A stretch of 64,000 nucleotides of DNA from contig OZ242948.1 of the NCBI GenBank assembly GCA_965211635.1, forward strand, positions 1,460,653 through 1,524,652, in the 5' to 3' direction. The notes under the pieces were generated by a model that was not told the DNA's origin, did not search any database, and saw nothing but the letters and a program-made list of their open reading frames with translations. The DNA is from Dehalococcoidia bacterium (GTDB lineage: Bacteria > Chloroflexota > Dehalococcoidia > Bin125). A program made the translations under genes and the position numbers. This document shows, in pieces, positions 1-64,000 of this stretch. Within the stretch, counting starts at the first letter, position 1. Every line of letters starts with the position of its first letter.

Positions 1-1154
1 GGCTGGGCGCGGACGTGGTCAAGGTCGAGCAGCCCGGCGTCGGCGACCCCGGACGCGGCGTGCGCACCGGGACGCTGAACTCGCCCTACTTCATCAACTG
101 GAACTCCAACAAACGCTCGGTCACGATCAATCTGCAGGAGCCCAAGGGCCGCGAACTGCTGCTGGAAATGCTGCCCCACTACGACGTCTTCGTCGAGAAC
201 TACGGGCCCGGCGTAATGGAGCGGCTCAACCTGACCTACGACGTGATGAAAGAGGTCAACCCCTCGATCATCTACGCGCGGCTCAAGGGCTTCGGACTCT
301 CCGGGCCGTGGGCCGACTACAAGTGCTTCGACATGATCGCCCAGGCGGCGGCCGGGGCCTTCTCGGTCACCGGCGAGCCGGACGGTCCGCCGATGCTGCC
401 CGGCTCAACTGTCGGCGACTCCGGCACCGGGGTCGAGCTGGCGCTCTCGATCACCGCCGCCTACGTGCAGAAGCAGCGCACCGGCGAGGGCCAGTTCATC
501 GAGATCACGATGCAGGAGGCGATGACCTACTTCATGCGCACGCGGATCGCGTACGCCGAGTGGGGCGAGAAGGTCGCCCCGCGACGCGGCAACGCGGCCG
601 GCGCGCCGACCGACCTCTATCCCTGCAAATCGACGCCCGAGAGCGAGGAACGCGGCGGCAACAACGACTGGGTCTACATCATGGTCGTGACCAGCCGCAT
701 GTGGGACACGCTCTGCGCGGCGATCGACCGGCCAGAGCTGCTGGTCGACCCGCGTTTCGAGGACATGTGGAAGCGAAACGAGAACGGCAAGGAGCTCTAC
801 GCCGAGATTTCGAAGTGGACCCGGACGAAGACCAAGTGGGAAGTGATGGAGTTCCTCGGCGCGGCCGGCGTGCCCTGCTCGGCCGTGCTCGACACCTACG
901 ACCTGTTCCACAACCCGCACTTCGAGGAGCGCGGTTTCGTCCACGACCTTGAGCATCCGGCTCACGGCAACATCCGCCTGCTCGGCTGGGCGCCGAAGAT
1001 GTCCAAGAGCGATGTCCCGCTCGAGCGCGCCCCGCTGCTCGGCGAGCACACGGCCCAGGTCCTCTCCGACGACCTCGGCCTCTCGGCCGGAGACCTCCAG
1101 GAGATGGAAGCCGCCGGCATCATCGGCGGCGAACCGGTCTTCCCGGCGAAGTAG
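1..1154 (+). CDS. CoA transferase family III (CaiB/BaiF), 5' end outside window
   Basis: Frame open from base 1; LGADVVKVEQ...GDP...R motif typical of the CaiB N-terminus; conserved family III core. Confidence 0.85.
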   Translation, partial: LGADVVKVEQPGVGDPGRGVRTGTLNSPYFINWNSNKRSVTINLQEPKGRELLLEMLPHYDVFVENYGPGVMERLNLTYDVMKEVNPSIIYARLKGFGLSGPWADYKCFDMIAQAAAGAFSVTGEPDGPPMLPGSTVGDSGTGVELALSITAAYVQKQRTGEGQFIEITMQEAMTYFMRTRIAYAEWGEKVAPRRGNAAGAPTDLYPCKSTPESEERGGNNDWVYIMVVTSRMWDTLCAAIDRPELLVDPRFEDMWKRNENGKELYAEISKWTRTKTKWEVMEFLGAAGVPCSAVLDTYDLFHNPHFEERGFVHDLEHPAHGNIRLLGWAPKMSKSDVPLERAPLLGEHTAQVLSDDLGLSAGDLQEMEAAGIIGGEPVFPAK

Positions 1155-1308
1155 CCTCCAGAATGCGCCGATAAGTCCCAGTCCCTGCTTCACGCTGGGA
1201 CCCGTTCCCCTCTCCCCCCGCTCCACGAGGGGCGATACCGCAAGTCCACTTCCCCTCTCCCCCCGCTCCGCGGGGGGAGATGCGGAAGGCAGAGGGGGGC
1301 TCCCCGCC
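1155..1308. repeat. Family B GC-rich hairpin repeat units (TCTCCCCCCGC..GCGGGGGGAGA / GAAGGCAGAGGGGGGCTCCCC)
   Basis: Same modules recur at more than 12 intergenic sites in the window; copy ends 2 nt before the ATG at 1309. Confidence 0.7.
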
Positions 1309-1839
1309 ATGCCTCCCGACGACCTGCTCCACGGCCTCCCGCCAATCCTCCCCGACGGCCCCATCCGCGCCCTGATTCTCGGCTCGTTCCCCAGCGTGCA
1401 ATCGCTGGAGCGGCAACAGTACTACGCCCACCCCCAGAACTGGTTCTGGCGAGTGATGCAGCACTGCGGCGTCGTGGACGACGCCGGCGCGGCGTACTCG
1501 AAGCGGGTCGAGCAGGTCCGGTCCGGGCGAATCGCCATCTGGGACCTGTACGAGCGGGTGCGTCGCGAGGGCTCGGGCGACGACAAGATCCGCGACGCCG
1601 TGCCGAACCGAGTCGGCGAGCTGCTGGAGTCACGTGGCCCGTTCCCAATTCTGCTCAACGGCCGTCGGTTGAGGGAGTTCCGTCGGGCATTCCCCGACCT
1701 GAACGCAGAGCTGATCGCCCTACCAAGCACCAGTCCGCGTCCGCTGCATTGGAACACCGAGGAGTCGAGGTCGGCGGCGATCGAGGAGTGGTGCGCGGCG
1801 TTCGCGCTGCAGTGTGATCGGCATACAGTGGACGGCTAG
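1309..1839 (+). CDS. Hypoxanthine/deoxyinosine DNA glycosylase, UDG family 6-like
   Basis: LILGSFPS..S...YYAHPQNWFW motif; ATG at 1309 derived from the ORF frame; repeat-derived GAAGGCAGAGG sits just upstream. Confidence 0.65.
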   Translation: MPPDDLLHGLPPILPDGPIRALILGSFPSVQSLERQQYYAHPQNWFWRVMQHCGVVDDAGAAYSKRVEQVRSGRIAIWDLYERVRREGSGDDKIRDAVPNRVGELLESRGPFPILLNGRRLREFRRAFPDLNAELIALPSTSPRPLHWNTEESRSAAIEEWCAAFALQCDRHTVDG

Positions 1840-2125
1840 CTCACGACCGATCGCGAAAGAAAGCGACGTGTACCACTCAGTCGAGGAAGAAGAGCTTCCA
1901 GCGGAGCACCTGGACAAGATCGCCGACATTCTCGGTCGGCTGGACGTAGCCAGCGAGCCGTCGAGCATGGACATCCCCGGATTCCAACTTCGACGTCTGG
2001 ACGGCTATCACGAAGGTCAATGGGCCGTACGGGTTGCCGATGACCTGCTGATCAGCTTCCGCTTCGTCGGCAGCGACATCACCGAGGTCGACCTGCTCTC
2101 TTCCGCCCAAGGAGGCCCAACATGA
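1814..2125 (+). CDS. higB: RelE/ParE-superfamily toxin, HigB-like (alternative GTG start at 1868)
   Basis: About 90-100 aa; C-terminal IPG..L..L.G...W..RV....ISFRF pattern of the plasmid-killer/HigB family; directly followed by a HigA-like gene with ATGA overlap. Confidence 0.55.
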   Translation: MIGIQWTASSRPIAKESDVYHSVEEEELPAEHLDKIADILGRLDVASEPSSMDIPGFQLRRLDGYHEGQWAVRVADDLLISFRFVGSDITEVDLLSSAQGGPT

Positions 2126-2409
2126 GGATGGCCAATCCACCCCATCCGGGAAGATCGCTGCTCCGGGACTGTATCGAGGAATCCAACCTCAGCATCGCCG
2201 GAGCGGCGGAGCGCCTGGGCATCCAGCAGTACTACCTCGAAGAGGTCTGCCGCTGCGAATCGCCGATCACACCGATGATCGCGATCCGCATCGTCGCAGA
2301 ATTCGGGGGCGGCGCAGAGACGTGGCTGGCGATGCAGTCGGCGCACGACCTGTGGTTGATGCGGGAGATTCTGGCTGTGTTCGAGGGATCTCAGTCGGAG
2401 CAGGCATAA
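2122..2409 (+). CDS. higA: HigA-family HTH (XRE) antitoxin
   Basis: MRMANPPHPG...L..LS...AA..LG......L..........A.R.....G....WL..Q...DLW is the canonical HigA N-terminus and HTH. Confidence 0.75.
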   Translation: MRMANPPHPGRSLLRDCIEESNLSIAGAAERLGIQQYYLEEVCRCESPITPMIAIRIVAEFGGGAETWLAMQSAHDLWLMREILAVFEGSQSEQA

Positions 2410-2467
2410 GAATTGTTAGTGATTGAACGCCAGACGTCTGAGATTCCGACAGCGATCCTGATCACCT

Positions 2468-2587
2468 CGTCATTGCCGCGCTCCGCCGCGGCAATCTCGC
2501 TGTGCGGGGCACGGACGTCTGTGCTGCACGCGGCGAGTGATCCCCGCCTTCGCGGGGACAGGCTCCGCGGCAGGCGCGGGTATGACG
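2468..2587 (+). repeat. Family A dual-hairpin element, copy 1 (variant with inner CCCCGCCTTCGCGGGG hairpin)
   Basis: CGTCATTGCCGCGC..GCGGCAATCTCGC ... GCGGCAGGCGCGGGTATGACG; about 90% identical to the copy at 8658-8777. Confidence 0.8.
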
Positions 2588-2703
2588 TTGGTTGTTTGGG
2601 GGCGGGTACAACGTTGGTTGTTTGGGGGCGGGTACAACGTTGGCTGGATGGGAGCGGGTATGACGCTGGTTGGGCGCGGGTATGACGCTGGTTGGTTGGG
2701 GCG
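2572..2703 (+). repeat. Short tandem repeat, about 25-bp unit x5 (GCGGGTA[TC][GA]ACG[TC]TGGTTG[TG]TTGGGG)
   Basis: Read directly: five consecutive near-identical 22-26 bp units derived from the tail of the family A element. Confidence 0.8.
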
Positions 2704-2728
2704 GAAGTGGCTCTCATTCTGTGGTTTC

Positions 2729-3019
2729 TCAGGCCAAATCGAGATAGAGGTCCCTCCACTCAGGATTGAACTCGTCGATTAGACCGCGACGACGGGCCTT
2801 GCTCCAGCGCTTGATCTGCTTCTCCCGAGCGATCGCCTCGTCCATGCGGTCGTGTGGCTCCATCCAGACCAGCTTGTCGATCTGGTAGCGCCTGGTGAAG
2901 GCGGAACCTTCTCCTCTCTTGTGTTGCCAGACTCGGCGAACGAGGTCGGCGGTGACTCCGGTGTAGATCGCTCCGTGAGGTCGGCTGGCGAGGATGTAGA
3001 CGCAGGGCTGGCGCGGCAT
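2729..3019 (-). CDS. GIY-YIG nuclease family protein (small YhbQ/COG2827-like)
   Basis: CVYILASRP.GAIYTGVT.DL.RRV.QHK.G.G...TRRY.....VW.E......A...EK.IKRWS.A.K..LI...NP.W.DL; 96 aa. Confidence 0.8.
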   Translation of the reverse strand: MPRQPCVYILASRPHGAIYTGVTADLVRRVWQHKRGEGSAFTRRYQIDKLVWMEPHDRMDEAIAREKQIKRWSKARRRGLIDEFNPEWRDLYLDLA

Positions 3020-3049
3020 GGTCGGCAGAGTAGCGTGGGTTCGTCTTCG

Positions 3050-3618
3050 TCACGGCGAGATACCCGCGGCAAGCGCGGGTATGACGGTGGTTGGTGGCGG
3101 GAGAGTGACGGGATTACGCCCCCTCGTCATTGCCGCGCTTGCCGCGGCAATCTCGCCGTGCCGGGTACTGGCGTTGGTCCTGGAAGCGGCGAGATACCCG
3201 CGGCGAGCGCGGGTATGACGGGGTTGGTTAAGCGCGCTTCCCCACTTCGTCATTGCCGCGCTCCGTCGCGGCAATCTCGCCGTGCCGGGTACTGGCTTTG
3301 GTCCTGGTGGCGGCGAGATACCCGCGGCAAGCGCGGGTATGACGGGGGGTCTTGGGTCGCCCCTCCACCTCGTCATTGCCGCGCTCCGTCGCGGCAATCT
3401 CGCCGTGCCGGGTACTGGCGTTGGTCCTGGTGGCGGCGAGATACCCGCGGCAAGCGCGGGTAGGACGGGGGTCTTGGGTCGCCCCTCCACCTCGTCATTG
3501 CCGCGCTCCGTCGCGGCAATCTCGCTGTGCCCCGGTCTCGCGTTGGGACTGGAAGCGGCGAGATACCCGCGGCAAGCGCGGGTATGACGGGGGTTTGGGG
3601 GGCGCGGGTATGACGGTG
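3050..3618 (+). repeat. Tandem array, about 4.6 copies of a 122-123 bp unit built from family A hairpin pairs
   Basis: Unit boundaries at 3125, 3248, 3371 and 3493; unit = CGTCATTGCCGCGCTCCGTCGCGGCAATCTCGCC-spacer-GGCGAGATACCCGCGGCAAGCGCGGGTATGACGG-spacer; the spacers are conserved, so this is not a CRISPR array. Confidence 0.85.
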
Positions 3619-3628
3619 ATCTACGCCG

Positions 3629-6600
3629 TCAGCGGTCCAGGATCGCAGCGACCCTCCGCGCCACCTCCGAGAACCACGACACCTCCGACACGCTCAACCC
3701 CCGGCCCAGCACCTTCGATTCTCGGTAGCTGAGCCACTTCTTGAGGACCTGGTAGCCGCCTAATCGGTATTCCCACACCTCGACCGGCACATCCCGCCAG
3801 TACGCCCGATCGTTCAGATATACGTCTACCACGTCTCCCCGACGCTCGAGCTTGCCCTGGCCGGGCATGACGGCTTGATTGGAGCCGAAGTGGCCCCAGC
3901 CGGCGGTGAGGTGGAAGTCGGCCGGTTGCATGGGGTTGGCGTCGACCGTGGTGGGGACGGCGATGTGGGTGTGGTCGGCGAGGAGGTCGGCGACATCGGA
4001 CTCGGTGTCGAGCAGGCGGGCGAGGCGGTGGCCTCGGGCGGCGGACTGGGCGAGGTCGGCGGGGTCGTCGGGCAGGGGAATGCGGGGCCAGCCCATGCGC
4101 AGACCGCCGGCGTTGGCCTCGCGGTAGGCGGGGTCGTGCAGCGTGGCGAGGACGTGGTGGAAGAGGTCTTCGGGCGAGGCGTCCATGGAGTCGATGTAGG
4201 CCCGCGCCTGCTCGCTCAGGTTGGCGGTGCGCTTGACGCCGTCGACCTCCTCGCCGAGCAGCTCGTCTCGGAGGTAGAGCGGGAAACACGTAGCGCTTCG
4301 ATCCATAAGGTCTAGGCAGCCAATACAAGAAAGAACCTGTGGGGGAGACCATTCTCGTCTGGGCTTCTGTTGGGATACCAAGGTCAGATTGTCGGCGAAT
4401 ACATGTGGACGGTACTTCGGCCGCGGACGGTCCAACAACTCGCTGGCCGGAGCCCAGTAGAGCCAACGTGCATCGAATGGTCGGTACGAGTAGCGGATCA
4501 GTTCTGAGCCATCGACGTCCATGTAAGGGCCCAGTCTCACAGCGAGGAGATCATGGTCAATATCCACGACCAACTCGTCGTTGCCGGTCTTGACTCCTGC
4601 GTAGTAACCGGGGAACAAGTCCGGAAGAGACGGCATGTTAAACCATCCCTTACTTGGTTCGAGCGGGGCAAAGGGGAGCCCGACCTTAGGCTCCGAATCG
4701 ATTTCCTTATACAACTCCACCGGTTCTGTGCCGGCCGAGCATTCCAATGCCTTCAGTTTCTCTACGCCCCAAAGGTCCCTCCATCCAACGCTCGATGCTG
4801 GCTCGTGTTTCTCCTTGCGAACAAGAGTCGCAATCGCCGTACCTACCTGGATGCCGACCGGATCGTCCTTGGTCGAGAAGACGCTCGGATCGGGATCACC
4901 CTCCGGTGTGAGCTTGCCGGTGCGGTACTTGTCGCCGTTGAGGTTGTCGATGCGGATGATGTCGAATGCGTCGAGGTAGCGCTGTCTCATGCCGGGGAAG
5001 GAGAGGCCGTCGAGCCAGGAGTAGTTGCTGATGAAGCAGACAATGCCCTTGCCCGTCTTCTCGGCGATGCGCCGCTCGGCCATGCGGAAGAAGCGCACGT
5101 AGAGGTCGTTGAGTCCCTGGCCCTGCGGCTTGGGCACGTCGGCTCCGGAGACTGGCTGCTTGACCGTGCGGTAGGCGTCCGACAACGCCCGCTCCTCCGC
5201 CACGTCGGGCACGCCGGGGAAGCCGTTGTAGGGCGGGTTGCCGAGCACGACGAGGATCGGGCGCTGCTGCTTGACCTCGTTCGCGCTGCGGCGCTCCTGT
5301 TCTAGCTCGGGGAAGGGCAGCGGCTTGGTCGTGTGCGGCTCCCAGCCGGTCAGGGCGTTGGTCAGGAAGACCCCGGCGCGCTGCTCTGTCGAGAGTCCCG
5401 CGCCCAGGCGCTCCAGCGCGAGGCCGATTTCGAGGTGCGAGACGACGAGCGGCGCGGGCATGATCTCGAACCCAAAGACCCGCGTCGCGGCGGCCTGTCG
5501 GACCGACTCGGCCCAGGTCGCGCCGCCCGAGGCCTGCTCGGTCTCGGCGATCCGGCGCAGCGTCTCGACCAGGAAGGCGCCCGTGCCGCAGCAGGGATCG
5601 AGCACGTAGACGCGCTCGTCGGCAAGGCCCTTGGCGATTCCCAGATCGTCGCGCAGCGCCCGGTCAACCCGGGCGACCATGTAGCGCACGATTTCGCGCG
5701 GCGTGTACCAGACGCCGAGCTGCTTGCGCAGGTCGGGATCGAATGCTTCGAGGAAGGGCTCATAGAAGTACTGCACCGCCTCGCCCTCCGAAAAGCGCTT
5801 GAGAAACGCCTCGCGGTCAACGCGGTCCAGCGCCGCCTCGGTCCAGTCCAGCACCTCGTCCAGCCCCAGCCGTTCCAGCCGGCCGGGATCGGTGATCTGG
5901 TGGAAGAGCATGCGCAGCACCGGCGCGCGCAGCTCGTAGACGGTGTCCTTCCAGCCGAAGCGTCCCGATTTGCCGGCCCGCGCCCAGAGCACCCAGGCGG
6001 CGAAGACTCCGTAGAACAGCGTCTGCACCAGTGTCGAGCGGAAGAACCGGCCGCCGTCTTCGCTCTCGAACGACATCCCCAGCGCCTGCTCGATCGCCTC
6101 GCGGATCGTCTGGAGCGAGTCCTCTTCCTCCGCCGCCTGCTCGACCCGCTGCAAGGCGTCGCGGGCGTAGGAGGCGAGCAAACGGGCGAGGTCGCGCGGT
6201 TCGGAGATCGTCGAGCGGTGCGACATCACGCGCAGCAGGTACTCGCCCAGCGAGATGCCGTGCCGGTTGGCGGCTCGGGTGGTGTGTTGGAGCAGGTCGT
6301 CGAAGGCAGGGATGGAGTCGGCGAGCGAGTAGCGCTCGAGCGTCGCCTTTGCGCCGTCGTTGTCCTGTCCGACCAGCGCGAACTCGCGCAGGTTGGTCAC
6401 GAGGACGAGGTTGCGCGCTTGCCAGTAGCTGTCGACCTGTTCGGAGGCGATCAGCGCGTCGAGGTCGGCGTCGGCGCCCTTGACCTCGACCACGCCGCGG
6501 TCGGGGTCGGTGTTCTCGCCGGAGAAGAATCCGAGGTCGGGTTGGCCGGAGACGGTCTCGCTGTAGTGAACGACGGCGCGCACTTTGGGCGAGAGTTCAT

Positions 6601-6724
6601 CGCCGACGGCGTCGAAGAGGTTGTCGAGCGCGGTGTAGTGGGAGAGCTCGGGTGTCCCGACGCGGCTGCCGGCTGAGATGGCGTCGAGGTACCGCTTGAC
6701 GGCCTGGCGGAGTTCGACGGTCAC
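3629..6724 (-). CDS. MmeI-family Type IIL restriction-modification enzyme (N-terminal PD-ExK-like nuclease, gamma-class N6-adenine MTase, C-terminal TRD)
   Basis: 1031 aa; DPDRGVVEVKGAD (D..EVK) near the N-terminus; motif I VLDPCCGTGAFLV; motif IV LGNPPYNG; C-terminal W.Y.LGGYQVLKKWLSYR as in MmeI/PglX-like enzymes; GTG start overlaps the upstream stop (GTGA). Confidence 0.8.
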   Translation of the reverse strand: MTVELRQAVKRYLDAISAGSRVGTPELSHYTALDNLFDAVGDELSPKVRAVVHYSETVSGQPDLGFFSGENTDPDRGVVEVKGADADLDALIASEQVDSYWQARNLVLVTNLREFALVGQDNDGAKATLERYSLADSIPAFDDLLQHTTRAANRHGISLGEYLLRVMSHRSTISEPRDLARLLASYARDALQRVEQAAEEEDSLQTIREAIEQALGMSFESEDGGRFFRSTLVQTLFYGVFAAWVLWARAGKSGRFGWKDTVYELRAPVLRMLFHQITDPGRLERLGLDEVLDWTEAALDRVDREAFLKRFSEGEAVQYFYEPFLEAFDPDLRKQLGVWYTPREIVRYMVARVDRALRDDLGIAKGLADERVYVLDPCCGTGAFLVETLRRIAETEQASGGATWAESVRQAAATRVFGFEIMPAPLVVSHLEIGLALERLGAGLSTEQRAGVFLTNALTGWEPHTTKPLPFPELEQERRSANEVKQQRPILVVLGNPPYNGFPGVPDVAEERALSDAYRTVKQPVSGADVPKPQGQGLNDLYVRFFRMAERRIAEKTGKGIVCFISNYSWLDGLSFPGMRQRYLDAFDIIRIDNLNGDKYRTGKLTPEGDPDPSVFSTKDDPVGIQVGTAIATLVRKEKHEPASSVGWRDLWGVEKLKALECSAGTEPVELYKEIDSEPKVGLPFAPLEPSKGWFNMPSLPDLFPGYYAGVKTGNDELVVDIDHDLLAVRLGPYMDVDGSELIRYSYRPFDARWLYWAPASELLDRPRPKYRPHVFADNLTLVSQQKPRREWSPPQVLSCIGCLDLMDRSATCFPLYLRDELLGEEVDGVKRTANLSEQARAYIDSMDASPEDLFHHVLATLHDPAYREANAGGLRMGWPRIPLPDDPADLAQSAARGHRLARLLDTESDVADLLADHTHIAVPTTVDANPMQPADFHLTAGWGHFGSNQAVMPGQGKLERRGDVVDVYLNDRAYWRDVPVEVWEYRLGGYQVLKKWLSYRESKVLGRGLSVSEVSWFSEVARRVAAILDR

Positions 6725-7215
6725 TCGCGTCCCACGCCGCCTCGCCAGACGAGCGGCTCGCCGGTTTCCTCGTCCAGGAGGCCGTCAAGGATGGGCGGAT
6801 CGGCGGGGTCGGCCATGGCGGAGTCGAGTTGGGCCTGGGTCAGTCCGATGGCGACGCCTTCGAGTCGGTCGGAGAAGATCGCGCCGCTGATGTCTGCGCC
6901 AAGCAGGTTGGCTCCTGTGAAGTTGGCGCGCCAGAGTTCGGCGCCGTGCAGCACAGTGCGGGAGAGGTTCGCGTTGGTGAAATCGGCGCCGGACATGAGT
7001 GAGCCGGTCAAATCTGAGCCACGAAGATTCGCGTCAACGAACCACTTGTCCTCCGCGATCGCTCCGCGCATGTTTGAGTACGGCCAATCGATGGGAATCG
7101 GTCGCTCGCGCTCTGCGTTCTTGGGATCGGCGCGTATATCGACGATCGCCTGCTGATCACGCCGCATAAACGGGACGGATTTCCTACTGCGTGCTGGATG
7201 ATTGCTGGTCGTCAT
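6721..7215 (-). CDS. Pentapeptide-repeat protein
   Basis: Run of A(D/N)LxG pentapeptides (ANLRGSDLTGSLMSGADFTNANLSRTVLHGAELWRANFTGANLLGADISGAIFSD); ATG at 7215 preceded by GAAGGAG; stop overlaps the start of the R-M gene. Confidence 0.75.
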   Translation of the reverse strand: MTTSNHPARSRKSVPFMRRDQQAIVDIRADPKNAERERPIPIDWPYSNMRGAIAEDKWFVDANLRGSDLTGSLMSGADFTNANLSRTVLHGAELWRANFTGANLLGADISGAIFSDRLEGVAIGLTQAQLDSAMADPADPPILDGLLDEETGEPLVWRGGVGRE

Positions 7216-7642
7216 CAGCTCCTTCACCGTCCCGTTCGAACTTGTCGATCCTGAGTAGTAGGGCGACCTGTAGCTCGTACTCTTCAGGGTAGGCGCTCGC
7301 AAGCTGCTGCAAGGTCCGGGCGGCCGTCTCCCTCACCGATTCATCTGCGCTTTCCAACATCCCGACGGCTCGATGAAAGCGCTCATCCAACTGGGCTCGA
7401 TGGGCTGTTTCCGCCTGTCGTTCGCTGACTCGGCTGCGCCAAATCGCGAGCGGCAGCGCGATCACGGCGGCGGCGATCAGGCCGAAGTTGCGCACCTCGT
7501 CGGACGAGTCCCACCAGATGGCGGTGACGGCGATCAACAGGGCGAGCGCGGCCAGCGTGACCAACGCGAGCCGTGACTCCAGGCGCCAGAGCGCGGCGCG
7601 CACGAGCGCTTCCAACCACAGCAGCGGGTCGCGCCAACTCAC
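7184..7642 (-). CDS. Small membrane protein (2 predicted TM helices, acidic C-terminal tail)
   Basis: Hydrophobic segments LALVTLAALALLIAVTAIWW and FGLIAAAVIALPLAIW; start overlaps the panE stop (ATGA). Confidence 0.5.
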   Translation of the reverse strand: MSWRDPLLWLEALVRAALWRLESRLALVTLAALALLIAVTAIWWDSSDEVRNFGLIAAAVIALPLAIWRSRVSERQAETAHRAQLDERFHRAVGMLESADESVRETAARTLQQLASAYPEEYELQVALLLRIDKFERDGEGADDDQQSSSTQ

Positions 7643-8598
7643 GGCTGCGGCCCGCCCAGCTTGCCGACCAGCGTCGCGACCATCGACATCATCGGCACTC
7701 CCACGCCTAATTCACTCGCCCGCTGCACCGGTTGGCGGAAGATGGCGTCGAGTTCGAGGGGGCGGCCCTCGTTGTAGTCGATGACAGTGCTGGGGCGGTA
7801 GGCGCCCATGCCGAGGGTCTGGGTGAGGAACTGGTGGGCGAGTCGGCCGCCGTCGATGCGGACGGCTTCGCCACGCGCGTCGAGGTCGGCGTTGCCGGCG
7901 GCCACGATCTCCATGATGATCTCGTAGGCCGCGTCGTAGAGCGGCGGCTCGGTGATCACCTGGTCGACGCCGACGCCACCGGCGATCACGCAGAGGCCGT
8001 TGAAGGGGATGTTCCAGCAGAGCTTCTCCCAGCGGGCTTTGAGCAGGCTCGATTCGGGCCGGATCTCGACCTTGCTGCCGGCGAACAGGTCGACCCCGCG
8101 TTGCAGCTCGTCGGGGTCGTCGCCGTGGTGTCCGAGGTTGATCGCGCCGAACTCCTGGTGCAGGATCTGGCCCGGCTCGCCGCGGATCACGCCGATGAAT
8201 CCGAGTCCGCCGAACAGCGACGTGCCTTCCGGCAGTTGCTCGGCGATCTCATCGTCAACCGTGAGGCCGTTCATGATCGCGAGGACGCGCGTGTCGTCGG
8301 AGAGCAGCGGTCCGACAAGCGTGGGGATGTCGGGGATCGCGGTCGCCTTGAGTCCGACCAGGACCCAGTCGACGGGTCCGTGCGCGGCCAGCGCCTCGGG
8401 TGTGCGCTCGACGGTCGGGGCGTCGAGAGACAGGTCGCCGAGGTGGCTGGTCAGGTGCAGTCCGTCGGCCTTGACGGCGTCGTAGTCGCGGCGCATGAGG
8501 AAGCGGACGTCGTGGCCGGCCTCGGCGAGCCGCATGCCGAAGTAGCAACCGATCGCGCCGGCTCCGATCACCGCGACCTGTTGGGGTTGTGGATGCAA
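7639..8598 (-). CDS. panE: 2-dehydropantoate 2-reductase (ApbA/PanE family)
   Basis: N-terminal VAVIGAGAIGCYFG Rossmann motif; family-typical K...N..N and C-terminal EGRPLELDAI...A...GV..P. Confidence 0.8.
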   Translation of the reverse strand: MHPQPQQVAVIGAGAIGCYFGMRLAEAGHDVRFLMRRDYDAVKADGLHLTSHLGDLSLDAPTVERTPEALAAHGPVDWVLVGLKATAIPDIPTLVGPLLSDDTRVLAIMNGLTVDDEIAEQLPEGTSLFGGLGFIGVIRGEPGQILHQEFGAINLGHHGDDPDELQRGVDLFAGSKVEIRPESSLLKARWEKLCWNIPFNGLCVIAGGVGVDQVITEPPLYDAAYEIIMEIVAAGNADLDARGEAVRIDGGRLAHQFLTQTLGMGAYRPSTVIDYNEGRPLELDAIFRQPVQRASELGVGVPMMSMVATLVGKLGGPQP

Positions 8599-8657
8599 AG
8601 GGCGCCCCTTTGTGAGTTCGTACTGCCTTAAGACCGTCCGAATCCTGCCCAGAGCAC

Positions 8658-8777
8658 CGTCATTGCCGCGCTTGCCGCGGCAATCTCGCTGTGTTGGGCA
8701 CTGATGTCCGCGCTAAACGCGGCGAGTGATCCCCGCCTTCGCGGGGACAGGCTCCGCGGCAAGCGCGGGTATGACGG
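8658..8777 (+). repeat. Family A dual-hairpin element, copy 3 (same variant and orientation as copy 1)
   Basis: CGTCATTGCCGCGCTTGCCGCGGCAATCTCGC...GCGGCGAGTGATCCCCGCCTTCGCGGGGACAGGCTCCGCGGCAAGCGCGGGTATGACGG. Confidence 0.8.
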
Positions 8778-8813
8778 AGTCATGTCTGTTGATTCGTTGC
8801 ACATGAACTGGCC

Positions 8814-10001
8814 TCAATCCCCAGCCGCCGATTGGGCCTGGAGCGGTTCAACAAGGCGGTCGATGCGGAAGAGGCCGAGGTTGTGCTCGGTCTTACGGTG
8901 CATGCTGAGGTCGGCGAGGGCCTCGCCGATGGCCGGGGCGAACTTGAAGCCGTGTCCCGAGCAGGGGCTGGCGACCACGATGTTGGGCCGCTTGGGGTGG
9001 ATGTCGATCAGGAAGTGGTGGTCGGGCGTGTGCGTGTAGAGACAGGTCTCGGCGCGCAGCAGCGTCCCGGAGACATCGGGGAAGGTGTTCGCGAGGAAGT
9101 CGCGCACGCGGCGCATATCAGTCTCGGTGATCTCGCGGCTGTAGTCCGACGGCTCGACCTCGTCCAGCGGCTGGTGCAGTCCCAGCTTGAAGCCCTTGCC
9201 GATGTTGGGAAAACCGTACCCGGTCTCGGTTTCGCTGCGTTGCCACATCCAGAAGGGGATCGCGCCGAACTCGAAGTGGTCGGGATTGTCGCGCGCCTCG
9301 AACCAATACATCACCTGGCGGGTGACGGTCAGCGGCAGGTTGAGCTTGCCCAGCAGTCCTGCGTTCCAGGCGCCGGAGGTGACGACCAAGCGCTCGGCAT
9401 CGTACGTGCCGCGCGCGGTCTGGATCCTGATTGGCGATTCAAGGTCGTCCATCTCGATCGGCAGCCAGCGGTCGACCGGCTCGTCGAAGTGCAGGTCCGC
9501 GCCGTGCGCGGCGGCCTGGTCGAGCTGACCGTTGAGCGCCGTGTCAATGTCCAACATCCCGGCGCGCTGTTCCAGCACGCCGACAAGGTCGTCGGTGACG
9601 TGGATGCCCGGGTAGCGGCGGCGCAGCTCGGCAGCGTCCATCTGCTCGACCGCGATGTCGTGCTCGCGGGCGCTTGCGACCACGCCCTGGACGAGGTCGT
9701 TGCCTTCCGGTCCCAGCGAGAGCGCGCCGGTCTGGGTGAAGATCGGTTGTCCGACGGCGTTGGACAGTTCGTCCCAGAGCTCGTAGGCGCGGCGGACGAA
9801 GGGCACATAGGAAGGCCCCTCGGTATAGGCCTCGCGGATGCCGCGGCTGTCGCCGTGGGTCGAGCCGAACAGGTGCGGCGGCCGGAATCGGTCGAAGCCG
9901 ATCACCCGCTGTCCGCGTCTGGCCAGGTGCCAGGCGGCGGCGGAGCCCATCGCTCCGAGCCCGACGACGGCTACGTCATATCGATTGTTCGAAGTGCTCA
10001 T
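8814..10001 (-). CDS. FAD-dependent N-methyl-L-tryptophan/sarcosine oxidase (MSOX/SolA family)
   Basis: YDVAVVGLGAMGSAAAW FAD motif; MSOX-like C-terminus H..C.YT.TPD..F; start ATG 10001 with AGGAGGA 5 nt upstream; ATGA overlap with the upstream gene. Confidence 0.8.
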   Translation of the reverse strand: MSTSNNRYDVAVVGLGAMGSAAAWHLARRGQRVIGFDRFRPPHLFGSTHGDSRGIREAYTEGPSYVPFVRRAYELWDELSNAVGQPIFTQTGALSLGPEGNDLVQGVVASAREHDIAVEQMDAAELRRRYPGIHVTDDLVGVLEQRAGMLDIDTALNGQLDQAAAHGADLHFDEPVDRWLPIEMDDLESPIRIQTARGTYDAERLVVTSGAWNAGLLGKLNLPLTVTRQVMYWFEARDNPDHFEFGAIPFWMWQRSETETGYGFPNIGKGFKLGLHQPLDEVEPSDYSREITETDMRRVRDFLANTFPDVSGTLLRAETCLYTHTPDHHFLIDIHPKRPNIVVASPCSGHGFKFAPAIGEALADLSMHRKTEHNLGLFRIDRLVEPLQAQSAAGD

Positions 10002-10453
10002 CCTGATCCTCCTGCGGCCGCGGAACCGGCCTGCGATTTCATCTCCGAGGCCACCTGCGACATCGAGTTGTGTTCCCAGTAGAGGACGTGTTCGACGTGT
10101 TCTCGGATTGACCACTCGTCGTTCGGCGCCTTGGCGTCGAGCAGGGCGTCGTCCATGTGCAGGAGCTGTCCGACCAGCTCGGCTCGCTGGAAGATCAGGT
10201 CGCGCGCGAGGTGGGAGAGCGGCGACTCCTGCATCTGCTTCGCCGTGTAGCGCGCGGTCGAGACGGCGCCGGCGTGCATGCGGTCGTGCTCGGCGTTGTG
10301 CACCAACAGGCGTCGGACGCCGCCGTTCATCGCGCAGCCGTGCTCGGTCGGGAACGAGAGGTCGTCGTCCGAGAGTCCGGAGAGCTGCTCGACCGTGTCG
10401 GTCAGTTGGCGCAGCAGCTTGAGCGTGAGTTCGGTGGATTCATTGGTAGGCAT
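9998..10453 (-). CDS. DinB/YfiT-like four-helix-bundle protein
   Basis: 151 aa with spaced His residues (H..H...H..H) typical of the DinB_2 fold; translationally coupled to the oxidase gene. Confidence 0.5.
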   Translation of the reverse strand: MPTNESTELTLKLLRQLTDTVEQLSGLSDDDLSFPTEHGCAMNGGVRRLLVHNAEHDRMHAGAVSTARYTAKQMQESPLSHLARDLIFQRAELVGQLLHMDDALLDAKAPNDEWSIREHVEHVLYWEHNSMSQVASEMKSQAGSAAAGGSG

Positions 10454-10504
10454 GAGCCCCCTCCGCCCCTTCGGGGCACCTCCCCCAGAGGGGGAGGTCT
10501 TCGT

Positions 10505-11542
10505 TCAGTCGTTTCCTTTTGCGAGGAACTTCAACAGCGTCTGGTTGGTGAAATCGGGCGCTTCCTCGGGGAAGAAGTGGCCGGCGCCGGGGACGCCGAC
10601 GGCGGTGAGGTCGGGGAAGTACATCGAGAACTGGTCGAAGAACGGGTTACCCGAGGGCGCCTCGGCGCCGGACCCGCTGTCGGGCGCGAGGCGGGCGTTT
10701 CCGTACATCCAGAGTGCGGGCTTGTCGAAGCGCTTGTGCCGATCCTCCGGTCCGTACTCCATGAACTCGCGGCCCCAGGGGTGGTCGTTCAGCCCGCGGC
10801 GCCAGACCTCGCCGACCAGCGACGATGTCAGCCGCTCGCAGCGGTAGCCTCCGTCGACGTTCGCATCCGGACGCATGCGGTGGAAGGGCAGTGCGTGGCG
10901 GTAGTAGGAGATGGCGGCGGCGTGCGACTCGGGATCGGAGAAGGCCTGCTTGTAGACCTCGACGTCGACGTCGGTGGCCCAGCGATTTTGCGTCAGCCGC
11001 CGACCGGACACGTTCCAGGGCGAGGCGGGCCAGCCGGGCAGCTCGGGGTCGGACTGTCCGGTGAAGATGGTCTCGATGAACTGCTGGTGGTACTCGGCGA
11101 AGAAGTGCTCGGGCAGCGGGCGCGCCTTGAACCAGAAGCCGTGGATTGCCGCCGGCGTCCAGACCGTGCAGAGCGTGTCCATCAGCGCCGTCCGCGAGAC
11201 CCGATCCTGGTAGTCGATCACCACCTTGAAGCCGATGATTCCGCCCCAGTCGTGCCCGACCACTGCCGCCTGTTCCACGTCGAAGTGGTCGAGCACGCCG
11301 ACCATGTCGGCTGCCAGCGTCGCCCTCGAGACCGGCCCCGGCGGCTTGTCGGAGTCGCCGAAGCCACGCGTGTCAGGGACGATCACGCGGTAGCCGGCGT
11401 CTACCAGGACCGGCACCTGGTAGCGCCACTCGTACGAGGTCTCTGGAAAGCCGTGGATCAACAGGACGGGCGGTCCGTCGGAGGGTCCGTCCGTGGTGAC
11501 GTGGATCCGTATCCCGTTGGCATCGATGCGCTGGGTCTCCAT
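10505..11542 (-). CDS. Alpha/beta hydrolase (epoxide hydrolase-like)
   Basis: LLIHGFPETSYEWRYQ ... GHDWGG nucleophile elbow. Confidence 0.75.
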   Translation of the reverse strand: METQRIDANGIRIHVTTDGPSDGPPVLLIHGFPETSYEWRYQVPVLVDAGYRVIVPDTRGFGDSDKPPGPVSRATLAADMVGVLDHFDVEQAAVVGHDWGGIIGFKVVIDYQDRVSRTALMDTLCTVWTPAAIHGFWFKARPLPEHFFAEYHQQFIETIFTGQSDPELPGWPASPWNVSGRRLTQNRWATDVDVEVYKQAFSDPESHAAAISYYRHALPFHRMRPDANVDGGYRCERLTSSLVGEVWRRGLNDHPWGREFMEYGPEDRHKRFDKPALWMYGNARLAPDSGSGAEAPSGNPFFDQFSMYFPDLTAVGVPGAGHFFPEEAPDFTNQTLLKFLAKGND

Positions 11543-11604
11543 GGGCGGCTCCGATCGCTACATCGCGCAGGCTAGCGCGGGAGGGCGTCGACTACACTGA
11601 CCCC

Positions 11605-11964
11605 ATGGCAACCGAGCAAGTCGTTCACTACCGAGGCATCAGCGCCGAGCACCTGGACCACGCCCAAGGGTTCCTGGCCGAGGGCGATCTCAAGCAAGCC
11701 TCCGAGAAGGCCTGGGGTGCAGCAGCATTGCTGGTCAAAGCGGCTGCGGAAGAGCGGGGGTGGCGACACGAGGGGCACCGTGACTTATGGCGCGCCCTGC
11801 ATCGGCTCGCCGACGAAACCGAGGACGAGGAGATGCGCCGGCAGTTCGGTCTGGCCGGTGCGTTGCACACCAACTACTACGAAGACTGGCTCGACACGAA
11901 GGCAGTGGAACAGTATCTCGGCGAGGTTAGGCAACTGACTGGCAAACTCAGCGTGCTGGCCTAG
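11605..11964 (+). CDS. HEPN-like small protein (PaREP1-family resemblance)
   Basis: GDLKQASEKAWGAAALLVKAAAEERGW.HEGH (R-x6-H) pattern; 119 aa. Confidence 0.4.
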   Translation: MATEQVVHYRGISAEHLDHAQGFLAEGDLKQASEKAWGAAALLVKAAAEERGWRHEGHRDLWRALHRLADETEDEEMRRQFGLAGALHTNYYEDWLDTKAVEQYLGEVRQLTGKLSVLA

Positions 11965-12114
11965 CTGTTGCGTTGTCTTAGCGTCACCCGTTCCCGCTCC
12001 GTCACTGCATGGCCCCCGCCCGGAAATCTTGCATGGTCGGACAGTGCTACACAGGGGGCGAGATTCCAGGCAGAGCCTGGAATGACGAAGACGTTGGAGC
12101 TCAGCACCCCGCTA

Positions 12115-12330
12115 CTACTCGCGTGGCACGCGGAACTGGTTGAGGTAATCTGCCAGCTCCCTCTGCGTCTCCTCCGACAGTTCCAGAGGCTCGTAGGCGA
12201 ATGTCTCCAGCAAGACCTCTGTGAGTGAGCGCTTATCCGTCTCCGGTATCGGCTTGATCGGCACGTACCAACTGGGCCGCTCGCGCGGCTCAGTTCCGTC
12301 TGCGCCGTTGGTCGTTGGGTTGTCCGCCAT
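12115..12330 (-). CDS. Hypothetical small acidic protein (71 aa)
   Basis: GGAGATTGAG-ATG ribosome-binding site; non-repetitive composition; no recognisable domain. Confidence 0.4.
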   Translation of the reverse strand: MADNPTTNGADGTEPRERPSWYVPIKPIPETDKRSLTEVLLETFAYEPLELSEETQRELADYLNQFRVPRE

Positions 12331-12402
12331 CTCAATCTCCTATCACCAGCCTAACTCGGCTGAGCAGCTGCTGAGGCTGGGGAGATTCCGATCAGATGCG
12401 CT

Positions 12403-13380
12403 CTAGTCAAATGCCGGCAGGACCTCGTTGACGACGCGGTCGTACGCAGCTTGCTGGTCGTAGCCGACGAGGCGGAGGGTGATCGTGGTGGCTCCGGCGT
12501 CGATGTAGGACTGGATGCTGGCGATGCACTGCTCCGGCGTGCCCATCGCGACCCAGAGGCCGAGCATCTCGTCGGAGTACTCGGTGTTGTAGTAGGCCTC
12601 GAGGTAACGTCGCGATTCGGCCAACGCGGCGTCGCGGTCGTCGTTGACGTTGATGTTGTAGTAGATGCAAACCTCGAAGTCGTCCGGCAGCTCGCGGCCT
12701 TCCTCATCCGCGTAGCGGCGGATGTCGGCCATGTACTCCTCCACGATCGCGGGCGGCTGGAAGGTGGTCATCCAGCCGTCGCCGAGGCGCGCAGTGCGGC
12801 GCAGACCGGCCTCGCGGTTGCGTTTGAGGTCGGGGCGGGGATTGGACGTGACCCAGATCGGGATCGGCCGCTGGACCGAACGCGGCTCGATCGTGACGTT
12901 GTCGAAGTCGTTGTACTCGCCGTGGTAGGAGACGTTCTCCTCGGAGGTCAGCAGGCGCATGACCTCGATCGCCTCCTCCATGCGCTTCATGCGCGACTCG
13001 GGCGCGACGCAGAAGGCGTCGAACTCGTGCAGCATGTCGCCGCCGCCGGGCGCGGCCTGGCCCATGCAGGCGGCGAAGATGGCGCGGCCGTTGGACATGA
13101 AGTCGAGCGAGGCGTACTGGTATGCGAGCAGCAGGGCGTCGCGCAGCGGGGTCGAGGCGAAGCAGGCGGGGCCAATGCGCACGCGGTCGGTGACGACGGC
13201 CAGCGCCGACATGAGGTTGAGGGCGTCGAGGCGCGGCTTGGCCAGGATCGAGTCGCCGACCCAGACCGAGTCCCAGTGCTCGTCGGCGTCGGCGCGCTGC
13301 GCCAGGGCAATCATGTCGTCAAGAGTGGAGGCGCCGGTGACGACGCCGCGGTTGGAGAGTGTGAGTCCGAAGTTGACCAT
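12403..13380 (-). CDS. LLM-class flavin/F420-dependent oxidoreductase
   Basis: MVNFGLTL...VWVGD luciferase-like monooxygenase N-terminus; tandem paralog of 13434-14393. Confidence 0.85.
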   Translation of the reverse strand: MVNFGLTLSNRGVVTGASTLDDMIALAQRADADEHWDSVWVGDSILAKPRLDALNLMSALAVVTDRVRIGPACFASTPLRDALLLAYQYASLDFMSNGRAIFAACMGQAAPGGGDMLHEFDAFCVAPESRMKRMEEAIEVMRLLTSEENVSYHGEYNDFDNVTIEPRSVQRPIPIWVTSNPRPDLKRNREAGLRRTARLGDGWMTTFQPPAIVEEYMADIRRYADEEGRELPDDFEVCIYYNINVNDDRDAALAESRRYLEAYYNTEYSDEMLGLWVAMGTPEQCIASIQSYIDAGATTITLRLVGYDQQAAYDRVVNEVLPAFD

Positions 13381-13433
13381 GGGAGTGCTCCGTTCGTGCG
13401 AGGCAGTCTAGGGCTCGGACGGTGAGAGCACAC

Positions 13434-14393
13434 TCAGACGAACGCGGGCAGTACTTCTTCGGAGATGCGCCGATACTGTGTCGTCTGATCAGCGCTGCAG
13501 ATGCGCAGCAGAACCGAAGTGGCTCCGGCGTCGATGTAGCGCTGGATGTCCTCGACGGCCTGCTCGGGCGGGCCGTATGAGCACCAGCGGCGGACCATGG
13601 CTTCGGAGTGATCGAGGAAGTAGTAGTCGTCGAGGAAGCGCTTGGCCTCCGCGTAGGCGGCGTCACGGTCGTCGTCGATCATCACCGAGTGGAAGGCGAC
13701 CACGTCGAAGTCGTCGGGCAGCTCGCGGCCGGCCTCGGCGGCGTAGCGACGGATGTCGGCCAGGTACTCGCCCAGCAACTCCGGAGTCAGGGTCGTCGAC
13801 ATCCAGCCGTCGCCCAGTCGGGCGACGCGGCTGAGGCCGCGCTCGCGATTGCGTGCGTCGTTCGGATTGGGATTGGAGACGATCAGGATCGGGATTGGCC
13901 GCTGGATCGAGTGCGGTTCGATGGTCAGATTGTCGAAGTCGTTGTACTTGCCGTGGTAGGACGCGTCGTCCTCCGAGGTCAGCAGTCGAATGATCTCGAT
14001 CGCCTCTTCCATCCGGCCGGATCGGGTGATGGGAGGGACGCAGAAGTGGTCGAACTCCGACGCGTCGGCGGCGCCCATGCAGGCGGCGAAGGTCAGGCGA
14101 CCGTTGGAGATCACGTCGATGGCGGCAAGCTGATAGGCGAGCAGGATCGCCGGGCGGACCGGCGTCGTGGCGAAGCATCCAGGCCCGATCCGAACCCGCT
14201 CAGTCCGAGCCGCGAGCGCGCTCATCAGCGACAGAGCGTCCAACCGAGGCTTCGCCGTGATCGAGTCGCCAACCCAGACCGAGGTCCAGCGCTCGTCCTC
14301 GTCGACGAGCCGGGTCAGGTTGTACATCTCCTCCAGCGAGGAATCGCCGGTAACAACGCCGCGGTTGGTTAGGGTCAGCCCAAAGTTGGTCAC
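13434..14393 (-). CDS. LLM-class flavin/F420-dependent oxidoreductase (tandem paralog)
   Basis: MTNFGLTLTNRGVV...; about 55% identical to the downstream copy. Confidence 0.85.
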   Translation of the reverse strand: MTNFGLTLTNRGVVTGDSSLEEMYNLTRLVDEDERWTSVWVGDSITAKPRLDALSLMSALAARTERVRIGPGCFATTPVRPAILLAYQLAAIDVISNGRLTFAACMGAADASEFDHFCVPPITRSGRMEEAIEIIRLLTSEDDASYHGKYNDFDNLTIEPHSIQRPIPILIVSNPNPNDARNRERGLSRVARLGDGWMSTTLTPELLGEYLADIRRYAAEAGRELPDDFDVVAFHSVMIDDDRDAAYAEAKRFLDDYYFLDHSEAMVRRWCSYGPPEQAVEDIQRYIDAGATSVLLRICSADQTTQYRRISEEVLPAFV

Positions 14394-14450
14394 AGCATGC
14401 TCCGATCGTGCGAGCGCAGGTTACCGCCAGACCGGCGCTTGCTCGGCCGG

Positions 14451-17198
14451 TTAGTGCCCGGAAGGGATATTGGCGTCAAATCCCCAGGGCCTGGTGTCTC
14501 TTCCATCTTTGAGCGGTGGACTGATGAGCTCCACGCTTAGGTCGATCCCTTCTGGAATCCGAAAGTAGCGGACAGCCTCCATCGGCTCACCGCTCGGGTC
14601 ATAGCGCTTCCACCAGGAGCGGCCGTTGGAACGTAGCCCAACAACGTAGGCCCAGGCCTCCGATTGACGCTCCCACGTGGCAGTGACGGTCTGCTGCTTA
14701 CGCTCGATCGAGAGTTGTTGTGGTGGTCCGAGAGTAGTTACAGTCTGAGTCTTCGTCCAACGCAGGCGTTCGAGACTTCGATGCTGGGAGGATGGCTCGA
14801 ATCGAGCAAGTTGGTACTCATAAGACGTGACGGGCTTGAGCCCGTCCCACGTTCCACGACAGCGGAAATCTCCGTCCCGAGTTTGGCGTAGCTCCGTCGC
14901 GTAGTTCCAGTCGGCTGCGCCCAGCTCGCGCCAGCGAAGCGCCGTTGTGAAAGGCCAGTAGCGGCAGCTCCAACTCAACAGGACAACATGCCGATGGACG
15001 CTGCGCGCTGTGAGAGAGACACCGAAGGGGTCTTCTTCGGGGTCGGAAGCACCGTCCCACAACGTCGAAGGCCTGAACCAACCGACATGGGTATCACCAT
15101 TCGCGTCCATAACCGACACGTGCATATCGGCGGCAGTTCCGGGCGCATTGGTTCGGCAAGTGACGACGCTATGTCCGGAGCGCTCTTCTGTCTGGAAGCC
15201 CAACTGATCGCCCAGCGACACAGTGAACGGAGGCGCGCCGCCTCGGACGCCCCATAGGACCATGATGGGCGCTTGCTGAGCTGGAGGGCACGGGGAGAAC
15301 TCGGCTGTCACCCTGAGTTCAAGCGGGCTCCGCGCGTACCAACCATACCCGCCGCCACTGACTTCTCCATAGTTCACCGCGATCGCATCGACGGCCACCC
15401 AGTAGCTCTCGTCGTCCGGGTGAATGGGAATCGTTGCGCTGGTCACTTGCCCAACATCGACTACTTCGGCTTCTTCGTAGTTTCGGCGAACGTGGAGCCG
15501 ATACTCGAGAGCGACCTCGCTGTGCTCAGGTGGATCCCAGTGAATCTGCAGGGAGCCGGCTTGCTCCCAGATTCGAACGTTGCCCGGCGGGGTGACGACT
15601 GTGGGAATCCTTGCGGGGACTGACCACGGGGTCCACGCACCGTCTTGGAGCAGGCGTACTCGAAGAGACTGAGGAGCGGCGCCTGCATCCAGTTGAATCG
15701 TGAAGTCGCTGTCGCGGGATTCGCGGATGAAGGTGCGACCACGGGCCTGCCATGACAGCTCGGCCAACTCGGCGTCATTGGATTCCAAGTCGAATCTCCA
15801 AATGCCGGCGTAGATCCCGTAGTGACCGCCCGAGGTATCCACCCAGTGCAAGTCTACGAATGCAGGCGCCGCAGGCGGATCACCGGCGGTGAGCAGGTTT
15901 GGCTCATAGGTCGGCACGTGCATCTCTACCAGGCTGGTTCTCGGCGGCGCCGCGAGGGTGGACACTCGAATCTCAAGCGTGCCGCCCGGATGGTGCCAGG
16001 GCATCTGTAGCTGCGCGCGACTTTGACCCGCACTCACCTTCTCGCAGGACTGCTGCCACTGGAGCTCGAGCGAACGGGCGCAGACCCGAGTCTCGAAGCG
16101 AGATCCTACGGGAGGAGGTGTCCAGTTCACCTCCAGTTGCCTGTCTTCGACGGTCGCCTGTATGTCGGTCGGCGCCAAGATCAATGAAGACCATCCTTCA
16201 GGCGCCGGCTCTGTCCGTAACTCGAATCGATTGTGTTCCAAGGCGTATCCCCACTGATGACCTTGATCCAGATACACCCGTACGTGATAGAGGGTGTCGG
16301 GCAGGAGATCCTCAAAGCGCGCTTCAACGATCGGCTCGCCGCGAACTCCAAGCTCCAGCTCCGATCGATAGGGATATCCGGGCTGGACCGCGTAAAGCTC
16401 AGCAATGTAGCGTTGTCCGGATGTGTGCGGACCCCAGGTCAGCGTAATCGTGTCGTGTGTTGCTTCGGCCTGTAGTTCCCAGGGATGGTCAAGGATGGTC
16501 ACTGAAGTGGTCGGCGACCAGTTCAGCACCAATGGCGTCCGCAGGTCAAAGAGATGGCGAAGTTGGGCGGCCTGCAACTCGAGCCGCTCACCTCGATGTG
16601 TGAGCGCGGTTGTCCAGCGGGCGCTATCCGAGTCGTCGTTGGACCGTAGTCGGCGAAGGTGTTCGAGCGTCCACTCGGTGCTGCCCCTGACCCTCCAACG
16701 CAGTGCTATGTCGTCGGGACGCTGTCCCTCCGAAATCCCTGCAGTCCACCACCTTGCCCACAGGTACGCAGTGGAGGGCCCATATCCCTGATTAGAGACT
16801 TGAAGACGTACGGGAGCTGGCAGTCCCGGCACGAGCCGATGCTCCGAGGCGGCATAGGCGCGATTCCCCACCGAGTCGGTGACGCTGACGATTATCCTCT
16901 GGATGTCTTCGTTGCCGGGCGGTCCCGGACGGGTCCATCCTGCAGATGTTCGGCAAGGGATGTAGTGCGGGTCCGATGACTGCTCGACTGCCCGACCGTC
17001 GACGGTGAGCTGGTAGGGCGGTTGGCCTCCCTGGATGTCGTAGTCGAGCGTGGTGACGGAGCCGAGCGTGCAGGTCTCGCGGGTGGGCTGGACCGCAAGA
17101 CTCAAGGGTTCGGAGTCGTCAAGGCCGGCGACTGCGCCGCCGAGCAGTATCCACCAGGCAATCAGCGGCACAAAGGCTGCGGGCCAGCGACGTCGCAT
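14451..17198 (-). CDS. Large secreted/membrane-anchored protein with repeated beta-sandwich (FN3/Ig-like) modules
   Basis: N-terminal RRRW-hydrophobic anchor; 915 aa; repeated W..P..SG..Y.... blocks; no catalytic motif recognised. Confidence 0.55.
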   Translation of the reverse strand: MRRRWPAAFVPLIAWWILLGGAVAGLDDSEPLSLAVQPTRETCTLGSVTTLDYDIQGGQPPYQLTVDGRAVEQSSDPHYIPCRTSAGWTRPGPPGNEDIQRIIVSVTDSVGNRAYAASEHRLVPGLPAPVRLQVSNQGYGPSTAYLWARWWTAGISEGQRPDDIALRWRVRGSTEWTLEHLRRLRSNDDSDSARWTTALTHRGERLELQAAQLRHLFDLRTPLVLNWSPTTSVTILDHPWELQAEATHDTITLTWGPHTSGQRYIAELYAVQPGYPYRSELELGVRGEPIVEARFEDLLPDTLYHVRVYLDQGHQWGYALEHNRFELRTEPAPEGWSSLILAPTDIQATVEDRQLEVNWTPPPVGSRFETRVCARSLELQWQQSCEKVSAGQSRAQLQMPWHHPGGTLEIRVSTLAAPPRTSLVEMHVPTYEPNLLTAGDPPAAPAFVDLHWVDTSGGHYGIYAGIWRFDLESNDAELAELSWQARGRTFIRESRDSDFTIQLDAGAAPQSLRVRLLQDGAWTPWSVPARIPTVVTPPGNVRIWEQAGSLQIHWDPPEHSEVALEYRLHVRRNYEEAEVVDVGQVTSATIPIHPDDESYWVAVDAIAVNYGEVSGGGYGWYARSPLELRVTAEFSPCPPAQQAPIMVLWGVRGGAPPFTVSLGDQLGFQTEERSGHSVVTCRTNAPGTAADMHVSVMDANGDTHVGWFRPSTLWDGASDPEEDPFGVSLTARSVHRHVVLLSWSCRYWPFTTALRWRELGAADWNYATELRQTRDGDFRCRGTWDGLKPVTSYEYQLARFEPSSQHRSLERLRWTKTQTVTTLGPPQQLSIERKQQTVTATWERQSEAWAYVVGLRSNGRSWWKRYDPSGEPMEAVRYFRIPEGIDLSVELISPPLKDGRDTRPWGFDANIPSGH

Positions 17199-17237
17199 AC
17201 ATTCAGGACGCTCGCGGAGCCGACGAGGTTCCCTCGC

Positions 17238-18032
17238 TTACGCGGTCACTCCGGCTAGGGCGAAGTTGCGGACGAGGTCGGCGAGGGCGGCAGGGGCCTC
17301 GAGGTCGGCGATGTGACCACTGCCCGCGAGTTCGACCGACTGCGCTCCGGGAATTGCGGCTCGCCAGATGTCGCCCATCTCGTGCGCGACGACGTTGTCG
17401 TGCTCGGAGGTGGCGATCAGCGTGCGCGTGTCGATCCGCACCAGTCGGCGTCCGACGCCGGTGTCGGGGATCGGCCAGAGGAACTTGGCCGAGGCGCGCA
17501 GGTCGAGCAGCTCCTCGACGTACGCGTCCATCGGGTCACGGTCGGCCATCAGCAGCTCGTTGCGCTTCTCGGGGTCGCTGAACAGGACGGCGGTGGGGAA
17601 GCCGGGATGCTGTGCGAACGGGTCCTCGCCGGGATGGTTCTCGGACCAGAGGCCGAGCGGATTAACCAGGGTCAGCGACTGCACGGCGTCGGGCCTGATG
17701 GCTGCGATCTCCGCGCCGATCCATGCGCCGATGCTGACGCCGACGACGTGCGCCGAACCGACGCCCAGCGTATTGAGCAGGTCGACGTTGAAAAGCACGA
17801 GGTCGAGTCCGTCGCGCACGCCGGGCAGGTCGTCCTTGGCCGGACCCCAGCCGGGCTGGTAGGGCGCGATCACATGGAAGTCTGAGGCCAGCGACTCGAG
17901 CGCGTCGCCCCAGCGCGGGATGCCGGTGATCGGGTGGAGGAACAGCAGTGCCGGGGAGTCGGCGTCGCCGCCCTGCCAGACGTGAGCGGTCTGTCCGCCG
18001 GGGGTGAGGTCAAGGGTGCTCAGTTCTGCCAT
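17238..18032 (-). CDS. Alpha/beta hydrolase
   Basis: HVVGVSIGAWIG nucleophile elbow (GxSxG); ATG at 18032 overlaps the upstream stop (TGATG). Confidence 0.7.
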   Translation of the reverse strand: MAELSTLDLTPGGQTAHVWQGGDADSPALLFLHPITGIPRWGDALESLASDFHVIAPYQPGWGPAKDDLPGVRDGLDLVLFNVDLLNTLGVGSAHVVGVSIGAWIGAEIAAIRPDAVQSLTLVNPLGLWSENHPGEDPFAQHPGFPTAVLFSDPEKRNELLMADRDPMDAYVEELLDLRASAKFLWPIPDTGVGRRLVRIDTRTLIATSEHDNVVAHEMGDIWRAAIPGAQSVELAGSGHIADLEAPAALADLVRNFALAGVTA

Positions 18033-19279
18033 CAGTTCACTCCTGCGAGATCGCGCCCCGGGGCGCGTGATTGTTGCGTCGCTATCGGTCGCGGCGACCA
18101 GTGGTCCTCGTGATCTTCCCACAAGTGTCGCAGACGCGGGATTACCTGCTCAGCAAACAGGCGCGTGCTGCGCAGGGTGAGGTCGTGTGGCATGTCGCCG
18201 ACGTGGAAGACGCCGATCAGGTGTCCGGCGCGGAGCGTCTTGACGAGGTGCTCCAACTGCTCGGTCACGGTCTGGGGCGAGCCCGCGGCGAGCGAGCCGA
18301 CGTCGAGGCGTTCCTGCCACGTCGGGATGCGCGACGGCTGCGGATTGGCCAGTTCCTCCATCGTCTGCGCGGCGCGCTCGCGGATGCCGCGTTCGGTGCG
18401 CCAGCCCGGAGCTTCGGTCCAGCCGGGGAAGTCGTCCAGCGTGTGGCGGGAGGAATACTCGAAGTGCGGCTCGTAGCGCTGCTGCGCTTCGTCGTCCGTA
18501 TCGGCGACGACGATGGTCTGCGAGACCGCGCCCTGGTAGGGGTTGGGCTCGACGCCGTGGATCTCGATGCGCGACCAGAACCCGTCCATCGCCGATTGCG
18601 CCGGGGCGATGCCGCGGCTGGCGAGGCAGACGTAGTTGTACCCGCGCTCGGCGCAGAAGTCCCAGGTCTCGGAGGAGATGCCGTCGGCGGGAATCCAGAT
18701 CGGAGGGTGCGGACGCTGGATCGGCCGCGGCCAGATGTTGACGTAGCGCAACTTGTCCGAGTCGCCATTCCAGGCGAAGACGTCCGGGTCCTGCCAGGCG
18801 CGCAAGATCAGGTCGTGGTGCTCGCGGTAGACCGAGCGAAAGTCGGAGGGATTCGCGCCGTAGGCGAAGTTGGCGTCCATCGGCGTGCCCAACGGGAATC
18901 CAGCGACAATGCGCCCGCCGGAGAGGACATCGAGCATGGCGATCTCTTCGGCGGCGCGGGTCGCAGGACGGTAGAGCGCAATCGACATGCCCAACATGAT
19001 GATCGCGGCGCGCGTCGTGCGGCGCGCCAGGACGGCGGCCATGAGCTGCGGCGACGGCATCAGGCCGAAGACGTGCTGATGATGCTCGTTGAGCACCAGC
19101 CCGTCAAACCCTGCCAGCTCGGCAAACTCAAGCTGGTCGAGGTACTCGTGATACAACTGGTGACCCTCGACCGAGTCGTACAACCGAGAGTCGGCGTCGA
19201 CCCAGACGGATCGGTTGCGCTCACGGAAGTCGTCAGGCAAATGCGGCCACGGCATCCCATGAAACCAGTGGAACTTCAC
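18032..19279 (-). CDS. LLM-class flavin-dependent oxidoreductase
   Basis: MKFHWFHGMPWPH...NEHHQ; paralog of 19399-20634. Confidence 0.85.
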   Translation of the reverse strand: MKFHWFHGMPWPHLPDDFRERNRSVWVDADSRLYDSVEGHQLYHEYLDQLEFAELAGFDGLVLNEHHQHVFGLMPSPQLMAAVLARRTTRAAIIMLGMSIALYRPATRAAEEIAMLDVLSGGRIVAGFPLGTPMDANFAYGANPSDFRSVYREHHDLILRAWQDPDVFAWNGDSDKLRYVNIWPRPIQRPHPPIWIPADGISSETWDFCAERGYNYVCLASRGIAPAQSAMDGFWSRIEIHGVEPNPYQGAVSQTIVVADTDDEAQQRYEPHFEYSSRHTLDDFPGWTEAPGWRTERGIRERAAQTMEELANPQPSRIPTWQERLDVGSLAAGSPQTVTEQLEHLVKTLRAGHLIGVFHVGDMPHDLTLRSTRLFAEQVIPRLRHLWEDHEDHWSPRPIATQQSRAPGRDLAGVN

Positions 19280-19284
19280 GAAGT

Positions 19285-19398
19285 CACCCAGCTTTGCCTG
19301 GTTTCCCGCTCCCCCTGCAAGGGGGAGCGGGGAAGATTTGGCAGCTCCCGTGGAAGGAGGGAGCGGGATTTCTCTTACAGCCGTTGATGCGGCTTTGG
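19285..19398. repeat. Family B hairpin repeat (CTCCCCCTGCAAGGGGGAG variant)
   Basis: GCTCCCGCTCCCCCTGCAAGGGGGAGCGGGGAAG ... GGAGGGAGCGGG between the two LLM paralogs. Confidence 0.7.
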
Positions 19399-20634
19399 TC
19401 AGTTCGATCCTGTCAGCACCGGAGCTGGTGTCGCGACCTGCTCGGAGTCGATTGGCTTCGGCGACCAGTGGTCTTCGTAGTCTTCCCAGATGTGCTTGAC
19501 CCTGGGCATGACTTGCTCAGCGAAGAGCTTGGTCGAGGCTCGAGCCTTGTCGTCGGGCATGTCGCCGACGTGCAGCAGGCAGACCAGGTGGCCGACCTGC
19601 AGCTTGGTCGCCAGCGCTTCGATCTGCTCGGTTACCGAGTCGGGCGAGCCGGCCACGATGTAGCCCTCGCGCACCCAGTCGTCCCAGGACAGCGTGTGGG
19701 CGACGCCCAGACCCTGCGCGCCGCCGGCGCGGAGACCGGCGCGGATCGTGTTCTCGGTGCGGTAGCCCGGCGCGTCGGCGAAACCGGGGTAGACGTGCAG
19801 GCACTTGTCGAAGAAGTACTGCATGTGCTCGGTGTACATCTGCTCGGCCTGATCGTCGGTCTCGGCGACCACGATCTGCTGCGCGAACGCGCCCTGGAAC
19901 GGGTTGAAGTCGACGCCCAGCTCGCCCAGCCGGTTCCAGAAGCCCTGCATCAGCGCCTCGCCACGGACGTAGCCGTTGAACGACAGATACGAGTAGTTGT
20001 AGCCCATCTCGGCGCAGAAGTCCCAGGTCTCAACCGAGCCGCCGCCGGGAATCCAGATGGGCGGGGGCTGCTGGATCGGGCGCGGCCAGAGGTTGACGTA
20101 GCGAATCTTGTTGTACTCGCCGTTCCAGGAGAAGACCTCCGGGTCCTCCCAGGCGCGGCGGATCAGGTCGTGGTTCTCGCGGTACTTGTCACGCAGCGTG
20201 GCTGGGTTCGAGCCGAAGCAGAAGTTGTCGTCCATTGACGTGCCGACCGGGAATCCCGCGACCAGGCGGCCGCCCGACATCACGTCGAGCATCGCCATCT
20301 CTTCCGCCACACGGGTCGGCGGGTTGTACAGGGCGATCGACTGACCCAGCAGCAGCAGCGTCACGTCCTTGGTCCGACGCGCTAGCGACGCCGCCATGAT
20401 CTGCGGCGAGGGCATCATCCCGTAGGCGTTCTGGTGATGCTCGTTGACGCCAATCCCGTCGAAGCCCAGATTGGCCGCATACTCAAGCTGGTCGAGGTAC
20501 TCGTTGTACACCCGGTGCCCCTCGACCGGGTCGTAGAGCCGAGAGTCGACATCGACCCAGACGGAGCGATTCGTCTCGCGGAAATCGTCCGGCAGGTGAG
20601 GCCAGGGCATCAGGTTGAACCAGTGGAACTTCAT
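19399..20634 (-). CDS. LLM-class flavin-dependent oxidoreductase (paralog)
   Basis: MKFHWFNLMPWPH start at 20634 within the longer ORF; about 70% identical to 18032-19279. Confidence 0.85.
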   Translation of the reverse strand: MKFHWFNLMPWPHLPDDFRETNRSVWVDVDSRLYDPVEGHRVYNEYLDQLEYAANLGFDGIGVNEHHQNAYGMMPSPQIMAASLARRTKDVTLLLLGQSIALYNPPTRVAEEMAMLDVMSGGRLVAGFPVGTSMDDNFCFGSNPATLRDKYRENHDLIRRAWEDPEVFSWNGEYNKIRYVNLWPRPIQQPPPIWIPGGGSVETWDFCAEMGYNYSYLSFNGYVRGEALMQGFWNRLGELGVDFNPFQGAFAQQIVVAETDDQAEQMYTEHMQYFFDKCLHVYPGFADAPGYRTENTIRAGLRAGGAQGLGVAHTLSWDDWVREGYIVAGSPDSVTEQIEALATKLQVGHLVCLLHVGDMPDDKARASTKLFAEQVMPRVKHIWEDYEDHWSPKPIDSEQVATPAPVLTGSN

Positions 20635-20743
20635 GGGAAAACTCCTTGCGTCGGAGGCAGTCGCGGGTATCGAAGTCAGTGTAGACGGTGGCATGCCGAA
20701 TCAGGAGTAGACTCGAACGTGAGGTAGGGAGCGAGTTCGGTTC

Positions 20744-21061
20744 GTGAGCAAACCCATCAACGACGACATCCGATTCATGCTGGCGGGCGGGCCTCGCGTC
20801 CCCCGTCCCGAGGATCCCGACGCCTGGCGAGCGATCTGCGATTCCTACGAGCGCAACGAGGCCTGGTACGACGAGCACGTTGACGAGGTGTGGGCAGACC
20901 GAAGCGAGGCGTGGGTCGTGGTCTACGATGACGCGTGCCTCAGGGCCTCCAACGATCTGACTGGTTTGTTCAGGTGGCTCAGCGACCAGGAGCCGCTGAG
21001 TCGGATTGGCGCGTATGGTCCGGTGACCAGACCTGGACAAAACAGGGCCCTGATCCTTTGA
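20744..21061 (+). CDS. Hypothetical small protein (possible partner of the downstream protease)
   Basis: 105 aa with GTG start; W.VVYDD..L.AS.DL..L motif weakly reminiscent of DUF5678-like small proteins (low confidence). Confidence 0.35.
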   Translation: MSKPINDDIRFMLAGGPRVPRPEDPDAWRAICDSYERNEAWYDEHVDEVWADRSEAWVVVYDDACLRASNDLTGLFRWLSDQEPLSRIGAYGPVTRPGQNRALIL

Positions 21062-21120
21062 GCCGCACTGTCCAAGGTCACTTTCGTCAGACCCCAGGCG
21101 CGTCGTCCCTGGTCCCGGCC

Positions 21121-21540
21121 ATGCCCTTCGTCAACGTGCGCTTCCCGGGTACCACCGGAGAATTCGGGTACGAGTTCCTGATCGACACGGGCGCAGATTT
21201 CACCACTCTCAACCCGCGAGACGCCGTCGCCGTCCTCGGCGCCGGGTACTTCAACATCGACTTCGCCGATACCGTCCGGCAGATCAGGATGACCGGGATC
21301 GGCCAGGGCGATTCGGTTGGCCTGCTGTTTCCATCAGAGCTACAACTGCTGGCGTCCGATGGCGAGTGGATCAACGTCGAACTCCCAATCCTCATTCCGG
21401 AACCTATGCCGCGTGTCCCCGGAGATCATGGCAACTGGCAGCTTCCCTCACTCCTCGGCCGAGACATCCTCAGCCACTTCGACCTCGCCCTCTCCTACAA
21501 GCCGCCCGCGGTCTCGCTGACGGAGGCGGCGCTGGTGTGA
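21121..21540 (+). CDS. Retropepsin-like (clan AA) aspartic protease
   Basis: FLIDTGADFTTL (D-T-G-A active-site signature) followed by the GIGQG flap-like segment; about 139 aa single domain. Confidence 0.7.
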   Translation: MPFVNVRFPGTTGEFGYEFLIDTGADFTTLNPRDAVAVLGAGYFNIDFADTVRQIRMTGIGQGDSVGLLFPSELQLLASDGEWINVELPILIPEPMPRVPGDHGNWQLPSLLGRDILSHFDLALSYKPPAVSLTEAALV

Positions 21541-21577
21541 TAGGTTGGCTCGCTACGCTGACGATGGGAGCTAGCCA

Positions 21578-22129
21578 ATGACCATCAAGCAACCCCCCGA
21601 CGCCACTGCCCAGGAACTGCTGAGCGCAGCCCGCGAGCTGGCTTGGTCCGACGACGAATCCGCCGCCGTCGACGCCTACGACTGCGCCATCCGCGCAGTC
21701 GAGCAGGCATTCCGCAGCATCGCCACGCCCGACAACCCCACCGACGACCTCGGCGTGATCCTCAAGCACTGGCAAGACCGTCCCGACCTCTGGTGCGAGG
21801 GCTACTCCAGTGTCCTGGATATCGACACGGTCATGCCGGTGCTCGCTGATCTCTGGGAGAGACGACCGGAAGCGGATGAGGCCTTCCCTGTGTCTCTCGA
21901 AGACGCCCGCACTGCGCTGGTAATCGCCGAATGGATCCTGAAGCTGTTCGACCTGGGCTTCATTGAACTCCTGGACGAACTCACGCCTGAGGAAGAGGCG
22001 GCGGATCTAGCGTTGGCGGAACAGCGATCGCGGGAGCGCGAAGAACGCAAGCGTCTCGGGGTGGAGGAGGAGACCATCCCGTGGGAGGAAGTGGAAGAGC
22101 GTCTTGCCGCCCGGTGGCGTAAGGAATGA
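21578..22129 (+). CDS. Antitoxin-like protein: unknown N-terminal domain plus C-terminal CHP02574-like addiction-module component
   Basis: C-terminal ...EETIPWEEVEERL tail typical of RelE-partner antitoxins; GGGAG ribosome-binding site 7 nt before the ATG; ATGA overlap with the RelE gene. Confidence 0.5.
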   Translation: MTIKQPPDATAQELLSAARELAWSDDESAAVDAYDCAIRAVEQAFRSIATPDNPTDDLGVILKHWQDRPDLWCEGYSSVLDIDTVMPVLADLWERRPEADEAFPVSLEDARTALVIAEWILKLFDLGFIELLDELTPEEEAADLALAEQRSREREERKRLGVEEETIPWEEVEERLAARWRKE

Positions 22130-22404
22130 CAGACAGGTCGCGGCTGCCCTATCGGGTCGTCACAGAGCCGAGAGTTGAACGGCAGTTGGCGCGTCTCGAG
22201 AGGCGGGACCTTGCTTCAGTCAGGAAGAAGATTCGCGGCCTCGCCGTCGAGCCTCGTCCGCGGCGAGTGCTCCACCTCGGAGACAGTGAGTATCGTGTGC
22301 GCCAGGGCAACTGGCGCATCTTCTACGACATCAATGACGCCGAGCGAATCGTCACCATCACCGACGTCCTACGCCGAAACGAACGCACCTATCGTGATCG
22401 CTAG
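22126..22404 (+). CDS. RelE/ParE family toxin
   Basis: Y.V......L..L...........I..L...P......L.G....YRVRQGNWRIFYDI.D....V.I..V..R..Y pattern. Confidence 0.75.
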   Translation: MTDRSRLPYRVVTEPRVERQLARLERRDLASVRKKIRGLAVEPRPRRVLHLGDSEYRVRQGNWRIFYDINDAERIVTITDVLRRNERTYRDR

Positions 22405-22634
22405 CCGCGCGGCGGGAACGGGTCCTTTGCCGGAGGGATTGTGTTCTTCTGGCGAATCTGTCCCTGCTTGTTATGGGTAACCAGTTCGCCACCACCTTGC
22501 TTGGCCAAGCCTCGGCGAGCCGCTCGCTGAGCTGCCGCCTGGGTCCCGTGAACGCTCGACGCCCGCTGATTGCCCGCCTTCTTGTTTGCCCAACCATTGC
22601 CTCGGGGTGTCACGTGCCTAGCATTGCGAGCCAT
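22401..22634 (-). CDS. DUF2188 domain protein
   Basis: MARNARHVTPRGNGWANKKAGNQRASSVHGTQAAAQRAARRGLAKQGGGELVTH..GQIRQKNTIPPAKDPFPP matches the DUF2188 consensus nearly position by position. Confidence 0.6.
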   Translation of the reverse strand: MARNARHVTPRGNGWANKKAGNQRASSVHGTQAAAQRAARRGLAKQGGGELVTHNKQGQIRQKNTIPPAKDPFPPRG

Positions 22635-22683
22635 TTTCGACCCTTCATGTACTCGACGGCTTCGATTTCGATCAGCCGACTAT

Positions 22684-22989
22684 TCAGTTGTACCGAGATG
22701 AAACCCAGTTGTCAATCCTCGGTTCGCTTGTCCAACAACCGACCCACCAACTCCTCCACCCGCCGACCCTCCGGCGACTCCGACAGCCACTGGCGTATCT
22801 CCCGACGTGCGACCGTGACCGACGTGGATTGGCCGTTTTCCTCCCGCTCGGCCCGAATCTGGTCCCACAGAGCCTTCGCGCCGGCCGCAGCATCCTTACC
22901 AGCCTGGGCAATCTCGACGTGCAGCGAGTCGGAGTCGTCGTATCATTCGTTGGAACGGGGCGCGACTGCGCCGTAGGACTCTCCCTCAT
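22684..22989 (-). pseudogene. Small ORF disrupted by a +1 frameshift / in-frame TGA
   Basis: Frame A gives MRESPTAQSRPVPTND...; the adjacent frame gives a protein-like DDSDSLHVEIAQAGKDAAAGAKALWDQIRAEREENGQ...LDKRTED with no start of its own. Confidence 0.3.
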
Positions 22990-23009
22990 CGGGACGGGAA
23001 AGCGATATT

Positions 23010-23615
23010 GTGCCGCTCTTTCGCCGAAATCCCGACGGGAACGCGTTCAATGAGCGACTCTCCTTGCCTTATGAGCTTAGGACTCAGGATTTCTCCCTTG
23101 TCATGCAGGACGTCTATGACTTCTTCTACGATGTGAACACTCATCTGCAGGGCAAGGGCATCAGGCGACTTGACGAAATGCTGCGACCAGCTGCAATGTC
23201 AGGCCTCATCTCCGACATGGTCTCGGCGAGTTTGGCTCGCCACTCACGAGTCTTGGTCGAGAATACCTATCACAACGGCCATCCGGACCTCATTGTTAAC
23301 GGAGTCTACCCGAACGACTCGGTCAAGTCCGGGTCGGAGGGCGTCGAGATCAAGACAACACGCAAACGCGGCGGCGCGGTTGATACTCACGGCGCACGCG
23401 ACCAATGGATGTGTGTGTTCGTCTACCAAGTCGACAACACTACGGAACCTGCCGTCGACAGAGCTCCAATGCGTTTCACAGAAATCTATCTTGGCCATGT
23501 GACGGTTGATGACTTTCGTCGGAATCCCCGCGGGGAGTTGGGAACGAGAACTGCGACCCTTGACAGATATGGCATTCGAAAGCTCCGCCAGAGCTGGGTG
23601 TACTTGGACACTTAA
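23010..23615 (+). CDS. Type II restriction endonuclease (PD-(D/E)xK)
   Basis: GHPDLIV...(20 aa)...EGVEIKT catalytic motif; lower GC (about 53%) than surroundings; convergent with and overlapping the MTase gene. Confidence 0.6.
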   Translation: MPLFRRNPDGNAFNERLSLPYELRTQDFSLVMQDVYDFFYDVNTHLQGKGIRRLDEMLRPAAMSGLISDMVSASLARHSRVLVENTYHNGHPDLIVNGVYPNDSVKSGSEGVEIKTTRKRGGAVDTHGARDQWMCVFVYQVDNTTEPAVDRAPMRFTEIYLGHVTVDDFRRNPRGELGTRTATLDRYGIRKLRQSWVYLDT

Positions 23616-24789
23616 TCTTCTCCAGTGCAGGAATAGCCGATTCGGCCACCTTCACATACCGGGAGTCGTGTTCTATGCCGACGCTACTGAACTCGAAGTG
23701 ATTGGCCGCCGCCAGAGTAGAGCCGGAGCCGGCAAACGGATCCAGGATGACGCCTTGCTCCATGGGCAGCGCCGCTCGAACCAGCTGCCTCAAGAACGCT
23801 TGTGGCTTCAACGACGGATGCGGCGCCAGTTCTTTCTCTTTGGGTCGCGTTGGACTCGATCTGATGACGTCGCCGAAAGGCCGTTGGTCCGACAACCTTC
23901 GTAAACCGCCTGTCCCCCAGGTCCTGAGGTTGTCTTGCACGCGGCCTTCCAGGGGCTTGCGAAACAGCAACCATGGTTCGGACATCGACCGGGGCATGAC
24001 AGTGACCTGCGAAAACTCATCATGGGCGTTCTTCGGGCGATCGCCACCGCGCATTGTCATCACGAGACGCGTCACAACCCCTCGGTTCTCGAGTCCCGAA
24101 CTCGCGAGGGCTGACGCGACCACATGCGACACCAGTGGATTGGAGGCGACGAACACATGGGCTCCAGGCACCAGCACTCTGGTTGCTTCGTGTCCAAGGC
24201 GATGAAAGAACTCACTCATGTATTGCAAGTCTGCGGCCTTTAGTGTCGTAAACCGAGGTACGGGCGACCTTTGGTGTCCATCAAACGATGGAGGGATTCT
24301 CCAAACACCGCCCTTGCCCTCGCGCAACTTCTGCTGCTCCGTCTCCGTGTACTCGACTAAGCCGTAAGGAGGGTCTGTGACTATCGCATGAAAGCTGTTC
24401 TCTGAGCAAGACCGGAACCACTCAAAGCAATCGGCTTGATACAGCGCTGCGCCTCCGTGTTCGAGTGTGGGAGCGTTGTAGTAGGCGACGGATTCCTCGA
24501 CAGATGGCCGGGCTCTCAAAGCGGTCCTCTTCAACCGATACAGACCATGCCCCGTTCTTTCAAATGTGTCGGGACGAAGCCGCAAGTACGACCGCACTGA
24601 GGACGCGGGTACGTGGCCAAGTTCTGCCTCAACGGCACTTCTGATCTCTGTCACGCTCGCATCTCCATACAGCCCGCCTAGGAAGCCGACTATCGCATCC
24701 CTGACGGTGCCTGGCGAGTGTTTGCGCTGTGTCACGCTGCGTCTCCTTGCGTCAGGGTTCAAGGTAGACGTCCAGACGTCAAAAGGCAA
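23476..24789 (-). CDS. Beta-class DNA methyltransferase (N4-C/N6-A) with N-terminal winged-helix-like extension
   Basis: Motif IV AIVTDPPYGL precedes motif I VILDPFAGSGSTLAAA (beta-class order); C-terminal tail overlaps the REase gene by about 140 nt. Confidence 0.8.
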   Translation of the reverse strand: MPFDVWTSTLNPDARRRSVTQRKHSPGTVRDAIVGFLGGLYGDASVTEIRSAVEAELGHVPASSVRSYLRLRPDTFERTGHGLYRLKRTALRARPSVEESVAYYNAPTLEHGGAALYQADCFEWFRSCSENSFHAIVTDPPYGLVEYTETEQQKLREGKGGVWRIPPSFDGHQRSPVPRFTTLKAADLQYMSEFFHRLGHEATRVLVPGAHVFVASNPLVSHVVASALASSGLENRGVVTRLVMTMRGGDRPKNAHDEFSQVTVMPRSMSEPWLLFRKPLEGRVQDNLRTWGTGGLRRLSDQRPFGDVIRSSPTRPKEKELAPHPSLKPQAFLRQLVRAALPMEQGVILDPFAGSGSTLAAANHFEFSSVGIEHDSRYVKVAESAIPALEKIKCPSTPSSGGAFECHICQGSQFSFPTPRGDSDESHQPSHGQDRFL

Positions 24790-24952
24790 GGCTCTGTCGA
24801 GCGGAGCCAGCGATGGAGCGGCGGAGCGGGACCCCCTCCGCCTTCGGCACTTCCCCCTGCAAGGGGGAGGGGGAAGAGTGAGGCCTGGGTCTCCAGAGGG
24901 ACAGGGGCGAGATCGTCAGTGGGCTAGACCAACCCGCACATACACTGACTGC

Positions 24953-25834
24953 ATGAGCTCCCGCGATGCGACCTGCTATCGGCATACGGATACCTGGGCG
25001 GGGGTTCTTTGCCAGCGTTGCAACCGGCCGATATGCACGCAGTGCATGGTTCAGGCTCCGGTCGGCTTTCAGTGTCCGGAGTGCGTGGCCGAGGGGCGGC
25101 GACGGACTCGCGAGTGGTCGACGGCGTCGCCTTACCGGGTCACACAGGCGTTGGCGCTGGTCAACGCGCTGATCTGGCTGGTCGTATCGGTGTACACGGG
25201 GTCGCTGTCGCTGTGGGGCAGCGGTGTCAGCGAGATTCACCGCGACTTTGCGCTGCACGGGGCGTTTGTGCATGAGGAGGGCGAGTGGTGGCGGCTGGCT
25301 ACGTCGGCGTTCCTGCACTACGGGCTGCTGCACATGGTGATGAACATGTTCATCCTCGTGCTGCTGGGTCGGATGCTGGAGCCGGCGATCGGCGGCTGGA
25401 GGATGCTGCTGCTGTACGCGGTGTCGCTGACCGGCGGCGCGCTGGGCGCGCTGCTGGTCGAGCCGAACGCGTTCACGGCGGGGGCGTCGGGCTCGGTCTT
25501 CGGCTTGGCCGGCGCGGTGGTGATCGCCGAGCGAGCATCGGGTCGGCGCTGGCAGGACTCGGGCATCCTGGTGTTCCTGATCATCAACATCGTCTTCTCG
25601 CTGCTGATTCCAAGGATCAGCATCGGCGGACACCTGGGCGGGATGATCGTGGGCGCCGTGGCGGCGTTGATCCTCTGGAGTTTCCCCAACTGGACGGGAT
25701 TCATCCGCACGGCGACGAACATCAAGGTGCTGCGTCCGCTGCCGGAGCTGTCGGTCTTCGGACTGGGCGTGCTCTGCGTCTACCTGGCGCTGGAGCTGGC
25801 GGCGCCTCGCTGGTCGGATCCGCTCTTCGGGTAG
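24953..25834 (+). CDS. Rhomboid-family intramembrane serine protease with N-terminal zinc ribbon
   Basis: C..C.....C..C zinc ribbon; GASGSVFGL (catalytic Ser) and GHLGG (catalytic His); multiple TM helices. Confidence 0.8.
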   Translation: MSSRDATCYRHTDTWAGVLCQRCNRPICTQCMVQAPVGFQCPECVAEGRRRTREWSTASPYRVTQALALVNALIWLVVSVYTGSLSLWGSGVSEIHRDFALHGAFVHEEGEWWRLATSAFLHYGLLHMVMNMFILVLLGRMLEPAIGGWRMLLLYAVSLTGGALGALLVEPNAFTAGASGSVFGLAGAVVIAERASGRRWQDSGILVFLIINIVFSLLIPRISIGGHLGGMIVGAVAALILWSFPNWTGFIRTATNIKVLRPLPELSVFGLGVLCVYLALELAAPRWSDPLFG

Positions 25835-25839
25835 CGGCT

Positions 25840-25980
25840 TTCTCTCTACCCCCGCTCTGAGGGGGGGAGGTGTCGCGTAGCGACAGAGTGGGGCTGCGAG
25901 GAGATTGCAGAAGTCGGCGTGCCCCCTTCAGTCCCTACGGGACAGCTTCCCCCAAAGGGGGGAAGCGGGAAAAGGCGCCG
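25840..25980. repeat. Family B hairpin repeats (two units, one inverted)
   Basis: CCCCGCTCTGAGGGGGGG..GTCGCGTAGCGAC.. and CAGTCCCTACGGGACAGCTTCCCCCAAAGGGGGGAAG. Confidence 0.7.
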
Positions 25981-26021
25981 ACTATCATCTCCATGAGCAC
26001 GACGAAGAGAGGCAGCAAGCA

Positions 26022-26798
26022 ATGAGTGATCGATTCGAAGGCAAGGTGGCAATCGTGACCGGCGCGGCCGGGGGCATTGGACGGGCGGCGTGTGTGCGAT
26101 TCGCGTCGGACGGCGCGAAGGTGGTCGCGGTCGATCTGGCGGGCTCTGACCTGGACGAAACCGTGGCTGCGATCTCTAACGCTGGCGGCGAGTGCATCAC
26201 GGTCGAGGCCGACGTGACGCAGGAATCGGACGTAGCCAACTACGTGGCCGAGGCGCTGTCGGCCTACGGTCGCGTTGACGCCTTCTTCAACAACGCCGGC
26301 ATCGAGGGCGTACGCTCGGCGCTGACCGAACTGGACGAAGCCGACTTCGATCGTGTGATCGCGGTCAACCTCAAGGGGGTCTGGCTGGGGATGAAGCACG
26401 TCGCGCCGGCGATCCAGCAGTCGGGCGGCGGGGCGATTGTCAACACCGCGTCGATCGCCGGTCTGTCGCCGACACCGGGCATCATCGCCTACGGCGCGTC
26501 CAAGCACGCGGTGGTCGGGATGACCAAGTCGGCCGCGCAGGAGCTCGCGCCCGACATTCGCGTCAACGCGGTCTGCCCGGGACCGATCGAGACGCGCATG
26601 ATGCGCTCGTTGGAGCGCCAGTTCGATCCGGACAATCCCGAGGCCGTCCACCAGATGTTCGCCGCATCCAATCCCATGGGTCGCTACGGCGAGCCGGAGG
26701 AAGTCGCCTCGCTGGTCACGTGGCTGTGCTCGGATGACAGCGTGTACATCAACGGAGCGGCCCACACGATCGACGGCGGCGGCAATCGGGGACGCTAG
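26022..26798 (+). CDS. SDR-family oxidoreductase
   Basis: TGAAGGIGRA Rossmann motif; NNAG; YGASK catalytic tetrad. Confidence 0.85.
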   Translation: MSDRFEGKVAIVTGAAGGIGRAACVRFASDGAKVVAVDLAGSDLDETVAAISNAGGECITVEADVTQESDVANYVAEALSAYGRVDAFFNNAGIEGVRSALTELDEADFDRVIAVNLKGVWLGMKHVAPAIQQSGGGAIVNTASIAGLSPTPGIIAYGASKHAVVGMTKSAAQELAPDIRVNAVCPGPIETRMMRSLERQFDPDNPEAVHQMFAASNPMGRYGEPEEVASLVTWLCSDDSVYINGAAHTIDGGGNRGR

Positions 26799-28051
26799 CG
26801 GTCTTGTTGCTCGCTGAGTCTGGTTCGCTGGACGATGGCGCGATCGATCAGACCATCAATGGTGGGGTCGACGTTGCGCAGAACTATGCGGGACATGAAC
26901 GCTCGCGGGCCAAGCTCCACGAATAGTCGGCCGAACACCTCGTCGGCGAAGCTGCTTGTTATGACATTTACGCCGGCGAAGTCCACGACGACCTGGCCTT
27001 GAACCCTGAGGAGGTTTCGCAGCTCTTGCCGCACTCGGGCACCCCCTCGTCTCGACCCGAGATCTCGTCCTGCATGTTGCGAGATCGCGTACAGGGTCTC
27101 GCCGATGTCCGTCTCAAATGTCCGCTCGACGTAGTCGCTCGCAATCTGGTGAGTCTCACCGTCGAATCGAAGCGCCTCTTCGAGGAGCTGACCATCGAAG
27201 CGCCCAATTGAACAGCGAACCGAGGTACCCGGAAGGGAGACTTGATCCTCGCGGATGTGCGGTTCCGGGAGACTACTGTCAGATCTGAGCACCGCCCTCA
27301 GCGAATGGACTTCGAACTCTCCGTGAGAGACGGCGGAGATTCGGCGACTGCCGTACAGACCGTTGCCCGCGTTCGACATGCGATCACGAGTACCACCTTC
27401 GGAAACAGCCTCCAACAGCGCCTGTTTTTCGTCTTCCATGGTCAGACTACCGGGAATCCCTATTCCGGCGTCTGCAACAACAAACTCGATGAATGACGGA
27501 TCTTCGGAGGCTTGAACAAATCCTCCTACTGTCGACTGAGCATGAGTAAGGACATTCTCTGTCACTTCGTTGATCGACCACTCCAGGGCCTTGAGCGTCC
27601 CGCGCCCGATGTCTCGACCTCGCAACAGAAACCGCAACAGATCATTGATCGCATCGGACATCTCCGAATGGTTCACGTATCTCCTAACAGGTACCCGATC
27701 TTGAGCCTCGCTTAACGCTGCAAACTCCTCTGGTTGAATAAAGTGCGCCCAGTTAGTACGGACAAATTTGTCATTCAGTGATGATTCAAGTGAGGATCCC
27801 GTAGCGTCGGGCAGCTTCAGATCGAACTGAGCGCCATGCTCCTCGCGATACCGGACTATCTGAGGGAGAATTGGTAACATCACCGCCTGGGTCAGGTTGG
27901 CGCAGGCGCCAAAATCTAACTGGACTCTGTCTGTTCCGCCTTCATCAATCGTCTGCCGCAAGCCTTCGAAGAGCAATCGAATTGCTTGCGTGTCCGCGAT
28001 TTCGCCCCTGGCGGTGACCGTATCGTCGGACCAGAGAATCTCGAACGACAC
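26795..28051 (-). CDS. Three-domain protein: N-terminal STAS-like, RsbW-like GHKL Ser-kinase/ATPase, C-terminal DUF4325 (STAS-like)
   Basis: E..N..H N-box (EWSINEVTENVLTHAQ) and VADAGIGIP G1-box; C-terminal VVVDFAGVNVITSSFADEVFG...RIVLRNV as in DUF4325; GC about 50-57%, well below the flanks. Confidence 0.6.
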   Translation of the reverse strand: MSFEILWSDDTVTARGEIADTQAIRLLFEGLRQTIDEGGTDRVQLDFGACANLTQAVMLPILPQIVRYREEHGAQFDLKLPDATGSSLESSLNDKFVRTNWAHFIQPEEFAALSEAQDRVPVRRYVNHSEMSDAINDLLRFLLRGRDIGRGTLKALEWSINEVTENVLTHAQSTVGGFVQASEDPSFIEFVVADAGIGIPGSLTMEDEKQALLEAVSEGGTRDRMSNAGNGLYGSRRISAVSHGEFEVHSLRAVLRSDSSLPEPHIREDQVSLPGTSVRCSIGRFDGQLLEEALRFDGETHQIASDYVERTFETDIGETLYAISQHAGRDLGSRRGGARVRQELRNLLRVQGQVVVDFAGVNVITSSFADEVFGRLFVELGPRAFMSRIVLRNVDPTIDGLIDRAIVQRTRLSEQQDR

Positions 28052-28080
28052 AGAGCACCAGATCCGAACCTCGTAAGTCG

Positions 28081-29136
<1,056 letters not shown>

Positions 29137-29185
29137 GTCGTGCCTCCTGTGGCTCTCTGTACTCAATCCTACGTGAGTGTCGACG

Positions 29186-31072
29186 TTACTCGCCGGCCAT
29201 CTTGACGATTGCCTCGGTCAGATTGCGCGCCGAGAGTGGCTGGCCGGTGACTTCGTTGTAGCCGCGGGCGTCAATCAGGAAGTTGGCTCGAATCAGCATT
29301 CGCAGCTGGCCGGTGTTGGCCTCGGGAATGAGCACCTTCTTGTAGCGCGAGACGACATCGCCGAGGTTGCGCGGGAACGGGTTGAGATACTGGAGGTGCG
29401 CATGCGCGAGTTCATGTCCGGCTTCGCGCGCGTCGTTGACAGCCGTGAACACCGCTCCGTAGGTCGAACCCCAACTGAGGACGAGCAAGTCGCCCGACTC
29501 GGGGCCGTCGACCTCGATCTCAGGGATGAAGTTGGCGATGCGTCGGATTTTCTCGCCGCGCAGGTCGGTCATGCGCTGGTGATTTTCCGGCGAGTAAGCG
29601 ACATCGCCGGTGATGTCGGACTTCTCCAGGCCGCCGATGCGGTGCTCGAGGCCCTTGGTGCCGGGCGGCACGAACATGCGCGCCAGTGTTTCAGGGTCGC
29701 GACTGTACGGCTCGAAGTCCTCGGGGCTGATGTGTTCGAGCTTGCGGTAGGGCACGTCAATCTTGTTGAGCTGGGTGATGTCCGGGACCGGCCAGGGTTC
29801 GGCGGTGTTGGCCAAGTAGGTGTCGGAAAGCAGCACGACCGGGGTAACGAATTGGAAGGCGAGTCGAACCGCCTCGAGGACCATGTAGAAGCAGTCACCC
29901 GGTGACTTTGCGGCGAGAATGCAGAGCGGGGACTCGCCGTTGCGGCCGAACATGACCTGGAGCAGATCGGTCTGCTCGGTCTTGGTGGGCATGCCGGTGG
30001 AGGGACCGGAGCGTTGCACATCGAGAACGAGCAGCGGGAGTTCTGTCATGACGGCGAGGTTGAGCGCCTCGCTCTTGAGCGCGATGCCAGGACCGGAGGT
30101 GCCGGTCACGCCGAGCCCGCCACCGTAGGCGGCGCCGATCGCGGTGCCGATGGCTGAGATTTCGTCTTCAGCCTGGAATGTGCGAACGCCGAACTCGCGC
30201 AGCGCGGCGAGTTCGACCAGCACGTCGGAGGCGGGCGTGATCGGGTAGGAGCCGTAGAACAGCTCCAGATCCGTGAGGTGGGAGGCGGTGATGAGGCCAA
30301 GGACAAGGGCCTGGTTGCCGGTGATTGTTCGGTACTCGCCTGGCGTGAGGACAGCTGGCGGGACGCGGACGTGGGCGTCGGCGATCTCGGTGGTTTCGCC
30401 GTAGGCGTGTCCGGCGAAGAGTGCACGCCGGTTGGCCTCGGCGATGTTGGGCAATCGGCCGAAGCGCTGGTCGATCCAATCGAGCGTCGGCTGCAGGTCG
30501 CGGTCGTAGAGCCAGTAGACGAGACCAAGAGCAAAGAAGTTCTTGGTCCGCTCGGCGTTCTGGGTGGTCAGGCCGAGGTCGTCAACGGCGGCGATCGCGG
30601 CGGTCGTGATCGGCGCCTTGATGATTCGATAGTCGTCGAGCGAACCGTCGGCAAGTGGATTGCTGGGGTAGTTGGCCTTCTTCAGGTTGCCGGAGGTGAA
30701 GGCGTCCTCATTGACGACGAGCAGCCCACCCTTGGTCAGAGCGGAGAGGTGAGACTTCAGCGCGGCGGGGTTCATGGCGACAAGCGTGTCGGGTTCATCG
30801 CCAGGCGTGAAGATCTGGTGCCTAGAGAACGAGATCTGGAAGCTGGAGACACCGGCGAGCGAACCGGCAGGAGCGCGGATCTCGGCGGGGAAGTCGGGCA
30901 GCGTGGAGAAATCGTTGCCGAAGATGGCTGTGGCGTCGGCAAAGCGATTGCCGGCCAACTGCATGCCGTCACCGGAGTCGCCCGCAAAGCGGACGGTGAC
31001 GCGGTCGCGTTCCTGGATCGGTGCGGCAGCGGTTTTTCCCGATCCGTTCGCCTGCGGTGAAGTGGTGGTCAT
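29186..31072 (-). CDS. korA: 2-oxoglutarate/2-oxoacid:ferredoxin oxidoreductase alpha subunit
   Basis: 628 aa KorA-type (pyruvate-flavodoxin oxidoreductase core domains); upstream partner of korB. Confidence 0.85.
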   Translation of the reverse strand: MTTTSPQANGSGKTAAAPIQERDRVTVRFAGDSGDGMQLAGNRFADATAIFGNDFSTLPDFPAEIRAPAGSLAGVSSFQISFSRHQIFTPGDEPDTLVAMNPAALKSHLSALTKGGLLVVNEDAFTSGNLKKANYPSNPLADGSLDDYRIIKAPITTAAIAAVDDLGLTTQNAERTKNFFALGLVYWLYDRDLQPTLDWIDQRFGRLPNIAEANRRALFAGHAYGETTEIADAHVRVPPAVLTPGEYRTITGNQALVLGLITASHLTDLELFYGSYPITPASDVLVELAALREFGVRTFQAEDEISAIGTAIGAAYGGGLGVTGTSGPGIALKSEALNLAVMTELPLLVLDVQRSGPSTGMPTKTEQTDLLQVMFGRNGESPLCILAAKSPGDCFYMVLEAVRLAFQFVTPVVLLSDTYLANTAEPWPVPDITQLNKIDVPYRKLEHISPEDFEPYSRDPETLARMFVPPGTKGLEHRIGGLEKSDITGDVAYSPENHQRMTDLRGEKIRRIANFIPEIEVDGPESGDLLVLSWGSTYGAVFTAVNDAREAGHELAHAHLQYLNPFPRNLGDVVSRYKKVLIPEANTGQLRMLIRANFLIDARGYNEVTGQPLSARNLTEAIVKMAGE

Positions 31073-31143
31073 TTCTCAACGGCCTCCGCGGGCGACGCGG
31101 GAATGCGATGCGCCGCCCTGTTTACTGGGGAAGGAGCCTCCAA

Positions 31144-31326
31144 ATGCGGGCAGCACAGACCGTTCCCGTCCACGACATGGTCGTGTGCGGAGTCAGGTAC
31201 GCGGCACCGGAGCACAGCATGCTGGAAGCAGGGGAATTGGCGCCGTACGGGCCGTTCATTCAGTACCCCCAGGGACATCCCCGTCACAACGGACGCTACG
31301 CCTATTGGCGCGTTATCCGCAAGTAG
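31144..31326 (+). CDS. Candidate small ORF (60 aa) with strong ribosome-binding site
   Basis: GGAAGGAG 7 nt before the ATG; MRAAQTVPVHDMVVCGVRYAAPEH...; no recognisable family. Confidence 0.3.
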   Translation: MRAAQTVPVHDMVVCGVRYAAPEHSMLEAGELAPYGPFIQYPQGHPRHNGRYAYWRVIRK

Positions 31327-31340
31327 TTTCGCGATCTCGA

Positions 31341-31481
31341 ATGAAAACGAGGAGTCTCTCCGTGGCGCCGGTGGGCGGCGCGTGCCCAAGTTGCCCGACG
31401 TGCCTGCTGCGTCGCCTGTTGAAGAGACCCGCGCGGATCGCCGAGAAGAAGTCGTTTCCGCGTTGGCAGACCCCTTCGTAG
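31341..31481 (+). CDS. Candidate small Cys-rich ORF (46 aa, or 39 aa from GTG 31362)
   Basis: GAGGAG 7 nt before the GTG at 31362; ...GGACPSCPTCLLRRLLKRP...; high-GC context makes a chance ORF possible. Confidence 0.2.
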   Translation: MKTRSLSVAPVGGACPSCPTCLLRRLLKRPARIAEKKSFPRWQTPS

Positions 31482-31754
31482 TCCCCAACCTGTCGATCCC
31501 GTCCCCGTCAATTCCGCCGAGGGCGCGAGTCCCGCTCCCATCGAACGGACGCGGATCCCAAACGAGATTCCAGGCGGGACCTGGATTGACAGAAGGGCGC
31601 GGTTGCGCAAGTTCCTCCGCGGGCGGGGACCACGCGACCAGGTAGGCGCCTCCAGGCCCCGCCTGCGCGGGGCCGAATCTGATCGAATCATGGGCAGGTC
31701 TCACTGAGGATGAAGCGGACCTGCCTCTCTTTGGGCGGGATGCCGGAGTCTGGG

Positions 31755-33290
31755 TCATTCGTAGAAGGTGTCGAGGATTGCCTGCATCTGCTCGGCGTTG
31801 CCAACCGTGGGTGTGATCAGCAACTGGGCGCTGTTGAAGTAGGAGACGGGATCGATCCGGAAGCGCTCGGCGAGGAATGCGCCGACAGCCGCCAGGAAGG
31901 ACTGAATCTCGGGGTGATCGGGGATGGCGAACAGCATGCGGCCGTCAGCAACGTGCTCAGCGACAGAACGGGTGAAGCCGAAGGTGGCCACCGGCACTCT
32001 GCGGTAGTACTGCCGCGCCGAGGTGAGTGCCTCGCGGCCGACCGATGACGAGAGTGCCAGGACGCCGTTCACGTCACCCTTGCGGATGCGGGCATAGAGC
32101 TCTTCGACCGTGGTCTCGCGGTCGGTCATGCTCCAACGTTCGACGGTTCCGTTGAAGGTCTCTTCGAGCCCGTCGCAGCGATCGTGGAGGCCCTGGTTTT
32201 CGGGCTCGTGAATGATGCAGAGGAGGCGTCCCTCGACGCCTCGAGCGTTGAACTCACGACCGGCGACTCGACCGGCCTCGAGGTCGTCCAGCGCGATGTG
32301 CAGGGCGGTGCCGACGTCGGCGGCGTCCTCGGCGCCGGAGTTGAACGAGATCACGGGCACGCCCGCAGCCAGCGCCTGTTGCACGGCCGGCTTGAGGACT
32401 GCGGGCTCGGCCAGCGTGGTGGCGATGGCGACAGCGCCGTCGGCGGCGCAGCGGCGGATGCCTTCGGCTTGTTCCTCGCCGCTGAAGTAAACCTCGTTTC
32501 GAAGGTTCATGCCCAGCGCGCCCGCAGCGGCAACCGCAGATTCAGAGGCGAGCCCCCAGAACAGGTCCGCGTCGCTGCCGTGGCTGATCACGCAGTACAG
32601 GTTTTGCGGGTCGGGCAGCAGGGGATCGATCAACTCGATCCATGAGGTCCAGGTCAATCGGCGGCCGACCGCTTCCCTGGTGACATCTACAACGTGGGCA
32701 AGCTGGATGCTGGTGGCAAACGCGCCTCCGAAGTCGCGATCATTGAGCAGCCTTGCCTGGAAGTGCTCGGCGAATGCGTCGTAGTCGGATACGGCAACGC
32801 GCTCGACCGGACCGGCGTAGCCGCTCTCGAAGCCGTCGCAGAGCGCGCCGATTCCCGGCTCGTTCAGGTCCTCGATGCAGAGGAACTTCGTGATTTCGTC
32901 GTCGGAGAGGTCCGGACGGCGGAATCGCTCGGTGTAGCGCTGTCCAATCTCAAGTCCGGACTGTGAGAGGAAGGCCGCGTAGTTGTCGGCGACTGTCTCG
33001 TAGCGGCTGTCGGTGTCGACGATCACGGGAGAGCTGTGCAGCGGAGTGCCGACTGCTGCGTGAGGAGGGAGGAATCGATACGTTGACTTGAGCGTTTCAC
33101 CCCATCGGCCGTCGTTCTCACGCTGCTGCAGCCCGGCTTCGACTCGGCCGTCACCGAGTCGCTCGAGCACGATGCGCACATCGACTGCGCCATCCGGATC
33201 GGCGGGCGTGTTGGCGACGTTGGCCCAGACCGCTCCCAGAGCGGCAACACCGACGGCGACACCGATAATCAAGAAGATGAGACTCCGCAT
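31755..33290 (-). CDS. Membrane-anchored periplasmic-binding-protein (type I, sugar-binding-like) domain protein
   Basis: N-terminal TM (LIFLIIGVAVGVAALGAVWA) then a PBP-like fold (GAEDAADVGTALHIALDDLEAGRVAGRE...); 511 aa. Confidence 0.55.
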   Translation of the reverse strand: MRSLIFLIIGVAVGVAALGAVWANVANTPADPDGAVDVRIVLERLGDGRVEAGLQQRENDGRWGETLKSTYRFLPPHAAVGTPLHSSPVIVDTDSRYETVADNYAAFLSQSGLEIGQRYTERFRRPDLSDDEITKFLCIEDLNEPGIGALCDGFESGYAGPVERVAVSDYDAFAEHFQARLLNDRDFGGAFATSIQLAHVVDVTREAVGRRLTWTSWIELIDPLLPDPQNLYCVISHGSDADLFWGLASESAVAAAGALGMNLRNEVYFSGEEQAEGIRRCAADGAVAIATTLAEPAVLKPAVQQALAAGVPVISFNSGAEDAADVGTALHIALDDLEAGRVAGREFNARGVEGRLLCIIHEPENQGLHDRCDGLEETFNGTVERWSMTDRETTVEELYARIRKGDVNGVLALSSSVGREALTSARQYYRRVPVATFGFTRSVAEHVADGRMLFAIPDHPEIQSFLAAVGAFLAERFRIDPVSYFNSAQLLITPTVGNAEQMQAILDTFYE

Positions 33291-33512
33291 TCCTCACTCC
33301 GTTCGTTACGTCGAGTGACCCGCTTCATGGCTATCGTATCGAGAGACTCTATCGAGCCGACCCTATCGGACGAATCGCCAAGAAGGGCAGGAGGTCGTGG
33401 ACGCCCAGGCGCGGCCCGACGCGCGACTGAGCGCCTATCCTGCCGTCGGCGGGTTCAACACAACGGATCAACTCACTGTCCGGCGCTGCTGGAGGATTGA
33501 GAGATTGCTGAG

Positions 33513-34319
33513 ATGGCTGGAGCTCTGGAAGGCAAGGCGGCGTTGATTACAGGCGGAGCGAGCGGAATCGGCGCGGCATGCGCAATCCGCTTCGCCGAGG
33601 AGGGCGCCAATGTGCTGCTGGCCGATCTGTTGCCGGATCGGGCGGCAGACACGGTGGCGGCGGTCGAAGCCATGGGTCGCAGAGCGGTCGTAGTCCAATG
33701 CGACACCTCGACGGAGGCGTCCAACGACGCGGCGGCGCAGGCCTGCGTAGACGAATTCGGTCGGCTGGACGTGGTTGTCGCCGCGGCTGGCATCTCAAAC
33801 GCGGAGTATGTCTCCGGCGAAGTGACCGACATCGGCGATGACCGCACCGCGTCGTTCATCACCAACCAGAACGTCGAGCACTGGGAGAAAGTCCTGGCCG
33901 TCAACCTGACCGGGGTGATGATGACCGATCGCTCCTGCGCGCGCAAGATGATCGAGCTGGGCAACGGCGGTGCGATCATCAACATCGCCTCGATCATGGC
34001 CAAGTTCCCGCAGCCCGGCGCAGGCAACTACTGCGTCTCCAAGGCCGGCGTCTGGATGCTGACCAAGGTGCTGGCCCAGGAGTTGGTGCAGGACGGGATT
34101 CGCGTGAACGCGATAGGTCCAGGATTCATCGAGACGCCGATGACGGCGGCGATCTCGGGGAGCGAAGAACTCAACCAATGGGTCTTGAGCATGACGCCGA
34201 TGCGTCGCTTCGGACAGCCGGAGGAGATTGCCAAAGTGGCGCTGTTCCTGGCCTCGGACGAGGCGTCGTACGTGACCGGCGAGATCATTCATCCGGATGG
34301 CGGCTGGTTTACCGAGTAG
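33513..34319 (+). CDS. SDR-family oxidoreductase
   Basis: ITGGASGIGAA; NAAG-like motif; YCVSK catalytic motif. Confidence 0.85.
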   Translation: MAGALEGKAALITGGASGIGAACAIRFAEEGANVLLADLLPDRAADTVAAVEAMGRRAVVVQCDTSTEASNDAAAQACVDEFGRLDVVVAAAGISNAEYVSGEVTDIGDDRTASFITNQNVEHWEKVLAVNLTGVMMTDRSCARKMIELGNGGAIINIASIMAKFPQPGAGNYCVSKAGVWMLTKVLAQELVQDGIRVNAIGPGFIETPMTAAISGSEELNQWVLSMTPMRRFGQPEEIAKVALFLASDEASYVTGEIIHPDGGWFTE

Positions 34320-34375
34320 ATCGATTTTTCCTCTCCTCCCGCGGAGCGGGGGAGATGCCGAAGGCAGAGGCCACC

Positions 34376-35557
34376 ATGTCGCTCCATAAGATTGCTTCGC
34401 AAACGATCGATGCGGCATCCGAGTCGTTGCGGGCTCTGAGTCTCGACATTCATTCACACCCTGAGGAGAACTACGAGGAAGTGCACGCGCACGGGGCGCT
34501 AACTTCCTGGTTGACCGATGCCGGGTTCGATGTGACTCCGTCGGCGTACGGGATGGAGACTGCATTCGAGGCGACGCGGGGAGTTGGCGGACCGACGATT
34601 GCGGTGCTGTCGGAGTACGACGCGCTGCCAGGGATCGGGCACGCCTGCGGTCACAACTTGATCGCTATCTCGGGCGTTGCGGCCGGACTGGCGGTGGCGG
34701 AGGCGCTGGAGCGCGAGGGCGTCGAGGGCACGGTCAAGGTGCTGGGATCGCCGGCGGAGGAAGGCGGTGGCGGCAAGATCCGGCTGATCGACGAGGGCGC
34801 ATTTGACGATGTCGGCGCGGCGATGATGATTCATCCGGGAACGGGCAACATCATCTATCCGTTCGTGCTGGCGATCGACACCTGCTTTGTCGAGTTCAGA
34901 GGCAAGAACGCGCACGCCGCGGGAGCTCCGTGGGAGGGGCGCAACGCGCTCGACGCGTTGGTGCTGGCTTATCAGGCGATCGGCTTGCTTCGCCAGCAGT
35001 CGCATCCGACTGTTCGAATTCACGGCAAGATTCACCACGGCGGCGAGAAGCCGAACATCATCCCCGACTACGCGCAGGCGGAGTTCTACGTGCGCGCGCC
35101 GTACGAGAGCCGGCTGAACGAAATGATCTCGCGGGTGGAGGACTGCTTTGCCGGAGCGGCGCAGGCGACCGGCTGCGAGTGGTCAGTCGACTGGCAGGCG
35201 GGCGAGCGCTACAGCAACATGGCCAACAACGGACCACTAGCCGAGGCCTACGGCCAACGCTGGGGCGACCTGGGTGTCAGCGCCGCCGACCTGGACGGCG
35301 GCATCCAGGGCAGCTTCGGCTCGACCGACATGGGCAACGTGTCGCACGTGGTGCCGTCGATCCATCCGATGTACTTCATCCCGCACGAGAGCGGTAATCA
35401 CACGCCGCAGTTCACCGCAGCGGCAGCGAAGGACGAGGGGCATCAGCTCACTCTGACGGCGACCAAGGCAATGGCGCACGCGGCTCTGGACTGGTTGACC
35501 GACCCGGACCTGCGAGATCGGGCGCAGGCCGACTTTGAGGCAACCCACGGCAACTGA
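34376..35557 (+). CDS. M20-family amidohydrolase/peptidase (M20D-like)
   Basis: GHACGHNL metal-binding motif; GSPAEEGGGGK; start ATG 34376 immediately after a family B repeat. Confidence 0.8.
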   Translation: MSLHKIASQTIDAASESLRALSLDIHSHPEENYEEVHAHGALTSWLTDAGFDVTPSAYGMETAFEATRGVGGPTIAVLSEYDALPGIGHACGHNLIAISGVAAGLAVAEALEREGVEGTVKVLGSPAEEGGGGKIRLIDEGAFDDVGAAMMIHPGTGNIIYPFVLAIDTCFVEFRGKNAHAAGAPWEGRNALDALVLAYQAIGLLRQQSHPTVRIHGKIHHGGEKPNIIPDYAQAEFYVRAPYESRLNEMISRVEDCFAGAAQATGCEWSVDWQAGERYSNMANNGPLAEAYGQRWGDLGVSAADLDGGIQGSFGSTDMGNVSHVVPSIHPMYFIPHESGNHTPQFTAAAAKDEGHQLTLTATKAMAHAALDWLTDPDLRDRAQADFEATHGN

Positions 35558-35568
35558 GGAGTTAACTC

Positions 35569-36195
35569 ATGCTCGACCACATTGTGCTGGCCACGCCCGA
35601 CGTGCAGGCGACTGTTGACGAAATCGCAGCGGCGACGGGGGTGCGAGCTGAGGTCGGCGGGCGATTCACACAGATGGGCGCCTACAACCACCTGCTCGCG
35701 CTGCAGGACGGCGCCTACCTGGAGATCATCGGTCCCGATCCCGAGAACGAGGGCGGGGGATCGATGCCGTTCGGCCTCGATCCCGAGTCGGGACGCGGCG
35801 CGCACATCGCCCACTGGTGCTGGAAGGGCAACGAGCAGATCGACGAGCTCGCCGCTGCGATCAAGGAGGCCGGCTACGACCTGGGTCCGGTCGTCCCGCT
35901 GGGCCGCGACCTGCCCGACGGCGGGCGTCTCGACTGGCGGCTGACGATCGGCGAGTGGCCGCCGCATCTGGGTGGGTTGATCCCCTTCCTGATCGACTGG
36001 GGCGACGCGCCGCATCCATCCACCACGGCAGTCCAGGGCGTCACGCTCGCGTCCTGGCACGGGGAGCATCCCGACCTCGACACGGTGCGTGCCGCGCATG
36101 AGGTGTTGGGCATCGAGATCGAACTGCGAGAGGCGAGCGAGCCTGCCCTCGTGGCCACCTTCCAGGGCCCCGACGGATCGATCACCTACCGATAG
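35569..36195 (+). CDS. VOC (glyoxalase/bleomycin-resistance/dioxygenase) family protein
   Basis: MLDHIVLATPDV...YLEIIGPDP; tandem paralog follows. Confidence 0.65.
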   Translation: MLDHIVLATPDVQATVDEIAAATGVRAEVGGRFTQMGAYNHLLALQDGAYLEIIGPDPENEGGGSMPFGLDPESGRGAHIAHWCWKGNEQIDELAAAIKEAGYDLGPVVPLGRDLPDGGRLDWRLTIGEWPPHLGGLIPFLIDWGDAPHPSTTAVQGVTLASWHGEHPDLDTVRAAHEVLGIEIELREASEPALVATFQGPDGSITYR

Positions 36196-36205
36196 AGAGG
36201 CCAAC

Positions 36206-36835
36206 ATGCTCGATCACATCGTGCTCGCGACACCCGACGTCCAGGGCTCGGTCGCCGCGATCGAAGCGGCGATTGGCCTGCGACCCGAACTCGGCGGGCA
36301 CTTTCCCGGGCGCGGGGTCTACAACTACCTCTTGGCGTTGCAGGACGACGCCTACCTGGAGATCATCGGTCCCGATCCGGCGCAGCCGAATCCGGAAGGG
36401 CCGCTGCCCTTCGGCATGGACGACTTCGGCGGGCGCGGCGCGCACGTGCCGCACTGGTGCTGCAAGGCCGGGGCGCAGATCGAAGAGCGGGTCGCATCGG
36501 CGAAGGCGGCTGGCTACGACATCGGCGAAGTCCGACCGCTGGGTCGTCAACTGTCCGACGGGACCCGGCTCGACTGGCGCCTGACCCGCACGGTCTGGCC
36601 GCCGCTGTTGGGTGGACTGGTCCCGTTCCTGATCGACTGGGGCGACGCGCGGCACCCGTCGACCACCGCGGTCACAGGCGCGCGCCTGATCTCGTGGCAC
36701 GGCGAGCATCCCGACCTCGCCGCCGTGCGCCGCGCTCACGACGCGTTGGGAGTCGAGCTTGAGCTTCGCGAAGGTCCCACATCGGCGCTGGTCGCGGTGA
36801 TCGAGGGGCCGGGCGGATCGATTACGTTGCGATGA
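36206..36835 (+). CDS. VOC family protein (tandem paralog)
   Basis: MLDHIVLATPDVQGSV...; about 65% identical to the upstream copy; GAGAGG ribosome-binding site. Confidence 0.65.
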   Translation: MLDHIVLATPDVQGSVAAIEAAIGLRPELGGHFPGRGVYNYLLALQDDAYLEIIGPDPAQPNPEGPLPFGMDDFGGRGAHVPHWCCKAGAQIEERVASAKAAGYDIGEVRPLGRQLSDGTRLDWRLTRTVWPPLLGGLVPFLIDWGDARHPSTTAVTGARLISWHGEHPDLAAVRRAHDALGVELELREGPTSALVAVIEGPGGSITLR

Positions 36836-36858
36836 CGCACGGCAGGAAGGACTGAACG

Positions 36859-37917
36859 ATGAAACTCGGACTCTCGCTGGGCTACTCCGGCGCGAACATG
36901 ACACTGCCCGTGGATACGGTTCGGCGGGCGGAAGAGCTGGGCTACGACTCCGTCTGGACGGCGGAAGCCTACGGCTCCGACGCGTTCTCGCCGTTGGCCT
37001 ACCTGGCCGCGGTGACGGACAAGATCCGCCTGGGCACGGGTGTGATCCAACTCGCCGGGCGGACCGCCGCCAATGCGGCGATGACGGCGGCGACGATCGA
37101 CGCGCTGGCAGGCGGCGACCGGGTGATCCTGGGCATTGGCGTCTCGGGTCCGCAGATCGTCGAGGGCTGGTACGGCGAGCCCTGGGGCAAGCCCAACACC
37201 CGAATCCGCGACTACGTGGCGATCATCCGCAAGATCCTCGCCCGCGAGGAGCCGGTCGAGCACGACGGCAAGGAAATCCAACTGCCGTTCACCGGCCCCG
37301 GCAGCCTCGGACTGGGCAAGCCACTCAAGTCGATTCTGCACATGAATCCCAACATCCCGATCTGGCTGGGCACCGGCACCGAGATGAACGTGCGCATGAC
37401 CGGTGAGGTCGCCGACGGCTGGCTGCCGCTGGGCCTGACGCCGTACAACGCCGACGTGTTCTTCCCCTGGGTCGAGGAGGGCTTCAAGCGGTCTGAGGCC
37501 AAGAGCGGCTCGCCGAAGTGGTGGCCCGACTTCGAGGTCCAGTCGTCGGCCAATGTCGAGATCACCGACGACCTGCGCGACGCGTTCCGCAAGATGAAGC
37601 CGGGCGTGGCGCTCTACGTCGGCGGGATGGGGCACCGCACGATCAACTTCCACAAGATGAGCATGGTCCGCCGCGGCTACGGCGACGCCGCCGAGCGCAT
37701 CCAGGAGCTCTACCTGGAAGGCCGCAAGGCCGAGGCGATCGAGGAGGTGCCGGAGGACTTCCTCGACGAGCAGGCGCTGCTCGGTCCGCCGGCGCGGATC
37801 AGGGAGCGCTACCAGGCCTGGGCAGACAGCTACATCACCGGCCTCACCGTCCGCACCGACCAACCGGAGGCAATGGAACTGATGGCGAAACTGGCCCGAG
37901 AATCATCGGGGGCGTAA
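36859..37917 (+). CDS. LLM-class F420-dependent oxidoreductase
   Basis: MKLGLSLGYSG...VWTAEAYG luciferase-like TIM-barrel N-terminus. Confidence 0.8.
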   Translation: MKLGLSLGYSGANMTLPVDTVRRAEELGYDSVWTAEAYGSDAFSPLAYLAAVTDKIRLGTGVIQLAGRTAANAAMTAATIDALAGGDRVILGIGVSGPQIVEGWYGEPWGKPNTRIRDYVAIIRKILAREEPVEHDGKEIQLPFTGPGSLGLGKPLKSILHMNPNIPIWLGTGTEMNVRMTGEVADGWLPLGLTPYNADVFFPWVEEGFKRSEAKSGSPKWWPDFEVQSSANVEITDDLRDAFRKMKPGVALYVGGMGHRTINFHKMSMVRRGYGDAAERIQELYLEGRKAEAIEEVPEDFLDEQALLGPPARIRERYQAWADSYITGLTVRTDQPEAMELMAKLARESSGA

Positions 37918-37972
37918 CGCCTAGCGGAACAGAGTGACGGCGGCACTACGCCACCACTGAAGGGAACGATTC

Positions 37973-38350
37973 ATGTCCGACGCGGAAGCGATCGTCAACG
38001 CATTCATGGCCGAGTTCGACGCCGAGCACCCCGACGCCGAGAAGCTGGCGTCCTACTTCACGGACGACGCGGTCTACCACAACATGCCGATGGCTCCGGC
38101 CGAGGGCATCGAGGCGGTCAAGGCGGCGTTGGCCGGCGTCTCGCAGATGACCTCCAGAGGCTGGGAAGTGCTGCACTCGGCGGCGAATGGCGATGTCGTG
38201 CTGAACGAGCGGGTCGACCGATTTGACATGGGCGGCACAGAGGTTGCCGTGCAAGTCTGCGGCGTGTTCGAGCTCCGCGACGGTAAGATCGCCCGCTGGC
38301 GCGACTACTTCGACATGGCCTCATTCCAGAAGCAGATGCCCGGCGGGTAG
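37973..38350 (+). CDS. SnoaL-like / limonene-1,2-epoxide hydrolase-like (NTF2 fold)
   Basis: 125 aa; FTDDAVYHNMP...E.RDGKIARWRDYFD pattern of the LEH/SnoaL family. Confidence 0.6.
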   Translation: MSDAEAIVNAFMAEFDAEHPDAEKLASYFTDDAVYHNMPMAPAEGIEAVKAALAGVSQMTSRGWEVLHSAANGDVVLNERVDRFDMGGTEVAVQVCGVFELRDGKIARWRDYFDMASFQKQMPGG

Positions 38351-38359
38351 TGCGAACGA

Positions 38360-38457
38360 CCGTCATACCCGCGCTTGCCGCGGGTATCTCGCCGCAGTTA
38401 ACACGGACGTCGGTGCACATCACGGCGAGATTGCCGCGGCAAGCGCGGCAATGACGG
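38360..38457 (-). repeat. Family A dual-hairpin element, copy 4 (inverted orientation, canonical form)
   Basis: CCGTCATACCCGCGCTTGCCGCGGGTATCTCGCC-spacer-GGCGAGATTGCCGCGGCAAGCGCGGCAATGACGG. Confidence 0.8.
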
Positions 38458-38493
38458 AGTTTGCTTCGGTTCCTCGCTGAGTGTAAGCAGCCG

Positions 38494-39426
38494 TTAGTCC
38501 ATGCCGAAGGCAGCGCGGAGTTCGGCGGCGATCTGGTCGAGGGCCTGGCTGCCTTCGGGGACGGCGGCGAAGGCGCTGACGAAGCCGTGGATCACGCCGT
38601 CGTAGCGCGTGCAACTCGACTGAGTGCCGGCGGCGGCGAGCGCGGCGGCGTAGGCTTCGCCCTCGTCGCGCAGCGAGTCGTACTCGGCCGTGATCGTCAG
38701 GGAGCGCGGCAGGTTGGACAGATCGTCGGCTCGCAGCGGTGACGCGTATGGCTGCGAACCCTCAGAGTCGTCGTTCAGGTAGAGGTCCCAGAACCAGCGC
38801 ATGCCCGCCTCGGAGAGTCCGTACTCGCCGCCGCCGTTGACCTTGTACGACTCGGTCTCGAAGTTGAAGTCGGTGACCGGGTAGATCAGCACCTGCGCGT
38901 CGATCTGCGGTCCGCCGCGATCGCGCGCCATCTGTGAGACGACGGCGGCGAGGTTGCCGCCGGCCGAGTCGCCGGCGACGGCGATGCGGTCGGAGCGCCC
39001 GCCCTGCTGGTCGTACATGCTGTTGATCCAGCAGACGGCGGCGTAGGCGTCTTCGGCCGCCGCCGGATACTTCGCTTCAGGCGCGAGCCGGTAGTCGACC
39101 GACAGCACGCTCATGCCGGCGCGGTTGCAGAGCGCGCGGGCGACGGCGTCGTGCGAGTCGAGGTCGCCGATCACCCAGCCGCCGCCGTGGTAGTAGACGA
39201 TTGTGGGCAGGCCGCTGGGATCGTCGGTGGGCAGGTAGCCGCGCGCGGGGACGTCGCCGGCCGGACCGGGCACGGTCATCTCGTGGACCTGGGCGACGGG
39301 CTCGGGTTCCGTTGGCGGGCGCAGGGCTGCCATCGCCTCGCGCGCTTCCTGCGGCGACATCTCGTTGAACGCCGGCGCGCCGGCGCGCATGTCGAGGATC
39401 GCCTGGGTTTCAGCGGTGACGGGCAT
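38494..39426 (-). CDS. Alpha/beta hydrolase, HSL-type esterase/lipase
   Basis: HGGGW oxyanion motif; GDSAGG nucleophile; start 39426 with AAGGAG ribosome-binding site. Confidence 0.8.
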   Translation of the reverse strand: MPVTAETQAILDMRAGAPAFNEMSPQEAREAMAALRPPTEPEPVAQVHEMTVPGPAGDVPARGYLPTDDPSGLPTIVYYHGGGWVIGDLDSHDAVARALCNRAGMSVLSVDYRLAPEAKYPAAAEDAYAAVCWINSMYDQQGGRSDRIAVAGDSAGGNLAAVVSQMARDRGGPQIDAQVLIYPVTDFNFETESYKVNGGGEYGLSEAGMRWFWDLYLNDDSEGSQPYASPLRADDLSNLPRSLTITAEYDSLRDEGEAYAAALAAAGTQSSCTRYDGVIHGFVSAFAAVPEGSQALDQIAAELRAAFGMD

Positions 39427-39439
39427 CGTGGACTCCTTG

Positions 39440-39700
39440 GTTCCTATTCGCTCCCCCTTCCAGGGGGAGCTGTCACGTAGTGACTGAGGGGGTCCCTCCG
39501 AGTGTCGCGCATTGGCGATCGCTGGACCGGAGCCCCCCTCTGCCTTCGGCATCTCCCCCCGCTCCGCGGGGGGAGAGGAGATTAGCCTTTGGCATCTCCT
39601 CCCGCGTAGCGGGGGGAGAGGAGATTAGCATTCGGCCTTTCCCCCTGCATAGCGGGAGGAGACCGAGCGGGTCCCCGAGTAAATCGGGGACTGGACGCGT
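39440..39700. repeat. Cluster of five or more family B hairpin units
   Basis: CCCCTTCCAGGGGGAGCTGTCACGTAGTGACTGAGGGGGTCC; GGAGCCCCCCTCTGCCTTCGGCATCTCCCCCCGCTCCGCGGGGGGAGAGGAGATTAGC x2; ... Confidence 0.75.
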
Positions 39701-39703
39701 TGA

Positions 39704-40630
39704 TCAGATCCGCGCGTTGATGAAGGCGGCGGCTTCTTTCAGACATTCGACCCCGGTGGGAATGACCGCGAACATCATGAACGGGTCGTGGACGACGCCG
39801 TCGTAGCGATGCACGCTGACCTCGGTGCCGGCAGCCTCGAGCGCGGCGCCGTAGGCCTCGCCCTCATCGCGCAAGGGGTCGTACTCGGCGGTCTGGACCA
39901 GCGCCGGCGGCAAACTCGAGAGGTCGGCGGCCTTGAGAGGCGATGCGTAGGCCTCCTGGCCGTCGGCGTCGCTGTTCAGGTAGTGGTCCCAGAACCAGAC
40001 CATCGAGGCGCGCGTGAGCAGCATGCCCTCGGCGTTCTCGGTGTAGGAGGGGTAGCTGTAGTTGTGATCGGTGACTGGGACGTGCAAGACCTGCGCCGCG
40101 ATCGCCGGGCCGCCCCGGTCGCGGGCCATCTGCGAGACGACGGCGGAGAGGTTGCCTCCGGCAGAGTCGCCGCAAACGGCCATACGCGAGCCGTCGCCGC
40201 CGATCTCGGAGGCATTCTCGGCGACCCACCTGGTCGCTGCGTAGCAGTCCTCGGCGGCCGCCGGGTACTTGTCCTCGGGCGCCAGGCGGTAATGGACGGA
40301 GACGACCACGGCCTCGCCCAACTCGGCCAGGAGCTGTTTGCAGGTGCCGTCGTGCGAGTCGATGTCGCCCAGCACCCAGCCTCCGCCGTGGAAGTACATC
40401 ACGACCGGCAGATTGTCGCCTTCGGAGGCATAGACGCGGACGGGAATGTCGCCGGCGGGACCGGGGACGGTGCGGTCAGCGACGCGGGCGGGTTCAGGCG
40501 CGCCCGCCTGCATGGCGGCGAAGTTGGCGATTGCGGCCCGCGCCTCGGCCGGCGTCTGTTCGGAGATATCGGGGCCGCCGGCCTCTTCGAGCATGGCGAG
40601 CAGTCCCTGGGTTTCCGGGGTTGGTGGCAT
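39704..40630 (-). CDS. Alpha/beta hydrolase, HSL-type esterase (paralog)
   Basis: HGGGW; GDSAGG; about 60% identical to 38494-39426. Confidence 0.8.
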   Translation of the reverse strand: MPPTPETQGLLAMLEEAGGPDISEQTPAEARAAIANFAAMQAGAPEPARVADRTVPGPAGDIPVRVYASEGDNLPVVMYFHGGGWVLGDIDSHDGTCKQLLAELGEAVVVSVHYRLAPEDKYPAAAEDCYAATRWVAENASEIGGDGSRMAVCGDSAGGNLSAVVSQMARDRGGPAIAAQVLHVPVTDHNYSYPSYTENAEGMLLTRASMVWFWDHYLNSDADGQEAYASPLKAADLSSLPPALVQTAEYDPLRDEGEAYGAALEAAGTEVSVHRYDGVVHDPFMMFAVIPTGVECLKEAAAFINARI

Positions 40631-40715
40631 GATTCACTCCTTGTTGTGGTGCGCGGTGTTCGAAAGTGATTGTGCGCATTTGGCGCAACCAGGACAGGAT
40701 ACGAGGTCGCAGCAG

Positions 40716-41063
40716 CTAGGGGGCTGGCGGCAACAGGCCAAACAGGCGCCGTTTCCTGGCAGGCGGATTGCGTCGTTCCTGGACTTGCTGGGCTGCGAGC
40801 TGGATCAGCTCCATCATCCCGCGCGCGGACCAGCGATCCTGCTCCAGCCAGGCGGCCAGCCTGGCGTCAGCCGCTGCGACGCTGCCGTCGATCCGCCGAT
40901 CGTGGAAGCGTTCCAGTCGGCGTACGATTCGGTATGCAGTGAGGGAGACCTTGACCACTGCCACGAGGAACAGGAACGCCGCGAGTGCGGCTCCGATCCC
41001 GGCCAGAATCAGCACGGCGTCGCGCAGTTCTGCGAGATCGTCGAAGACCGCTAGCTCGAGCAT
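40716..41063 (-). CDS. Hypothetical membrane protein
   Basis: One strong TM helix (ILAGIGAALAAFLFLVAVV); no recognisable domain. Confidence 0.4.
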   Translation of the reverse strand: MLELAVFDDLAELRDAVLILAGIGAALAAFLFLVAVVKVSLTAYRIVRRLERFHDRRIDGSVAAADARLAAWLEQDRWSARGMMELIQLAAQQVQERRNPPARKRRLFGLLPPAP

Positions 41064-41198
41064 CGGTTAGCCTGTCCTGCGGAGGTCGACGATGCCAAAG
41101 CGAGGACCCGCCGAGAGTCTCATCCTATTCCAACTGCTACTGGGCGCCGGTTTCCTCGGGATGGTCGTCTGGACCATCCTGGCCTGGGCGGGCGCGTT

Positions 41199-41480
41199 CT
41201 AGGCGAAGGCGACGATCAGGCCGACGCCAAGAACATATCCAGCGAGCAGAATCCCCACCGCTTGATTGATGTGTCTTGCCATCCTGGCTTCGGATTCTGC
41301 TATCGCTCGTAACAATTGCTCGTGCATCGACGCGAGCCGGTCGTTGTTGGGATAAGCAGACAACGCTTCATCGAGCTGCGAGTCCATTTCTTCGATGAAC
41401 TGGGTCGCGACCGTCTCGGAGGCGATCTCGCCTCGCACCATGATGGACCTTAACCGACCGGCGTTGAAGACTGCCATCAC
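41199..41480 (-). CDS. Hypothetical small protein with C-terminal TM helix
   Basis: 93 aa; C-terminal AVGILLAGYVLGVGLIVAFA. Confidence 0.4.
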   Translation of the reverse strand: MMAVFNAGRLRSIMVRGEIASETVATQFIEEMDSQLDEALSAYPNNDRLASMHEQLLRAIAESEARMARHINQAVGILLAGYVLGVGLIVAFA

Positions 41481-41519
41481 TTGTCCTGTCTGACTGGATT
41501 GTAGCCAATACTGACTGGA

Positions 41520-42686
41520 CTACGCGAAGTAGCGACCCTGGATGTTGCGCGCGATCACCATTCGCTGGATCTGATTCGCGCCTTCGAAGATCTGGAAGAT
41601 CTTGGCGTCGCGCATCCACTTTTCGAGCGGGAGTTCTCGCATGAAGCCGACACCACCGCAGACCTGCACCGCGTCGGTGGTGATCTTCATCGCCATGTCC
41701 GAGGCGAACGTCTTTGCCTTGCTCGCCTCTTCCAGGTCGAAGGGTTGGTTCGAGGCGGCCATTTCGCCTGCCCGCCAGGTCAGTAGGCGGGCGGCGTCGA
41801 TGGCGATGTCCATGTCGGCGAGCATGAAGCCCACACCCTGGTGCTCGATCAACGGGCGGCTCATCGTCTTACGTTCGCGGGCGTAGTCGGCGGCGTACTC
41901 GAACGCGGCGCGGGCGAGACCGACCGCGAACGCCCCGATCCAAGGCCGCGTCGCCGCCAGCGTGCCAAGCGCTCCGCGACCGCCTGAGCGGTAATCGGGA
42001 TCCGGGTCCCCGAGCCGGTTCTCCAGCGGAATGCGCACGTCGTCGAAGGCCAGGTCGGCGGTGTGCGAGGCGCGGATGCCCATCTTCTCCCAGACCTTGA
42101 TTTGGCTGAACCCCTCGGCGTCCTTGGGCACGACGAAGGCCGAGACGTCGCGCCAGCCTTCGGAGTCGGACTCGCGTGCGAACACCACAGTGAGATCGGC
42201 GATGCCGCCGCCGGTGATAAATCGCTTGGTGCCGTTGATCACGTACTCGTCACCGTCGCGTGTGGCGCGCGTCTTGATCATGCCGGCGTCGGAACCGGCG
42301 TCGGGTTCCGTCAGGGCGAGTGCGCCGAGACGCAGCTGGCCGTCCTCCGACGTGCATTCGGGAATCCAGCGCTCGTTTTGCTCGGGCGTGCCGATTACCG
42401 AGATCGCGGTCGCCGCGAGCCCGGAAACCTGAGTGCCCAACGCGATGCCGGCGCAGCCCCAGCTCAGCTCCTCCGCGGTGATCATCGCGGTGATTCCCGG
42501 CACCGCCGAGTGTCCGCCCAACGGGACCCCGGTCAAACCAATCTCGGCCGCCTTCGAGGCCACGTCCCAGGCGTACTCGTCGCGCTCGTCGTACTCCATC
42601 GCGACGGGCCGCACTTCTCTGGCGGCAAAGTCGTGCGCTGTCTGCTGCACCATGCGGTCGGCTTCGGAGAGTTGGAAGGTAGTCAT
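41520..42686 (-). CDS. Acyl-CoA dehydrogenase
   Basis: ACAD fold motifs (GG.G...E.GAGSD; C-terminal YEG...IQ.); start MTTFQLSEAD at 42686. Confidence 0.85.
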   Translation of the reverse strand: MTTFQLSEADRMVQQTAHDFAAREVRPVAMEYDERDEYAWDVASKAAEIGLTGVPLGGHSAVPGITAMITAEELSWGCAGIALGTQVSGLAATAISVIGTPEQNERWIPECTSEDGQLRLGALALTEPDAGSDAGMIKTRATRDGDEYVINGTKRFITGGGIADLTVVFARESDSEGWRDVSAFVVPKDAEGFSQIKVWEKMGIRASHTADLAFDDVRIPLENRLGDPDPDYRSGGRGALGTLAATRPWIGAFAVGLARAAFEYAADYARERKTMSRPLIEHQGVGFMLADMDIAIDAARLLTWRAGEMAASNQPFDLEEASKAKTFASDMAMKITTDAVQVCGGVGFMRELPLEKWMRDAKIFQIFEGANQIQRMVIARNIQGRYFA

Positions 42687-42826
42687 CGTCGGGTACGCTC
42701 TCTTCCCGCTCCCCCTCGCAGGGGGAGCTGTCACGGAGTGACTGAGGGGGTCCCCGTCTCGGACGCCATCGGCTCGACCCGATCTTGGAACCCCTTCAGC
42801 CTACGCCAGCTCCCTCCCCAGTCCAA

Positions 42827-43075
42827 TCAAGTTCGGGGCTGGCTCTGCGAGGGAGAGCGAGACGGTCGAGACTGTTGCAGGGGTGGCAGCCGATTGAGCA
42901 ACCGCGCCGTCGCCTGCTCGATCTCGTCCACCGCTTGCTCAAACGCCGCCTCGTTCTTCGCCGTGGGACGCGGCATCCCGCTCACCTTGCGCACATATTG
43001 ACGCGCCGCTACGCGCACCTCAACCGCGCCGGCCGGACCCTCCGTCAGCCGCAGCCGCTTGATTGATCTGCACAT
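42827..43075 (-). CDS. DUF2277 family small protein
   Basis: MCRSIKRLRLTEGPAGAVEVRVAARQYVRKVSGMPRPTAKNEAAFEQAVDEIEQATARLL begins with the family-typical MCRNI-like start; hidden inside a longer spurious ORF in the track. Confidence 0.55.
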   Translation of the reverse strand: MCRSIKRLRLTEGPAGAVEVRVAARQYVRKVSGMPRPTAKNEAAFEQAVDEIEQATARLLNRLPPLQQSRPSRSPSQSQPRT

Positions 43076-43099
43076 GGCGAGCCCCTTTCGTTGCCAACA

Positions 43100-43205
43100 T
43101 TCGGCGCCTGGGTGTAGGGGTGACCCTTGTGGTCGCCCGCCGGTCGGTCCTACCGGGTGGATGACCATACGCGGGCGACCACAAGGGTCGCCCCTACGCG
43201 GATCT
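43100..43205. repeat. Family D long imperfect palindrome (GGGCGACCCTTGTGGTCGCCCGC ... GCGGGCGACCACAAGGGTCGCCCCTAC)
   Basis: The two arms are reverse complements; a second copy lies at 51330-51480. Confidence 0.75.
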
Positions 43206-43220
43206 CGGGAACGCCGATGA

Positions 43221-44072
43221 TCAGAACCCCGTGAACTTCGGCTCCCGGCGCTCGACGAAGGACTGCACGCCCTCGATCCGGTCGAAGGAGTTTTGGACCA
43301 GTGGGAGGACACCACCGGAGAGTTCGAGGGCTGACTCGTAGTCGAGATTGGCCGTCCGGTAGGCCATCAGCTTGCCCACCTTTTGGCCGATCGGCGGGCC
43401 ATTCTCGACCTCCTGGGCGAACTCGCGCAACTGCTCCTGGAAGTCCTCAGGCTCGACCAGGTAGTTGCTGACGCCGGCCTCGTGGCCTTCCTCGGCGCTC
43501 ATGAAGCGGCCGGTGAACATCAGCTCCATCGACTTGCGCCAACCGATGATCTTGGGGATCGCCCAGAACCCGCCGAGATCCGCGTATAGGCCGCGCTTCA
43601 CGTATGCGACCTGGTAGCGTGCGTTCTTCGAAGCGACCAGCAGGTCGGCGAGGCAGGCCATATCGAATCCGGCGCCGACGCAGGCGCCGTTGACGCCGGC
43701 GATCACGGGGATATCGAGCCGCCGCAACTCGGCGAATGTCTTGGTCTCGTAGCGAAAGTTGAGCCGCTGGCCCTCGTTGTCGGGATGACCCTCCGGCGCA
43801 GGATTGCCCACCAACGGGTCGGGATTGTCGTCCCAGAAGTCGATCCCTCGCGCGCCGCCGCCGTGATCCATGCCTGCGCAGAATCCCCGCCCCTTGCCGG
43901 TGATCACGAGCACGCGGGCCGTGCGGTACATGCGGATCTTGGTGAGCGCGTCGAGCATCTCGGCGAGCATCGGAAAGGTCAGCGCGTTCAACTTCTCGGG
44001 ACGGTTGAACTCCATCCAAATCGTGCCGTCCAGGTGGCCGGTCCGCTCCACGGTGATGAATTCGTAGGCCAT
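43221..44072 (-). CDS. Enoyl-CoA hydratase/isomerase (crotonase) family
   Basis: FCAGMD oxyanion-hole segment; G.NGAC.G.G crotonase fold signature. Confidence 0.8.
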   Translation of the reverse strand: MAYEFITVERTGHLDGTIWMEFNRPEKLNALTFPMLAEMLDALTKIRMYRTARVLVITGKGRGFCAGMDHGGGARGIDFWDDNPDPLVGNPAPEGHPDNEGQRLNFRYETKTFAELRRLDIPVIAGVNGACVGAGFDMACLADLLVASKNARYQVAYVKRGLYADLGGFWAIPKIIGWRKSMELMFTGRFMSAEEGHEAGVSNYLVEPEDFQEQLREFAQEVENGPPIGQKVGKLMAYRTANLDYESALELSGGVLPLVQNSFDRIEGVQSFVERREPKFTGF

Positions 44073-44106
44073 TCGAGTACTCCAGGGTGATGTAGCGTCT
44101 GCCGAA

Positions 44107-45126
44107 CTACTGGAAGTGCGGCATGACATCGTTGGTAAAGCGGACGAACGAGTCGTGCGAAAAGGGCGAGGCGATCAGGTAGTCGAGGTCGATCGTCTCG
44201 CGTAGCTCCTCGATCTGATCAATCACCTTGGATGGGCTGCCGTGAATCACGACCTGGTTCGCATAGCGATCCACGCGATCGTCTACGGACAACTGTCTCG
44301 TCGGACTCGAGTTGCCGCTGACCTTCTCGTTGGCGTATGAACCGATCGTCCACTGCGCGCCGTTGATTGCGATCTGTTCGGCTTCCTCGTCGGTCTCGGC
44401 GACGGCGATCAGGCGGGCCATGGGGATCACGCGATCATCAGTCTCGTGTGAGTAGCTCTCGAGCGCCTTGAAGTAGTTGCGGCGCTTCGCGCCCAGTTCC
44501 TCGTGCGTGGCGTGCGGGTCCATGAGGATTGAGTAGCCCTGTTTGGCCGCCCAATCGATCGCATCAGGTCCGCCGGCGGCGACCCAGAACGGCGGCGTCG
44601 GCTGCTGATGCGGCTTGGGCAGTACCTCGATTTCGTCGAAGTCGAAGTAGTCGCCGTGCCAGGTGATCCGCTCTTGCCGCCAGGCTTCGAGCACGACCTG
44701 GACCGACTCGCGGAAGCGGGGATACGACTCCTCGAAGTCGACGCCGAAGACACGGAACTCGGTGCGATCAAAGCCGCGTCCCGCGCCCCAGTTGACGCGG
44801 CCGCCGGAGAGGATGTCGAGCAGCGCCACTTCCTCGGCGATCCGCAGCGGATGGTAGAACGAGGCCAGCGTCACTGCCGTGCCGATGCGGATACTCTTCG
44901 TCCGTCCCGCGACGTGCATGCCCATCAGGTGGACGGAGGGGCAGACCGAGTATGTGGAAAAGTGATGCTCGGCCAGCCAGACGCAGTCGTAGCCCGTCTC
45001 GTCCATGATGTCGATGCGGTTGAGGGCGCGCTCGTAGACCGTCTGCAGCGGCACACGTCGTCCCGGCCAGCTAAAGAACTGCAGCACACCGAACTTCATC
45101 GGATCGAGGGCGGCCGACATGGGCAC
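44107..45126 (-). CDS. LLM-class flavin-dependent oxidoreductase (start uncertain: 45126 / 45120 / 45099)
   Basis: MKFGVLQFF...VWLAEHH. Confidence 0.8.
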   Translation of the reverse strand: MPMSAALDPMKFGVLQFFSWPGRRVPLQTVYERALNRIDIMDETGYDCVWLAEHHFSTYSVCPSVHLMGMHVAGRTKSIRIGTAVTLASFYHPLRIAEEVALLDILSGGRVNWGAGRGFDRTEFRVFGVDFEESYPRFRESVQVVLEAWRQERITWHGDYFDFDEIEVLPKPHQQPTPPFWVAAGGPDAIDWAAKQGYSILMDPHATHEELGAKRRNYFKALESYSHETDDRVIPMARLIAVAETDEEAEQIAINGAQWTIGSYANEKVSGNSSPTRQLSVDDRVDRYANQVVIHGSPSKVIDQIEELRETIDLDYLIASPFSHDSFVRFTNDVMPHFQ

Positions 45127-45156
45127 AGGGTAACCGCCCCTCGCAACGACCCCGAA

Positions 45157-45864
45157 TCAGCGCCAGATCTTCGCGCAATCCAGTGTGAAGCCCTCGAGGA
45201 CACTCTCGCCTGAGAGCGTCGGCGGCCGATCCAGTTCCTCGGGTTCATCCTGTCCGGCTCGGTAGATCCAGGCCTTGCCTCGCCTGCGGTCGATCAACCA
45301 ACCGAGCTGGACGCCGTAGCTCATCCACTCGCGCACTTTGCGTTTCTGCGGAGCGACCGACTGCTTCGCTGAGATGAGCTCGACAACAAATGGAGGACAG
45401 AGCGAAAACTCGCCTGTCTCGTAGTCGTCGTCACTGATCTCGTCCAACATCTCCTGCGAAATCCAGGAGACGTCCGGCTCCCGCGATGGCCGCTTCTCTT
45501 CGAGTTCCGGCGGCGGCGTTGGTCCGAGCCGATAGCCGGCGCTGGAATCGCGGACTTCGCCGCGGCCGCCTGCGTCAACCCAGTACGTCAACTGGGTACT
45601 GATGCGTGTGCCCATAGCGGAGCTTGGACCATGTGGTACGGGGACGATGACGAGGTCTCCTTCCGCCGTCCGTTCGAACGACAGCCCTTCGTTCAGTTCG
45701 TAGATCTCGAAGAGTGCTTGATCGGTCAGCCGCCACTGCGGGGGTAATCGCAGGACGATGGGATCGTCGACTTCCGACCGGACATCGGGTGCGTCAAGGC
45801 TTGGAGACGGCGAGATCTCCTCGTCTTGCACCTTCGTCTGAGTCTTCCCAGCAGTCGTGACCAT
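45157..45864 (-). CDS. Uma2-family (DUF820) putative endonuclease
   Basis: Central PD-(D/E)xK-like core typical of Uma2 (D...EL.S....RK); 235 aa with low-complexity N-terminus. Confidence 0.55.
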   Translation of the reverse strand: MVTTAGKTQTKVQDEEISPSPSLDAPDVRSEVDDPIVLRLPPQWRLTDQALFEIYELNEGLSFERTAEGDLVIVPVPHGPSSAMGTRISTQLTYWVDAGGRGEVRDSSAGYRLGPTPPPELEEKRPSREPDVSWISQEMLDEISDDDYETGEFSLCPPFVVELISAKQSVAPQKRKVREWMSYGVQLGWLIDRRRGKAWIYRAGQDEPEELDRPPTLSGESVLEGFTLDCAKIWR

Positions 45865-45937
45865 GATGGCTCCCTACGGTCCTCGCCATACTATCTGCAA
45901 CATTGAGCATCCGTTCTGAATCGAGAACGAAGGCTCC

Positions 45938-46957
45938 TCAGGGGCTGTCCTTGTGGTTGCGGCGGACCGTGACTCCGGACAGCGTCTCCAGCACGACTCG
46001 ATTGCCAAGCAGCGCGGTGACTTCGGACTGGTCGTAGGCCGGCGCGACTTCAACCACGTCCATGCCCAGCAGATTGGACTCCATCCCGATGCGGCGGACC
46101 GCGTCGAGTAGTTGGCGCGAAGTCAGGCCGCCGGACTCGGGCGTGCCGGTACCGGGCGCCATGCCCGGATCGACCACGTCCACATCAACTGAGAGAAACA
46201 CGCCGTCGCAGTCCTCGGCAGCTCGCTCCAGCGCTTCCGTGAGGCACGCATCGAGACCGCGCTCTACGACCTCGGTCATCTCGTACCAGCGCATCCGCTG
46301 CTCGGCCATCCACTCCAGGATCGGCGGATCGGGCCAATAGCCGCGCAGGCCGATCTGCAGGAAGCGGTCGCCGCGAATGGCGCCGCTCATGATCAGTCGG
46401 CGCATGGGCGTGCCGTGGCCCCAGAGGCCGCCTTCCGAGTCGCCGGTGTCGGCATGAGCGTCGAAGTGGATCAGGGCGACGCGGCCGAATCCATGATGCT
46501 TGGCCACGCCCTGCGCGGTTGCGTAGGTGATCGTGTGATCGCCGCCGAGGACGACAGGAATCGCACCCGCCTCGGAGACGACACGGCAAGCCTCCATCAG
46601 GCGCGCGAGACCTCCCTCGCTGTCGAGCTGGGGCATGTTGACATCGCCGACGTCAACGACACCCAATTCGCCCAGCGGATCGACGCGCAACGCCAGATGG
46701 GGTCGATAGCCGCTGTGGGGCAGGTAGTCGGTCGAGCGAATTGCTTGCGGACCGAGTCGTGCCCCGGGCCGATAGCTGGTGCCGGCGTCGAAGGGCGCGC
46801 CGATTACCACGGCCTGTGCCTGCGCAAGCGACTCCGGTTCTCTCAGGTTGGCGCGCGGCACGCCGAGGTAGGTGTTGCCTGGGCCGTACCGATTTGGCGG
46901 GCGATTCCTGACGTGCGCTTCGGCGTATGAACCGGGAAGGTCGGTTTGATCGGACAT
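45938..46957 (-). CDS. Agmatinase/arginase (ureohydrolase) family
   Basis: GGDHTIT...FDAHADT...SVDVDVVDP manganese-binding motifs; ATG 46957 with GGAAGGACAGG upstream. Confidence 0.8.
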   Translation of the reverse strand: MSDQTDLPGSYAEAHVRNRPPNRYGPGNTYLGVPRANLREPESLAQAQAVVIGAPFDAGTSYRPGARLGPQAIRSTDYLPHSGYRPHLALRVDPLGELGVVDVGDVNMPQLDSEGGLARLMEACRVVSEAGAIPVVLGGDHTITYATAQGVAKHHGFGRVALIHFDAHADTGDSEGGLWGHGTPMRRLIMSGAIRGDRFLQIGLRGYWPDPPILEWMAEQRMRWYEMTEVVERGLDACLTEALERAAEDCDGVFLSVDVDVVDPGMAPGTGTPESGGLTSRQLLDAVRRIGMESNLLGMDVVEVAPAYDQSEVTALLGNRVVLETLSGVTVRRNHKDSP

Positions 46958-47057
46958 CGGTCGCCTGTCCTTCCGGTTGCCCTCGGAGGGGTAACTAGAA
47001 TGGTATCCAGCGCGTCCCACGGGGTGGCAACCACAGGCTGGGAAGGAGCGGACGGCG

Positions 47058-48629
47058 GTGGTCACTGAGTCGACGACCGAAGCGCAGCTCGCTGATCTCC
47101 GCTCGGCGCTGGAAGATCTGCCGCGACGCAGAACCCAGGCGCTACCCGCGCTGCATGTGGTCGATCACGTGTACGGATATCTGGACACGACAGCCCTGGA
47201 AGAGGTCGCCAGGTGGATGCACATGCCGCGCGCCGAGCTGTTCGCAGTCGCCACCAGCTACACCGAGTTTCGCTGGAGTCCGCTGGCCAATGACGCGGCG
47301 CGCATCTGCCGAGGGCTGCCATGCCAGATTGCATCCGGGGAGTCTGACGTCCGCGGCGAGGCGCACGAGTGCATGTTCCTCTGCGCCGCTGCGAGCGACG
47401 GTCCAATCGCAGTGAGTGGAAGCGGACGCATTGAGTCATTGACAGAGAGCGCGGTCTTCGACGCGGCGAGAGGTCTCGTTCCTGGCGGTCTGACTCGTGT
47501 GACCGCGAAGCGAACGGCTGATCGACCTGACTGGCGGGGCTGGCACGCGGCATCGAAGCTGAGTCCAGGCGAGGCAATGGAAGTCGTCGCTCAATCGGGC
47601 TTGCTGGGACGCGGCGGCGCCTACTTCCCCGTCCATCTCAAGTGGGGCGGAGCCATCGACGCTGCGGCTCGCAACGGCGAGCCCTTTCTGGTCGCCAACG
47701 GCGAAGAGGGCGAGCCGGGCACGTTCAAGGACCGCTGGCTGATGGAATCGGACCCTCAGCGCATCCTCGAGGGCATTCGCATCGCCTGCTACGTGCTCGG
47801 AGCGACCCACGCGTTCTGGTACATCAACGGCATGGCCGACCGCTCGGCGGCGGCGGCGGAAGCAGCGATCGCAGAGGCAACTTCCGCCAACCTGCTCGAC
47901 GGCCTGACGGTCGAGATCCGTCGCGGCGCGGGAGGATACGTGTGCGGCGAAGAGTCGGTCATCCTGGAATCAATCGAAGGCCGACGCGCGGTCCCCCGGC
48001 TTAAGCCGCCGTACCCCACCGAACGCGGTCTCTGGGGTCGGCCGACCGCGATCAACAGTGTCGAGACGCTGTCCAACGTCCCCGACATCTTCGAGTTCGG
48101 GGCGGACTGGTTCCGCGAAGTCGGCGGCGAGACGACGCCTGGGACCAAGCTGATTCAGCTCAGCGGGGCGTTCCGCAACCGCGGTGTAATCGAACTGCCG
48201 CTGGGGACGCCGGTGTCCGAGATCATTGAACTCGCCGAACCGTCCGAGACGCTCGCCGGCGTGACGATGGGCGGTCCCTCGGGAGGATTCTTGTCGCCGG
48301 ACAGCTTCGGCACGCCAATCGCGCCTGGCGCGATGGACGGACACGGCGCGCTGCTGGGCGCAGGCGGGATCATCGGGATACCGGAATCGTTCGGGATCGA
48401 ACGGGCGTTGTCGGTCTGGGCCGAGTACAACGCCAACGAGTCGTGTGGCAAATGCACACCCTGCCGCGAAGGATCAGGTCGAATGGCCGAGGCGTTGGCC
48501 CAGGGCAACTGGGCGGACGTCGAGGCGCTGATTCCCCTGATCACGGCTGGCTCGCTGTGCGGTCTGGGTCAGATGGCGGCCAACCCCATCACCTCGGCCC
48601 GCCACCAGTTCGGCGGCTCAGTCGCTTGA
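47058..48629 (+). CDS. NuoE-NuoF fusion (NADH-binding, FMN, 2Fe-2S and 4Fe-4S diaphorase module)
   Basis: N-terminal C-x5-C...C-x3-C thioredoxin-like ferredoxin; GRGGAYFP FMN region; ESCGKCTPCREG 4Fe-4S motif. Confidence 0.75.
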   Translation: MVTESTTEAQLADLRSALEDLPRRRTQALPALHVVDHVYGYLDTTALEEVARWMHMPRAELFAVATSYTEFRWSPLANDAARICRGLPCQIASGESDVRGEAHECMFLCAAASDGPIAVSGSGRIESLTESAVFDAARGLVPGGLTRVTAKRTADRPDWRGWHAASKLSPGEAMEVVAQSGLLGRGGAYFPVHLKWGGAIDAAARNGEPFLVANGEEGEPGTFKDRWLMESDPQRILEGIRIACYVLGATHAFWYINGMADRSAAAAEAAIAEATSANLLDGLTVEIRRGAGGYVCGEESVILESIEGRRAVPRLKPPYPTERGLWGRPTAINSVETLSNVPDIFEFGADWFREVGGETTPGTKLIQLSGAFRNRGVIELPLGTPVSEIIELAEPSETLAGVTMGGPSGGFLSPDSFGTPIAPGAMDGHGALLGAGGIIGIPESFGIERALSVWAEYNANESCGKCTPCREGSGRMAEALAQGNWADVEALIPLITAGSLCGLGQMAANPITSARHQFGGSVA

Positions 48630-48860
48630 TCTGCCCGCTCTCAGTCCCGGCCCGCGCGCCGGGACCCGCTCGGCACATGACAGCGCATTTCACCAAGACA
48701 GCGCGTTTCACCAGGACAGCGCGTTCTAACAAAGTCGCCCCCGCGCAGGCGGGGGCGCCTCGAGTCGGTTGACCCGGCCGGGCCCCGCCTGCGCGGGGCC
48801 GACGATGGTTGGCGCGGGGCCGACGATGGTTGGCTTGCGCTCCGTTCTACAGAGAGCGGC
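48630..48860. terminator. Cluster of GC hairpins and short tandem repeats between convergent genes (family C)
   Basis: CCCGGCCCGCGCGCCGGG; GACAGCGCGTTTCACCA x3; CGCCCCCGCGCAGGCGGGGGCG; GGCCCCGCCTGCGCGGGGCC; GCGGGGCCGACGATGGTTGGC x2. Confidence 0.5.
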
Positions 48861-48879
48861 GTAACCTTCGCACTGCGAC

Positions 48880-51279
48880 TCAGTCATCCGTCGATGTGAA
48901 TCCGCCCCGAGCGATCAGCAGCGGCGCCGTGGGCACGTCTGATGTGATCTCCAGCGCGTACAACTCCGCAATCTGTTCATCGTCATAGCCAAGCTCGGCG
49001 AGGACTTCGCTGTTATGCTCGGCGAATCTTGGCGCGGCGCGACGGATCGAGGGTTTGGTCCGGCTGAACTGCCAGGGCCAGCTGGGATAGGGATAGACGC
49101 CGATCACCGAGTGGTTCAGCCACTGGTAGAAGCCACGCGCGTGGATGTGGGGGTCATGCAGCACCTGCCAGTTGGCCAGGATCGGCGCCGCCGAGATACC
49201 GGCCTGCTGCAGCTCCCGGACCGCCTCGTACTGCTCGTGTTGGCTAGTCCAGACCTCAATCGCGCCGTCCAACTCGTCTTGACGCTCGGCGCGGCCCTGC
49301 AGGGTCGACAGCTCCGAGTCGGACAGCAGGTCTGTTCTGCCAATGATTGAGCAAAGCGCCGACCAATCTGCGTCGGTCTGCGCCGAGAGCGCGATCCAGG
49401 AGTCTTCGCCCATCGCCCGATACGCGCCCTGGGGCGCGAAGCGTCGGTCGCGGTTGCCGTTCGGCCGCATCACCTGACCGCTGGTCTGGTACTGCATCAG
49501 CGACTCGAAGAAGTATGCGGCGCCGGCTTCGTTGAGCGCCACGTCGATGTACTGACCCTCGCCGGTCTCGTCGCGATGCTCGAGCGCGGCCAGGATGGCG
49601 ACAGTCGCGTGATTGCCCGAGACCGGGTCTGCGTAGAACAGCGGTGTGCGGCGGACTTGCTCGGCGTCATAGCCGGTCACCGAGGCCAGGCCGGAGGACG
49701 CCTCGATGTTCGAGCCATAGGCTGACCAGTCGCGCCAGGGACCGGTGGCGCCGAAGCCGGACATCGACACGTAGACGATGCGCGCGTTCTGTTCACGCAC
49801 GGTCTCGTAGTCGAGCCCAAGGTTGGGCATCACGCGGGCCGAATTGTTCTCGACGAACACGTCGGCCTCACGCATCAGCTCTATGAAGATCTGCTTGCCC
49901 TCGGCGGCTGAGAGGTCTACGACGAGGTCGCGCTTGTTGCGGTTGAGCAGGTTGAAGTACATCGCCCGGTCGTAAGGGTACTTCTGCGGGTCCTGGGTTG
50001 GACCAGGCATGAACAGCGCCCGAGTCGCCGGACGCGCCGCCCACTCCAGCTTGACCACGTCGGCGCCCAGATCACCGAGGTGTCGACCGACGATTGGACC
50101 GGCCCAGTTGCTGGTCAACTCGACCACGCGCAGGCCTGCCAGCGGCAGGTCGGCGGTCGCCATCGCCGGCGGCGGCGGAGGCACCGGCACCTGGGCAAAC
50201 TCAGCTTCCAGCGCGTCGGTGTGCTCGCCCAGCGCAGGCGCCGATCCCTGTCGTTCGGCCGGCGTGCCCGACATCAGGAAGGCGGGTCCAGGGAAGCGGA
50301 GTTCGTCCCACTCGGCGTCTTCTCCCTGCTCCCACCAATCGCGCGAAGCGAGCTGGATGTTCGCGTCCAGGCCCTTCGCGTCGAGCACCGGTGTGCAGGC
50401 GATGCGCAGCTCCTGGGCGAGCGTGGCGACCTCGACCGAATCGTGGTCCTGGGCCCATGCTTCGACATCCTCGTAGAGTTGCGCCAGTTGCCCGCGCCAC
50501 TCGTCGATGTTGGTGATCTCGACCGACTCCATCCGCTCGGGTTGACCGATCAAGAGAAAGATGTTTGGATTCGGCACCGCGCGCATGAACAGCGCCCAGC
50601 CGTCTCGCGTCTTGGTGAAGTCGTGCGGTACCCGATTGAGCGGCAGGCCGCTGGCGATCCAGGATGAGATCAGCCAGGCGTGAGCCGAGAGGTTGGACTC
50701 GAGCGCAGAGATTTCGACGGTCTGACCGTGACCCGAGCGCCGACGCTCCCGGACTGCCGTCATCGCGGCGATCGCCGCGTGTACCCCGGCGTGCAACTCC
50801 GACTGTCCGCCCGGCAGCATCAGCGGCGAGCCCTCAGGATCGCCGGTGAAGAACATGTAGCCGCCCATCGCCCAGGTGGCGATGTCGGAGCCGCGCCAAT
50901 CCGCGTAGAGACCATCGGAGCCCCAGGGGGACAGCTCTACGGTGACGACCCGTTCAGGCAGGACGTTGGGGAGTTCCGTTCTCCAATGAGAACGCTCATC
51001 AAGGATTACTACGTCCGCCTCGCGGGAGAGTCCTCGCAGGAGACGGCGAGCGGCAGCCGGATCGCTCGGCGCCGCCGATTGCTTGCCGCCGCTGAGATGT
51101 GCCCAGGGTCCGCCCCAGGACTTCTCGCCGGCGGCCCAGGCGCGCAGCTCGGAACCATTGGGCGGCTCAACGAGGATGACTCGCGCGCCAAGGTCGGCCA
51201 GCAGCTTCGACGCGTATGCGCCGCCAAGACCCGAACTCAGGTCAATGACCAGCAGCCCGCCGAGTGCTCGATCAGTCAT
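48880..51279 (-). CDS. Tandem-fused double CoA transferase family III (two CaiB/BaiF domains in one 799-aa chain)
   Basis: Two separate GADV(I/V)K(V/L)E N-terminal motifs (aa about 25 and about 385) each followed by a full family III core. Confidence 0.8.
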   Translation of the reverse strand: MTDRALGGLLVIDLSSGLGGAYASKLLADLGARVILVEPPNGSELRAWAAGEKSWGGPWAHLSGGKQSAAPSDPAAARRLLRGLSREADVVILDERSHWRTELPNVLPERVVTVELSPWGSDGLYADWRGSDIATWAMGGYMFFTGDPEGSPLMLPGGQSELHAGVHAAIAAMTAVRERRRSGHGQTVEISALESNLSAHAWLISSWIASGLPLNRVPHDFTKTRDGWALFMRAVPNPNIFLLIGQPERMESVEITNIDEWRGQLAQLYEDVEAWAQDHDSVEVATLAQELRIACTPVLDAKGLDANIQLASRDWWEQGEDAEWDELRFPGPAFLMSGTPAERQGSAPALGEHTDALEAEFAQVPVPPPPPAMATADLPLAGLRVVELTSNWAGPIVGRHLGDLGADVVKLEWAARPATRALFMPGPTQDPQKYPYDRAMYFNLLNRNKRDLVVDLSAAEGKQIFIELMREADVFVENNSARVMPNLGLDYETVREQNARIVYVSMSGFGATGPWRDWSAYGSNIEASSGLASVTGYDAEQVRRTPLFYADPVSGNHATVAILAALEHRDETGEGQYIDVALNEAGAAYFFESLMQYQTSGQVMRPNGNRDRRFAPQGAYRAMGEDSWIALSAQTDADWSALCSIIGRTDLLSDSELSTLQGRAERQDELDGAIEVWTSQHEQYEAVRELQQAGISAAPILANWQVLHDPHIHARGFYQWLNHSVIGVYPYPSWPWQFSRTKPSIRRAAPRFAEHNSEVLAELGYDDEQIAELYALEITSDVPTAPLLIARGGFTSTDD

Positions 51280-51329
51280 CTCAGCACCTCATAGCTCCCA
51301 GCCCCGGCGCCTGAGCCGGGACCCGCTTG

Positions 51330-51480
51330 ATCCGCCACTCGCAAGCTACAAGGGTCGCTCCGGCAGCTTGTTGGGGCGACCCTTGTGGTCGCCCGCGCGT
51401 GTGCATGTCCCCGCCTTCGCGGGGACGACCTTGAGGGGTCGCGCTCGCGGCCGACCACAAGGGTCGCCCCTACGAGATCG
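51330..51480. repeat. Family D long imperfect palindrome, copy 2
   Basis: CGACCCTTGTGGTCGCCCGCGCGTG...GTCCCCGCCTTCGCGGGGAC...GGCCGACCACAAGGGTCGCCCCTAC. Confidence 0.75.
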
Positions 51481-51489
51481 GCGCGGTCC

Positions 51490-52245
51490 CTAGACCAGCG
51501 GCCATGGATATGACCGCCGGCCCGTCGGCGGCGACGGCAGGTGTCGCTCAAGCACAACCAGCTCGGCTCGCAGGCGCAGCACTTCGATCTCTTCGGGACT
51601 GAGCAATCCAACCAGCGATTCCGCCGCATCTCCACCCTCTTCCAGCCTGGGGATCAATCGTTCCACATCGTTGAGCGACTCTGCGTCGATCGGTTCGCCA
51701 GCGTAGTCCCAGATCACGGTGCGGAGTTTCTCGTCCTGGTGGAAGGAGAGACCGTTATCTATGCCCCACAACTCGTTGTCTTCTCCCTTAAGTATGTGGC
51801 CGCCCTTGCGGTCGGCGTTGTTCGACAGCCAGTCGAACAGTGCGAACCGACGCATGACGTTGGCGTACTGTTCTCTTAACTCAAAGAACGTACAACTGTA
51901 ATCAGTCGGAATGTAAGCTTGCAGGGATCCGACCCCGTACTCCATCCCTTGCTCGCGTTCAACTGTTGGCGGAATCAGATTCCAGCCCAGCGCCGCCGAC
52001 AGCCGGAAGGCCGCGACTTCTCTTCGGTACAGGTTGGGTGGGAAGTCCCAGAGCGGATTCTCACCTCGTCCCGGCTTGTAGACCGCGTAGCCGAGGGTCG
52101 GCGCGTCGTCGTGCTGCAGTTCGAGCAGGAACACGTAGTTCGAGGCGTAGGGAATGCGAGCGCCATCGATCACCGTCCCCGAGGACAACCACTCCTGCAC
52201 CCGCTCGTCCAGCGGGTCCCACGACTGCTCAGGAAAGCGCTCCAT
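51490..52245 (-). CDS. SCO1664-family protein (PI3/4-kinase-like fold)
   Basis: Pattern N.V.L..L......AVYKP..GE.PLWDFP...L..REVAA...S..LGW...P.T....G.G..Q..I. Confidence 0.6.
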   Translation of the reverse strand: MERFPEQSWDPLDERVQEWLSSGTVIDGARIPYASNYVFLLELQHDDAPTLGYAVYKPGRGENPLWDFPPNLYRREVAAFRLSAALGWNLIPPTVEREQGMEYGVGSLQAYIPTDYSCTFFELREQYANVMRRFALFDWLSNNADRKGGHILKGEDNELWGIDNGLSFHQDEKLRTVIWDYAGEPIDAESLNDVERLIPRLEEGGDAAESLVGLLSPEEIEVLRLRAELVVLERHLPSPPTGRRSYPWPLV

Positions 52246-52249
52246 CCCC

Positions 52250-52420
52250 GAATCTTAGGGCCTTCGATCCCTCACTCCTTCGAGGGAGCTGCTCGCAAAC
52301 GCGCTGCCCCCTGGGGGGAAGCTGTCCCGTAGGGACTGAAGGGGGGACCGCCGACAGTCGCCATCTGTTCCGACTCCCTCTGACCTCCGCCTTGCGGGGG
52401 GAGAGGGAACAAGAGGGGCC
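52250..52420. repeat. Family B hairpin repeats (three units)
   Basis: CCCCCTGGGGGGAAGCTGTCCCGTAGGGACTGAAGGGGGGACC ... CCGCCTTGCGGGGGGAGAGGGAAC. Confidence 0.7.
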
Positions 52421-52423
52421 CTA

Positions 52424-53200
52424 CTACACCACAGTCAGCTCATCCCCGACCCGCACCTCACCTCCGACCAGCACATTCGCCTCGACGCCGAAGTTGAGGT
52501 GGCCGTACTCGTCGTGCAGCAGCTTCATCAGGTCCAGGTCTCGACCTTCGCCGGTCGGCGAGGCGTTGACTGCGTTGCAACGCTGGATCGGCGCGGTGAC
52601 ATCAATCTCAACCGAGTCGCCGATCCGCAGGCGCTTGCCGACCCACTCGAACTCGTCCCACTGATTGACGCCATCGACCGAGAAGTTGAGCCGGAAACGG
52701 CGCATGTCGACGTCCACTCCCGCTTTGGCAGTCAGGTCGGCCAGCGACGACATGCCACCCAGCGAGATCTGGGTCGGTCCGCGATCGGTGAAGCGCGAAT
52801 CGCCGTCTCCGAGCAACTGCAGCGGTTCGCGCTCCGGCCGACCGCGCAGCGGATTCTCGGGCAGCCCCAGCACCACGCCAGTCATCCACTCCGACATCTC
52901 AGCCCGCGACACCGGGTCGTCCACATCGGCCGTCCGCGCCTGCCCCTTGACCGTGACCGTCAACTCCCGTGTCTCCGGGTCCCAGCCCGACTCGATCCAG
53001 GGCAGATACGGAGTGTTGAGCATCGTCACCGACTGGCGCTTGGAGACCCAGCCGTGCGCACCCATGATCTCGGCGTTGCCGAAGGCGAAGATGAACGCCC
53101 GGTCGCCGACCACCGATTGGCCCGGACGCAGGGCCAACGAGGGCGCCAGGTGCGCGGTCATCCCTTTGACGGGGTAGGTGTAACAGGCGGAGATGTGCAT
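52424..53200 (-). CDS. MOSC domain protein (MOSC N-terminal beta-barrel plus MOSC)
   Basis: ISACYTYPVKG...; conserved MOSC Cys (PIQRCNAVN). Confidence 0.75.
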   Translation of the reverse strand: MHISACYTYPVKGMTAHLAPSLALRPGQSVVGDRAFIFAFGNAEIMGAHGWVSKRQSVTMLNTPYLPWIESGWDPETRELTVTVKGQARTADVDDPVSRAEMSEWMTGVVLGLPENPLRGRPEREPLQLLGDGDSRFTDRGPTQISLGGMSSLADLTAKAGVDVDMRRFRLNFSVDGVNQWDEFEWVGKRLRIGDSVEIDVTAPIQRCNAVNASPTGEGRDLDLMKLLHDEYGHLNFGVEANVLVGGEVRVGDELTVV

Positions 53201-53202
53201 GG

Positions 53203-55803
53203 CTAACTCCCAGCTTGTGAGATCGCATACTCGCGACAGGCCCGAGCGCGCCTGGCCTCGTCGACGGCCTCCCTGAGCTGACGGGCGAGGACCGGCTGTT
53301 CCGGTCCGAGTCGGCCCAGGACTGCTTCGGAACGGTCGATGATCTGCTCCGACGGCTCCATCTGTCCCGGATAGAGCGCGCCGAAAAAGCGCGAGGCGTA
53401 TTCCTTGTCCTTCTTCTCGAAGACATTCTCGATCTCGTCGAAGAAGCGGTCGATGTAGGAGGCGAGGAGGTCGGCCTGCGGTTTCCACCAGAATCCGTGC
53501 ATCGAGGCGGTCAGCATCTGCAGCGAGGTCTCGGTGTCCTCCTGGTAGCGCGTCCAGGCTTGCGACTTCACCTCGGCATCGGCGCGAGAGGTTCGAATCT
53601 GTTCGGCAGCGCGGCGTCCACGGTCGGAGCCGTCGCGTTGCAGCTCGGTCTCAAGCCGCTCGAATCCGCCGTCGAGCCCGTAGGCGGTGGCCTTGGTGAT
53701 CAGGGACCAGCGCATGTCCTGGTCGAGTTCGTATCCGTCGATCCCGGTGCCGTCGTCTATCAACGCGAGCGCTTCGTTGATGTGATCAGCGTTCTGCGCA
53801 GAACTGATCATGACGCGCGACCACATGATGCGAAAGTCGGGCTGTGAGGTGTCGAAGAGCTGTTCTCGCGCGAAGGCGTAGAGTCCGGCGGCGCTTTCCA
53901 GCCGCATCTCGTCGGGTAGATAAGAACTGACGGCGTGCAGGGCGTTGTAGGCAACCGTCTGGGCGATCTCCAGCGTGCCTTCAGAGGCGAGCTTCTCAGT
54001 CGCCAGCGACGCGTAGTCGGCAGGTGAGAACTGCTGATCGCGGACCATGTCCCAGAGCGTGTGCCAGAGCAGGAGCCGCTGGAATCCGTCTGGGAAGCGG
54101 TCCAACTCGTCGCGCACGAACTCAAGCGAGCGGTCATCCAGCGCGATCTTGGCGAAGGCGTGGTCGTCGTGGTTGGGGAAGACGGCTGCCGGCGCGGGCA
54201 TGCCCGACAGCTCCTCGATCACGGTCGACGCGCCGTCGATGTCGACCGGCTGCGCGTCGCGAAGCTGCGGACCCGCGTCCGAGCGGTCGTAAACGGCAAT
54301 CTCCGTCCGGTGCGGACGCAGCGTCGGATGCTCCGCCGGCGCGGTCTGCTGGATCGTGAACGAGTTGACCGCGCCCTCGGCGACATCCCACTGCGGCGCG
54401 ATCGTGTTGACCCCGGCCGACTCCAGCCAGAGCTGGGACCAGCGCCCCAGGTCGCGTCCCGAGCCGCGCTCCAGCGCCGCCAGGAACTCGCTCAGCGTGG
54501 TGTTGCCCCAGGCGTGGGTGCGGAAGTAGTCGCGCATCCCCTCGCGGAAGCCGTCGGCGCCGATGAACGCCACGAGCTGCTTCAGCACCGCCGCACCCTT
54601 GCCGTAAGTGATTCCGTCGAAGTTGAGGAAGGTCGCGTCCGTGTCGGGCACCTCGCCCGCGATCGGATGCGTGGTGGGCAACTGGTCCTGCTCGTAGGCC
54701 CAGGCCTTCATCCGCGCGTGGAACGCCGACCAGGCGCTCTCCGACCAGCGGGTCGCGTGCTCCATCGCCAGATAGGCCATGTAGGTCGCGAACGACTCGT
54801 TGAGCCAGAGGTCGTTCCACCAGCGCATCGTGACCAGGTCGCCGAACCACATGTGCGCCATCTCGTGCAGCACCACCTCGGCCCGGTTGAGCCGTTGGAT
54901 CTCCGTCGGCGGGTCTCGGAAGATCATCCGCTCCGAGAACGTGATGCAGCCCACGTTCTCCATCGCGCCCATATTGAACTCCGGCACGAACACCTGGTCG
55001 TACTTGTCGAACGGATAGCGGAAGTCGAAGAACTCCGAGAAGAACGTCAAGCCGTCCCGCGTCACCTGGAAGAACTCGTCCGGGTCGAAGTAGGGCGCAA
55101 TCGACTCGCGGCAGAGCACGCCCAGCGACGTCGTCCCCGCAGAGTCCGACCATGTGTCCTCGTAGCGCTTGTACGGACCCGCGATGAAGGCGAAGAGATA
55201 CGTCGAGATCCGCGGCGTCTCGATGAATACGTGCGTCGTCCGACCGTCGCCCGCGTCCGACGACGACACCACCGGATAGTTCGCCGCCACTTCCCACTCC
55301 GACGGCGCCGTCACGGTCAGGTCCAGCGAGGCCTTGATGTCGGGCTGGTCGAAGCAAGGCAAGAGTCTGTGTGCGTCATACGGCTCGAAGTGGGTGTATA
55401 GATACTCCTCGCCGTCCTCGGGATCAACAAACTGGTGGAGTCCGGCGCCGATGTGGTCGTACTCGTTGGTGTAGGAGATCTCGACCACGTTGTCAGAGGC
55501 CAGCGTCGATCCGTCCAGGTACAGCCGATTGCGCTCGTGCTTGATTGGCACAGCAAGATACGAGCCGTTGATCATTGCGCCTGACATGCGCAGCGAGTGG
55601 ATCGTCTTTGAGGTGCAGTCCAGGAATGTCCCGGCCGAGGGATTCGCCATCTTGAATCGAATCCAGAGCCGTCCTTCATAGGTGTCCGATCCTTTGGTCA
55701 GGTCCAACTGGAGGCGATATGCCACCTCGGAGATCTGCACGGCACGCTCCTGCGCCTCCTCCTCCGTCAGCACGTTCAAGGTGTCCGTCGCACCGTTCGC
55801 CAT
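53203..55803 (-). CDS. pepN: Aminopeptidase N (M1 family)
   Basis: GAMEN; HEMAHMWFGDLVT...E zinc site (HEXXH-18-E); start 55803. Confidence 0.85.
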   Translation of the reverse strand: MANGATDTLNVLTEEEAQERAVQISEVAYRLQLDLTKGSDTYEGRLWIRFKMANPSAGTFLDCTSKTIHSLRMSGAMINGSYLAVPIKHERNRLYLDGSTLASDNVVEISYTNEYDHIGAGLHQFVDPEDGEEYLYTHFEPYDAHRLLPCFDQPDIKASLDLTVTAPSEWEVAANYPVVSSSDAGDGRTTHVFIETPRISTYLFAFIAGPYKRYEDTWSDSAGTTSLGVLCRESIAPYFDPDEFFQVTRDGLTFFSEFFDFRYPFDKYDQVFVPEFNMGAMENVGCITFSERMIFRDPPTEIQRLNRAEVVLHEMAHMWFGDLVTMRWWNDLWLNESFATYMAYLAMEHATRWSESAWSAFHARMKAWAYEQDQLPTTHPIAGEVPDTDATFLNFDGITYGKGAAVLKQLVAFIGADGFREGMRDYFRTHAWGNTTLSEFLAALERGSGRDLGRWSQLWLESAGVNTIAPQWDVAEGAVNSFTIQQTAPAEHPTLRPHRTEIAVYDRSDAGPQLRDAQPVDIDGASTVIEELSGMPAPAAVFPNHDDHAFAKIALDDRSLEFVRDELDRFPDGFQRLLLWHTLWDMVRDQQFSPADYASLATEKLASEGTLEIAQTVAYNALHAVSSYLPDEMRLESAAGLYAFAREQLFDTSQPDFRIMWSRVMISSAQNADHINEALALIDDGTGIDGYELDQDMRWSLITKATAYGLDGGFERLETELQRDGSDRGRRAAEQIRTSRADAEVKSQAWTRYQEDTETSLQMLTASMHGFWWKPQADLLASYIDRFFDEIENVFEKKDKEYASRFFGALYPGQMEPSEQIIDRSEAVLGRLGPEQPVLARQLREAVDEARRARACREYAISQAGS

Positions 55804-55809
55804 CGCTCT

Positions 55810-55935
55810 CCCCATTTCCGCTCTCCCCCGCGCCAGGCGGAGATGCCGTTCCCTCATTTTCTCCCCCCGCTTCGCGGGGGGAGATGTCACGGAGTGACAG
55901 AGGGGGGCTCCCCGCCACCTCTCCGTATCAGCGAG
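55810..55935. repeat. Family B hairpin repeats in a divergent promoter region
   Basis: TCTCCCCCGCGCCAGGCGGAGA.. TCTCCCCCCGCTTCGCGGGGGGAGATGTCACGGAGTGACAGAGGGGGGCTCCCC. Confidence 0.7.
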
Positions 55936-56014
55936 GCTATCAGCGCCGGCCTCCGCCATTGTCTGCCGTACCATGCCGCTGGAACCGCAGAACCGAGGTA
56001 GAGAGGTCCAGACC

Positions 56015-56782
56015 ATGTCCGACGGCTACACCGAGTCCACCATCGAGGTCGCCGGCCTCCCCATCCAGGTCCTCCGCGGCGGCGATGGACCCAACGTTCT
56101 CGTCATCCACCACGAGACCGGCAATCCCGGTTGGCTCGAGTTCCACGACGCCCTCTCCGCCCAACGTGACGTCATCCTCCCCACCCTGCCGGGCTGGGAC
56201 GGCACCGAGCGTGGCGACTGGATGCGCAGCGTCCGCGACATCGCCGCCGTCTGCTCCCTGCTGCTGGACGAGCTCGGCGTTGGCGATGTCACTCTGGTTG
56301 GCCTCGGTTTCGGCGGCTACATCGCCGCCGAGATGGCCACCGCCAATCAGTCCCGCCTCAGCGAGCTTGTCCTCGTCAACGCCGTCGGCCTCCAGCCCGA
56401 GGACGGCGAAATCCGCGACCAGTTCCTCGAGGCCCACGCCGACTACGTCAAGTCCTGCTTCGCCGACCCCGCCAACTTCACCGCCCTCTACGGAGAGGAA
56501 GTCTCAACCGACCAACTCGTCGCCTGGGACGCCAACAGAGAAATGACCGCCCGCACCGCCTGGAAACCCTTCCTCTACAGCCAGACCCTCCCCCACCTCC
56601 TGCCCAACGTGAAGACCCCAACCAAGGTCATTCGAGGGACCGACGACACCGTCGTCCCAGCGTCGGTCGCGAGCCAGTACATCGAACTTCTGGGAGACGC
56701 CCAGCTCATCGAGATCCCAGGAGGCCACAACCTCGAATCCGACGCCCCCGAACCCCTCGCCGAGGCGATCGTAAGCGACTAG
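56015..56782 (+). CDS. Alpha/beta hydrolase
   Basis: VLVIHHETGNPGW ... GLGFGGYIA nucleophile elbow. Confidence 0.7.
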   Translation: MSDGYTESTIEVAGLPIQVLRGGDGPNVLVIHHETGNPGWLEFHDALSAQRDVILPTLPGWDGTERGDWMRSVRDIAAVCSLLLDELGVGDVTLVGLGFGGYIAAEMATANQSRLSELVLVNAVGLQPEDGEIRDQFLEAHADYVKSCFADPANFTALYGEEVSTDQLVAWDANREMTARTAWKPFLYSQTLPHLLPNVKTPTKVIRGTDDTVVPASVASQYIELLGDAQLIEIPGGHNLESDAPEPLAEAIVSD

Positions 56783-56836
56783 CTCGCCGTCTCAGAACGT
56801 TAGACTGCCCACCGACAACGCCGGAAAGGCCCTCCC

Positions 56837-58087
56837 ATGCACCTGATGTACTTCACCGAACAGCCGATGTCGGCCTATGACGAGCACGCCGCCGAGGAGG
56901 GCGTCACCGCGCTGCTCTTCTCCAACTCCAACTTCGACCCCATCGCCGGCTCGGAGCTCTACAACCATCGGTTGACTGAGTACAAACTGGCCGAGGAGGT
57001 CGGCGTCGACGGGATCATGCTCAACGAGCACCACAACGCGCCCTTCTGCATGCAGGCCAAGTGCAACATCTGGGCCTCGGTCCTGGCCGGCGCGACCGAG
57101 CGCGTCAAGATCGTCCTGCTCGGCAACCCGCTGCCGCTGGCCGATAACCCGATCCGCCTGGCCGAAGAGCTGGCCATGATCGACATGATCTCGGGCGGCC
57201 GCCTCGTTTCCGGCTTCGTCCGCGGGGGCGGCACCGAGCAGCTTGCGACGGGCGTCAACCCGGCCTACAACCGCGAGCGCTTCGAGGAAGCCCACGACCT
57301 GATCGTCGAGGCCTGGACCCGTCCGGGACCGTTCCGCTGGGAAGGCCGCCACTACCAGCACCGCGTCGTCAATCCCTGGGCGCTGCCGATGCAGCAGCCT
57401 CACCCGCGCATCTGGATCCCCGGCGTGCTCTCGCGCGAGACCGTGATCTGGGCGGCCAAGCACCGCTACCCCTACATCGCGCTGAACACCACAATCGAGG
57501 CGACCAAGCGCATCTGGCAGACCTACGACGACGCGGCCCACGAGGTTGGCTACGACCCGGGCCCGGAAAACCGCGGCTACCTGCTCCGCGTCCACGTCGC
57601 CGACACGACCGAGAAAGCGATGCAGAACGCGTCGCAGTTCATGTGGATGCAGGGCGAGTTCACCGGACTCGCGCACCCTGTCTGGTCGAACCCGGCCGGC
57701 TACGCCTCGCCGCGTAACCGCGAGGCGCTGGTCGAGGTCATGAACGGCCGCCGACCGCCGCCGCGCGCGCAGTCGTTCGACAACCAGATCGAGAACATGC
57801 AGATCATCGCCGGCACCCCGGACGAGTGCATCCGCAAACTGCGCACCATCCTTGAGGAAACCCGCCCCGGCATCCTCGCCCTGTGGGGCAACGATGGCCG
57901 CGTCACCCACGAGGACTCGATGCGCTGCATAGAACTGCTCGGCACCGAGGTCATGCCCGCCCTCCGAGACATGGGAGCCGAGCTCGACCTCGACGGCCCC
58001 TTCGACTCCAACCCGCCGGTCAGCATCAGCTACGACGAAGCCGCCAAAGCCCGCGCCGCATCCGCCGCCGCGGCCTCCGGCGACTAG
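56837..58087 (+). CDS. LLM-class flavin-dependent oxidoreductase
   Basis: MHLMYFTEQPM...NEHH; same family as 18032 and 19399. Confidence 0.85.
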   Translation: MHLMYFTEQPMSAYDEHAAEEGVTALLFSNSNFDPIAGSELYNHRLTEYKLAEEVGVDGIMLNEHHNAPFCMQAKCNIWASVLAGATERVKIVLLGNPLPLADNPIRLAEELAMIDMISGGRLVSGFVRGGGTEQLATGVNPAYNRERFEEAHDLIVEAWTRPGPFRWEGRHYQHRVVNPWALPMQQPHPRIWIPGVLSRETVIWAAKHRYPYIALNTTIEATKRIWQTYDDAAHEVGYDPGPENRGYLLRVHVADTTEKAMQNASQFMWMQGEFTGLAHPVWSNPAGYASPRNREALVEVMNGRRPPPRAQSFDNQIENMQIIAGTPDECIRKLRTILEETRPGILALWGNDGRVTHEDSMRCIELLGTEVMPALRDMGAELDLDGPFDSNPPVSISYDEAAKARAASAAAASGD

Positions 58088-58200
58088 CAGAACCCCCTCT
58101 CCCCCCGCGAAGCGAGAGGAGAGGGCCGATTCTCTTCCCTTCTCCCCCCGCGAAGCGGGGGGAGATGCCGAAGGCAGAGGGGGGCTCCCCTCACTCGAGA
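58088..58200. repeat. Family B hairpin repeats (two units)
   Basis: CCCCTCTCCCCCCGCGAAGCGAGAGGAGAGGG ... TCTCCCCCCGCGAAGCGGGGGGAGATGCCGAAGGCAGAGGGGGGCTCCCC. Confidence 0.7.
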
Positions 58201-58216
58201 CGAAAGACTCCTAGAA

Positions 58217-58990
58217 ATGGCAACCCTCGACATCCTCCTCCCGGGCTACTCGTTTGGTACCGACTCCGGCACGCCCGCCTTCTGCGCCGTAATCCTGGTC
58301 GAATCGGACGGACGCCGCATCCTCGTCGACACCGCCCACGTCGGCCGGCGCGTGCAACTGCAGGAACAGCTCGCCGCCCGCGGACTCGGCGTCTCCGACA
58401 TTGACCTCGTCTTCATGACTCACGCGCACTGGGATCACGTGCAGAACTTCGATGCCTTCCCCGACGTGCCCATGGCGATCCACCCGCACGAGCGCAAGTA
58501 CGCCTCCGAGCCGCACGTCAACGACTGGGCCACGCCGCAGTGGACCGGCGCCGCCATCGAGACGCATCCCATGACCGAGGTCGACGAGGGCGACGAACTT
58601 GCCAAAGGCGTGCGCGTCATCCACTTGCCCGGACACTCGCCCGGCAGCATCGGACTGCTGGTCGAGACCGAGGCCGGTCTCTGCGGGATCACCGGCGACG
58701 CCATGCACACCGCCGCCGTGGGCAAGGCCGGACGCAGCCCGCTCGTCTTCTACAGCGAGTCCCAGGCGAACGAGTCCATCGCCCGCGTGATGAGCATGTC
58801 CGACATCCTCTACCCCGGACACGACCGGCCGTTCCGCATGGTTGACGGCGATCCTGAGTACGTCGAGGAGTACAAGCTCACGCTCAGCGGTGTGCAGCCC
58901 AACATGGAGGGTCTGACATTCGCCGACCCGCCAACCGAGCTCGTCACCTGGGTCATGCCCGGCATCGAGGATCAGCCCAAGTACGACTGA
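58217..58990 (+). CDS. MBL-fold metallo-hydrolase
   Basis: THAHWDHV (HxHxDH); LPGHSPGS; 257 aa. Confidence 0.8.
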   Translation: MATLDILLPGYSFGTDSGTPAFCAVILVESDGRRILVDTAHVGRRVQLQEQLAARGLGVSDIDLVFMTHAHWDHVQNFDAFPDVPMAIHPHERKYASEPHVNDWATPQWTGAAIETHPMTEVDEGDELAKGVRVIHLPGHSPGSIGLLVETEAGLCGITGDAMHTAAVGKAGRSPLVFYSESQANESIARVMSMSDILYPGHDRPFRMVDGDPEYVEEYKLTLSGVQPNMEGLTFADPPTELVTWVMPGIEDQPKYD

Positions 58991-58991
58991 G

Positions 58992-59879
58992 GTGCAACTA
59001 GCACTCATCAATGGTCGACGGGTCGCCTACGAGATCTCGGGCGATCCGATCGGCCGCCCGGTCCTGGTCATCCACGGCGCCTGGGGCGGCCCATCCTCAA
59101 CGCTCTGGAACGGGCCGCGTGTCCGATGGTCGGCGCCAACCGACGGCCTCCAGCTCATCTGGTACGACCGCCGCTGCGCCGGCCTCTCCCAGTACGACAC
59201 GGAGCCGTTCACGCTTGAGGGCCTGGCCAACGACGCCGTCGATGTGTTGGACTATCTCGGCATCGAACAGGCGGCAGTGATCGCCACGTCGGCGGGTGGC
59301 CCAATCGGCCTCCGGCTCGCCCTCGATCACCCCGAGCGAGTCGAGTCGCTCGTCCTGCTCAATACGGGCGCATCGCTGATGTCGCTGAGTCCCGACGGCG
59401 TTGACTCCAGTGATCCGTTCGTGGCCGACCGCCTGTCCACCGTCGCCAAACGCCTCGCGCTTCTCGACCTGTTGGACTCGGAAGGAATACAAGCCGTGAT
59501 CGCCGAGTCGGAAGAGGAATGGCGCTCGCCGCCGCAATCGCCCGAGCCAGATTCGGTGCTGGAGACGCATAGGAACAACCGCCAGCGAGCGCTGACGAAG
59601 ATGTCTCGCACCGAACTCGAACGGCTCGCCCACGGAGCGCTGCTCAACATGCAGGCCCAGCGTGGCATCGATCTGAGCGCCGACATCAGCCGGATCAAGT
59701 GTCCCGTGCTCATCGTCCACGGCGACGCGGACACGACGGTGCCGGTGGCGTTCGGTCGAGCGCTGGCTATTGCGATGCCGAATGCTGAACTCGCGACGCT
59801 CGTGGGAACTGGCCACGGGCTCATCGTCATTCCCGTGGCTCAGCAGATCGCCACGAGCTGGCTTCGGCAGTTCGCCTAA
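58992..59879 (+). CDS. Alpha/beta hydrolase (GTG start)
   Basis: VLVIHGAWGG ... ATSAGG nucleophile; HGDAD...GHG. Confidence 0.7.
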   Translation: MQLALINGRRVAYEISGDPIGRPVLVIHGAWGGPSSTLWNGPRVRWSAPTDGLQLIWYDRRCAGLSQYDTEPFTLEGLANDAVDVLDYLGIEQAAVIATSAGGPIGLRLALDHPERVESLVLLNTGASLMSLSPDGVDSSDPFVADRLSTVAKRLALLDLLDSEGIQAVIAESEEEWRSPPQSPEPDSVLETHRNNRQRALTKMSRTELERLAHGALLNMQAQRGIDLSADISRIKCPVLIVHGDADTTVPVAFGRALAIAMPNAELATLVGTGHGLIVIPVAQQIATSWLRQFA

Positions 59880-61129
59880 GCCAACTCCGACAGCACCTCG
59901 TCGGTGTGCTCGCCGAGCAGTGGCGGACGACGCGTGATCCCCCAACTGCCCTTCGTCAACTGATACGGCGCGCCCGGATAGATCACTTCGCGGCCCAGTT
60001 CGGGATGCTCCACCTTGACCTGCATCCCCCGATCGACGAAGTGCGGGTCCTCCAGCGCCTCTTCGGGACTGTGGATCACGCCGACCTGGAAGCCGAAGTT
60101 CTGCGCCTTGGTGAAGAACTCGTAGGCGGTCAGCTTCGACGCGAGCAGGTCGAACGCCTCCCGGCCCGCGCCGAAGACGGCCAACAACTCCTCGTTGTCG
60201 CCTCGGAACACGTCGGCCAAGGAGAAACTCTCCAACTCCGCGCCAACCAGGAGCAGCGCCGCCTCGGGCAACTCGTCGAGTAGTCCCTCGGCCTCCAGCC
60301 AGTCGTAGCACAGGCCGAACTCGGCCGGACGACGCGGCGGGATGCCGGTGTTCACGTAGCGGCCGTCGGCGCATCTGATCTGTGACGGCATCGACGGCGC
60401 GACGCCGGCATGGCGACCGGTCTGGCGCTGCACGGTCGAGTGCGAGACAAGCCATGAGTACGAGCCCGCCTCGGTGGTCACGTTGACGGACCCGTTGATG
60501 TTGACGTTGATGTGCTGCCCAACGCCCGTCGCGTCGCGATGCAGCAGCGCGGTCAAGATTGACATGAATGCGTAGTTCGAACCCGTGTGGTACGCCTGTT
60601 GGCCGCCCCCGCGCACCGGCGGCAGCGAGTGGTCGTCGTAGCCATTCATCCAGGCGAAGCCGCCGTTGGCCGCCAACGTCAGATCGGTCTGCGGTTCATC
60701 GTCGCGCGACGAACCGAAGCCGAAGTTGGTGATCGTGCACCAGATCAACCCGGGATTGTCCGTCATGATCTGGTGGTAGTCGAGGCCCAGGCGACCGATT
60801 GGATCGTACGTGTTGGTGTCCAGAATCACGTCAGCGGACTCGACAAGCTTGAGGAACGTGTCGGCGTTGGAGCGGTCGTCGAAGTCCATCACCACGCTGC
60901 GTTTTGACGTGTTGTAGTACCAGAAGAACAGTGATCGTTCGTGGTGCGGTTCGTCGTCGACAAACGGTTCGTACTGTCTCGACGGGTCACCCTCGGGCGG
61001 CTCGATTTTGATCACATCGGCGCCCATGTCGGCCATCAGCTTCATGCACCAAGCGCCGCGCTCGTCGCCGATCTCCAGCACGCGGAGATCGTCGAGCGCC
61101 ATCATTCCGGAATTCGGATTGGTCGTCAT
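59876..61129 (-). CDS. CoA transferase family III (CaiB/BaiF)
   Basis: GADVIKIEPPEGDP...R motif and family core; ATGA overlap with the upstream paralog. Confidence 0.85.
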   Translation of the reverse strand: MTTNPNSGMMALDDLRVLEIGDERGAWCMKLMADMGADVIKIEPPEGDPSRQYEPFVDDEPHHERSLFFWYYNTSKRSVVMDFDDRSNADTFLKLVESADVILDTNTYDPIGRLGLDYHQIMTDNPGLIWCTITNFGFGSSRDDEPQTDLTLAANGGFAWMNGYDDHSLPPVRGGGQQAYHTGSNYAFMSILTALLHRDATGVGQHINVNINGSVNVTTEAGSYSWLVSHSTVQRQTGRHAGVAPSMPSQIRCADGRYVNTGIPPRRPAEFGLCYDWLEAEGLLDELPEAALLLVGAELESFSLADVFRGDNEELLAVFGAGREAFDLLASKLTAYEFFTKAQNFGFQVGVIHSPEEALEDPHFVDRGMQVKVEHPELGREVIYPGAPYQLTKGSWGITRRPPLLGEHTDEVLSELA

Positions 61130-62403
61130 CAGAGCACGCCCTCTTCGTACAAACCCGCGATCTCGGATTCACTTAATCCCAGCAGTTCGCCGTAGACGTA
61201 GTCGTTGTCCTCGCCCAGCACCGGCGCGCCACGAGTCATTGACCAGTTGGTTTTGGTGAACTTGGCGGGGATCCCGTCCACTCGGACGCGTCCCATCTCG
61301 GTCTGGCGGATCGTCGGCCAGAGCTGCGACTCGGCCGAGTTCACGTCCTGGTCGATCCGCTGTTCGGGCGTCTGCACCGCGTTGGCGGGCACGCCCGCCT
61401 TGCGCAGCAACTCGGCCGACTGGAACGGATCGCGGCGCATGCACCACTCGCCGATCCGCGCGTCCAACTCGTCCTGGGCCGCCATTCGGCCGGCGAGCTG
61501 CCCGTAGTCGTCGTTCGCGGCCCAATCGCAGCCGTCGGCGACGAGCACATCGCGCATGGCGTGCCAGTCTTCGTCGTTGCGGCAGGCGATCGCGATCCAG
61601 GCCTCGTCGAACGAGCCGGGGATTGGCTTGGCCGCGAAGATGTTGTGCGGCGCCATCGCGGGATGCAGCGAGTGGTTGGCGTCGGGATAGCCCTCGCGCC
61701 GCAGCGGTCGGCCGTTAACCGTGTAGTCCAACAGCACCGGACCGTTCAGCGTCAGCGCCGCCTCGGTCGCCGCGACGTCGACGTACTGACCCTCGCCGGT
61801 GCGGTTGCGGTGATGGATCGCCAGCATGATCGCCATCGCCATGAAGTACGCGCCGGTGTGGTCCATGTAGGAGTAGCCCCAGCCAGCCGGCGGCTGGTCG
61901 GGAATCGCCGATGACATCGTCAGACCGCTGGTCGCCTGCACGATCGGACCCCAGGTCTTGAACTTCTCGTAAGGACCCGAGTGCCCGAACCCGCAGTTGG
62001 AGATGTAGATGATGTCTTCCTTGAGTTCCTTGAGCTTGTCGTAGTCGTAGCCCCAGGAGCGCAGCACGCCGGAGGAGAAGTTCTCGGTCACGCAGTCCGA
62101 GATGCCGACCAGCCGCTCGAACAGCTCGCGGCCCTTCTCCGTCTTGATGTTCAGCGTGATCCCCAGCTTGCCCACGTTGTGATTGTTGAACGGACCGCCT
62201 AGCTCCGGACCGCGCCGATCGTCGACGTAAGGCGGCATCCCGCGCAAGATGTCCCAGCGGCCGTGATTGGTCGGGTCCTCGATCCGGATCACCTCCGCGC
62301 CGAAGGCGGCCATGAACTTGGTCGCGCCCGCGCCGGCCAACTGGCCGGTGAAATCGCAGATACGCAGATGTGAGAGCGCCTGGCTCTTGACGTGATGGGG
62401 CAT
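61129..62403 (-). CDS. CoA transferase family III (CaiB/BaiF)
   Basis: GAEVIRIEDP...; family core. Confidence 0.85.
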   Translation of the reverse strand: MPHHVKSQALSHLRICDFTGQLAGAGATKFMAAFGAEVIRIEDPTNHGRWDILRGMPPYVDDRRGPELGGPFNNHNVGKLGITLNIKTEKGRELFERLVGISDCVTENFSSGVLRSWGYDYDKLKELKEDIIYISNCGFGHSGPYEKFKTWGPIVQATSGLTMSSAIPDQPPAGWGYSYMDHTGAYFMAMAIMLAIHHRNRTGEGQYVDVAATEAALTLNGPVLLDYTVNGRPLRREGYPDANHSLHPAMAPHNIFAAKPIPGSFDEAWIAIACRNDEDWHAMRDVLVADGCDWAANDDYGQLAGRMAAQDELDARIGEWCMRRDPFQSAELLRKAGVPANAVQTPEQRIDQDVNSAESQLWPTIRQTEMGRVRVDGIPAKFTKTNWSMTRGAPVLGEDNDYVYGELLGLSESEIAGLYEEGVL

Positions 62404-62449
62404 CGTCCTACTCCTCCTGCGGAAGTCTAACTGGCAGGTATCCTGAGGC

Positions 62450-62660
62450 CCGCAATGCGGTGGCTCCTCTCGGGGAGTTGATTCGTGATCCCGCTTCCCC
62501 CTCGCAGGGGGAAGCTGTCCCGTAGGGACTGAAGGGGGTCCTGCTCAACATCGCCGAGGGAGCCCCCCTCTGCCTTCGGCATCTCCCCCCGCTTCGCGGG
62601 GGGAGAGGAAGAGTACAAGAAGTAGCAGCTCCGCCCGCCGAGCGGGGGGAGAGGAGAGTT
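62450..62660. repeat. Family B hairpin repeats (three or more units)
   Basis: CTTCCCCCTCGCAGGGGGAAGCTGTCCCGTAGGGACTGAAGGGGGTCC; GGGAGCCCCCCTCTGCCTTCGGCATCTCCCCCCGCTTCGCGGGGGGAGAGG. Confidence 0.7.
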
Positions 62661-62676
62661 GCAAGGAGACACCACC

Positions 62677-63450
62677 ATGGCCAAAGTCGCATTCATCACC
62701 GGCGCCAGCCGAGGGATTGGCAAACAGCTTGCGGCCGACTTTGCCCAGGCCGGGTACGACATCGCCGCTGTCGCCCGCTCGACCGCCGACACACCGACCA
62801 AGCTGCCTGGCACGGTCAACGAAACCGCTCAGCTTGTCGAGGAGGCGGGACAGCAGTGCCTGCCGATCGGGGCCAATCTGGCAAAGGTCGAAGACCTTGA
62901 CCGGGCCGTGGCGGAGACCTTCGACCGATTCGGCCGGATCGATGTGCTAATCAACAACGCAGCGATCGCACCGCCCGGTCTGGCGCTCGAGTCCGGACGC
63001 CAGCTCTGGGGACTCGCGGTCGAGATCAACGTCAACGCGCCCTTCTACCTGACCCACGCCGTCGCGCCCAAGATGGCCGAGAGCGACGGCGGCGCGATCA
63101 TCAACATCGGTTCCGGCGCCGCGGTTAGCCCCGACTTCGGCCGCGCCAGCTACACCACCACGAAGCGCGCCCTCGAAGCCATGTCCGAGTCGCTGGCCAG
63201 CGACCTCAAGGGCACCGGCGTCTCCGTCAACTGCCTGCGACTCGAACTCTCCGTCTGGAGCGAGGGCTACGCCTTCACCCTCGGCGAGCGGGCCAAGGAG
63301 ATGGACTTCGAGGATCCGATCATCATGTCCGACGCCTGCCTCTGGATCGTCGCCCAGGGCCCCGACTGGACCGGCCGCATCGTGACCATCGCCGACCTCC
63401 GCAAGTACGGCGCCGTCCGCCCCCGAACCCGCAAACAGTTCGACGACTAG
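62677..63450 (+). CDS. SDR-family oxidoreductase
   Basis: ITGASRGIGK; NNAA; AAGGAG ribosome-binding site 8 nt before the ATG at 62677. Confidence 0.8.
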   Translation: MAKVAFITGASRGIGKQLAADFAQAGYDIAAVARSTADTPTKLPGTVNETAQLVEEAGQQCLPIGANLAKVEDLDRAVAETFDRFGRIDVLINNAAIAPPGLALESGRQLWGLAVEINVNAPFYLTHAVAPKMAESDGGAIINIGSGAAVSPDFGRASYTTTKRALEAMSESLASDLKGTGVSVNCLRLELSVWSEGYAFTLGERAKEMDFEDPIIMSDACLWIVAQGPDWTGRIVTIADLRKYGAVRPRTRKQFDD

Positions 63451-63451
63451 C

Positions 63452-63590
63452 CAACTCCCCTCTCCCCCCGCGAAGGCGGGGGCAGAGAGGGGCTCCGCGC
63501 TCGCGGCGTCGGGCGTGCCCCCCTCTGTCACTACGTGACATCTCCCCCCGCTGGCGCGGGGGGAGAGATTAACTTCCCCTCTCCCACCGC
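63452..63590. repeat. Family B hairpin repeats
   Basis: CCCCTCTCCCCCCGCGAAGGCGGGGGCAGAGAGGGGCTCC...TCTCCCCCCGCTGGCGCGGGGGGAGAGA. Confidence 0.7.
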
Positions 63591-64000
63591 CTACATGCGA
63601 GCCTCGACGCCGTTGGCGCCACTCCCGATCGACGCCTGCGGCTTGGCCATGGTCTGCAGCCGGAACGCCAAACGCGCCTGTTCGCGTCCGTGCAGCAGAC
63701 GCCAGACCAGGGCCGAGATGCCCCCGGCGACCACCAGAATCACCAGGAGCAATCCGAACGAGGCCTGGAAGCCGACCGCGTCGGCGACCGCGCCTGCCTG
63801 CGGCACGACCAGCGCCACCACCAGCGCCGCCGAGAGCTGGAACATGGACAGTACCGTCGCCCGTTGGTCGGACGGTATCCGCCGGTTGATGTAGCCCGTC
63901 GCGATCGGCCGCGTGAGGCCGCGAATCACCGAGAGCAGCCCGATCGCCCCGACCACCCAGAGCGAGTCCCACAGCGTCGGCGCCAGCAGGACGATCGCGC
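63591..64000 (-). CDS. MFS transporter, C-terminal part (5' end beyond window)
   Basis: Frame stays open to the window edge; hydrophobic TM segments (VGAIGLLSVIRG..; LVVALVVPQAGAV..; LLLVILVVAGGISALVW). Confidence 0.55.
   Translation of the reverse strand, partial: AIVLLAPTLWDSLWVVGAIGLLSVIRGLTRPIATGYINRRIPSDQRATVLSMFQLSAALVVALVVPQAGAVADAVGFQASFGLLLVILVVAGGISALVWRLLHGREQARLAFRLQTMAKPQASIGSGANGVEARM

Follow-up and report, generated by a model that had tools for sequence, protein, structure and literature searches.

A pentapeptide-repeat gene family recurrently adjoins genes for DrdV-like Type IIL restriction-modification enzymes, chiefly in Chloroflexota

Type IIL enzymes of the MmeI family (PDB 5hr4) are single chains that combine nuclease, methyltransferase and recognition domains and carry D..EXK and NPPY motifs; their modification is confined to one strand, and cutting requires several sites (PMC2731913; PMC4833311). 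DrdV (PDB 7lo5/7lvv), an enzyme of 1,029 aa, is arranged in the order nuclease, connector, methyltransferase and recognition domain, and no accessory gene has been described for it. The Type ISP enzymes LlaBIII and LlaGI contain an Mrr-type nuclease and a RecA-like translocase.

Pentapeptide-repeat (PPR) proteins such as Qnr, MfpA and AlbG, which fold into a right-handed quadrilateral beta-helix, are soluble dimers of approximately 8-9 coils with gyrase as their target. In the cyanobacterial membrane protein HglK, involved in heterocyst glycolipid deposition, four membrane helices precede approximately 36 C-terminal pentapeptide repeats. Pentapeptide repeats are also predicted to serve as sensor or scaffold modules in bNACHT/NLR-like and vWA-MoxR conflict systems (10.1101/2022.07.19.500537; PMC7159879). 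In the literature searched, no paper ties such repeats to Type IIG/IIL, MmeI or DrdV enzymes, and the gene partnership reported here is apparently undescribed.

A DrdV-like enzyme in a four-gene array

The locus lies in a 64,000-nt stretch of a Dehalococcoidia genome (contig OZ242948.1), hereafter the window, and comprises four co-directional minus-strand open reading frames. In order, these are panE (7639..8598), encoding 2-dehydropantoate 2-reductase (Pfam ApbA and ApbA_C; NCBIfam TIGR00745, 181 bits against a cutoff of 141); a 152-aa gene with two putative membrane helices (2-TM gene, 7184..7642); a 164-aa PPR gene (6721..7215); and the 1,031-aa enzyme gene, which starts with GTG (3629..6724). 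Successive genes overlap by 4, 32 and 4 nt and, as an earlier note on this DNA had reported, leave no intergenic gaps. The PPR stop TGA (6723-6721) shares bases with the enzyme start GTG (6724-6722) in a GTGA overlap (6721..6724), which direct reading confirmed, and the same 4-nt overlap occurs in the related loci L001 and L005; the junction of panE and the 2-TM gene, given earlier as ATGA, reads GTGA (7642-7639). The 32-nt overlap (7184..7215) assumes that the PPR gene, whose frame is open as far as 7302, starts at ATG 7215, since a start at ATG 7167 would leave a 17-nt gap. The Shine-Dalgarno-like GAAGGAG stands ahead of ATG 7215, which opens a protein beginning with MTT, a start kept in the window and in homologs P0003, P0004 and P0006. 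Reading through the 32-nt overlap revealed no slippery heptamer.

The 1,031-aa gene encodes a complete DrdV-like Type IIL restriction-modification enzyme, which is probably active. It matched the PADLOC model REase_MTase_IIG (1.1e-94) and the Pfam families N6_Mtase (6.4e-10) and Type_ISP_C, while a profile search against the PDB returned DrdV (7lo5) first, on the strength of the methyltransferase and recognition domains (3.6e-50), followed by LlaBIII and LlaGI (2e-37 and 2.7e-33), which share homologous forms of these two domains, including PF18135. In length the protein is almost equal to DrdV, and its predicted domain order is the same, with a helical connector after the nuclease domain and, in neither protein, a helicase domain. 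The N-terminal PD-(D/E)XK nuclease domain (approximately aa 1-170; 6215..6724, minus strand) carries PD at 6536-6541 and EVK at 6479-6487; its AF2 model has block-mean pLDDT values mostly of about 80-90, and among known folds it comes closest to chains of DrdV, one of them the nuclease-domain chain 7lvv_C (TM 0.65), with BpuSI next. Over the N-terminal 315 aa the resemblance to DrdV is one of fold only, with no detectable sequence similarity. The N6-adenine methyltransferase domain (approximately aa 316-640; 4805..5779, minus strand) aligns to DrdV residues 282-578 and contains motif I, DPCCGTG (5579-5599), and motif IV, NPPY (5228-5239). It is followed by a target-recognition domain of the Type ISP/DrdV kind (approximately aa 641-1031; 3632..4804, minus strand), matched by PF18135 Type_ISP_C over aa 739-1008 (2.7e-45), and the profile alignment extends through DrdV residue 895.

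The catalytic motifs, whose possible degeneracy the earlier note had raised against its own proposal, are intact: across 79 homologs DPCCGTG and NPPY are invariant, as are P62, D63, E80 and K82 wherever aligned, two homologs being gapped at P62/D63. In the same alignment, no residue was found that separates companion-bearing from companion-free loci. Compared with LlaBIII and LlaGI, the window enzyme lacks the Mrr-type nuclease and the translocase and is approximately 400-550 aa shorter. Its earlier assignment to the MmeI family holds for the Type IIL/IIG architecture but not for the family itself, as Pfam MmeI_Mtase scored 20.1 bits against a cutoff of 27, no other MmeI domain was matched, and the C-terminus is of the PF18135, Type ISP kind.

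One companion family divided between two genes

Together, the 2-TM and PPR genes represent a single protein family, hereafter the companion, split in two. Elsewhere the family occurs as single chains of approximately 280-450 aa, in which a pair of membrane helices at the N-terminus leads into a conserved helical domain, followed by a PPR beta-helix of variable length and, at the C-terminus, a conserved tail of 38 aa. In the AF2 model of one such chain, P0023 (pLDDT 83), two long helices precede the helical domain and the beta-helix, and the tail is ordered. The 2-TM protein of the window is homologous to the N-domain of the single-chain members P0012, P0016 and P0023; it has hydrophobic segments at approximately residues 25-43 and 50-68 and a helical (HEAT-like) domain that is conserved. 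The PPR protein of the window corresponds to the repeats and tail of these members. The PPR half (Pfam Pentapeptide, 1.4e-21) begins with a linker bearing capping helices, continues with 13 pentapeptide repeats (6847-7041) and ends in the conserved tail (6724-6846; GLTQAQLD..ADP..PP.L.G..D.ETGEPLVWRG; tail HMM, 2.6e-22). Its orthologs P0001-P0009 are 59-95% identical, while homologs of the N-terminal half amount to 1,096 representatives, with pentapeptide repeats in 102 of the top 149.

Selection on each half is purifying: dN/dS is 0.15-0.40 for the PPR half and 0.22-0.37 for the 2-TM half, values similar to those of the enzyme and panE. Because the two genes form one split protein, the PPR part would belong to a membrane-anchored protein and not act as a free soluble factor; by the positive-inside rule, everything but a short inter-helix loop is expected on the cytoplasmic side. 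The companion differs from Qnr, MfpA and AlbG, with which it shares the fold, in its predicted membrane anchor, its 3 to about 9 coils, its variable charge and family-model scores far below cutoffs. The closest folds to its beta-helix are the cyanobacterial Rfr-type proteins NP275, alr5209 and HetL. By description HglK is similarly built, with N-terminal membrane helices followed by a cytoplasmic pentapeptide-repeat array, although it has four helices and some 36 repeats where the companion has two helices. A scan of viral contigs with the companion gave one weak match only, restricted to the repeat region.

Recurrent adjacency of companion and enzyme genes

The pairing is real and was found again in a minimum of 12 unrelated genome neighbourhoods, 11 of them outside the window's clade. 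Homologs of the two small genes do recur beside such enzymes, and by the test suggested in the earlier note its idea of a partnership is not refuted. Among the 80 closest species-representative enzyme homolog loci, 16 have a companion directly adjoining the enzyme gene on the same strand, and all but one of these are from Chloroflexota (15 of 16). The companion usually lies downstream, with overlapping start and stop codons: in 14 of 18 family-bearing loci (15 of the 16 adjacent loci plus L001, L002 and L008), a candidate companion start falls within -3 to +4 nt of the enzyme stop. It forms the largest cluster of downstream neighbours of the enzyme (12 loci, against 4 for the next), and the probability of such adjacency by chance is below 1e-11 even with 30 family copies per genome. 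Seen from the companion side, the enzyme gene is directly upstream in three of eight sampled tail-bearing members, overlapping P0023 and P0018 and separated from P0022 by 67 nt, and next to a fourth lie 25 codons left over from the enzyme C-terminus.

In the window's clade the companion also occurs upstream of the enzyme, in split form, and the enzyme of relatives is followed by a second, full-length PPR gene. The window enzyme is therefore "solo", as first described, only within the window, where the corresponding region 3' of the enzyme gene (2440..3620) holds REP-like repeat arrays and a GIY-YIG open reading frame (2729-3019) in place of that second copy. The neighbouring panE is a housekeeping gene and directly abuts the enzyme gene in L012 and L018, in which the upstream pair has been lost.

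Companion and enzyme have been juxtaposed repeatedly. The enzyme of L061, from Latescibacterota, is 86-89% identical to Latescibacterota enzymes that have no companion, and comparison of L061 with L052/L053, and of L086 with L020, revealed the same enzyme and matching flanks but a different segment after the enzyme stop.

Role of the companion and competing explanations

The reading we favour, to which we give about even weight, is that the companion is a facultative accessory of the enzyme, acting as a membrane-anchored scaffold or sensor and not as a soluble DNA mimic. In Chloroflexota, it is a recurrent and tightly packed neighbour of this enzyme subfamily, normally encoded downstream. In this reading the two would interact physically or functionally, with the companion binding, positioning or gating the enzyme at the inner membrane. 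A comparable combination of a variable repeat array with conserved modules in defence-type neighbourhoods is found in the bNACHT/NLR-like and vWA-MoxR systems, although the locus lacks a STAND/NACHT NTPase or vWA partner, the conserved module here being the 2-TM helical domain and the partner a restriction-modification enzyme. The partnership envisaged in the earlier note is thus retained as recurrent adjacency, but with a companion that is usually downstream and facultative.

That the link is facultative bears on a serious rival, to which we would give a minority chance: the companion may be an independent defence-island cargo gene, for example a self-sufficient membrane sensor and effector of the abortive-infection type, which rides in a variable slot beside a very common enzyme gene and spreads by recombination with no molecular interplay. 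The companion family is absent from 64 of the 80 enzyme loci (80%), including the near relatives L010, L014 and L016, and intact companions persist without the enzyme in L006 (as a tandem pair), L007, L009, L171 and L176, such orphans lying in islands that are rich in toxin-antitoxin genes or carry an integrase or IS elements. Many other genes of defence type occupy the same slot, among them genes for PIN-like, NDT-like, AAA ATPase, radical SAM and C5-methyltransferase proteins; several have stop/start overlaps and some are packed as tightly as the companion, so that tight packing alone proves little. Within the main clade, co-phylogeny is absent (r = -0.02), and divergence is far more rapid in the companion, at 35-54% identity, than in the enzyme, at 70-83%. 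In soil metagenomes, the broader 2TM-helical-PPR superfamily has no such enzyme nearby and its neighbours are heterogeneous. The window 2-TM half weakly matches the PADLOC "4TM effector" model (E = 0.0023), whereas full-length companions gave no PADLOC match at all. Also against the cargo-gene explanation stand the specificity of the adjacency (same strand, immediate flank, codon overlaps, at least 12 contexts), the finding that, for half of the tail-bearing members sampled, a gene of this single enzyme family lies or once lay immediately upstream, and the copies flanking the enzyme on both sides in the window's clade.

The earlier note had suggested, among other roles, a DNA-mimic governor or safety factor. 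On this reading the PPR beta-helix would mimic B-DNA and occupy the DNA-binding cleft of the enzyme, keeping self-restriction in check from within the system. The Rfr beta-helix fold is common to the companion, MfpA and Qnr, the window PPR half is acidic (net charge -7, pI 4.8), the self/non-self problem of Type IIL enzymes is acknowledged (DrdV preprint), and a stoichiometric inhibitor would fit co-translation with the enzyme. Nevertheless, we found no specific support for this role and consider it improbable. A beta-helix rises 4.8 Å per coil, so the 65 repeat residues of the window protein, or approximately 3.25 coils, would span only about 16 Å, less than 5 bp of DNA, and they contribute a net charge of just -3. 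Across the family, the repeat region varies from 66 to 187 aa and the C-terminal net charge from +4 to -15, with a value of +1 in P0023, which adjoins an enzyme gene; the membrane/helical domain and the tail are conserved, the repeats are not. The NCBIfam Qnr and MfpA models scored 22-25 bits against cutoffs of 240-360, and most enzymes of the subfamily manage without a companion. Ocr and ArdA, which as DNA-shaped proteins block restriction-modification enzymes (PMC7261183), resemble the proposal in concept only, being phage- or plasmid-encoded, strongly acidic and of unrelated fold, whereas the companion is encoded beside the enzyme and is predicted to be membrane-bound.

It is very unlikely that no functional link exists and that the adjacency is chance or the inherited synteny of one Dehalococcoidia clade. 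The window, L001, L002, L012, L013, L015 and L017 do share DAO and panE upstream and HigBA, UDG and a CoA-transferase downstream, and the arrangement is therefore vertically inherited within this clade, but the pairing recurs in the 11 contexts with unrelated flanks, one Latescibacterota locus has it while its closest relatives do not, and approximately 0.1-0.7 loci per 80 would be expected by chance against 12-16 observed.

Finally, it is hardly credible that the two small genes are a pseudogene decaying after a frameshift or a product of misassembly: frameshifted enzyme genes are numerous among the long-read MAGs of the data set, and splits occur at a similar position in L017, L028 and L057, but the window has its linker split, with overlaps of 14-32 nt, in common with L001, L002/L003/L004 and L005, from several independent assemblies, the MTT start and its upstream motif and the selection on both halves speak for functional genes, and separate N-terminal halves of 140-150 aa exist as representatives in their own right (P0241-P0244).

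Gene layout and the companion protein

Four co-directional genes lie on the minus strand, as the earlier note on this DNA had read them: panE (7639-8598), a gene for a 152-aa protein with two hydrophobic helices (the 2-TM gene, 7184-7642), a pentapeptide-repeat (PPR) gene (6721-7215, with an ORF open as far as 7302), and the gene of a 1031-aa restriction enzyme with a GTG start (3629-6724). Hydropathy confirms both membrane segments of the 2-TM protein. The PPR stop overlaps the enzyme start as GTGA (6724-6721), in agreement with the note, and the junction of panE and the 2-TM gene, described there as ATGA, also reads GTGA (7642-7639). Taking the ATG at 7215 as the PPR start gives a 32-nt overlap between the 2-TM and PPR genes; GAAGGAG precedes this ATG, and the protein then begins with 'MTT', a start conserved in relatives. 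A programmed frameshift fusing the two halves was rejected: reading the overlap showed no slippery heptamer, and the downstream half starts at a conserved ATG of its own with a Shine-Dalgarno-like motif. The genes from panE to the enzyme are neighboured upstream by DAO, DinB_2 and a hydrolase, and downstream by a GIY-YIG ORF, a HigB-like pair and UDG; the flanking genes on either side are housekeeping or small mobile genes. Scans for sigma-70 promoters and intrinsic terminators across 2400-10200 returned none exceeding shuffled expectation.

In a homology search with the PPR protein, the close homologs (59-95% identity, 148-166 aa) give way further down the list to longer proteins (~280-340 aa), whose N-termini match the 2-TM protein and whose C-termini match the PPR repeats and tail (GLTQAQLD..ADP.NPP.L.GV.DAETGEPLVWRG). 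Two conserved regions served as markers, the tail and an N-domain consisting of the second membrane helix and the 'LLNERYQ.GAEMLG..VR.GGIYAL' helical domain. In the window they lie on two separate polypeptides, the N-domain HMM matching the 2-TM gene (3.7e-49) and the tail HMM the PPR gene (2.6e-22). Judged from these sequence matches, the two genes encode one protein in two pieces, hereafter the companion.

The window PPR protein matches Pfam PF00805 (76.1 bits against a cutoff of 20.2) and belongs to the pentapeptide-repeat (Rfr) family by its tandem A(D/N)LXX repeats and right-handed quadrilateral beta-helix, the fold being taken from an AF2 model of the full-length relative P0023. This model (pLDDT 83) comprises two long helices, a helical domain, a regular beta-helix matching solved pentapeptide-repeat protein structures, and an ordered tail. 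The N-domain superfamily counts 1096 representatives; among the top 149 homologs, 102 carry pentapeptide repeats and none any other C-terminal domain. Neither the N-domain with its helical domain nor the tail found a family in Pfam, PADLOC or NCBIfam. Seven full-length members gave no match to the PADLOC-DB v2 defence models, in which the 2-TM half drew only a weak '4TM effector' match (E = 0.0023), and the companion was not counted as an anti-phage defence protein catalogued there. A search of viral contigs returned one weak match limited to the repeats (query residues 192-278), and thus no evidence for a phage-borne companion.

Identity of the enzyme

PADLOC classifies the enzyme as a Type IIG restriction-methyltransferase (1.1e-94), and Pfam matches N6_Mtase (6.4e-10) and, in the C-terminal specificity domain, PF18135 Type_ISP_C (2.7e-45). 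The closest solved relatives are DrdV (profile search, 3.6e-50), then LlaBIII and LlaGI, in alignments spanning the methyltransferase and recognition domains of the enzyme; the matched parts of LlaGI and LlaBIII are their methyltransferase and recognition regions only. An AF2 model of the N-terminal 315 aa includes a confident alpha/beta domain, with the DrdV nuclease domain (TM 0.65) and BpuSI as top fold matches. The catalytic motifs, whose possible degeneracy the earlier note had raised, proved intact across an alignment of 79 homologs: PD63 and E80-V-K82 are kept in all homologs aligned there (two are gapped at P62/D63), and DPCCGTG (motif I) and NPPY (motif IV) are invariant. The enzyme N-terminus therefore carries a PD-(D/E)XK nuclease domain with its catalytic residues in place. 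Target recognition resides in the same chain as the methyltransferase, with no separate S or M subunit gene, and no methyltransferase or specificity gene was found among the Pfam-scanned neighbours (panE, DAO, DinB_2, hydrolase, GIY-YIG, HigB-like, UDG). No helicase, translocase or ResIII domain was matched in Pfam, NCBIfam or PADLOC, the absence of a helicase/translocase domain being what separates a Type IIL/IIG enzyme from Type ISP.

Because the PADLOC and Pfam assignments, the DrdV match, the AF2 fold and the conserved motifs agree, the enzyme is, by its predicted architecture, a complete DrdV-like Type IIL/IIG restriction-modification enzyme, and it adds a new member to the DrdV-like Type IIL group. 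Enzymes of this class are defined by cutting a fixed distance away from an asymmetric site and by methylation of one strand. The architecture described in the DrdV preprint is exactly that of the window enzyme; the preprint also describes its relation to Type ISP enzymes, terms self/non-self discrimination in such enzymes an open question, and leaves open how Type IIL enzymes spare newly replicated, unmethylated host sites. The MmeI-family assignment made in the earlier note did not hold, as only MmeI_Mtase matches (20.1 bits against a 27-bit cutoff), with no Pfam match to MmeI_N, MmeI_hel, MmeI_TRD or MmeI_C. BREX PglX was rejected as well: the NCBIfam BREX-2 PglX model reaches 15.5 of the 400 bits required, the PADLOC PglX match is only 1.8e-6 over a partial stretch, the enzyme has a nuclease domain, and no BrxA, BrxB, BrxC, BrxL or PglZ gene lies near it.

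The enzyme subfamily is very abundant, with at least 557 loci in a scan of one genome per species and at least 1606 protein clusters matching the N-terminal 315 aa; many database entries are shortened by frameshifts, typical for long-read assemblies. The window enzyme itself has no exact match recorded in public assemblies. The best 80 loci, 53-82% identical to the window enzyme, come from Dehalococcoidia, Binatia, Latescibacterota, Longimicrobiales, Acidobacteriota, Proteobacteria and other groups. Because they cover many phyla at only 53-60% identity to the window, they suggest extensive horizontal spread of the subfamily within one habitat.

Recurrence of the pairing and proposed role of the companion

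The conserved synteny that the earlier note proposed to look for was found: by the N-domain and tail HMMs, the family and the enzyme gene are immediate neighbours in the same orientation in 16 of the 80 best loci (15/37 in Chloroflexota vs 1/43 in other phyla), where chance would give well below one locus per 80. Most commonly, a full-length companion gene lies directly downstream of the enzyme. A companion start candidate is placed -3 to +4 nt from the enzyme stop at 14 of the 18 loci inspected that bear the family (all but one of the 16, and L001, L002 and L008 from protein look-ups), and the companion forms the biggest cluster of downstream neighbours (12 loci, the next cluster having 4). 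The pairing is recurrent, specific and tightly packed, its distribution is largely confined to Chloroflexota, and the association is well supported. A repeat-run detector combined with the two marker HMMs added no associated loci to the 16. An initial clustering of stop-to-stop ORFs had placed non-family pentapeptide proteins by the enzyme at 31 loci in other phyla, a result rejected as an artefact of shadow ORFs in high-GC DNA.

With the balance about even, we infer that the companion is a facultative accessory of the enzyme. Anchored in the membrane and facing the cytoplasm, it would serve as a scaffold or sensor and bind, position or gate the enzyme; contact would be made through the tail or the beta-helix, and the variable repeats might provide a recognition surface. 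A role as sensor or scaffold module has already been proposed for pentapeptide repeats of other bacterial conflict systems (10.1101/2022.07.19.500537, PMC7159879). Neither the searchable literature nor PADLOC describes such an enzyme paired with a membrane pentapeptide-repeat protein. To our knowledge, Type IIL enzymes are regarded as self-contained, and a partner that recurs with them, is co-translated and sits anchored in the membrane would be the first accessory known for the class. If functional, the companion would indicate spatial or sensor-based control of restriction, and the pairs, although their sources are uncultured, are small two-gene cassettes amenable to synthesis and testing in E. 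coli.

A less likely but serious alternative is that the companion is an independent defence-island gene travelling with the enzyme, which fits the orphan companions, the variable slot behind the enzyme stop and the absent co-phylogeny. Eight tail-bearing members, all outside the window's clade, were placed on contigs. Three have an enzyme gene directly upstream (P0023 at L008, P0022 in an integrase-flanked island at L173, and P0018 at L174), and four, located in islands with many toxin-antitoxin pairs or mobile elements, lack a neighbouring enzyme gene. The remaining member, P0015, adjoins a 25-codon remnant of the enzyme C-terminus (L171 5924-5998, L172 5646-5720; 72% identity, E = 3e-5) immediately before its start; therefore, at least some orphans derive from decayed enzyme-companion cassettes. 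L174 and L006 represent one chromosomal locus with and without the enzyme, respectively: L174 has the enzyme and one companion, and L006 a tandem pair of full-length companion genes (7001-9194; 309 and 367 aa). In soil metagenomes, members of the wider superfamily have heterogeneous neighbours and no enzyme gene nearby, and the link to the enzyme is specific to the tail-bearing subfamily.

The link is facultative, as 64 of the 80 best enzyme loci lack the companion family. The enzyme of L061 (Latescibacterota) is 86-89% identical to those of L052, L053 and L075, all without companion. In the comparisons of L061 with L052/L053, L086 with L020 and L025 with L057, the enzyme and matching flanks are common to each pair and the 1-3 kb right after the enzyme stop differ, a stretch that forms a variable cargo slot. 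Many other defence-type genes also occupy it, some packed equally tight; at other loci, judged by reading the sequences, PIN-like (4 loci), NDT-like (3 loci), AAA ATPase, radical SAM and C5-methyltransferase genes are found there. Divergence is much quicker in the companion (35-54% identity) than in the enzyme (70-83%). Co-phylogeny was discarded as evidence for pairing, since the overall correlation (r 0.62, Mantel p = 0.003) is due to two deep clades and none is seen inside the main clade (r = -0.02). In the 79-homolog alignment, no enzyme residues or lengths convincingly separate loci with and without companion. Even an independent companion would define an uncharacterised membrane pentapeptide-repeat family of defence islands, and a variable cargo slot directly behind a very widespread enzyme gene.

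That the facultative accessory is a true regulatory subunit is unlikely. Its tail would tether the enzyme at the inner membrane and its variable beta-helix would sense phage DNA entry or phage proteins, giving spatial self/non-self control: multi-enzyme cleavage complexes would form preferentially on incoming DNA, and distant, newly replicated chromosomal sites would meanwhile be methylated. If true, the self/non-self problem of one-strand-modifying enzymes would find a spatial solution.

The proposal of the earlier note that the PPR protein is a DNA-mimic governor of the enzyme is very unlikely, and drew no specific support from repeat count, charge, conservation or Qnr/MfpA scores. Qnr and MfpA form soluble dimers (~180-220 aa, 8-9 coils) whose surface is electronegative, whereas the window PPR counts 13 pentapeptides, whose 65 aa make up about 3.25 coils, and the intact companion is predicted to be membrane-anchored. 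The separate PPR-tail half of the window is itself expected to be soluble. At the rise of a pentapeptide beta-helix, 4.8 Å per coil, the window PPR would have the length of <5 bp of DNA. The net charge of its repeat part is only -3; across the family, the repeat region spans 66-187 aa and the C-terminal 150 aa carry a charge of +4 to -15, with +1 in P0023 of L008, which lies beside an enzyme gene. Scores against NCBIfam MfpA (24.7 vs a cutoff of 360) and Qnr (22 vs 240) are far too low, and in coils, charge and anchoring the companion also differs from that family. Conservation peaks in the second membrane helix, helical domain and tail (mean identity 0.49-0.58) and is lowest in the linker and repeats (0.21-0.36).

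The window's clade and the split

Seven loci have in common the flanking block DAO-panE...HigBA-UDG-CoA transferase; the arrangement is therefore vertically inherited inside the window's clade. Mere inherited synteny is an extremely improbable account of the pairing as a whole, companion-associated loci forming at least 12 groups by unrelated flanking genes and being dispersed across the enzyme tree. Within the clade, L001, L002, L015 and L017 have the split pair upstream of the enzyme and a second companion copy downstream, L012 has the downstream copy only, L013 is left with only a 31-codon remnant of the upstream copy, and L018 has neither copy and an interrupted enzyme gene. Near relatives at other loci (L010, L014, L016) have no companion.

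The same split, with halves overlapping by 14-32 nt, was found in several independent assemblies, and dN/dS is 0.15-0.40 for both halves, similar to the enzyme and panE. Sequence comparison thus shows both halves to be under purifying selection. Because of this recurrence and these ratios, the split does not appear to be an artefact, and there is next to no probability that the two small genes are a pseudogene or an assembly artefact.

Individual loci differ further. A ~3 kb insertion between residues 736 and 742 breaks the window enzyme's ortholog in L018 (8187-11235; 82% identity). In L002/L003 (8549-9288), a VapBC-like pair made up of a PIN toxin gene and a small gene next to it lies on the opposite strand between the upstream PPR and enzyme genes, an insertion that disrupts the translational coupling present in the window. 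L017 holds two split companion pairs (3826-5995 and 10543-11608), one upstream and one ~1.3 kb downstream of the enzyme, with the same linker split position in both.

A HigB-like toxin ORF (Pfam 9.7e-6, slightly under the cutoff) and an overlapping 95-aa ORF (2122-2409), probably its antitoxin and devoid of Pfam matches, occupy 1814-2409 on the plus strand of the window and converge on the enzyme operon; L001, L002 and L005 have equivalent pairs of small genes. The window has the upstream companion pair only, and where relatives have the second companion gene it carries REP/BIME-like arrays (3040-3620 and 2440-2700) on either side of the 96-aa GIY-YIG ORF (2729-3019), with four to five tandem units of 122-124 nt and two palindromes per unit (ATACCCGCGGCAAGCGCGGGTAT, CATTGCCGCGCTTGCCGCGGCAATC).

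What the first reader, a model, noticed from the sequence alone, without database searches (positions are those of the whole stretch)
20744..21540. Two-gene module: small protein plus retropepsin-like (D-T-G-A) aspartic protease, adjacent to a RelE module
Seen in sequence: the 139-aa single-domain protein carries FLIDTGAD and a flap-like GIGQG segment, the clan AA retropepsin signature. It is preceded by 60 nt and by a 105-aa ORF of unknown function (GTG start) whose frame overlaps the longer upstream ORF.

Bacterial retropepsin-like single-domain proteases are poorly characterised. A compact pair of this kind next to toxin-antitoxin genes could be a toxin-antitoxin-like or protease-substrate module.
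Basis: partly seen in the sequence, partly recalled or inferred. Interest (0 to 1): 0.58.

Follow-up and report, generated by a model that had tools for sequence, protein, structure and literature searches.

The report
DUF5678 partner plus retropepsin-like protease operon
Two overlapping genes, a small DUF5678-type protein and a cytoplasmic HIV-protease-like aspartic protease, form an uncharacterised module that recurs as a pair, often in many copies, across Dehalococcoidia and other microbes and looks toxin-antitoxin-like, though its function is untested.

Summary

The protease most likely starts at TTG 21058 (160 aa), overlapping the ORF1 stop by 4 nt (TTGA). It is not an ATG start after a 60-nt gap.

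- **Pairing:** 79 of 80 related genomic loci have a DUF5678-like gene directly upstream, and 48 of 78 pairs show the same 4-nt overlap.
- **Copy number:** pairs are multi-copy per genome, sometimes in tandem arrays of 4-5.
- **Selection:** partners co-diverge, both genes are under purifying selection, and the catalytic Asp is never lost.
- **Allele swap:** a relative with 91-94% identical flanks carries a roughly 50% identical version at the same site.
- **ParE link:** the closest clade repeats a four-gene cluster, DUF5678-protease-ORF3 family-ParE.

The best reading is a partner-controlled (antitoxin-like inhibitor) cytoplasmic protease module. This is inferred, not shown. I found no literature on it.

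The parts
20744..21061 (+). ORF1: 105-aa DUF5678-family small protein, the partner gene. The conserved 55-aa core lies at about 20828-20986. The N-terminal ~24 residues are predicted disordered, and the C-terminus is hydrophobic (...ALIL).
   Evidence: GC3 0.77. dN/dS 0.14 against L085. Close homologs P0077-79. Iterative HMM links it to the upstream ORFs of 78 of 80 protease loci. 14 of 55 family members hit PF18929, and the profile search returns mostly PF18929 proteins. AF2 model pLDDT 67.6 with helix 25-50 followed by beta-beta-alpha-beta-beta.
21058..21540 (+). ORF2: 160-aa cytoplasmic retropepsin-like (clan AA) aspartic protease, with revised TTG start at 21058.
21058..21061 (+). TTGA start/stop overlap between ORF1 and the protease gene, a translational-coupling junction.
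   Evidence: Read from the sequence. The same 4-nt NTGA overlap occurs in 48 of 78 related pairs, and a 1-nt overlap in 8 more. Independent gene calls show it in L082-84, L086, L090 and L092.
21184..21195 (+). Catalytic D-T-G-A motif (D43-A46 of the 160-aa protein).
   Evidence: The Asp is present in all 104 family domains that cover the column: DTGA in 94, other D[TS]G[ASTC] in the rest. It aligns to the FIV protease DTGAD.
21295..21309 (+). Flap-like G-I-G-Q-G (residues 80-84).
   Evidence: Aligns to the GIGGG flap of FIV protease. G[VI]G occurs in 79 of 103 family domains.
21451..21465 (+). L-L-G-R-D motif, equivalent to the retropepsin hh-G-R-D/N helix motif.
   Evidence: GRD in 92 of 104 domains. 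L133, G134 and D136 are invariant. Aligns to LLGRD of FIV protease.
20700..21440 (+). Allelic block: all of ORF1 plus about the first three quarters of the protease gene. It is replaced by a ~50% identical version in a relative with near-identical flanks.
   Evidence: Window against L086: 0.88-0.95 nt identity in the LLM gene, 0.33-0.58 across 20726-21442, 0.93 at 21443-21502, then low again.
21578..22129 (+). ORF3: 183 aa, no Pfam family. It is the candidate antitoxin of the downstream ParE and lies 37 nt after the protease stop. It is linked to the pair only in the closest clade, so it is accessory rather than core.
   Evidence: Homologous to the C-terminal half of the 318-355-aa proteins that follow the protease in L089, L091, L085, L004 and L034 (E about 1e-22). 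An ORF3-family gene lies downstream of the pair in 12 loci (window included), nine of them also with ParE.
22126..22404 (+). ParE/RelE-superfamily toxin gene (92 aa) with a 4-nt ATGA overlap with ORF3. Accessory neighbour.
   Evidence: Pfam ParE_toxin E 3.3e-8. PHROG RelE-like E 6.9e-12. 44% identical to the ParE of L091 in the same arrangement.

Best explanation
**Shown.** The locus is a self-contained, translationally coupled two-gene operon. The first gene encodes a ~100-aa DUF5678-family protein. The second overlaps it by 4 nt and encodes a soluble, signal-peptide-less retropepsin-like aspartic protease. Both genes are real and under purifying selection. They are almost never separated. 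They are duplicated, diverge and are exchanged as a unit. All retropepsin catalytic and structural motifs are retained.

**Inferred.** Like all retropepsins, the protease probably needs to homodimerise to build its two-Asp active site. The DUF5678 protein is most likely the cognate binding partner that keeps this cytoplasmic protease in check. Translational coupling would ensure it is made first and in at least equal amount. It would act as an inhibitor or antitoxin-like partner, perhaps through its long helix or its conserved hydrophobic C-terminal strand ([W/L][I/L/V][L/V]-COOH) docking into the substrate cleft or the dimer interface. When the partner is lost or titrated, the protease would cleave cellular or invader targets.

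The many paralogous copies, and the co-variation of the partner with the N-terminal three quarters of the protease, would reflect insulation of cognate pairs from one another.

The confidence given (0.4) is for the inferred inhibitor/effector mechanism. That the two genes form a conserved DUF5678 plus retropepsin-like protease pair is about 0.95.
For: - **Pairing:** 79 of 80 GTDB loci found with the protease have a DUF5678-like ORF directly upstream on the same strand.
- **Independent gene calls:** these show the same pair starting from canonical PF18929 proteins.
- **Junction:** a 4-nt NTGA overlap in 48 of 78 pairs and a 1-nt overlap in 8; TTGA in the window.
- **Separate polypeptides:** no fusion appears among the best 150 of 546 protease clusters with E <= 1e-10.
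- **Active enzyme under selection:** the catalytic Asp is present in 104 of 104 domains and GRD in 92 of 104. dN/dS is 0.17 for the protease and 0.14 for the partner.
- **TA-like population behaviour:** several loci per genome and tandem arrays of 4-5 pairs in L012, L017, L018, L063 and L087. Some proteases are split while the partner stays intact.
- **Co-divergence:** r = 0.77, Mantel 0 of 2000, nearest-neighbour concordance 79 of 96.
- **Allele swap:** the pair is replaced between genomes with 91-94% identical flanks.
- **Context:** insertion next to unrelated housekeeping genes. The closest clade sits beside a ParE module and type IIG restriction-modification genes.
- **Partner C-terminus:** a conserved hydrophobic end, with -IL in 33 of 108.
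Against: - No experiment or complex model was possible. Inhibition, toxicity and binding are all inferred.
- Neither protein matches PADLOC defence models or PHROGs. The protease family is almost absent from viral contigs (1 locus), so mobility is not evident.
- At one genomic site (LLM...rhomboid) the pair is retained across diverged genomes. That could equally suit a housekeeping role.
- Co-divergence is expected for any two tightly linked genes.
- The excess of split proteases over lost partners (about 8 to 2) is not significant, given gene lengths and possible long-read frameshift errors.
Confidence: 0.4

Rival explanations
1. Protease-substrate or pro-protein module. The DUF5678 protein is the dedicated substrate. 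The protease cleaves off its disordered, variable N-terminal region or its C-terminal tail to activate or release it, analogous to gasdermin-protease or precursor-peptidase pairs.
For: The pairing is strict and the partners co-diverge. About 24 N-terminal residues are predicted disordered and vary in length and sequence across the family. Dedicated protease genes often sit downstream of their substrate. No antitoxin-type fold was found in the partner.
Against: No conserved cleavage-site motif is evident. The conserved parts are the folded core and the extreme C-terminus, not a linker. The 55-aa core resembles no known effector. Double-DUF5678 ORFs (L004, L034, L089, L091) are not obviously precursor-like.
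Confidence: 0.22
2. Four-gene system. In this clade the protease is a dedicated regulator of the adjacent ParE module, for example by cleaving the large ORF3-family antitoxin to release ParE, with DUF5678 as its sensor or inhibitor.
For: The cluster DUF5678-protease-(6-38 nt)-ORF3 family-(4-nt overlap)-ParE recurs in 9 loci from different genomes, including the window. No terminator-like site was found between the genes in the window. The ORF3-family antitoxin candidate is unusually large (178-355 aa) and has no known family.
Against: Most pairs lack ParE and ORF3 and sit next to unrelated genes (at least 60 of 80 loci, and all tandem arrays). Syntenic relatives L085, L086 and L090 have the pair without ParE. 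TA modules commonly cluster in islands without functional coupling.
Confidence: 0.08
3. Housekeeping regulatory protease with an assembly or specificity factor. DUF5678 would be a chaperone or adaptor that promotes folding, dimerisation or substrate delivery of a non-toxic cytoplasmic protease. The analogy is RimB working with RimA and RimK.
For: The pair is retained at the same chromosomal site across diverged genomes. Both genes are under purifying selection. It is chromosomal and essentially absent from viral contigs. Known bacterial cytoplasmic retropepsin-like RimB acts in a multi-protein complex (PMC11957791).
Against: About 9 or more paralogous pairs per ~3.3-Mb genome, tandem arrays, pseudogenised copies and allelic replacement between near-identical strains are unusual for a housekeeping function. 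Distribution across phyla is patchy.
Confidence: 0.2
4. ORF1 is a spurious ORF, and the protease is a solitary gene starting at the ATG.
For: The window ORF1 has no direct Pfam or NCBIfam hit. The word-based search found only three close homologs.
Against: GC3 is 0.77 and dN/dS is 0.14. Profile homology links it to DUF5678 proteins. It is present upstream of the protease in 79 of 80 loci.
Confidence: 0.01

Closest known systems
Retroviral proteases (MEROPS family A2; FIV, EIAV, HIV-1, RSV)
   Different: It is a free-standing prokaryotic gene, not part of a Gag-Pol polyprotein or retroelement. It has a ~21-residue N-terminal extension and a family-specific P-G-D-H-G-N-W insertion before LLGRD. 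It is paired with a DUF5678 gene.
APRc (RC1339) of Rickettsia conorii, a bacterial retropepsin-like protease (PDB 5c9b/5c9f; PMC4140852)
   Different: Only 15% identity. APRc is membrane-embedded and acts at the cell surface (PMC4140852). The window protein has no signal peptide or transmembrane segment and has a dedicated upstream partner gene.
RimB and RloA retropepsin-like peptidases of Pseudomonas (PMC11957791, PMC12239564)
   Same: Bacterial retropepsin-like enzymes that work within operons with partner proteins. RimB is cytoplasmic.
Prokaryotic single-domain clan AA peptidases COG5550/TIGR03698 (AF_0612 family) and COG3577/TIGR02281
   Same: Small stand-alone predicted aspartyl proteases of bacteria and archaea (PMC2642776). 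There are weak sub-threshold hits: TIGR03698 at E 0.0096 for the window protein, and 6-7 of 37 family members at E about 1e-3.
   Different: All scores are far below the curated cut-offs (16 bits against 57). This clade is therefore not covered by those models.
Type II toxin-antitoxin modules (for example the neighbouring ORF3-ParE pair)
   Same: Two small co-directional genes with a 4-nt overlap and the smaller gene first. Multi-copy, patchy distribution, co-divergence of partners, and location beside other TA and restriction-modification genes.
   Different: No known toxin or antitoxin family is involved. There is no DNA-binding fold in the upstream protein. Toxicity and neutralisation are untested. 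I know of no described TA toxin that is an aspartic protease (my own knowledge), and searches of the held literature found none.
Sulfolobales CRISPR-associated small retropepsin-domain protein (Asp_prot, Saci_1895; PMC3973734)
   Same: A ~100-aa stand-alone prokaryotic retropepsin-domain protein found in a defence-gene context.
   Different: No sequence comparison was made here. That association is with type III CRISPR loci, and no DUF5678 partner is reported.

Membership tests
Clan AA retropepsin-like aspartic peptidases | Catalytic hydrophobic-hydrophobic-D-T/S-G-A motif | tested here: met
   FLIDTGAD at 21172-21198. The Asp is present in 104 of 104 family domains. It aligns to the FIV protease active site.
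Clan AA retropepsin-like aspartic peptidases | Gly-rich flap hairpin and the hh-G-R-D/N motif | tested here: met
   GIGQG aligns to GIGGG, and LLGRD aligns to LLGRD of FIV protease. Conservation is shown.
Clan AA retropepsin-like aspartic peptidases | Retropepsin fold | tested here: met
Clan AA retropepsin-like aspartic peptidases | Score above the curated Pfam thresholds (RVP, Asp_protease_2, gag-asp_proteas) | tested here: not met
   The window protein scores 16.5-16.9 bits against cut-offs of 20.7-28.2. 25 of 37 family members hit at best E about 1e-6. Homology rests on the profile-to-PDB search and the fold.
Clan AA retropepsin-like aspartic peptidases | Homodimer with one Asp per subunit; pepstatin-sensitive proteolysis | not testable with these tools
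   No multimer prediction or biochemistry was available.
Pfam PF18929 (DUF5678) | Direct match of the window ORF1 to the PF18929 model | tested here: not met
   No Pfam family at E <= 1.
Pfam PF18929 (DUF5678) | Homology through intermediate sequences or a profile | tested here: met
   The iterative HMM from ORF1 recruits one upstream ORF in each of 78 of the 80 loci. 14 of 55 aligned members hit PF18929, best E 7.6e-9. The profile search returns 80 proteins, most pre-annotated as PF18929.
Type II toxin-antitoxin system | Adjacent, co-directional, overlapping small genes forming a conserved pair | tested here: met
Type II toxin-antitoxin system | Antitoxin with a DNA-binding domain (RHH, HTH, AbrB or Phd) for autoregulation | tested here: not met
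Type II toxin-antitoxin system | Toxin arrests growth and the cognate antitoxin neutralises it by direct binding | not testable with these tools
   Requires expression and binding experiments.
Type II toxin-antitoxin system | Multi-copy, patchy, horizontally shuffled distribution | tested here: met
   There are several loci per genome and tandem arrays. The pair occurs in Chloroflexota, Latescibacterota, Alphaproteobacteria and archaea. An allele swap is seen between close relatives. However, only 1 viral contig carries it.
NCBIfam TIGR03698 / TIGR02281 clan AA proteases | Score above the curated cut-off | tested here: not met
   16.2 bits against a cut-off of 57.35. Family members reach at best E about 1e-3.
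Known anti-phage defence systems (PADLOC-DB v2) | Match to any defence-system protein model | tested here: not met
   No hit for either protein or for two other partner proteins.

The most novel reading that the evidence does not exclude
The DUF5678/retropepsin-like pair is a new class of toxin-antitoxin-like or conflict module. Its effector is a cytoplasmic aspartic protease held inactive by a cognate small inhibitor. It has diversified into insulated paralogous pairs, as tandem arrays and as exchangeable allelic cassettes, in Dehalococcoidia and scattered bacteria and archaea. It would be the first TA-type system with a retropepsin-like toxin, and a free-living prokaryotic counterpart of regulated retroviral protease activation.
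Probability: 0.3. Interest if true: 0.8.

Novelty: new variant of a known kind. Interest (0 to 1): 0.62.

Why it matters
Prokaryotic retropepsin-like proteases are barely studied. The few characterised ones are APRc, RimB, RloA, SpoIIGA and PerP (SpoIIGA and PerP named from my own knowledge), and none has a DUF5678 partner in the papers I read.

This work gives DUF5678, a family with no known function, a specific and testable context. It is the obligate, translationally coupled partner of a cytoplasmic aspartic protease. The protease family spans at least 546 clusters at 50% identity with E <= 1e-10.

If the partner is an inhibitor, the module would add a new enzymatic class to toxin-antitoxin and conflict systems. 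It would also provide natural protein inhibitors of retropepsin-type proteases. If the partner is a substrate, it defines a new dedicated processing pathway.

Either way, the high copy number and strain-level allele swapping in Dehalococcoidia suggest ongoing selection on pair specificity. The Dehalococcoidia MAGs include what appear, from their record names only, to be sponge-associated lineages.

Tried and rejected
- **Direct family scans.** Pfam and NCBIfam scans of the window ORF1 gave nothing. The single-sequence word-indexed search found only 3 close homologs. Homology appeared only after collecting the ORFs upstream of protease homologs.
- **Locus search.** A 15-sequence alignment worked.
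- **Defence and phage libraries.** PADLOC and PHROGs gave no hits for the pair. The viral contig scan found 1 weak locus, so a phage-borne origin was rejected.
- **Regulatory signals.** The promoter and terminator scan of 20400-22700 found nothing, so it says nothing about operon boundaries.
- **Fusions.** None of the best 150 representative proteins is a DUF5678-protease fusion.
- **ParE adjacency.** I first judged it incidental, from L085 and L086. I revised that after finding the four-gene cluster in 9 loci.
- **Pseudogene asymmetry.** The excess of split proteases over lost partners was considered too weak to use as evidence, because of small numbers and possible assembly frameshifts.
- **Literature.** Searches for DUF5678, for retropepsin-like with antitoxin, and for the Pfam accessions returned nothing relevant.

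Full report
**1. What is in the window**

The region holds four co-directional ORFs on the + strand:
- ORF1, 20744-21061 (GTG start, 105 aa);
- a protease ORF ending at 21540;
- ORF3, 21578-22129 (183 aa);
- a 92-aa ORF, 22126-22404.

Upstream, on the minus strand, lie two luciferase-like monooxygenase genes. Downstream lie a DUF2188 gene, a 201-aa ORF and an N6/N4 DNA methyltransferase.

ORF1 and the protease both have coding-type composition for this 65% GC sequence: GC3 is 0.77 and 0.79, and GC2 is 0.48 and 0.43. Against the orthologous pair in locus L085, dN/dS is 0.14 for ORF1 and 0.17 for the protease. Both are therefore real genes under purifying selection.

**2. The protease and its true start**

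The window protein is below every curated threshold: RVP scores 16.9 bits against a cut-off of 20.7, and TIGR03698 scores 16.2 against 57. Its identity is nevertheless secure.
- A profile of 37 family members hits FIV retropepsin at E 6e-7 over residues 39-146. It aligns DTGAD, the GIGGG flap and LLGRD.
- The AF2 model is confident (pLDDT 91.6).

Across 114 family domains found in related loci, the catalytic Asp is present in all 104 that cover the motif, and GRD in 92 of 104.

- Homologs are mostly 157-164 aa and have a conserved N-terminal MxRxxxGxF segment.
- The window encodes that segment in frame (LSRTVQGHFR...) upstream of the ATG at 21121.
- The only start codon at the right place is TTG 21058, giving 160 aa.
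- This TTG overlaps the ORF1 stop (TTGA, 21058-21061).
- In L085 the equivalent start is an ATG 9 nt further upstream, giving MDSLGR....

There is no signal peptide or membrane segment in the sequence, so the enzyme is predicted to be cytoplasmic.

**3. ORF1 is a DUF5678 protein and the pairing is near-universal**

A scan of one genome per GTDB species with the protease alignment returned 80 loci. Almost all are Dehalococcoidia or Chloroflexota MAGs. A few come from Latescibacterota, Alphaproteobacteria, Nitrosopumilaceae and Methanotrichaceae.
- I extracted every + strand ORF ending near the protease start and iterated an HMM from the window ORF1. It converged on exactly one ORF per locus in 78 of 80 loci, sharing a 55-aa core (window residues 29-81).
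- L053 has a divergent copy that the HMM missed.
- Only the L029 protease lacks a partner.
- 14 of 55 aligned partners hit Pfam PF18929 (DUF5678), with best E 7.6e-9.
- A profile search of the 5.8-billion-protein collection returned 80 proteins, most already annotated as PF18929.

Independent gene calls that start from canonical DUF5678 proteins show the protease immediately downstream (P0082, P0128, P0134 and P0137). The one exception is P0141 in L094, which is followed by an MNT-type nucleotidyltransferase.

The junction is a 4-nt NTGA overlap in 48 of 78 pairs and a 1-nt overlap in 8 more. No DUF5678-protease fusion appears among the best 150 of the representative-cluster hits. All are 85-220 aa. 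There are 546 clusters at E <= 1e-10 and 2023 at E <= 1e-3.

**4. Population behaviour**

Many genomes contribute several loci, and some loci hold tandem arrays.
- L012, L018 and L063 each have four pairs.
- L017 has four pairs plus an extra DUF5678.
- L087 has five small-plus-protease pairs.
- L004, L034, L089 and L091 have ORFs with two DUF5678 domains.

Assembly OZ251457.1 alone shows at least 9 pairs in the retrieved loci. Some proteases are split while the partner is intact (L037, L074, L066, L034).

Partner and protease distances correlate at r = 0.77. No Mantel permutation out of 2000 reached that value, and nearest-neighbour concordance is 79 of 96. The pair is therefore duplicated and inherited as a unit, although linkage alone predicts this.

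The most striking result comes from L086, a 2.87-Mb contig that shares the window's flanks: fn3 protein, hydrolase, LLM, LLM | pair | variable segment | rhomboid, SDR.
- The flanks are 91-94% identical at the nucleotide level.
- Identity collapses to 0.33-0.58 from about 20726 to 21442, which covers all of ORF1 and about three quarters of the protease.
- It returns to 0.93 for 21443-21502.
- It then drops again in the downstream variable segment.

L085 carries the window-type allele (87% amino-acid identity) and L090 carries another divergent allele at the same site. The module is thus an exchangeable cassette, or a fast-diversifying one, at a fixed chromosomal site.

**5. Context**

Across the 79 loci for which a flanking ORF could be called, the gene just downstream of the pair or array is heterogeneous and mostly housekeeping. 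Examples are a DNA alkylation repair enzyme (10 loci), acyl-CoA dehydrogenases and H+-PPase. A few are defence or TA genes (DarT in 2 loci, HSDR_N, an antidote protein). The pair is therefore autonomous.

In the clade closest to the window, however, a four-gene cluster recurs: DUF5678-protease-(6-38 nt)-ORF3 family-(4-nt overlap)-ParE.
- It is found in the window, L001, L002, L004, L005, L006, L010, L034 and L091.
- A type IIG restriction-modification gene lies nearby in 21 loci.
- The window ORF3 is a short member of a 178-355-aa family that has no Pfam match.
- The window keeps only a 76-aa remnant of the type IIG enzyme (22715-22942, minus strand, E 4e-38). It has a different methyltransferase plus a 201-aa ORF instead.

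The pair has no PADLOC or PHROG match and is essentially absent from 2.9 million viral contigs.

**6. The partner protein**

**7. Mechanism**

Shown: this is an obligate, translationally coupled pair of a DUF5678 protein and a catalytically intact, cytoplasmic retropepsin-like protease. It is multi-copy, co-diverging and strain-variable.

Inferred, from established retropepsin biochemistry: activity needs a homodimer with one Asp per subunit. An unregulated cytoplasmic protease would be harmful. My preferred model is that the DUF5678 protein is a cognate inhibitor, antitoxin-like, acting at the cleft or the dimer interface. I give this about 0.4 confidence.

Rivals are:
- a dedicated substrate or pro-protein (0.22);
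- a housekeeping adaptor or chaperone (0.2);
- functional coupling to the ORF3-ParE module (0.08).

Against a classical type II TA system, there is no DNA-binding fold, no known toxin family and little sign of mobility.

**8. Comparison with what is known, and novelty**

The closest known enzymes are:
- APRc, the best structural match;
- retroviral proteases, matched by both sequence profile and fold;
- RimB and RloA, bacterial operon-embedded retropepsin-like enzymes (PMC11957791, PMC12239564);
- the unstudied COG5550/COG3577 groups (PMC2642776);
- a small retropepsin-domain protein noted near Sulfolobales type III CRISPR loci (PMC3973734).

None of the papers I read mentions a DUF5678 partner. 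Full-text searches found no paper on DUF5678 function and none linking retropepsin-like proteases to antitoxins.

I rate this a new variant of a known kind: a TA-like two-gene module built from components not previously described in that role. Interest is moderate to high, because the hypothesis is sharp and cheaply testable. The function remains unproven.

Noticed in passing
window 21578-22404 (+); also L001, L002, L004, L005, L006, L010, L034, L091: ParE (92 aa) is preceded, with a 4-nt overlap, by an uncharacterised 178-355-aa protein family (window ORF3 = 183 aa). The family has no Pfam match apart from a weak sub-threshold DUF6757 hit. It is probably an atypical, large ParE antitoxin. The window version corresponds to the C-terminal half of the longer forms.
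   Followed up: partly
window 22715-22942 (-): A 76-aa remnant of the C-terminus of a ~1035-aa type IIG restriction-modification enzyme (E 4e-38; about 92% nt identity to L086). Syntenic relatives keep the full gene. The segment between the protease and the rhomboid gene is therefore a restriction-modification and TA turnover hotspot.
   Followed up: partly
window 23010-23615 (+) and 23476-24789 (-): A 201-aa ORF with a weak type II restriction-enzyme hit (PADLOC REase_II, E 0.0034) converges on an N6_N4 methyltransferase gene and overlaps it by about 140 nt. This is probably a replacement restriction-modification system. Both genes have lower GC (0.55-0.58) than the surroundings, which suggests recent acquisition.
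   Followed up: no
window 22401-22634 (-): A DUF2188 gene (E 7.7e-21) converges on ParE, and its 3' end overlaps the end of ParE by 4 nt.
   Followed up: no
L012, L017, L018, L063, L087 (arrays); L004, L034, L089, L091 (double-domain ORFs): There are tandem arrays of 4-5 DUF5678+protease pairs, and partner ORFs with two DUF5678 domains in one ~200-aa protein. Several array members have split (frameshifted or pseudogenised) protease genes.
   Followed up: partly
L094 2501-3160: A canonical DUF5678 gene (P0141) is followed, after 33 nt, by an NTP_transf_2/Polbeta (MNT-like) nucleotidyltransferase instead of a protease. This may be a partner swap hinting that DUF5678 can join other TA-type partners, or it may be a local rearrangement.
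   Followed up: no
window 14451-20694 (-): A conserved block upstream of the pair holds a 915-aa fn3-like repeat protein, an alpha/beta hydrolase and two paralogous luciferase-like monooxygenases. It is 91-94% identical to a 2.87-Mb metagenomic contig (L086). This places the window in a Dehalococcoidia-type genome.
   Followed up: partly

Follow-up and report, generated by a model that had tools for sequence, protein, structure and literature searches.

A probable defence and toxin-antitoxin hotspot, two native genes and a diverged GHKL-STAS gene side by side behind korAB in an uncultured Chloroflexota

A 7.3-kb stretch (positions 20,744-28,051) in an uncultured member of the Chloroflexota probably holds three things side by side: a hotspot for defence and toxin-antitoxin (TA) genes, a native rhomboid and SDR gene, and a GHKL-STAS gene that is fixed in place and diverged in sequence. 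The window, meaning the whole 64,000 nucleotides of DNA analysed here, is part of a chromosome of about 3.1 Mb.

The korAB-LLM region and its conserved genes

For comparison we used 12 loci in related Chloroflexota genomes that are syntenic with the window; their common gene order is korA-korB-GHKL-SDR-rhomboid-slot-LLM. In the outgroup locus L081, which belongs to a more distant relative, the order is a compact korA-korB-SDR-LLM, and GHKL, rhomboid and the island are all missing. The features of the region are the following (coordinates, strand, description).

19399-20694, minus: LLM-class monooxygenase (PF00296, 1.3e-37), left flank of the hotspot
20744-21061, plus: partner of the retropepsin-like protease, 105 aa, assigned to no known family
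21058-21540, plus: retropepsin-like aspartic protease, 160 aa, catalytic DTG intact
21578-22129, plus: putative antitoxin, 183 aa, ATGA overlap with the toxin gene, apparently lineage-restricted family
22126-22404, plus: ParE/RelE-superfamily toxin, 92 aa (PF05016)
22401-22634, minus: DUF2188 protein, 77 aa (PF09954, 7.7e-21; PADLOC PDC-S16, 2.1e-22)
22733-22942, minus: fossil 3' end of a Type IIG (Eco57I/MmeI-like) restriction-modification (R-M) gene (tblastn)
23010-23615, plus: Type II restriction endonuclease, 201 aa, PD-(D/E)xK type (PD...EIK motif), GC 0.551
23476-24735, minus: beta-class N6A/N4C DNA methyltransferase with an extra N-terminal domain; the ORF extends to 24789
24852-24877, no strand: REP-like GC hairpin CCCCCTGCAAGGGGG, lying at the edge of the R-M cassette that faces rhomboid
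about 24953 (true start)-25834, plus: rhomboid intramembrane protease with N-terminal zinc ribbon (PF01694, 8e-30), right flank of the hotspot
26022 (true start)-26798, plus: SDR oxidoreductase (PF13561, 1.2e-63)
26795-28051, minus: STAS / SpoIIAB-like GHKL Ser-kinase / DUF4325 (VapS-like STAS) protein, 418 aa (Pfam, PADLOC)
28081-29166, minus: korB, 2-oxoacid:ferredoxin oxidoreductase (Pfam)
29186-31072, minus: korA, 2-oxoacid:ferredoxin oxidoreductase (Pfam)

All genes listed in an initial annotation of this stretch were recovered at about the positions it had proposed (Pfam, PADLOC and sequence inspection), as were its flanks, with LLM genes on one side and korB/korA on the other (Pfam). 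Across the clade, the LLM protein is 91-95% identical in all loci, korA and korB are about 86-96% identical, and the SDR is 82-93% identical and still present at the same position, with 59-63% identity, in the outgroup loci L081-L083. The rhomboid gene occupies the same position in all clade loci (70-84% identity). With GC contents of 0.664 and 0.667 against 0.658 ± 0.020 for the genes of the window, rhomboid and SDR are conserved, native-composition genes of the clade. Clusters formed at 90% identity have 67 members for korA, 98 and 134 for SDR and 25 for LLM; those of GHKL and ParE have one each and that of the antitoxin two. Proteins that group with the backbone genes at 90% identity or more bear the name 'Chloroflexota bacterium'.

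A hotspot between the rhomboid and LLM genes

The variable interval spans approximately positions 20,695-24,950 and is bounded by the rhomboid and LLM genes. Flanking korA, korB, SDR and LLM proteins are about 86-96% identical among relatives whose slot contents differ. In L169 the slot is empty and only 366 bp separate rhomboid from LLM. Its occupants in other relatives are Type IIG enzymes of Eco57I-like or MmeI-like type, PDC-S21, PD-T4-4-like fragments or other small genes. These contents match PADLOC defence models and differ from locus to locus, the systems being non-homologous. In the window, the slot is filled by the retropepsin-like protease gene with its partner, the ParE/RelE pair, a DUF2188 gene and a Type II R-M cassette of low GC, with PADLOC matches to PDC-S16 and MTase_II; some relatives have the protease pair or the ParE pair and others lack them. 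Gene order is thus not fully conserved, and the accessory reading proposed in the initial annotation withstands the comparison, since slot content varies among relatives and the order in L081 is compact. Its proposed defence and addiction hotspot between conserved blocks is borne out for 20,695-24,950, but extending it to a composite accessory stretch of 7.3 kb does not hold, as the positions of rhomboid, SDR and GHKL-STAS are constant across the clade genomes examined. Judged from gene order and content across the relatives, the rhomboid-LLM interval is a true site at which restriction and TA genes are swapped in and out.

Chromosomal defence hotspots or islands with core-gene flanks are known from the pan-genomes of E. 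coli and Pseudomonas, and the rhomboid-LLM hotspot is an ordinary defence island of this kind. It shares with them conserved core flanks, a content that varies among related genomes with one empty site, and a cargo of R-M, TA and candidate defence genes together with decayed remnants. It differs in belonging to an uncultured Chloroflexota clade, in lacking an integrase or mobile-element backbone, and in the conserved 3' end of a Type IIG gene, which apparently serves as one homology arm for turnover. Cargo may accordingly be gained, lost and replaced by recombination, with the conserved flanks and cargo remnants acting as homology arms.

Restriction, toxin-antitoxin and protease cargo

The feature at 22733-22942, called a pseudogene in the initial annotation, proved to be such a decayed remnant. 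By tblastn, its 70 residues align with positions 964-1033 of the 1034-aa L160 enzyme at 81% identity and with the L162 enzyme at 64%; matches were also obtained at the nucleotide level. The alignments identify it as what is left of a Type IIG gene replaced by the R-M cassette, which would have displaced the earlier enzyme and left the last 210 bp of its gene behind. The restriction endonuclease of this cassette is 85% identical to the L176 copy and shares 69-71% identity with genes on plasmids of Klebsiella, Gordonia, Ralstonia and Pseudomonas. The methyltransferase (PF01555, 4e-19; PADLOC MTase_II, 3.3e-107) has full-length identities of 56-59% to plasmid methyltransferases, with the DPPY and FAGSGS motifs aligned. 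The cassette as a whole thus also occurs, at 56-71% identity, on plasmids of several phyla. In both plasmids inspected, the small ColE1-type pCol4401-L117 of Klebsiella and pGRS1 of Gordonia, the 201-aa endonuclease gene is likewise convergent with a beta-class methyltransferase gene. The cassette in the window differs in being chromosomal and in its methyltransferase ORF, which has about 43 extra C-terminal residues and therefore overlaps the 3' end of the endonuclease gene by 140 nt rather than 4 nt. Since the identity of the endonuclease to Klebsiella, Ralstonia and Gordonia plasmid genes is incompatible with vertical descent, the comparisons indicate that the Type II R-M cassette is horizontally acquired. 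By family membership, the methyltransferase would protect host DNA and the nuclease would cut unmodified incoming DNA. Copies of the REP-like hairpin at the cassette's edge occur at 19310-19336, 39449-39470 and 42700-42726 and in intergenic regions of relatives.

The patchy low GC described in the initial annotation is real but confined to two patches, the R-M genes and the GHKL gene (z -3.9 to -5.3). The endonuclease (0.551, z -5.3) and the methyltransferase (0.578, z -3.9) lie slightly above the approximately 53% given for R-M there; the GHKL gene has a GC of 0.565 (z -4.6), and the TA and protease genes range from 0.61 to 0.64 (z -0.9 to -2.2). These patches, together with the tight packing of the defence and addiction modules with overlapping stop and start codons, might be taken to mark the whole 7.3 kb as one recently acquired mobile genomic island. 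We regard this as scarcely credible: rhomboid and SDR are native-like in GC and, like GHKL, keep their position throughout the clade genomes, and the synteny data rule a single recent island out. As read from its sequence, the 7.3-kb stretch is not one element, because no integrase, transposase, tRNA or flanking repeat was found in the stretch and the modules vary independently. Conversely, the low GC could reflect gene-specific constraint (amino-acid composition, low expression) rather than horizontal origin, in an ordinary chromosome shaped by lineage-specific gene loss. The GHKL gene lends itself to such an explanation, as its GC is low in every relative (0.52-0.57) despite its long residence at the locus and all clade alleles fall into one broad branch of a neighbour-joining (NJ) tree. 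For the stretch as a whole the explanation is nevertheless very unlikely, given the plasmid relatives of the endonuclease, the Type IIG fossil, which marks replacement and not loss, and the different, non-homologous systems that fill the slot in different relatives.

The toxin of the TA pair scores 34.4 bits against PF05016 (cut-off 23) and matches a PHROG RelE-like toxin family (6.9e-12). As in ParE/RelE type II TA systems, an upstream antitoxin gene overlaps the toxin gene by ATGA, and by family membership the stable toxin would enforce the keeping of an unstable antitoxin. Here, however, the antitoxin is long (183 aa) and has no recognisable DNA-binding domain. Its family comprises 55 database clusters, none with a Pfam domain, and seems confined to this lineage; pairing with ParE is seen in L160, L162 and L176, and one relative's copy has a weak C-terminal match to Unstab_antitox. 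The adjacent DUF2188 gene is missing from all relatives, where other genes occupy its position. It is the cargo of a second slot and a candidate only, as are the PADLOC 'PDC' models.

In the protease cassette, the two genes overlap by 4 nt (TTGA, read directly from the sequence). The protease has a predicted retropepsin fold with the DTG catalytic motif and an LLGRD motif, as in bacterial retropepsin-like proteases (Rickettsia APRc/ApRick; Pfam Asp_protease_2 and RVP); it differs from these in scoring below the Pfam gathering thresholds and in the partner of about 100 aa encoded just upstream. Searches of Pfam, NCBIfam, PADLOC and PHROG gave no match for the partner. Directly upstream of every homologous protease examined lies a gene for a protein of about 95-107 aa, often with a 4-nt overlap, and an alignment of these partner proteins revealed a weak common motif. 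The cassette is thus organised like a TA pair, and such a role would be putative. The two proteins might instead work together in processing or maturation and serve the cell in a way comparable to RimB-like proteolytic regulation or secreted retropepsins. The characterised bacterial retropepsin-like enzymes are reported to have regulatory or stress roles (PMC11957791, PMC12239564), and neither protein of the cassette is matched by the defence models of PADLOC or PHROG. This makes a processing pair a genuine possibility, against which speak the patchy presence among close relatives, an identity of only 42-45% where flanks exceed 90%, tandem duplicate cassettes in another genome, the tight, often overlapping two-gene architecture and the location inside a defence hotspot.

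A GHKL-STAS gene fixed in position behind korAB

In the window, korB ends 29 bp upstream of the GHKL gene on the same strand, and in every clade relative the gene follows korB in the same orientation, 3-40 bp downstream. The locus is fixed in position and its alleles are hypervariable: pairwise identity is 48-72% where that of korA/korB is 87-96%, for example 69% against 96% for korA between L160 and L161, or 52% against 95% between the window and L176. The borders of a valley in nucleotide identity lie at the 3' end of korB and at the 3' part of the GHKL gene that encodes DUF4325. Non-synonymous divergence (dN 0.20-0.48 against 0.03-0.09 for korA/korB) is 3-7 times that of the flanks and decoupled from host relatedness. 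With dN/dS at about 0.07-0.12, the alleles are under purifying selection and therefore functional, dS values not being strictly comparable between low-GC3 and high-GC3 genes. The identity patterns suggest that the divergence most likely arose through allele replacement by recombination; it may also be ancient polymorphism or simply fast evolution, in line with the broad grouping of all clade alleles in the NJ tree.

The predicted structure consists of a STAS domain, a SpoIIAB-like kinase and a VapS-like STAS domain; in fold the protein matches STAS domains together with SpoIIAB and RsbW. Among alleles, the kinase motifs (N-box, G1 and G2) are invariant, as is an SSSFADE motif. The C-terminal domain matches VapS (PDB 9z7o, E 8e-5), and the invariant S366 aligns with the VapS serine at chain position 66. 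Assuming an 18-residue tag on the 134-residue chain, that serine would be the phospho-acceptor S48. Neither an effector domain nor, in the clade loci, a conserved partner gene was found.

The gene could have a housekeeping role as a regulator transcribed together with korAB, such as a partner-switching kinase tuning metabolism or a sigma factor, with relaxed constraint behind its divergence. The constant position behind korB, with no terminator predicted between the two genes, the purifying selection and the closest structural relatives would all suit such a role. SpoIIAB and RsbW are classic sigma-factor regulators; the window protein differs from SpoIIAB-SpoIIAA and RsbW-RsbV partner switching in being a single chain with two STAS-like domains and in having no cognate sigma factor or phosphatase gene nearby. 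We consider a housekeeping role rather unlikely, as the gene is missing from the outgroup with the same korAB-SDR arrangement and combines persistently low GC with divergence decoupled from its hosts. Moreover, in another lineage stand-alone homologues lie between nusB and purB in the company of TA genes, others occur as morons in prophages, the GHKL-STAS module hits the N-terminal part of a DrmA model in PADLOC, and the C-terminal domain resembles an antitoxin, VapS.

[quoted passage not shown] CapK/CapS and VapK/VapS/VapC have been described mechanistically as DNA-damage sensors (Chambers et al., EMBO J 2026, PMC13373217). Shared with these systems are an anti-sigma-factor-type STAS and GHKL kinase acting on a STAS domain, an absolutely conserved serine, and homologues in TA-rich and prophage contexts. 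In contrast to them, kinase and substrate form a single chain of 418 aa, the HTH/wHTH domain, the VapC-like effector and a regulated downstream immune operon are missing, and the gene sits behind korAB. By this analogy, an anti-sigma-factor-type serine kinase with an N-terminal STAS sensor, fused to a VapS/CapS-like STAS substrate domain, would be activated by a stress signal, plausibly, as for CapK/VapK, ssDNA from DNA damage or phage infection. The activated kinase would phosphorylate S366 of its own C-terminal STAS domain, which may alter binding by that domain or by the kinase. GHKL-STAS would thus most likely be a self-contained, one-protein kinase-plus-substrate phospho-switch of an unstudied kind.

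A defence hotspot between the rhomboid and LLM genes

The interval between the rhomboid and the LLM gene (about 20,695-24,950) is a defence hotspot, flanked by the same core genes, differing in content between genomes and empty in one of them. The initial annotation had drawn its boundaries more widely and described one composite accessory stretch of patchy low GC, reaching from the LLM monooxygenases on one side to korB/korA on the other. These flanks were recovered, and family searches confirmed each of the genes it had listed.

Genes and relics of the flagged stretch (window coordinates; GC and z score where tabulated)
20744-21061 (+): 105-aa ORF without family match
21058-21540 (+): 160-aa retropepsin-like protein; its TTG start overlaps the preceding stop (TTGA)
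21578-22129 (+): 183-aa ORF, putative antitoxin; ATGA overlap with the toxin gene
22126-22404 (+): ParE/RelE toxin (PF05016 and PHROG RelE-like)
22401-22634 (-): DUF2188 protein, PADLOC candidate PDC-S16
22733-22942 (-): Type IIG relic, initially annotated as a pseudogene
23010-23615 (+): 201-aa PD-(D/E)xK protein (REase), convergent with the methyltransferase; GC 0.551, z −5.3
23476-24735/24789 (-): N6_N4 methyltransferase (MTase), PADLOC MTase_II 3.3e-107; GC 0.578, z −3.9
24953-25834 (+, conserved part): rhomboid gene; GC 0.664, z 0.3
26022-26798 (+): SDR gene; GC 0.667, z 0.4
26795-28051 (-): GHKL + DUF4325 protein; GC 0.565, z −4.6

Two further ORFs, 22684-22989(-) and 22986-23144(-), were rejected as genes: their translations are low-complexity or anonymous, and the Type IIG relic together with the start of the REase gene accounts for the region. 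The window has a mean GC of 64.9%, and when compared to 36 long ORFs outside the region (0.658 ± 0.020), only the REase, MTase and GHKL genes were outliers. The TA and protease genes lie at 0.61-0.64 (z −0.9 to −2.2). The low-GC genes are therefore real, but they form just two patches.

We compared the stretch with 12 syntenic loci (L160-L169 and L174-L176), which were obtained by an LLM-anchored metagenome scan and from contigs carrying GHKL homologues, and which mostly lie on circular or megabase contigs (2.3-3.6 Mb). Three more distant loci (L081-L083), used as outgroup, and one close but truncated locus (L086) were also obtained. A korB-anchored scan of species-representative genomes gave identities of at most 62% among the matches listed. 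In all clade loci, the order is korA, korB, GHKL/DUF4325, SDR, rhomboid, variable slot, LLM and hydrolase, with the SDR gene convergent with the GHKL gene and the two overlapping by 4 nt at their stop codons.

Backbone identity to the window and slot content in the syntenic loci
korA: 86-91% (window-L176 pair: 95%)
korB: 86-91%
SDR: 82-92%
LLM: 91-95%
rhomboid: 70-83%
Slot of L169: empty, 366 bp from rhomboid to LLM
Slot of L160, L164 and L168: Eco57I-like Type IIG enzyme, 939-1034 aa
Slot of L162, L163, L165 and L166: MmeI-like Type IIG enzyme
Slot of L161: Type IIG remnant, 213 aa
Slot of L176: the window's Type II M+R pair (REase 85%, MTase 75%) and a 298-aa gene in the DUF2188 position

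L160, L162 and L176 carry the toxin-antitoxin (ParE) pair in intact form and L161 in a degraded one, and the small-protein/protease pair is present in L161, L162, L164, L166 and L176 and missing from L160, L163 and L169; the 12 loci carry at least five differing cargo sets. This cargo is rich in known or candidate defence genes. In addition to the ParE/RelE pair, PADLOC models matched both in the window (MTase_II, PDC-S16) and in the relatives' cargo (REase_MTase_IIG at 1.9e-71 and 6e-62, PDC-S21 and a PD-T4-4_A fragment). Two of these genes are decayed: a DUF4917/PDC-S21 gene split into two ORFs (L163, 16067-17161) and a PD-T4-4_A/Gabija-like ATPase of which a C-terminal piece of 155 aa is left (L164, 17406-17873).

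In the outgroup, L081 reads korA-korB-SDR-LLM without GHKL gene, rhomboid gene or island, while in L082 and L083 three metabolic genes separate SDR from LLM. As conservation of the gene order in distant relatives was not seen for 20,695-24,950, this interval is a genuine hotspot, and the idea of an accessory defence/addiction region stands for it. It does not hold for the stretch as one island, since the rhomboid, SDR and GHKL genes are fixed; rhomboid and SDR are backbone genes of the clade. An integrative mobile element was also considered and rejected: integrase or transposase Pfam domains occurred in none of the ORFs of the region, neither tRNA genes nor Rfam matches were found there, and direct or inverted repeats around the modules were at chance level only, with none that qualified as flanking direct repeats.

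Cargo of the slot in the window

By sequence, the window carries a Type II restriction-modification (R-M) system, which would methylate and cleave DNA in a sequence-specific manner. The methyltransferase matches PF01555 with 69.9 bits (cut-off 26.7), and its DPPYG and FAGSGS sequences, the catalytic and SAM-binding motifs, align with those of plasmid methyltransferases. The REase matched no Pfam family and no PDB relative; its translation contains a PD...EIK motif corresponding to the PD-(D/E)xK core. Unannotated genes on 4.9-kb ColE1-type plasmids of Klebsiella share 69-71% identity with it, and this level of identity extends to plasmids of Gordonia, Ralstonia, Pseudomonas, Iamia and Mycobacterium. 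The convergent pair is found again in L176 and on both plasmids inspected, pCol4401-L117 of Klebsiella and pGRS1 of Gordonia, where the partner is a methyltransferase of 372-374 aa with 56-59% identity to that of the window over the full length, including DPPY and FxGxG. In the window, the methyltransferase ORF is about 43 codons longer at its 3' end than in these plasmid homologues, which produces a 140-nt overlap of the convergent M and R genes (23476-23615), compared to 100 nt in L176 and 4 nt on the Klebsiella plasmid. Horizontal acquisition of the R-M cassette is well supported by these sequence comparisons.

The slot formerly held a different enzyme, as indicated by the relic at 22733-22942(-). 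This is one open frame whose 70 residues match the extreme C-terminus of Type IIG enzymes, with 81% identity to residues 964-1033 of the L160 enzyme and 64-67% to the matching segments of the proteins from L162 and L161. Part of this relic, shorter than in the window, also survives in L176. The Type II cassette (about 22,943-24,934) accordingly replaced the Type IIG gene except for its final 210 bp. With a fossil of the prior occupant and an empty site for comparison, the locus provides a natural example of R-M cassette replacement without an integrase, useful for understanding the turnover of defence hotspots in uncultured bacteria.

The toxin clearly belongs to the ParE/RelE family (PF05016, 34.4 bits against a cut-off of 23; PHROG RelE-like, 6.9e-12). 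The 183-aa gene upstream overlaps it by ATGA and co-occurs with it in three relatives (L160, L162 and L176). This putative antitoxin had no match in Pfam, NCBIfam, PADLOC or PHROGs; the copy of one relative gave a weak Unstab_antitox match. Its family comprises only 55 clusters, the named members being from Chloroflexota, and its core is shared with longer proteins in L161 (314 aa), L162 (290 aa) and L086 (355 aa). In the genome with the empty hotspot, two homologues (P0237 and P0244) are encoded elsewhere, on one 3,278,079-bp contig, which suggests that the ParE pair moves within genomes. In L086, the 355-aa protein (52-1119(-)) adjoins an LLM gene that is 93% identical, and shows similarity (30%) to the window's antitoxin over its C-terminal half; the contig, 125 kb long, stops beside this gene, as expected if assemblies break at the variable site.

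The family of the 160-aa protein is small (103 database clusters), and LIDTG(A/S), a GxG element and PSLLGRD are invariant in it. The protein has the DTG/DSG catalytic motif of clan AA in its DTG form and a predicted retropepsin fold, and its AF2 model reaches a pLDDT of 91.6. Its scores for Pfam RVP, Asp_protease_2 and gag-asp_proteas (16.8, 16.4 and 16.1 bits) fall below the gathering thresholds (20.7, 24.3 and 28.2), and some of its homologues have precomputed hits to these domains. The 105-aa partner matched nothing in Pfam, NCBIfam, PADLOC or PHROGs. Distant homologues of the protease gene are again directly preceded by a protein of about 95-107 aa, and in one of these loci (L178) the two genes overlap by 4 nt; the partner proteins are only weakly alignable. 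On an unrelated metagenomic contig (L177, 3673-6182), there are two cassettes in tandem (107+157 aa and 95+157 aa), adjacent to the F420 biosynthesis genes cofD and cofC. Between clade genomes the protease is 42-45% identical, compared to more than 90% for the adjacent LLM. The retropepsin cassette is a reproducible two-gene unit with TA-like organisation. By analogy, its architecture and behaviour may point to a TA or defence cassette; a role in cellular processing is a live alternative.

Further observations in the window

A 1031-aa protein with N6_Mtase, MmeI/Eco57I-like and Type_ISP_C domains is encoded at 3629-6724(-), and the gene for a 193-aa pentapeptide-repeat protein (6721-7302(-)) adjoins it with a 4-nt overlap; the region 3629-7302(-) is a candidate for a second defence locus of R-M or BREX-like type. 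Close to the Type ISP-like gene, a protein of the UDG superfamily (949-1839(+)) and a small protein with a GIY-YIG nuclease domain (2729-3019(-)) are encoded.

A palindromic GC-rich element with the core CCCCCTGCAAGGGGG occurs in intergenic positions at 19310-19336, 24852-24877, 39449-39470 and 42700-42726 and in several places in L162. One copy borders the R-M cassette, and one separates the two LLM genes; the element looks like a REP-like repeat. The second LLM paralogue (18032-19279(-)) is 57-63% identical to the relatives' copies (81% for L161), and most relatives have a single LLM gene at the locus, so that the LLM block, initially taken as housekeeping, varies in copy number too. A 915-aa ORF with a match to fibronectin type III (14451-17198(-)) is located within a lower-GC stretch (0.616) that separates the LLM genes from the hydrolase gene; its composition is atypical for the window. 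Another fast-changing locus is the periplasmic-binding-protein gene beside korA (31755-33290(-)), which is 58-67% identical across the clade, its neighbours being 87-93% identical; some relatives carry a duplicate, and in L163 and L165 the gene is broken into fragments.

The GHKL gene at the end of korB

The proposal that the GHKL-STAS gene is variable accessory cargo did not survive the comparison: all clade genomes have it 3' of korB and in the same orientation, at a distance of 29 bp in the window and of 3-40 bp in the relatives. No terminator was predicted between the two genes, and a scan for sigma-70 promoters and terminators gave results at or below shuffle expectation. The sequence of the gene is far from constant. 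GHKL pairwise identity is 48-72% where that of korA/korB is 87-96%; L160 and L161 share 96% in korA and 69% in GHKL, and the window and L176 share 95% and 52%, respectively. Up to the korB 3' end, nucleotide identity is about 0.85-0.92; there it falls to 0.40-0.64, rising again in the last ~250 bp of the GHKL gene. By domain, mean pairwise identity is 48% in the N-terminal part, 54% in the kinase, 51% in the linker and 72% in DUF4325. Clustering at 90% leaves the protein of the window on its own, where the clusters of korA and SDR have 67 and 98 members. The GHKL-STAS gene is thus a fixed but hypervariable locus.

All GHKL alleles have a GC of 0.52-0.57 and a GC3 of 0.54-0.65, compared to a korB GC3 of 0.81-0.90; this strong difference in GC3 limits the comparison of dS between the genes. 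dN amounts to 0.20-0.48 for GHKL and to 0.03-0.09 for korA/korB, and a dN/dS of 0.07-0.12 indicates that the GHKL alleles are under purifying selection. The most economical reading of these sequence patterns would be that recombination has replaced alleles while the locus stayed fixed, or that the polymorphism is ancient. Simple rapid evolution is a possible alternative, with which the position of all clade alleles in one broad branch of the NJ tree is compatible.

The STAS/GHKL-kinase/DUF4325 family, to which the 418-aa protein belongs, is widespread and uncharacterised. A profile search retrieved 537 clusters (50% identity, E ≤ 1e-30), nearly all of them stand-alone proteins of 400-430 aa, and the literature on DUF4325 is almost empty. 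The protein combines a STAS domain with a GHKL kinase resembling anti-sigma-factor kinases, and its AF2 model is confident (pLDDT 92.5, pTM 0.90). Invariant are the N, G1 and G2 boxes of the kinase (E162/N166/H170, D194xGxG198 and G229NGLxG234) and an SSFADE motif at residues 366-371. A PADLOC match to DrmA covers only profile positions 99-393 of 1750; since only this N-terminal module of the HMM is matched and helicase domain and drm neighbours are lacking, we rejected the gene as a DrmA fragment. The match shows only that the GHKL module can be fused to DrmA.

The family profile matches a single PDB protein, Escherichia VapS (9z7o, E 8e-5). In a pairwise alignment, the invariant S366 stands opposite a serine of VapS, residue 66 of the chain; assuming an 18-residue tag on the 134-residue chain, this serine corresponds to S48, the phospho-acceptor in the publication. 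In the work of Chambers et al. (EMBO J 2026, PMC13373217), ssDNA was shown to activate CapK, an HTH-STAS-GHKL protein whose phosphorylation target is the STAS-wHTH repressor CapS. The CapK/CapS and VapK/VapS systems have a STAS substrate with an absolutely conserved Ser/Thr at the phospho-acceptor position, as does the window protein with S366. However, their kinase and substrate are encoded by separate adjacent genes, whereas the window protein is a single fused ORF. They also possess an output part, either the wHTH repressor of a downstream operon or the VapC toxin, whereas the window gene has none: no HTH or PIN domain was found at the GHKL gene, whose neighbours are korB and the convergent SDR gene. 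In another lineage, stand-alone homologues occur among RES, PemK, PIN and RelB genes between nusB and purB, and 417-aa homologues are prophage morons, located between capsid and integrase or between endolysin and baseplate genes.

With kinase and VapS-like substrate in one chain, and given these TA and prophage contexts, we propose that the protein may be a self-contained phospho-switch. A stress signal such as ssDNA would activate the kinase, which would then phosphorylate its own STAS domain; the fold and conserved residues are predictions and alignments, and signal and output are drawn by analogy to the characterised systems. Tentatively, the protein might be a single-gene sensor-switch, a fusion of CapK and CapS, in which DNA damage or phage infection would lead through the autophosphorylated STAS domain to a defence or stress output, with the allelic divergence arising from an arms race or balancing selection and kept by allele exchange. 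A housekeeping role linked to korAB, beside which the gene is fixed, is a less likely rival.

A defence island at this position is an ordinary phenomenon, here in a little-studied phylum. The most interesting leads are the retropepsin cassette and the fused CapK/CapS-like family, for neither of which our literature search returned a characterisation. The GHKL protein acts like a polymorphic immune gene here and represents a large family that fuses a CapK/VapK kinase with its STAS substrate. If functional alone, it would be the simplest form of CapK/VapK signalling logic and an easy experimental target.
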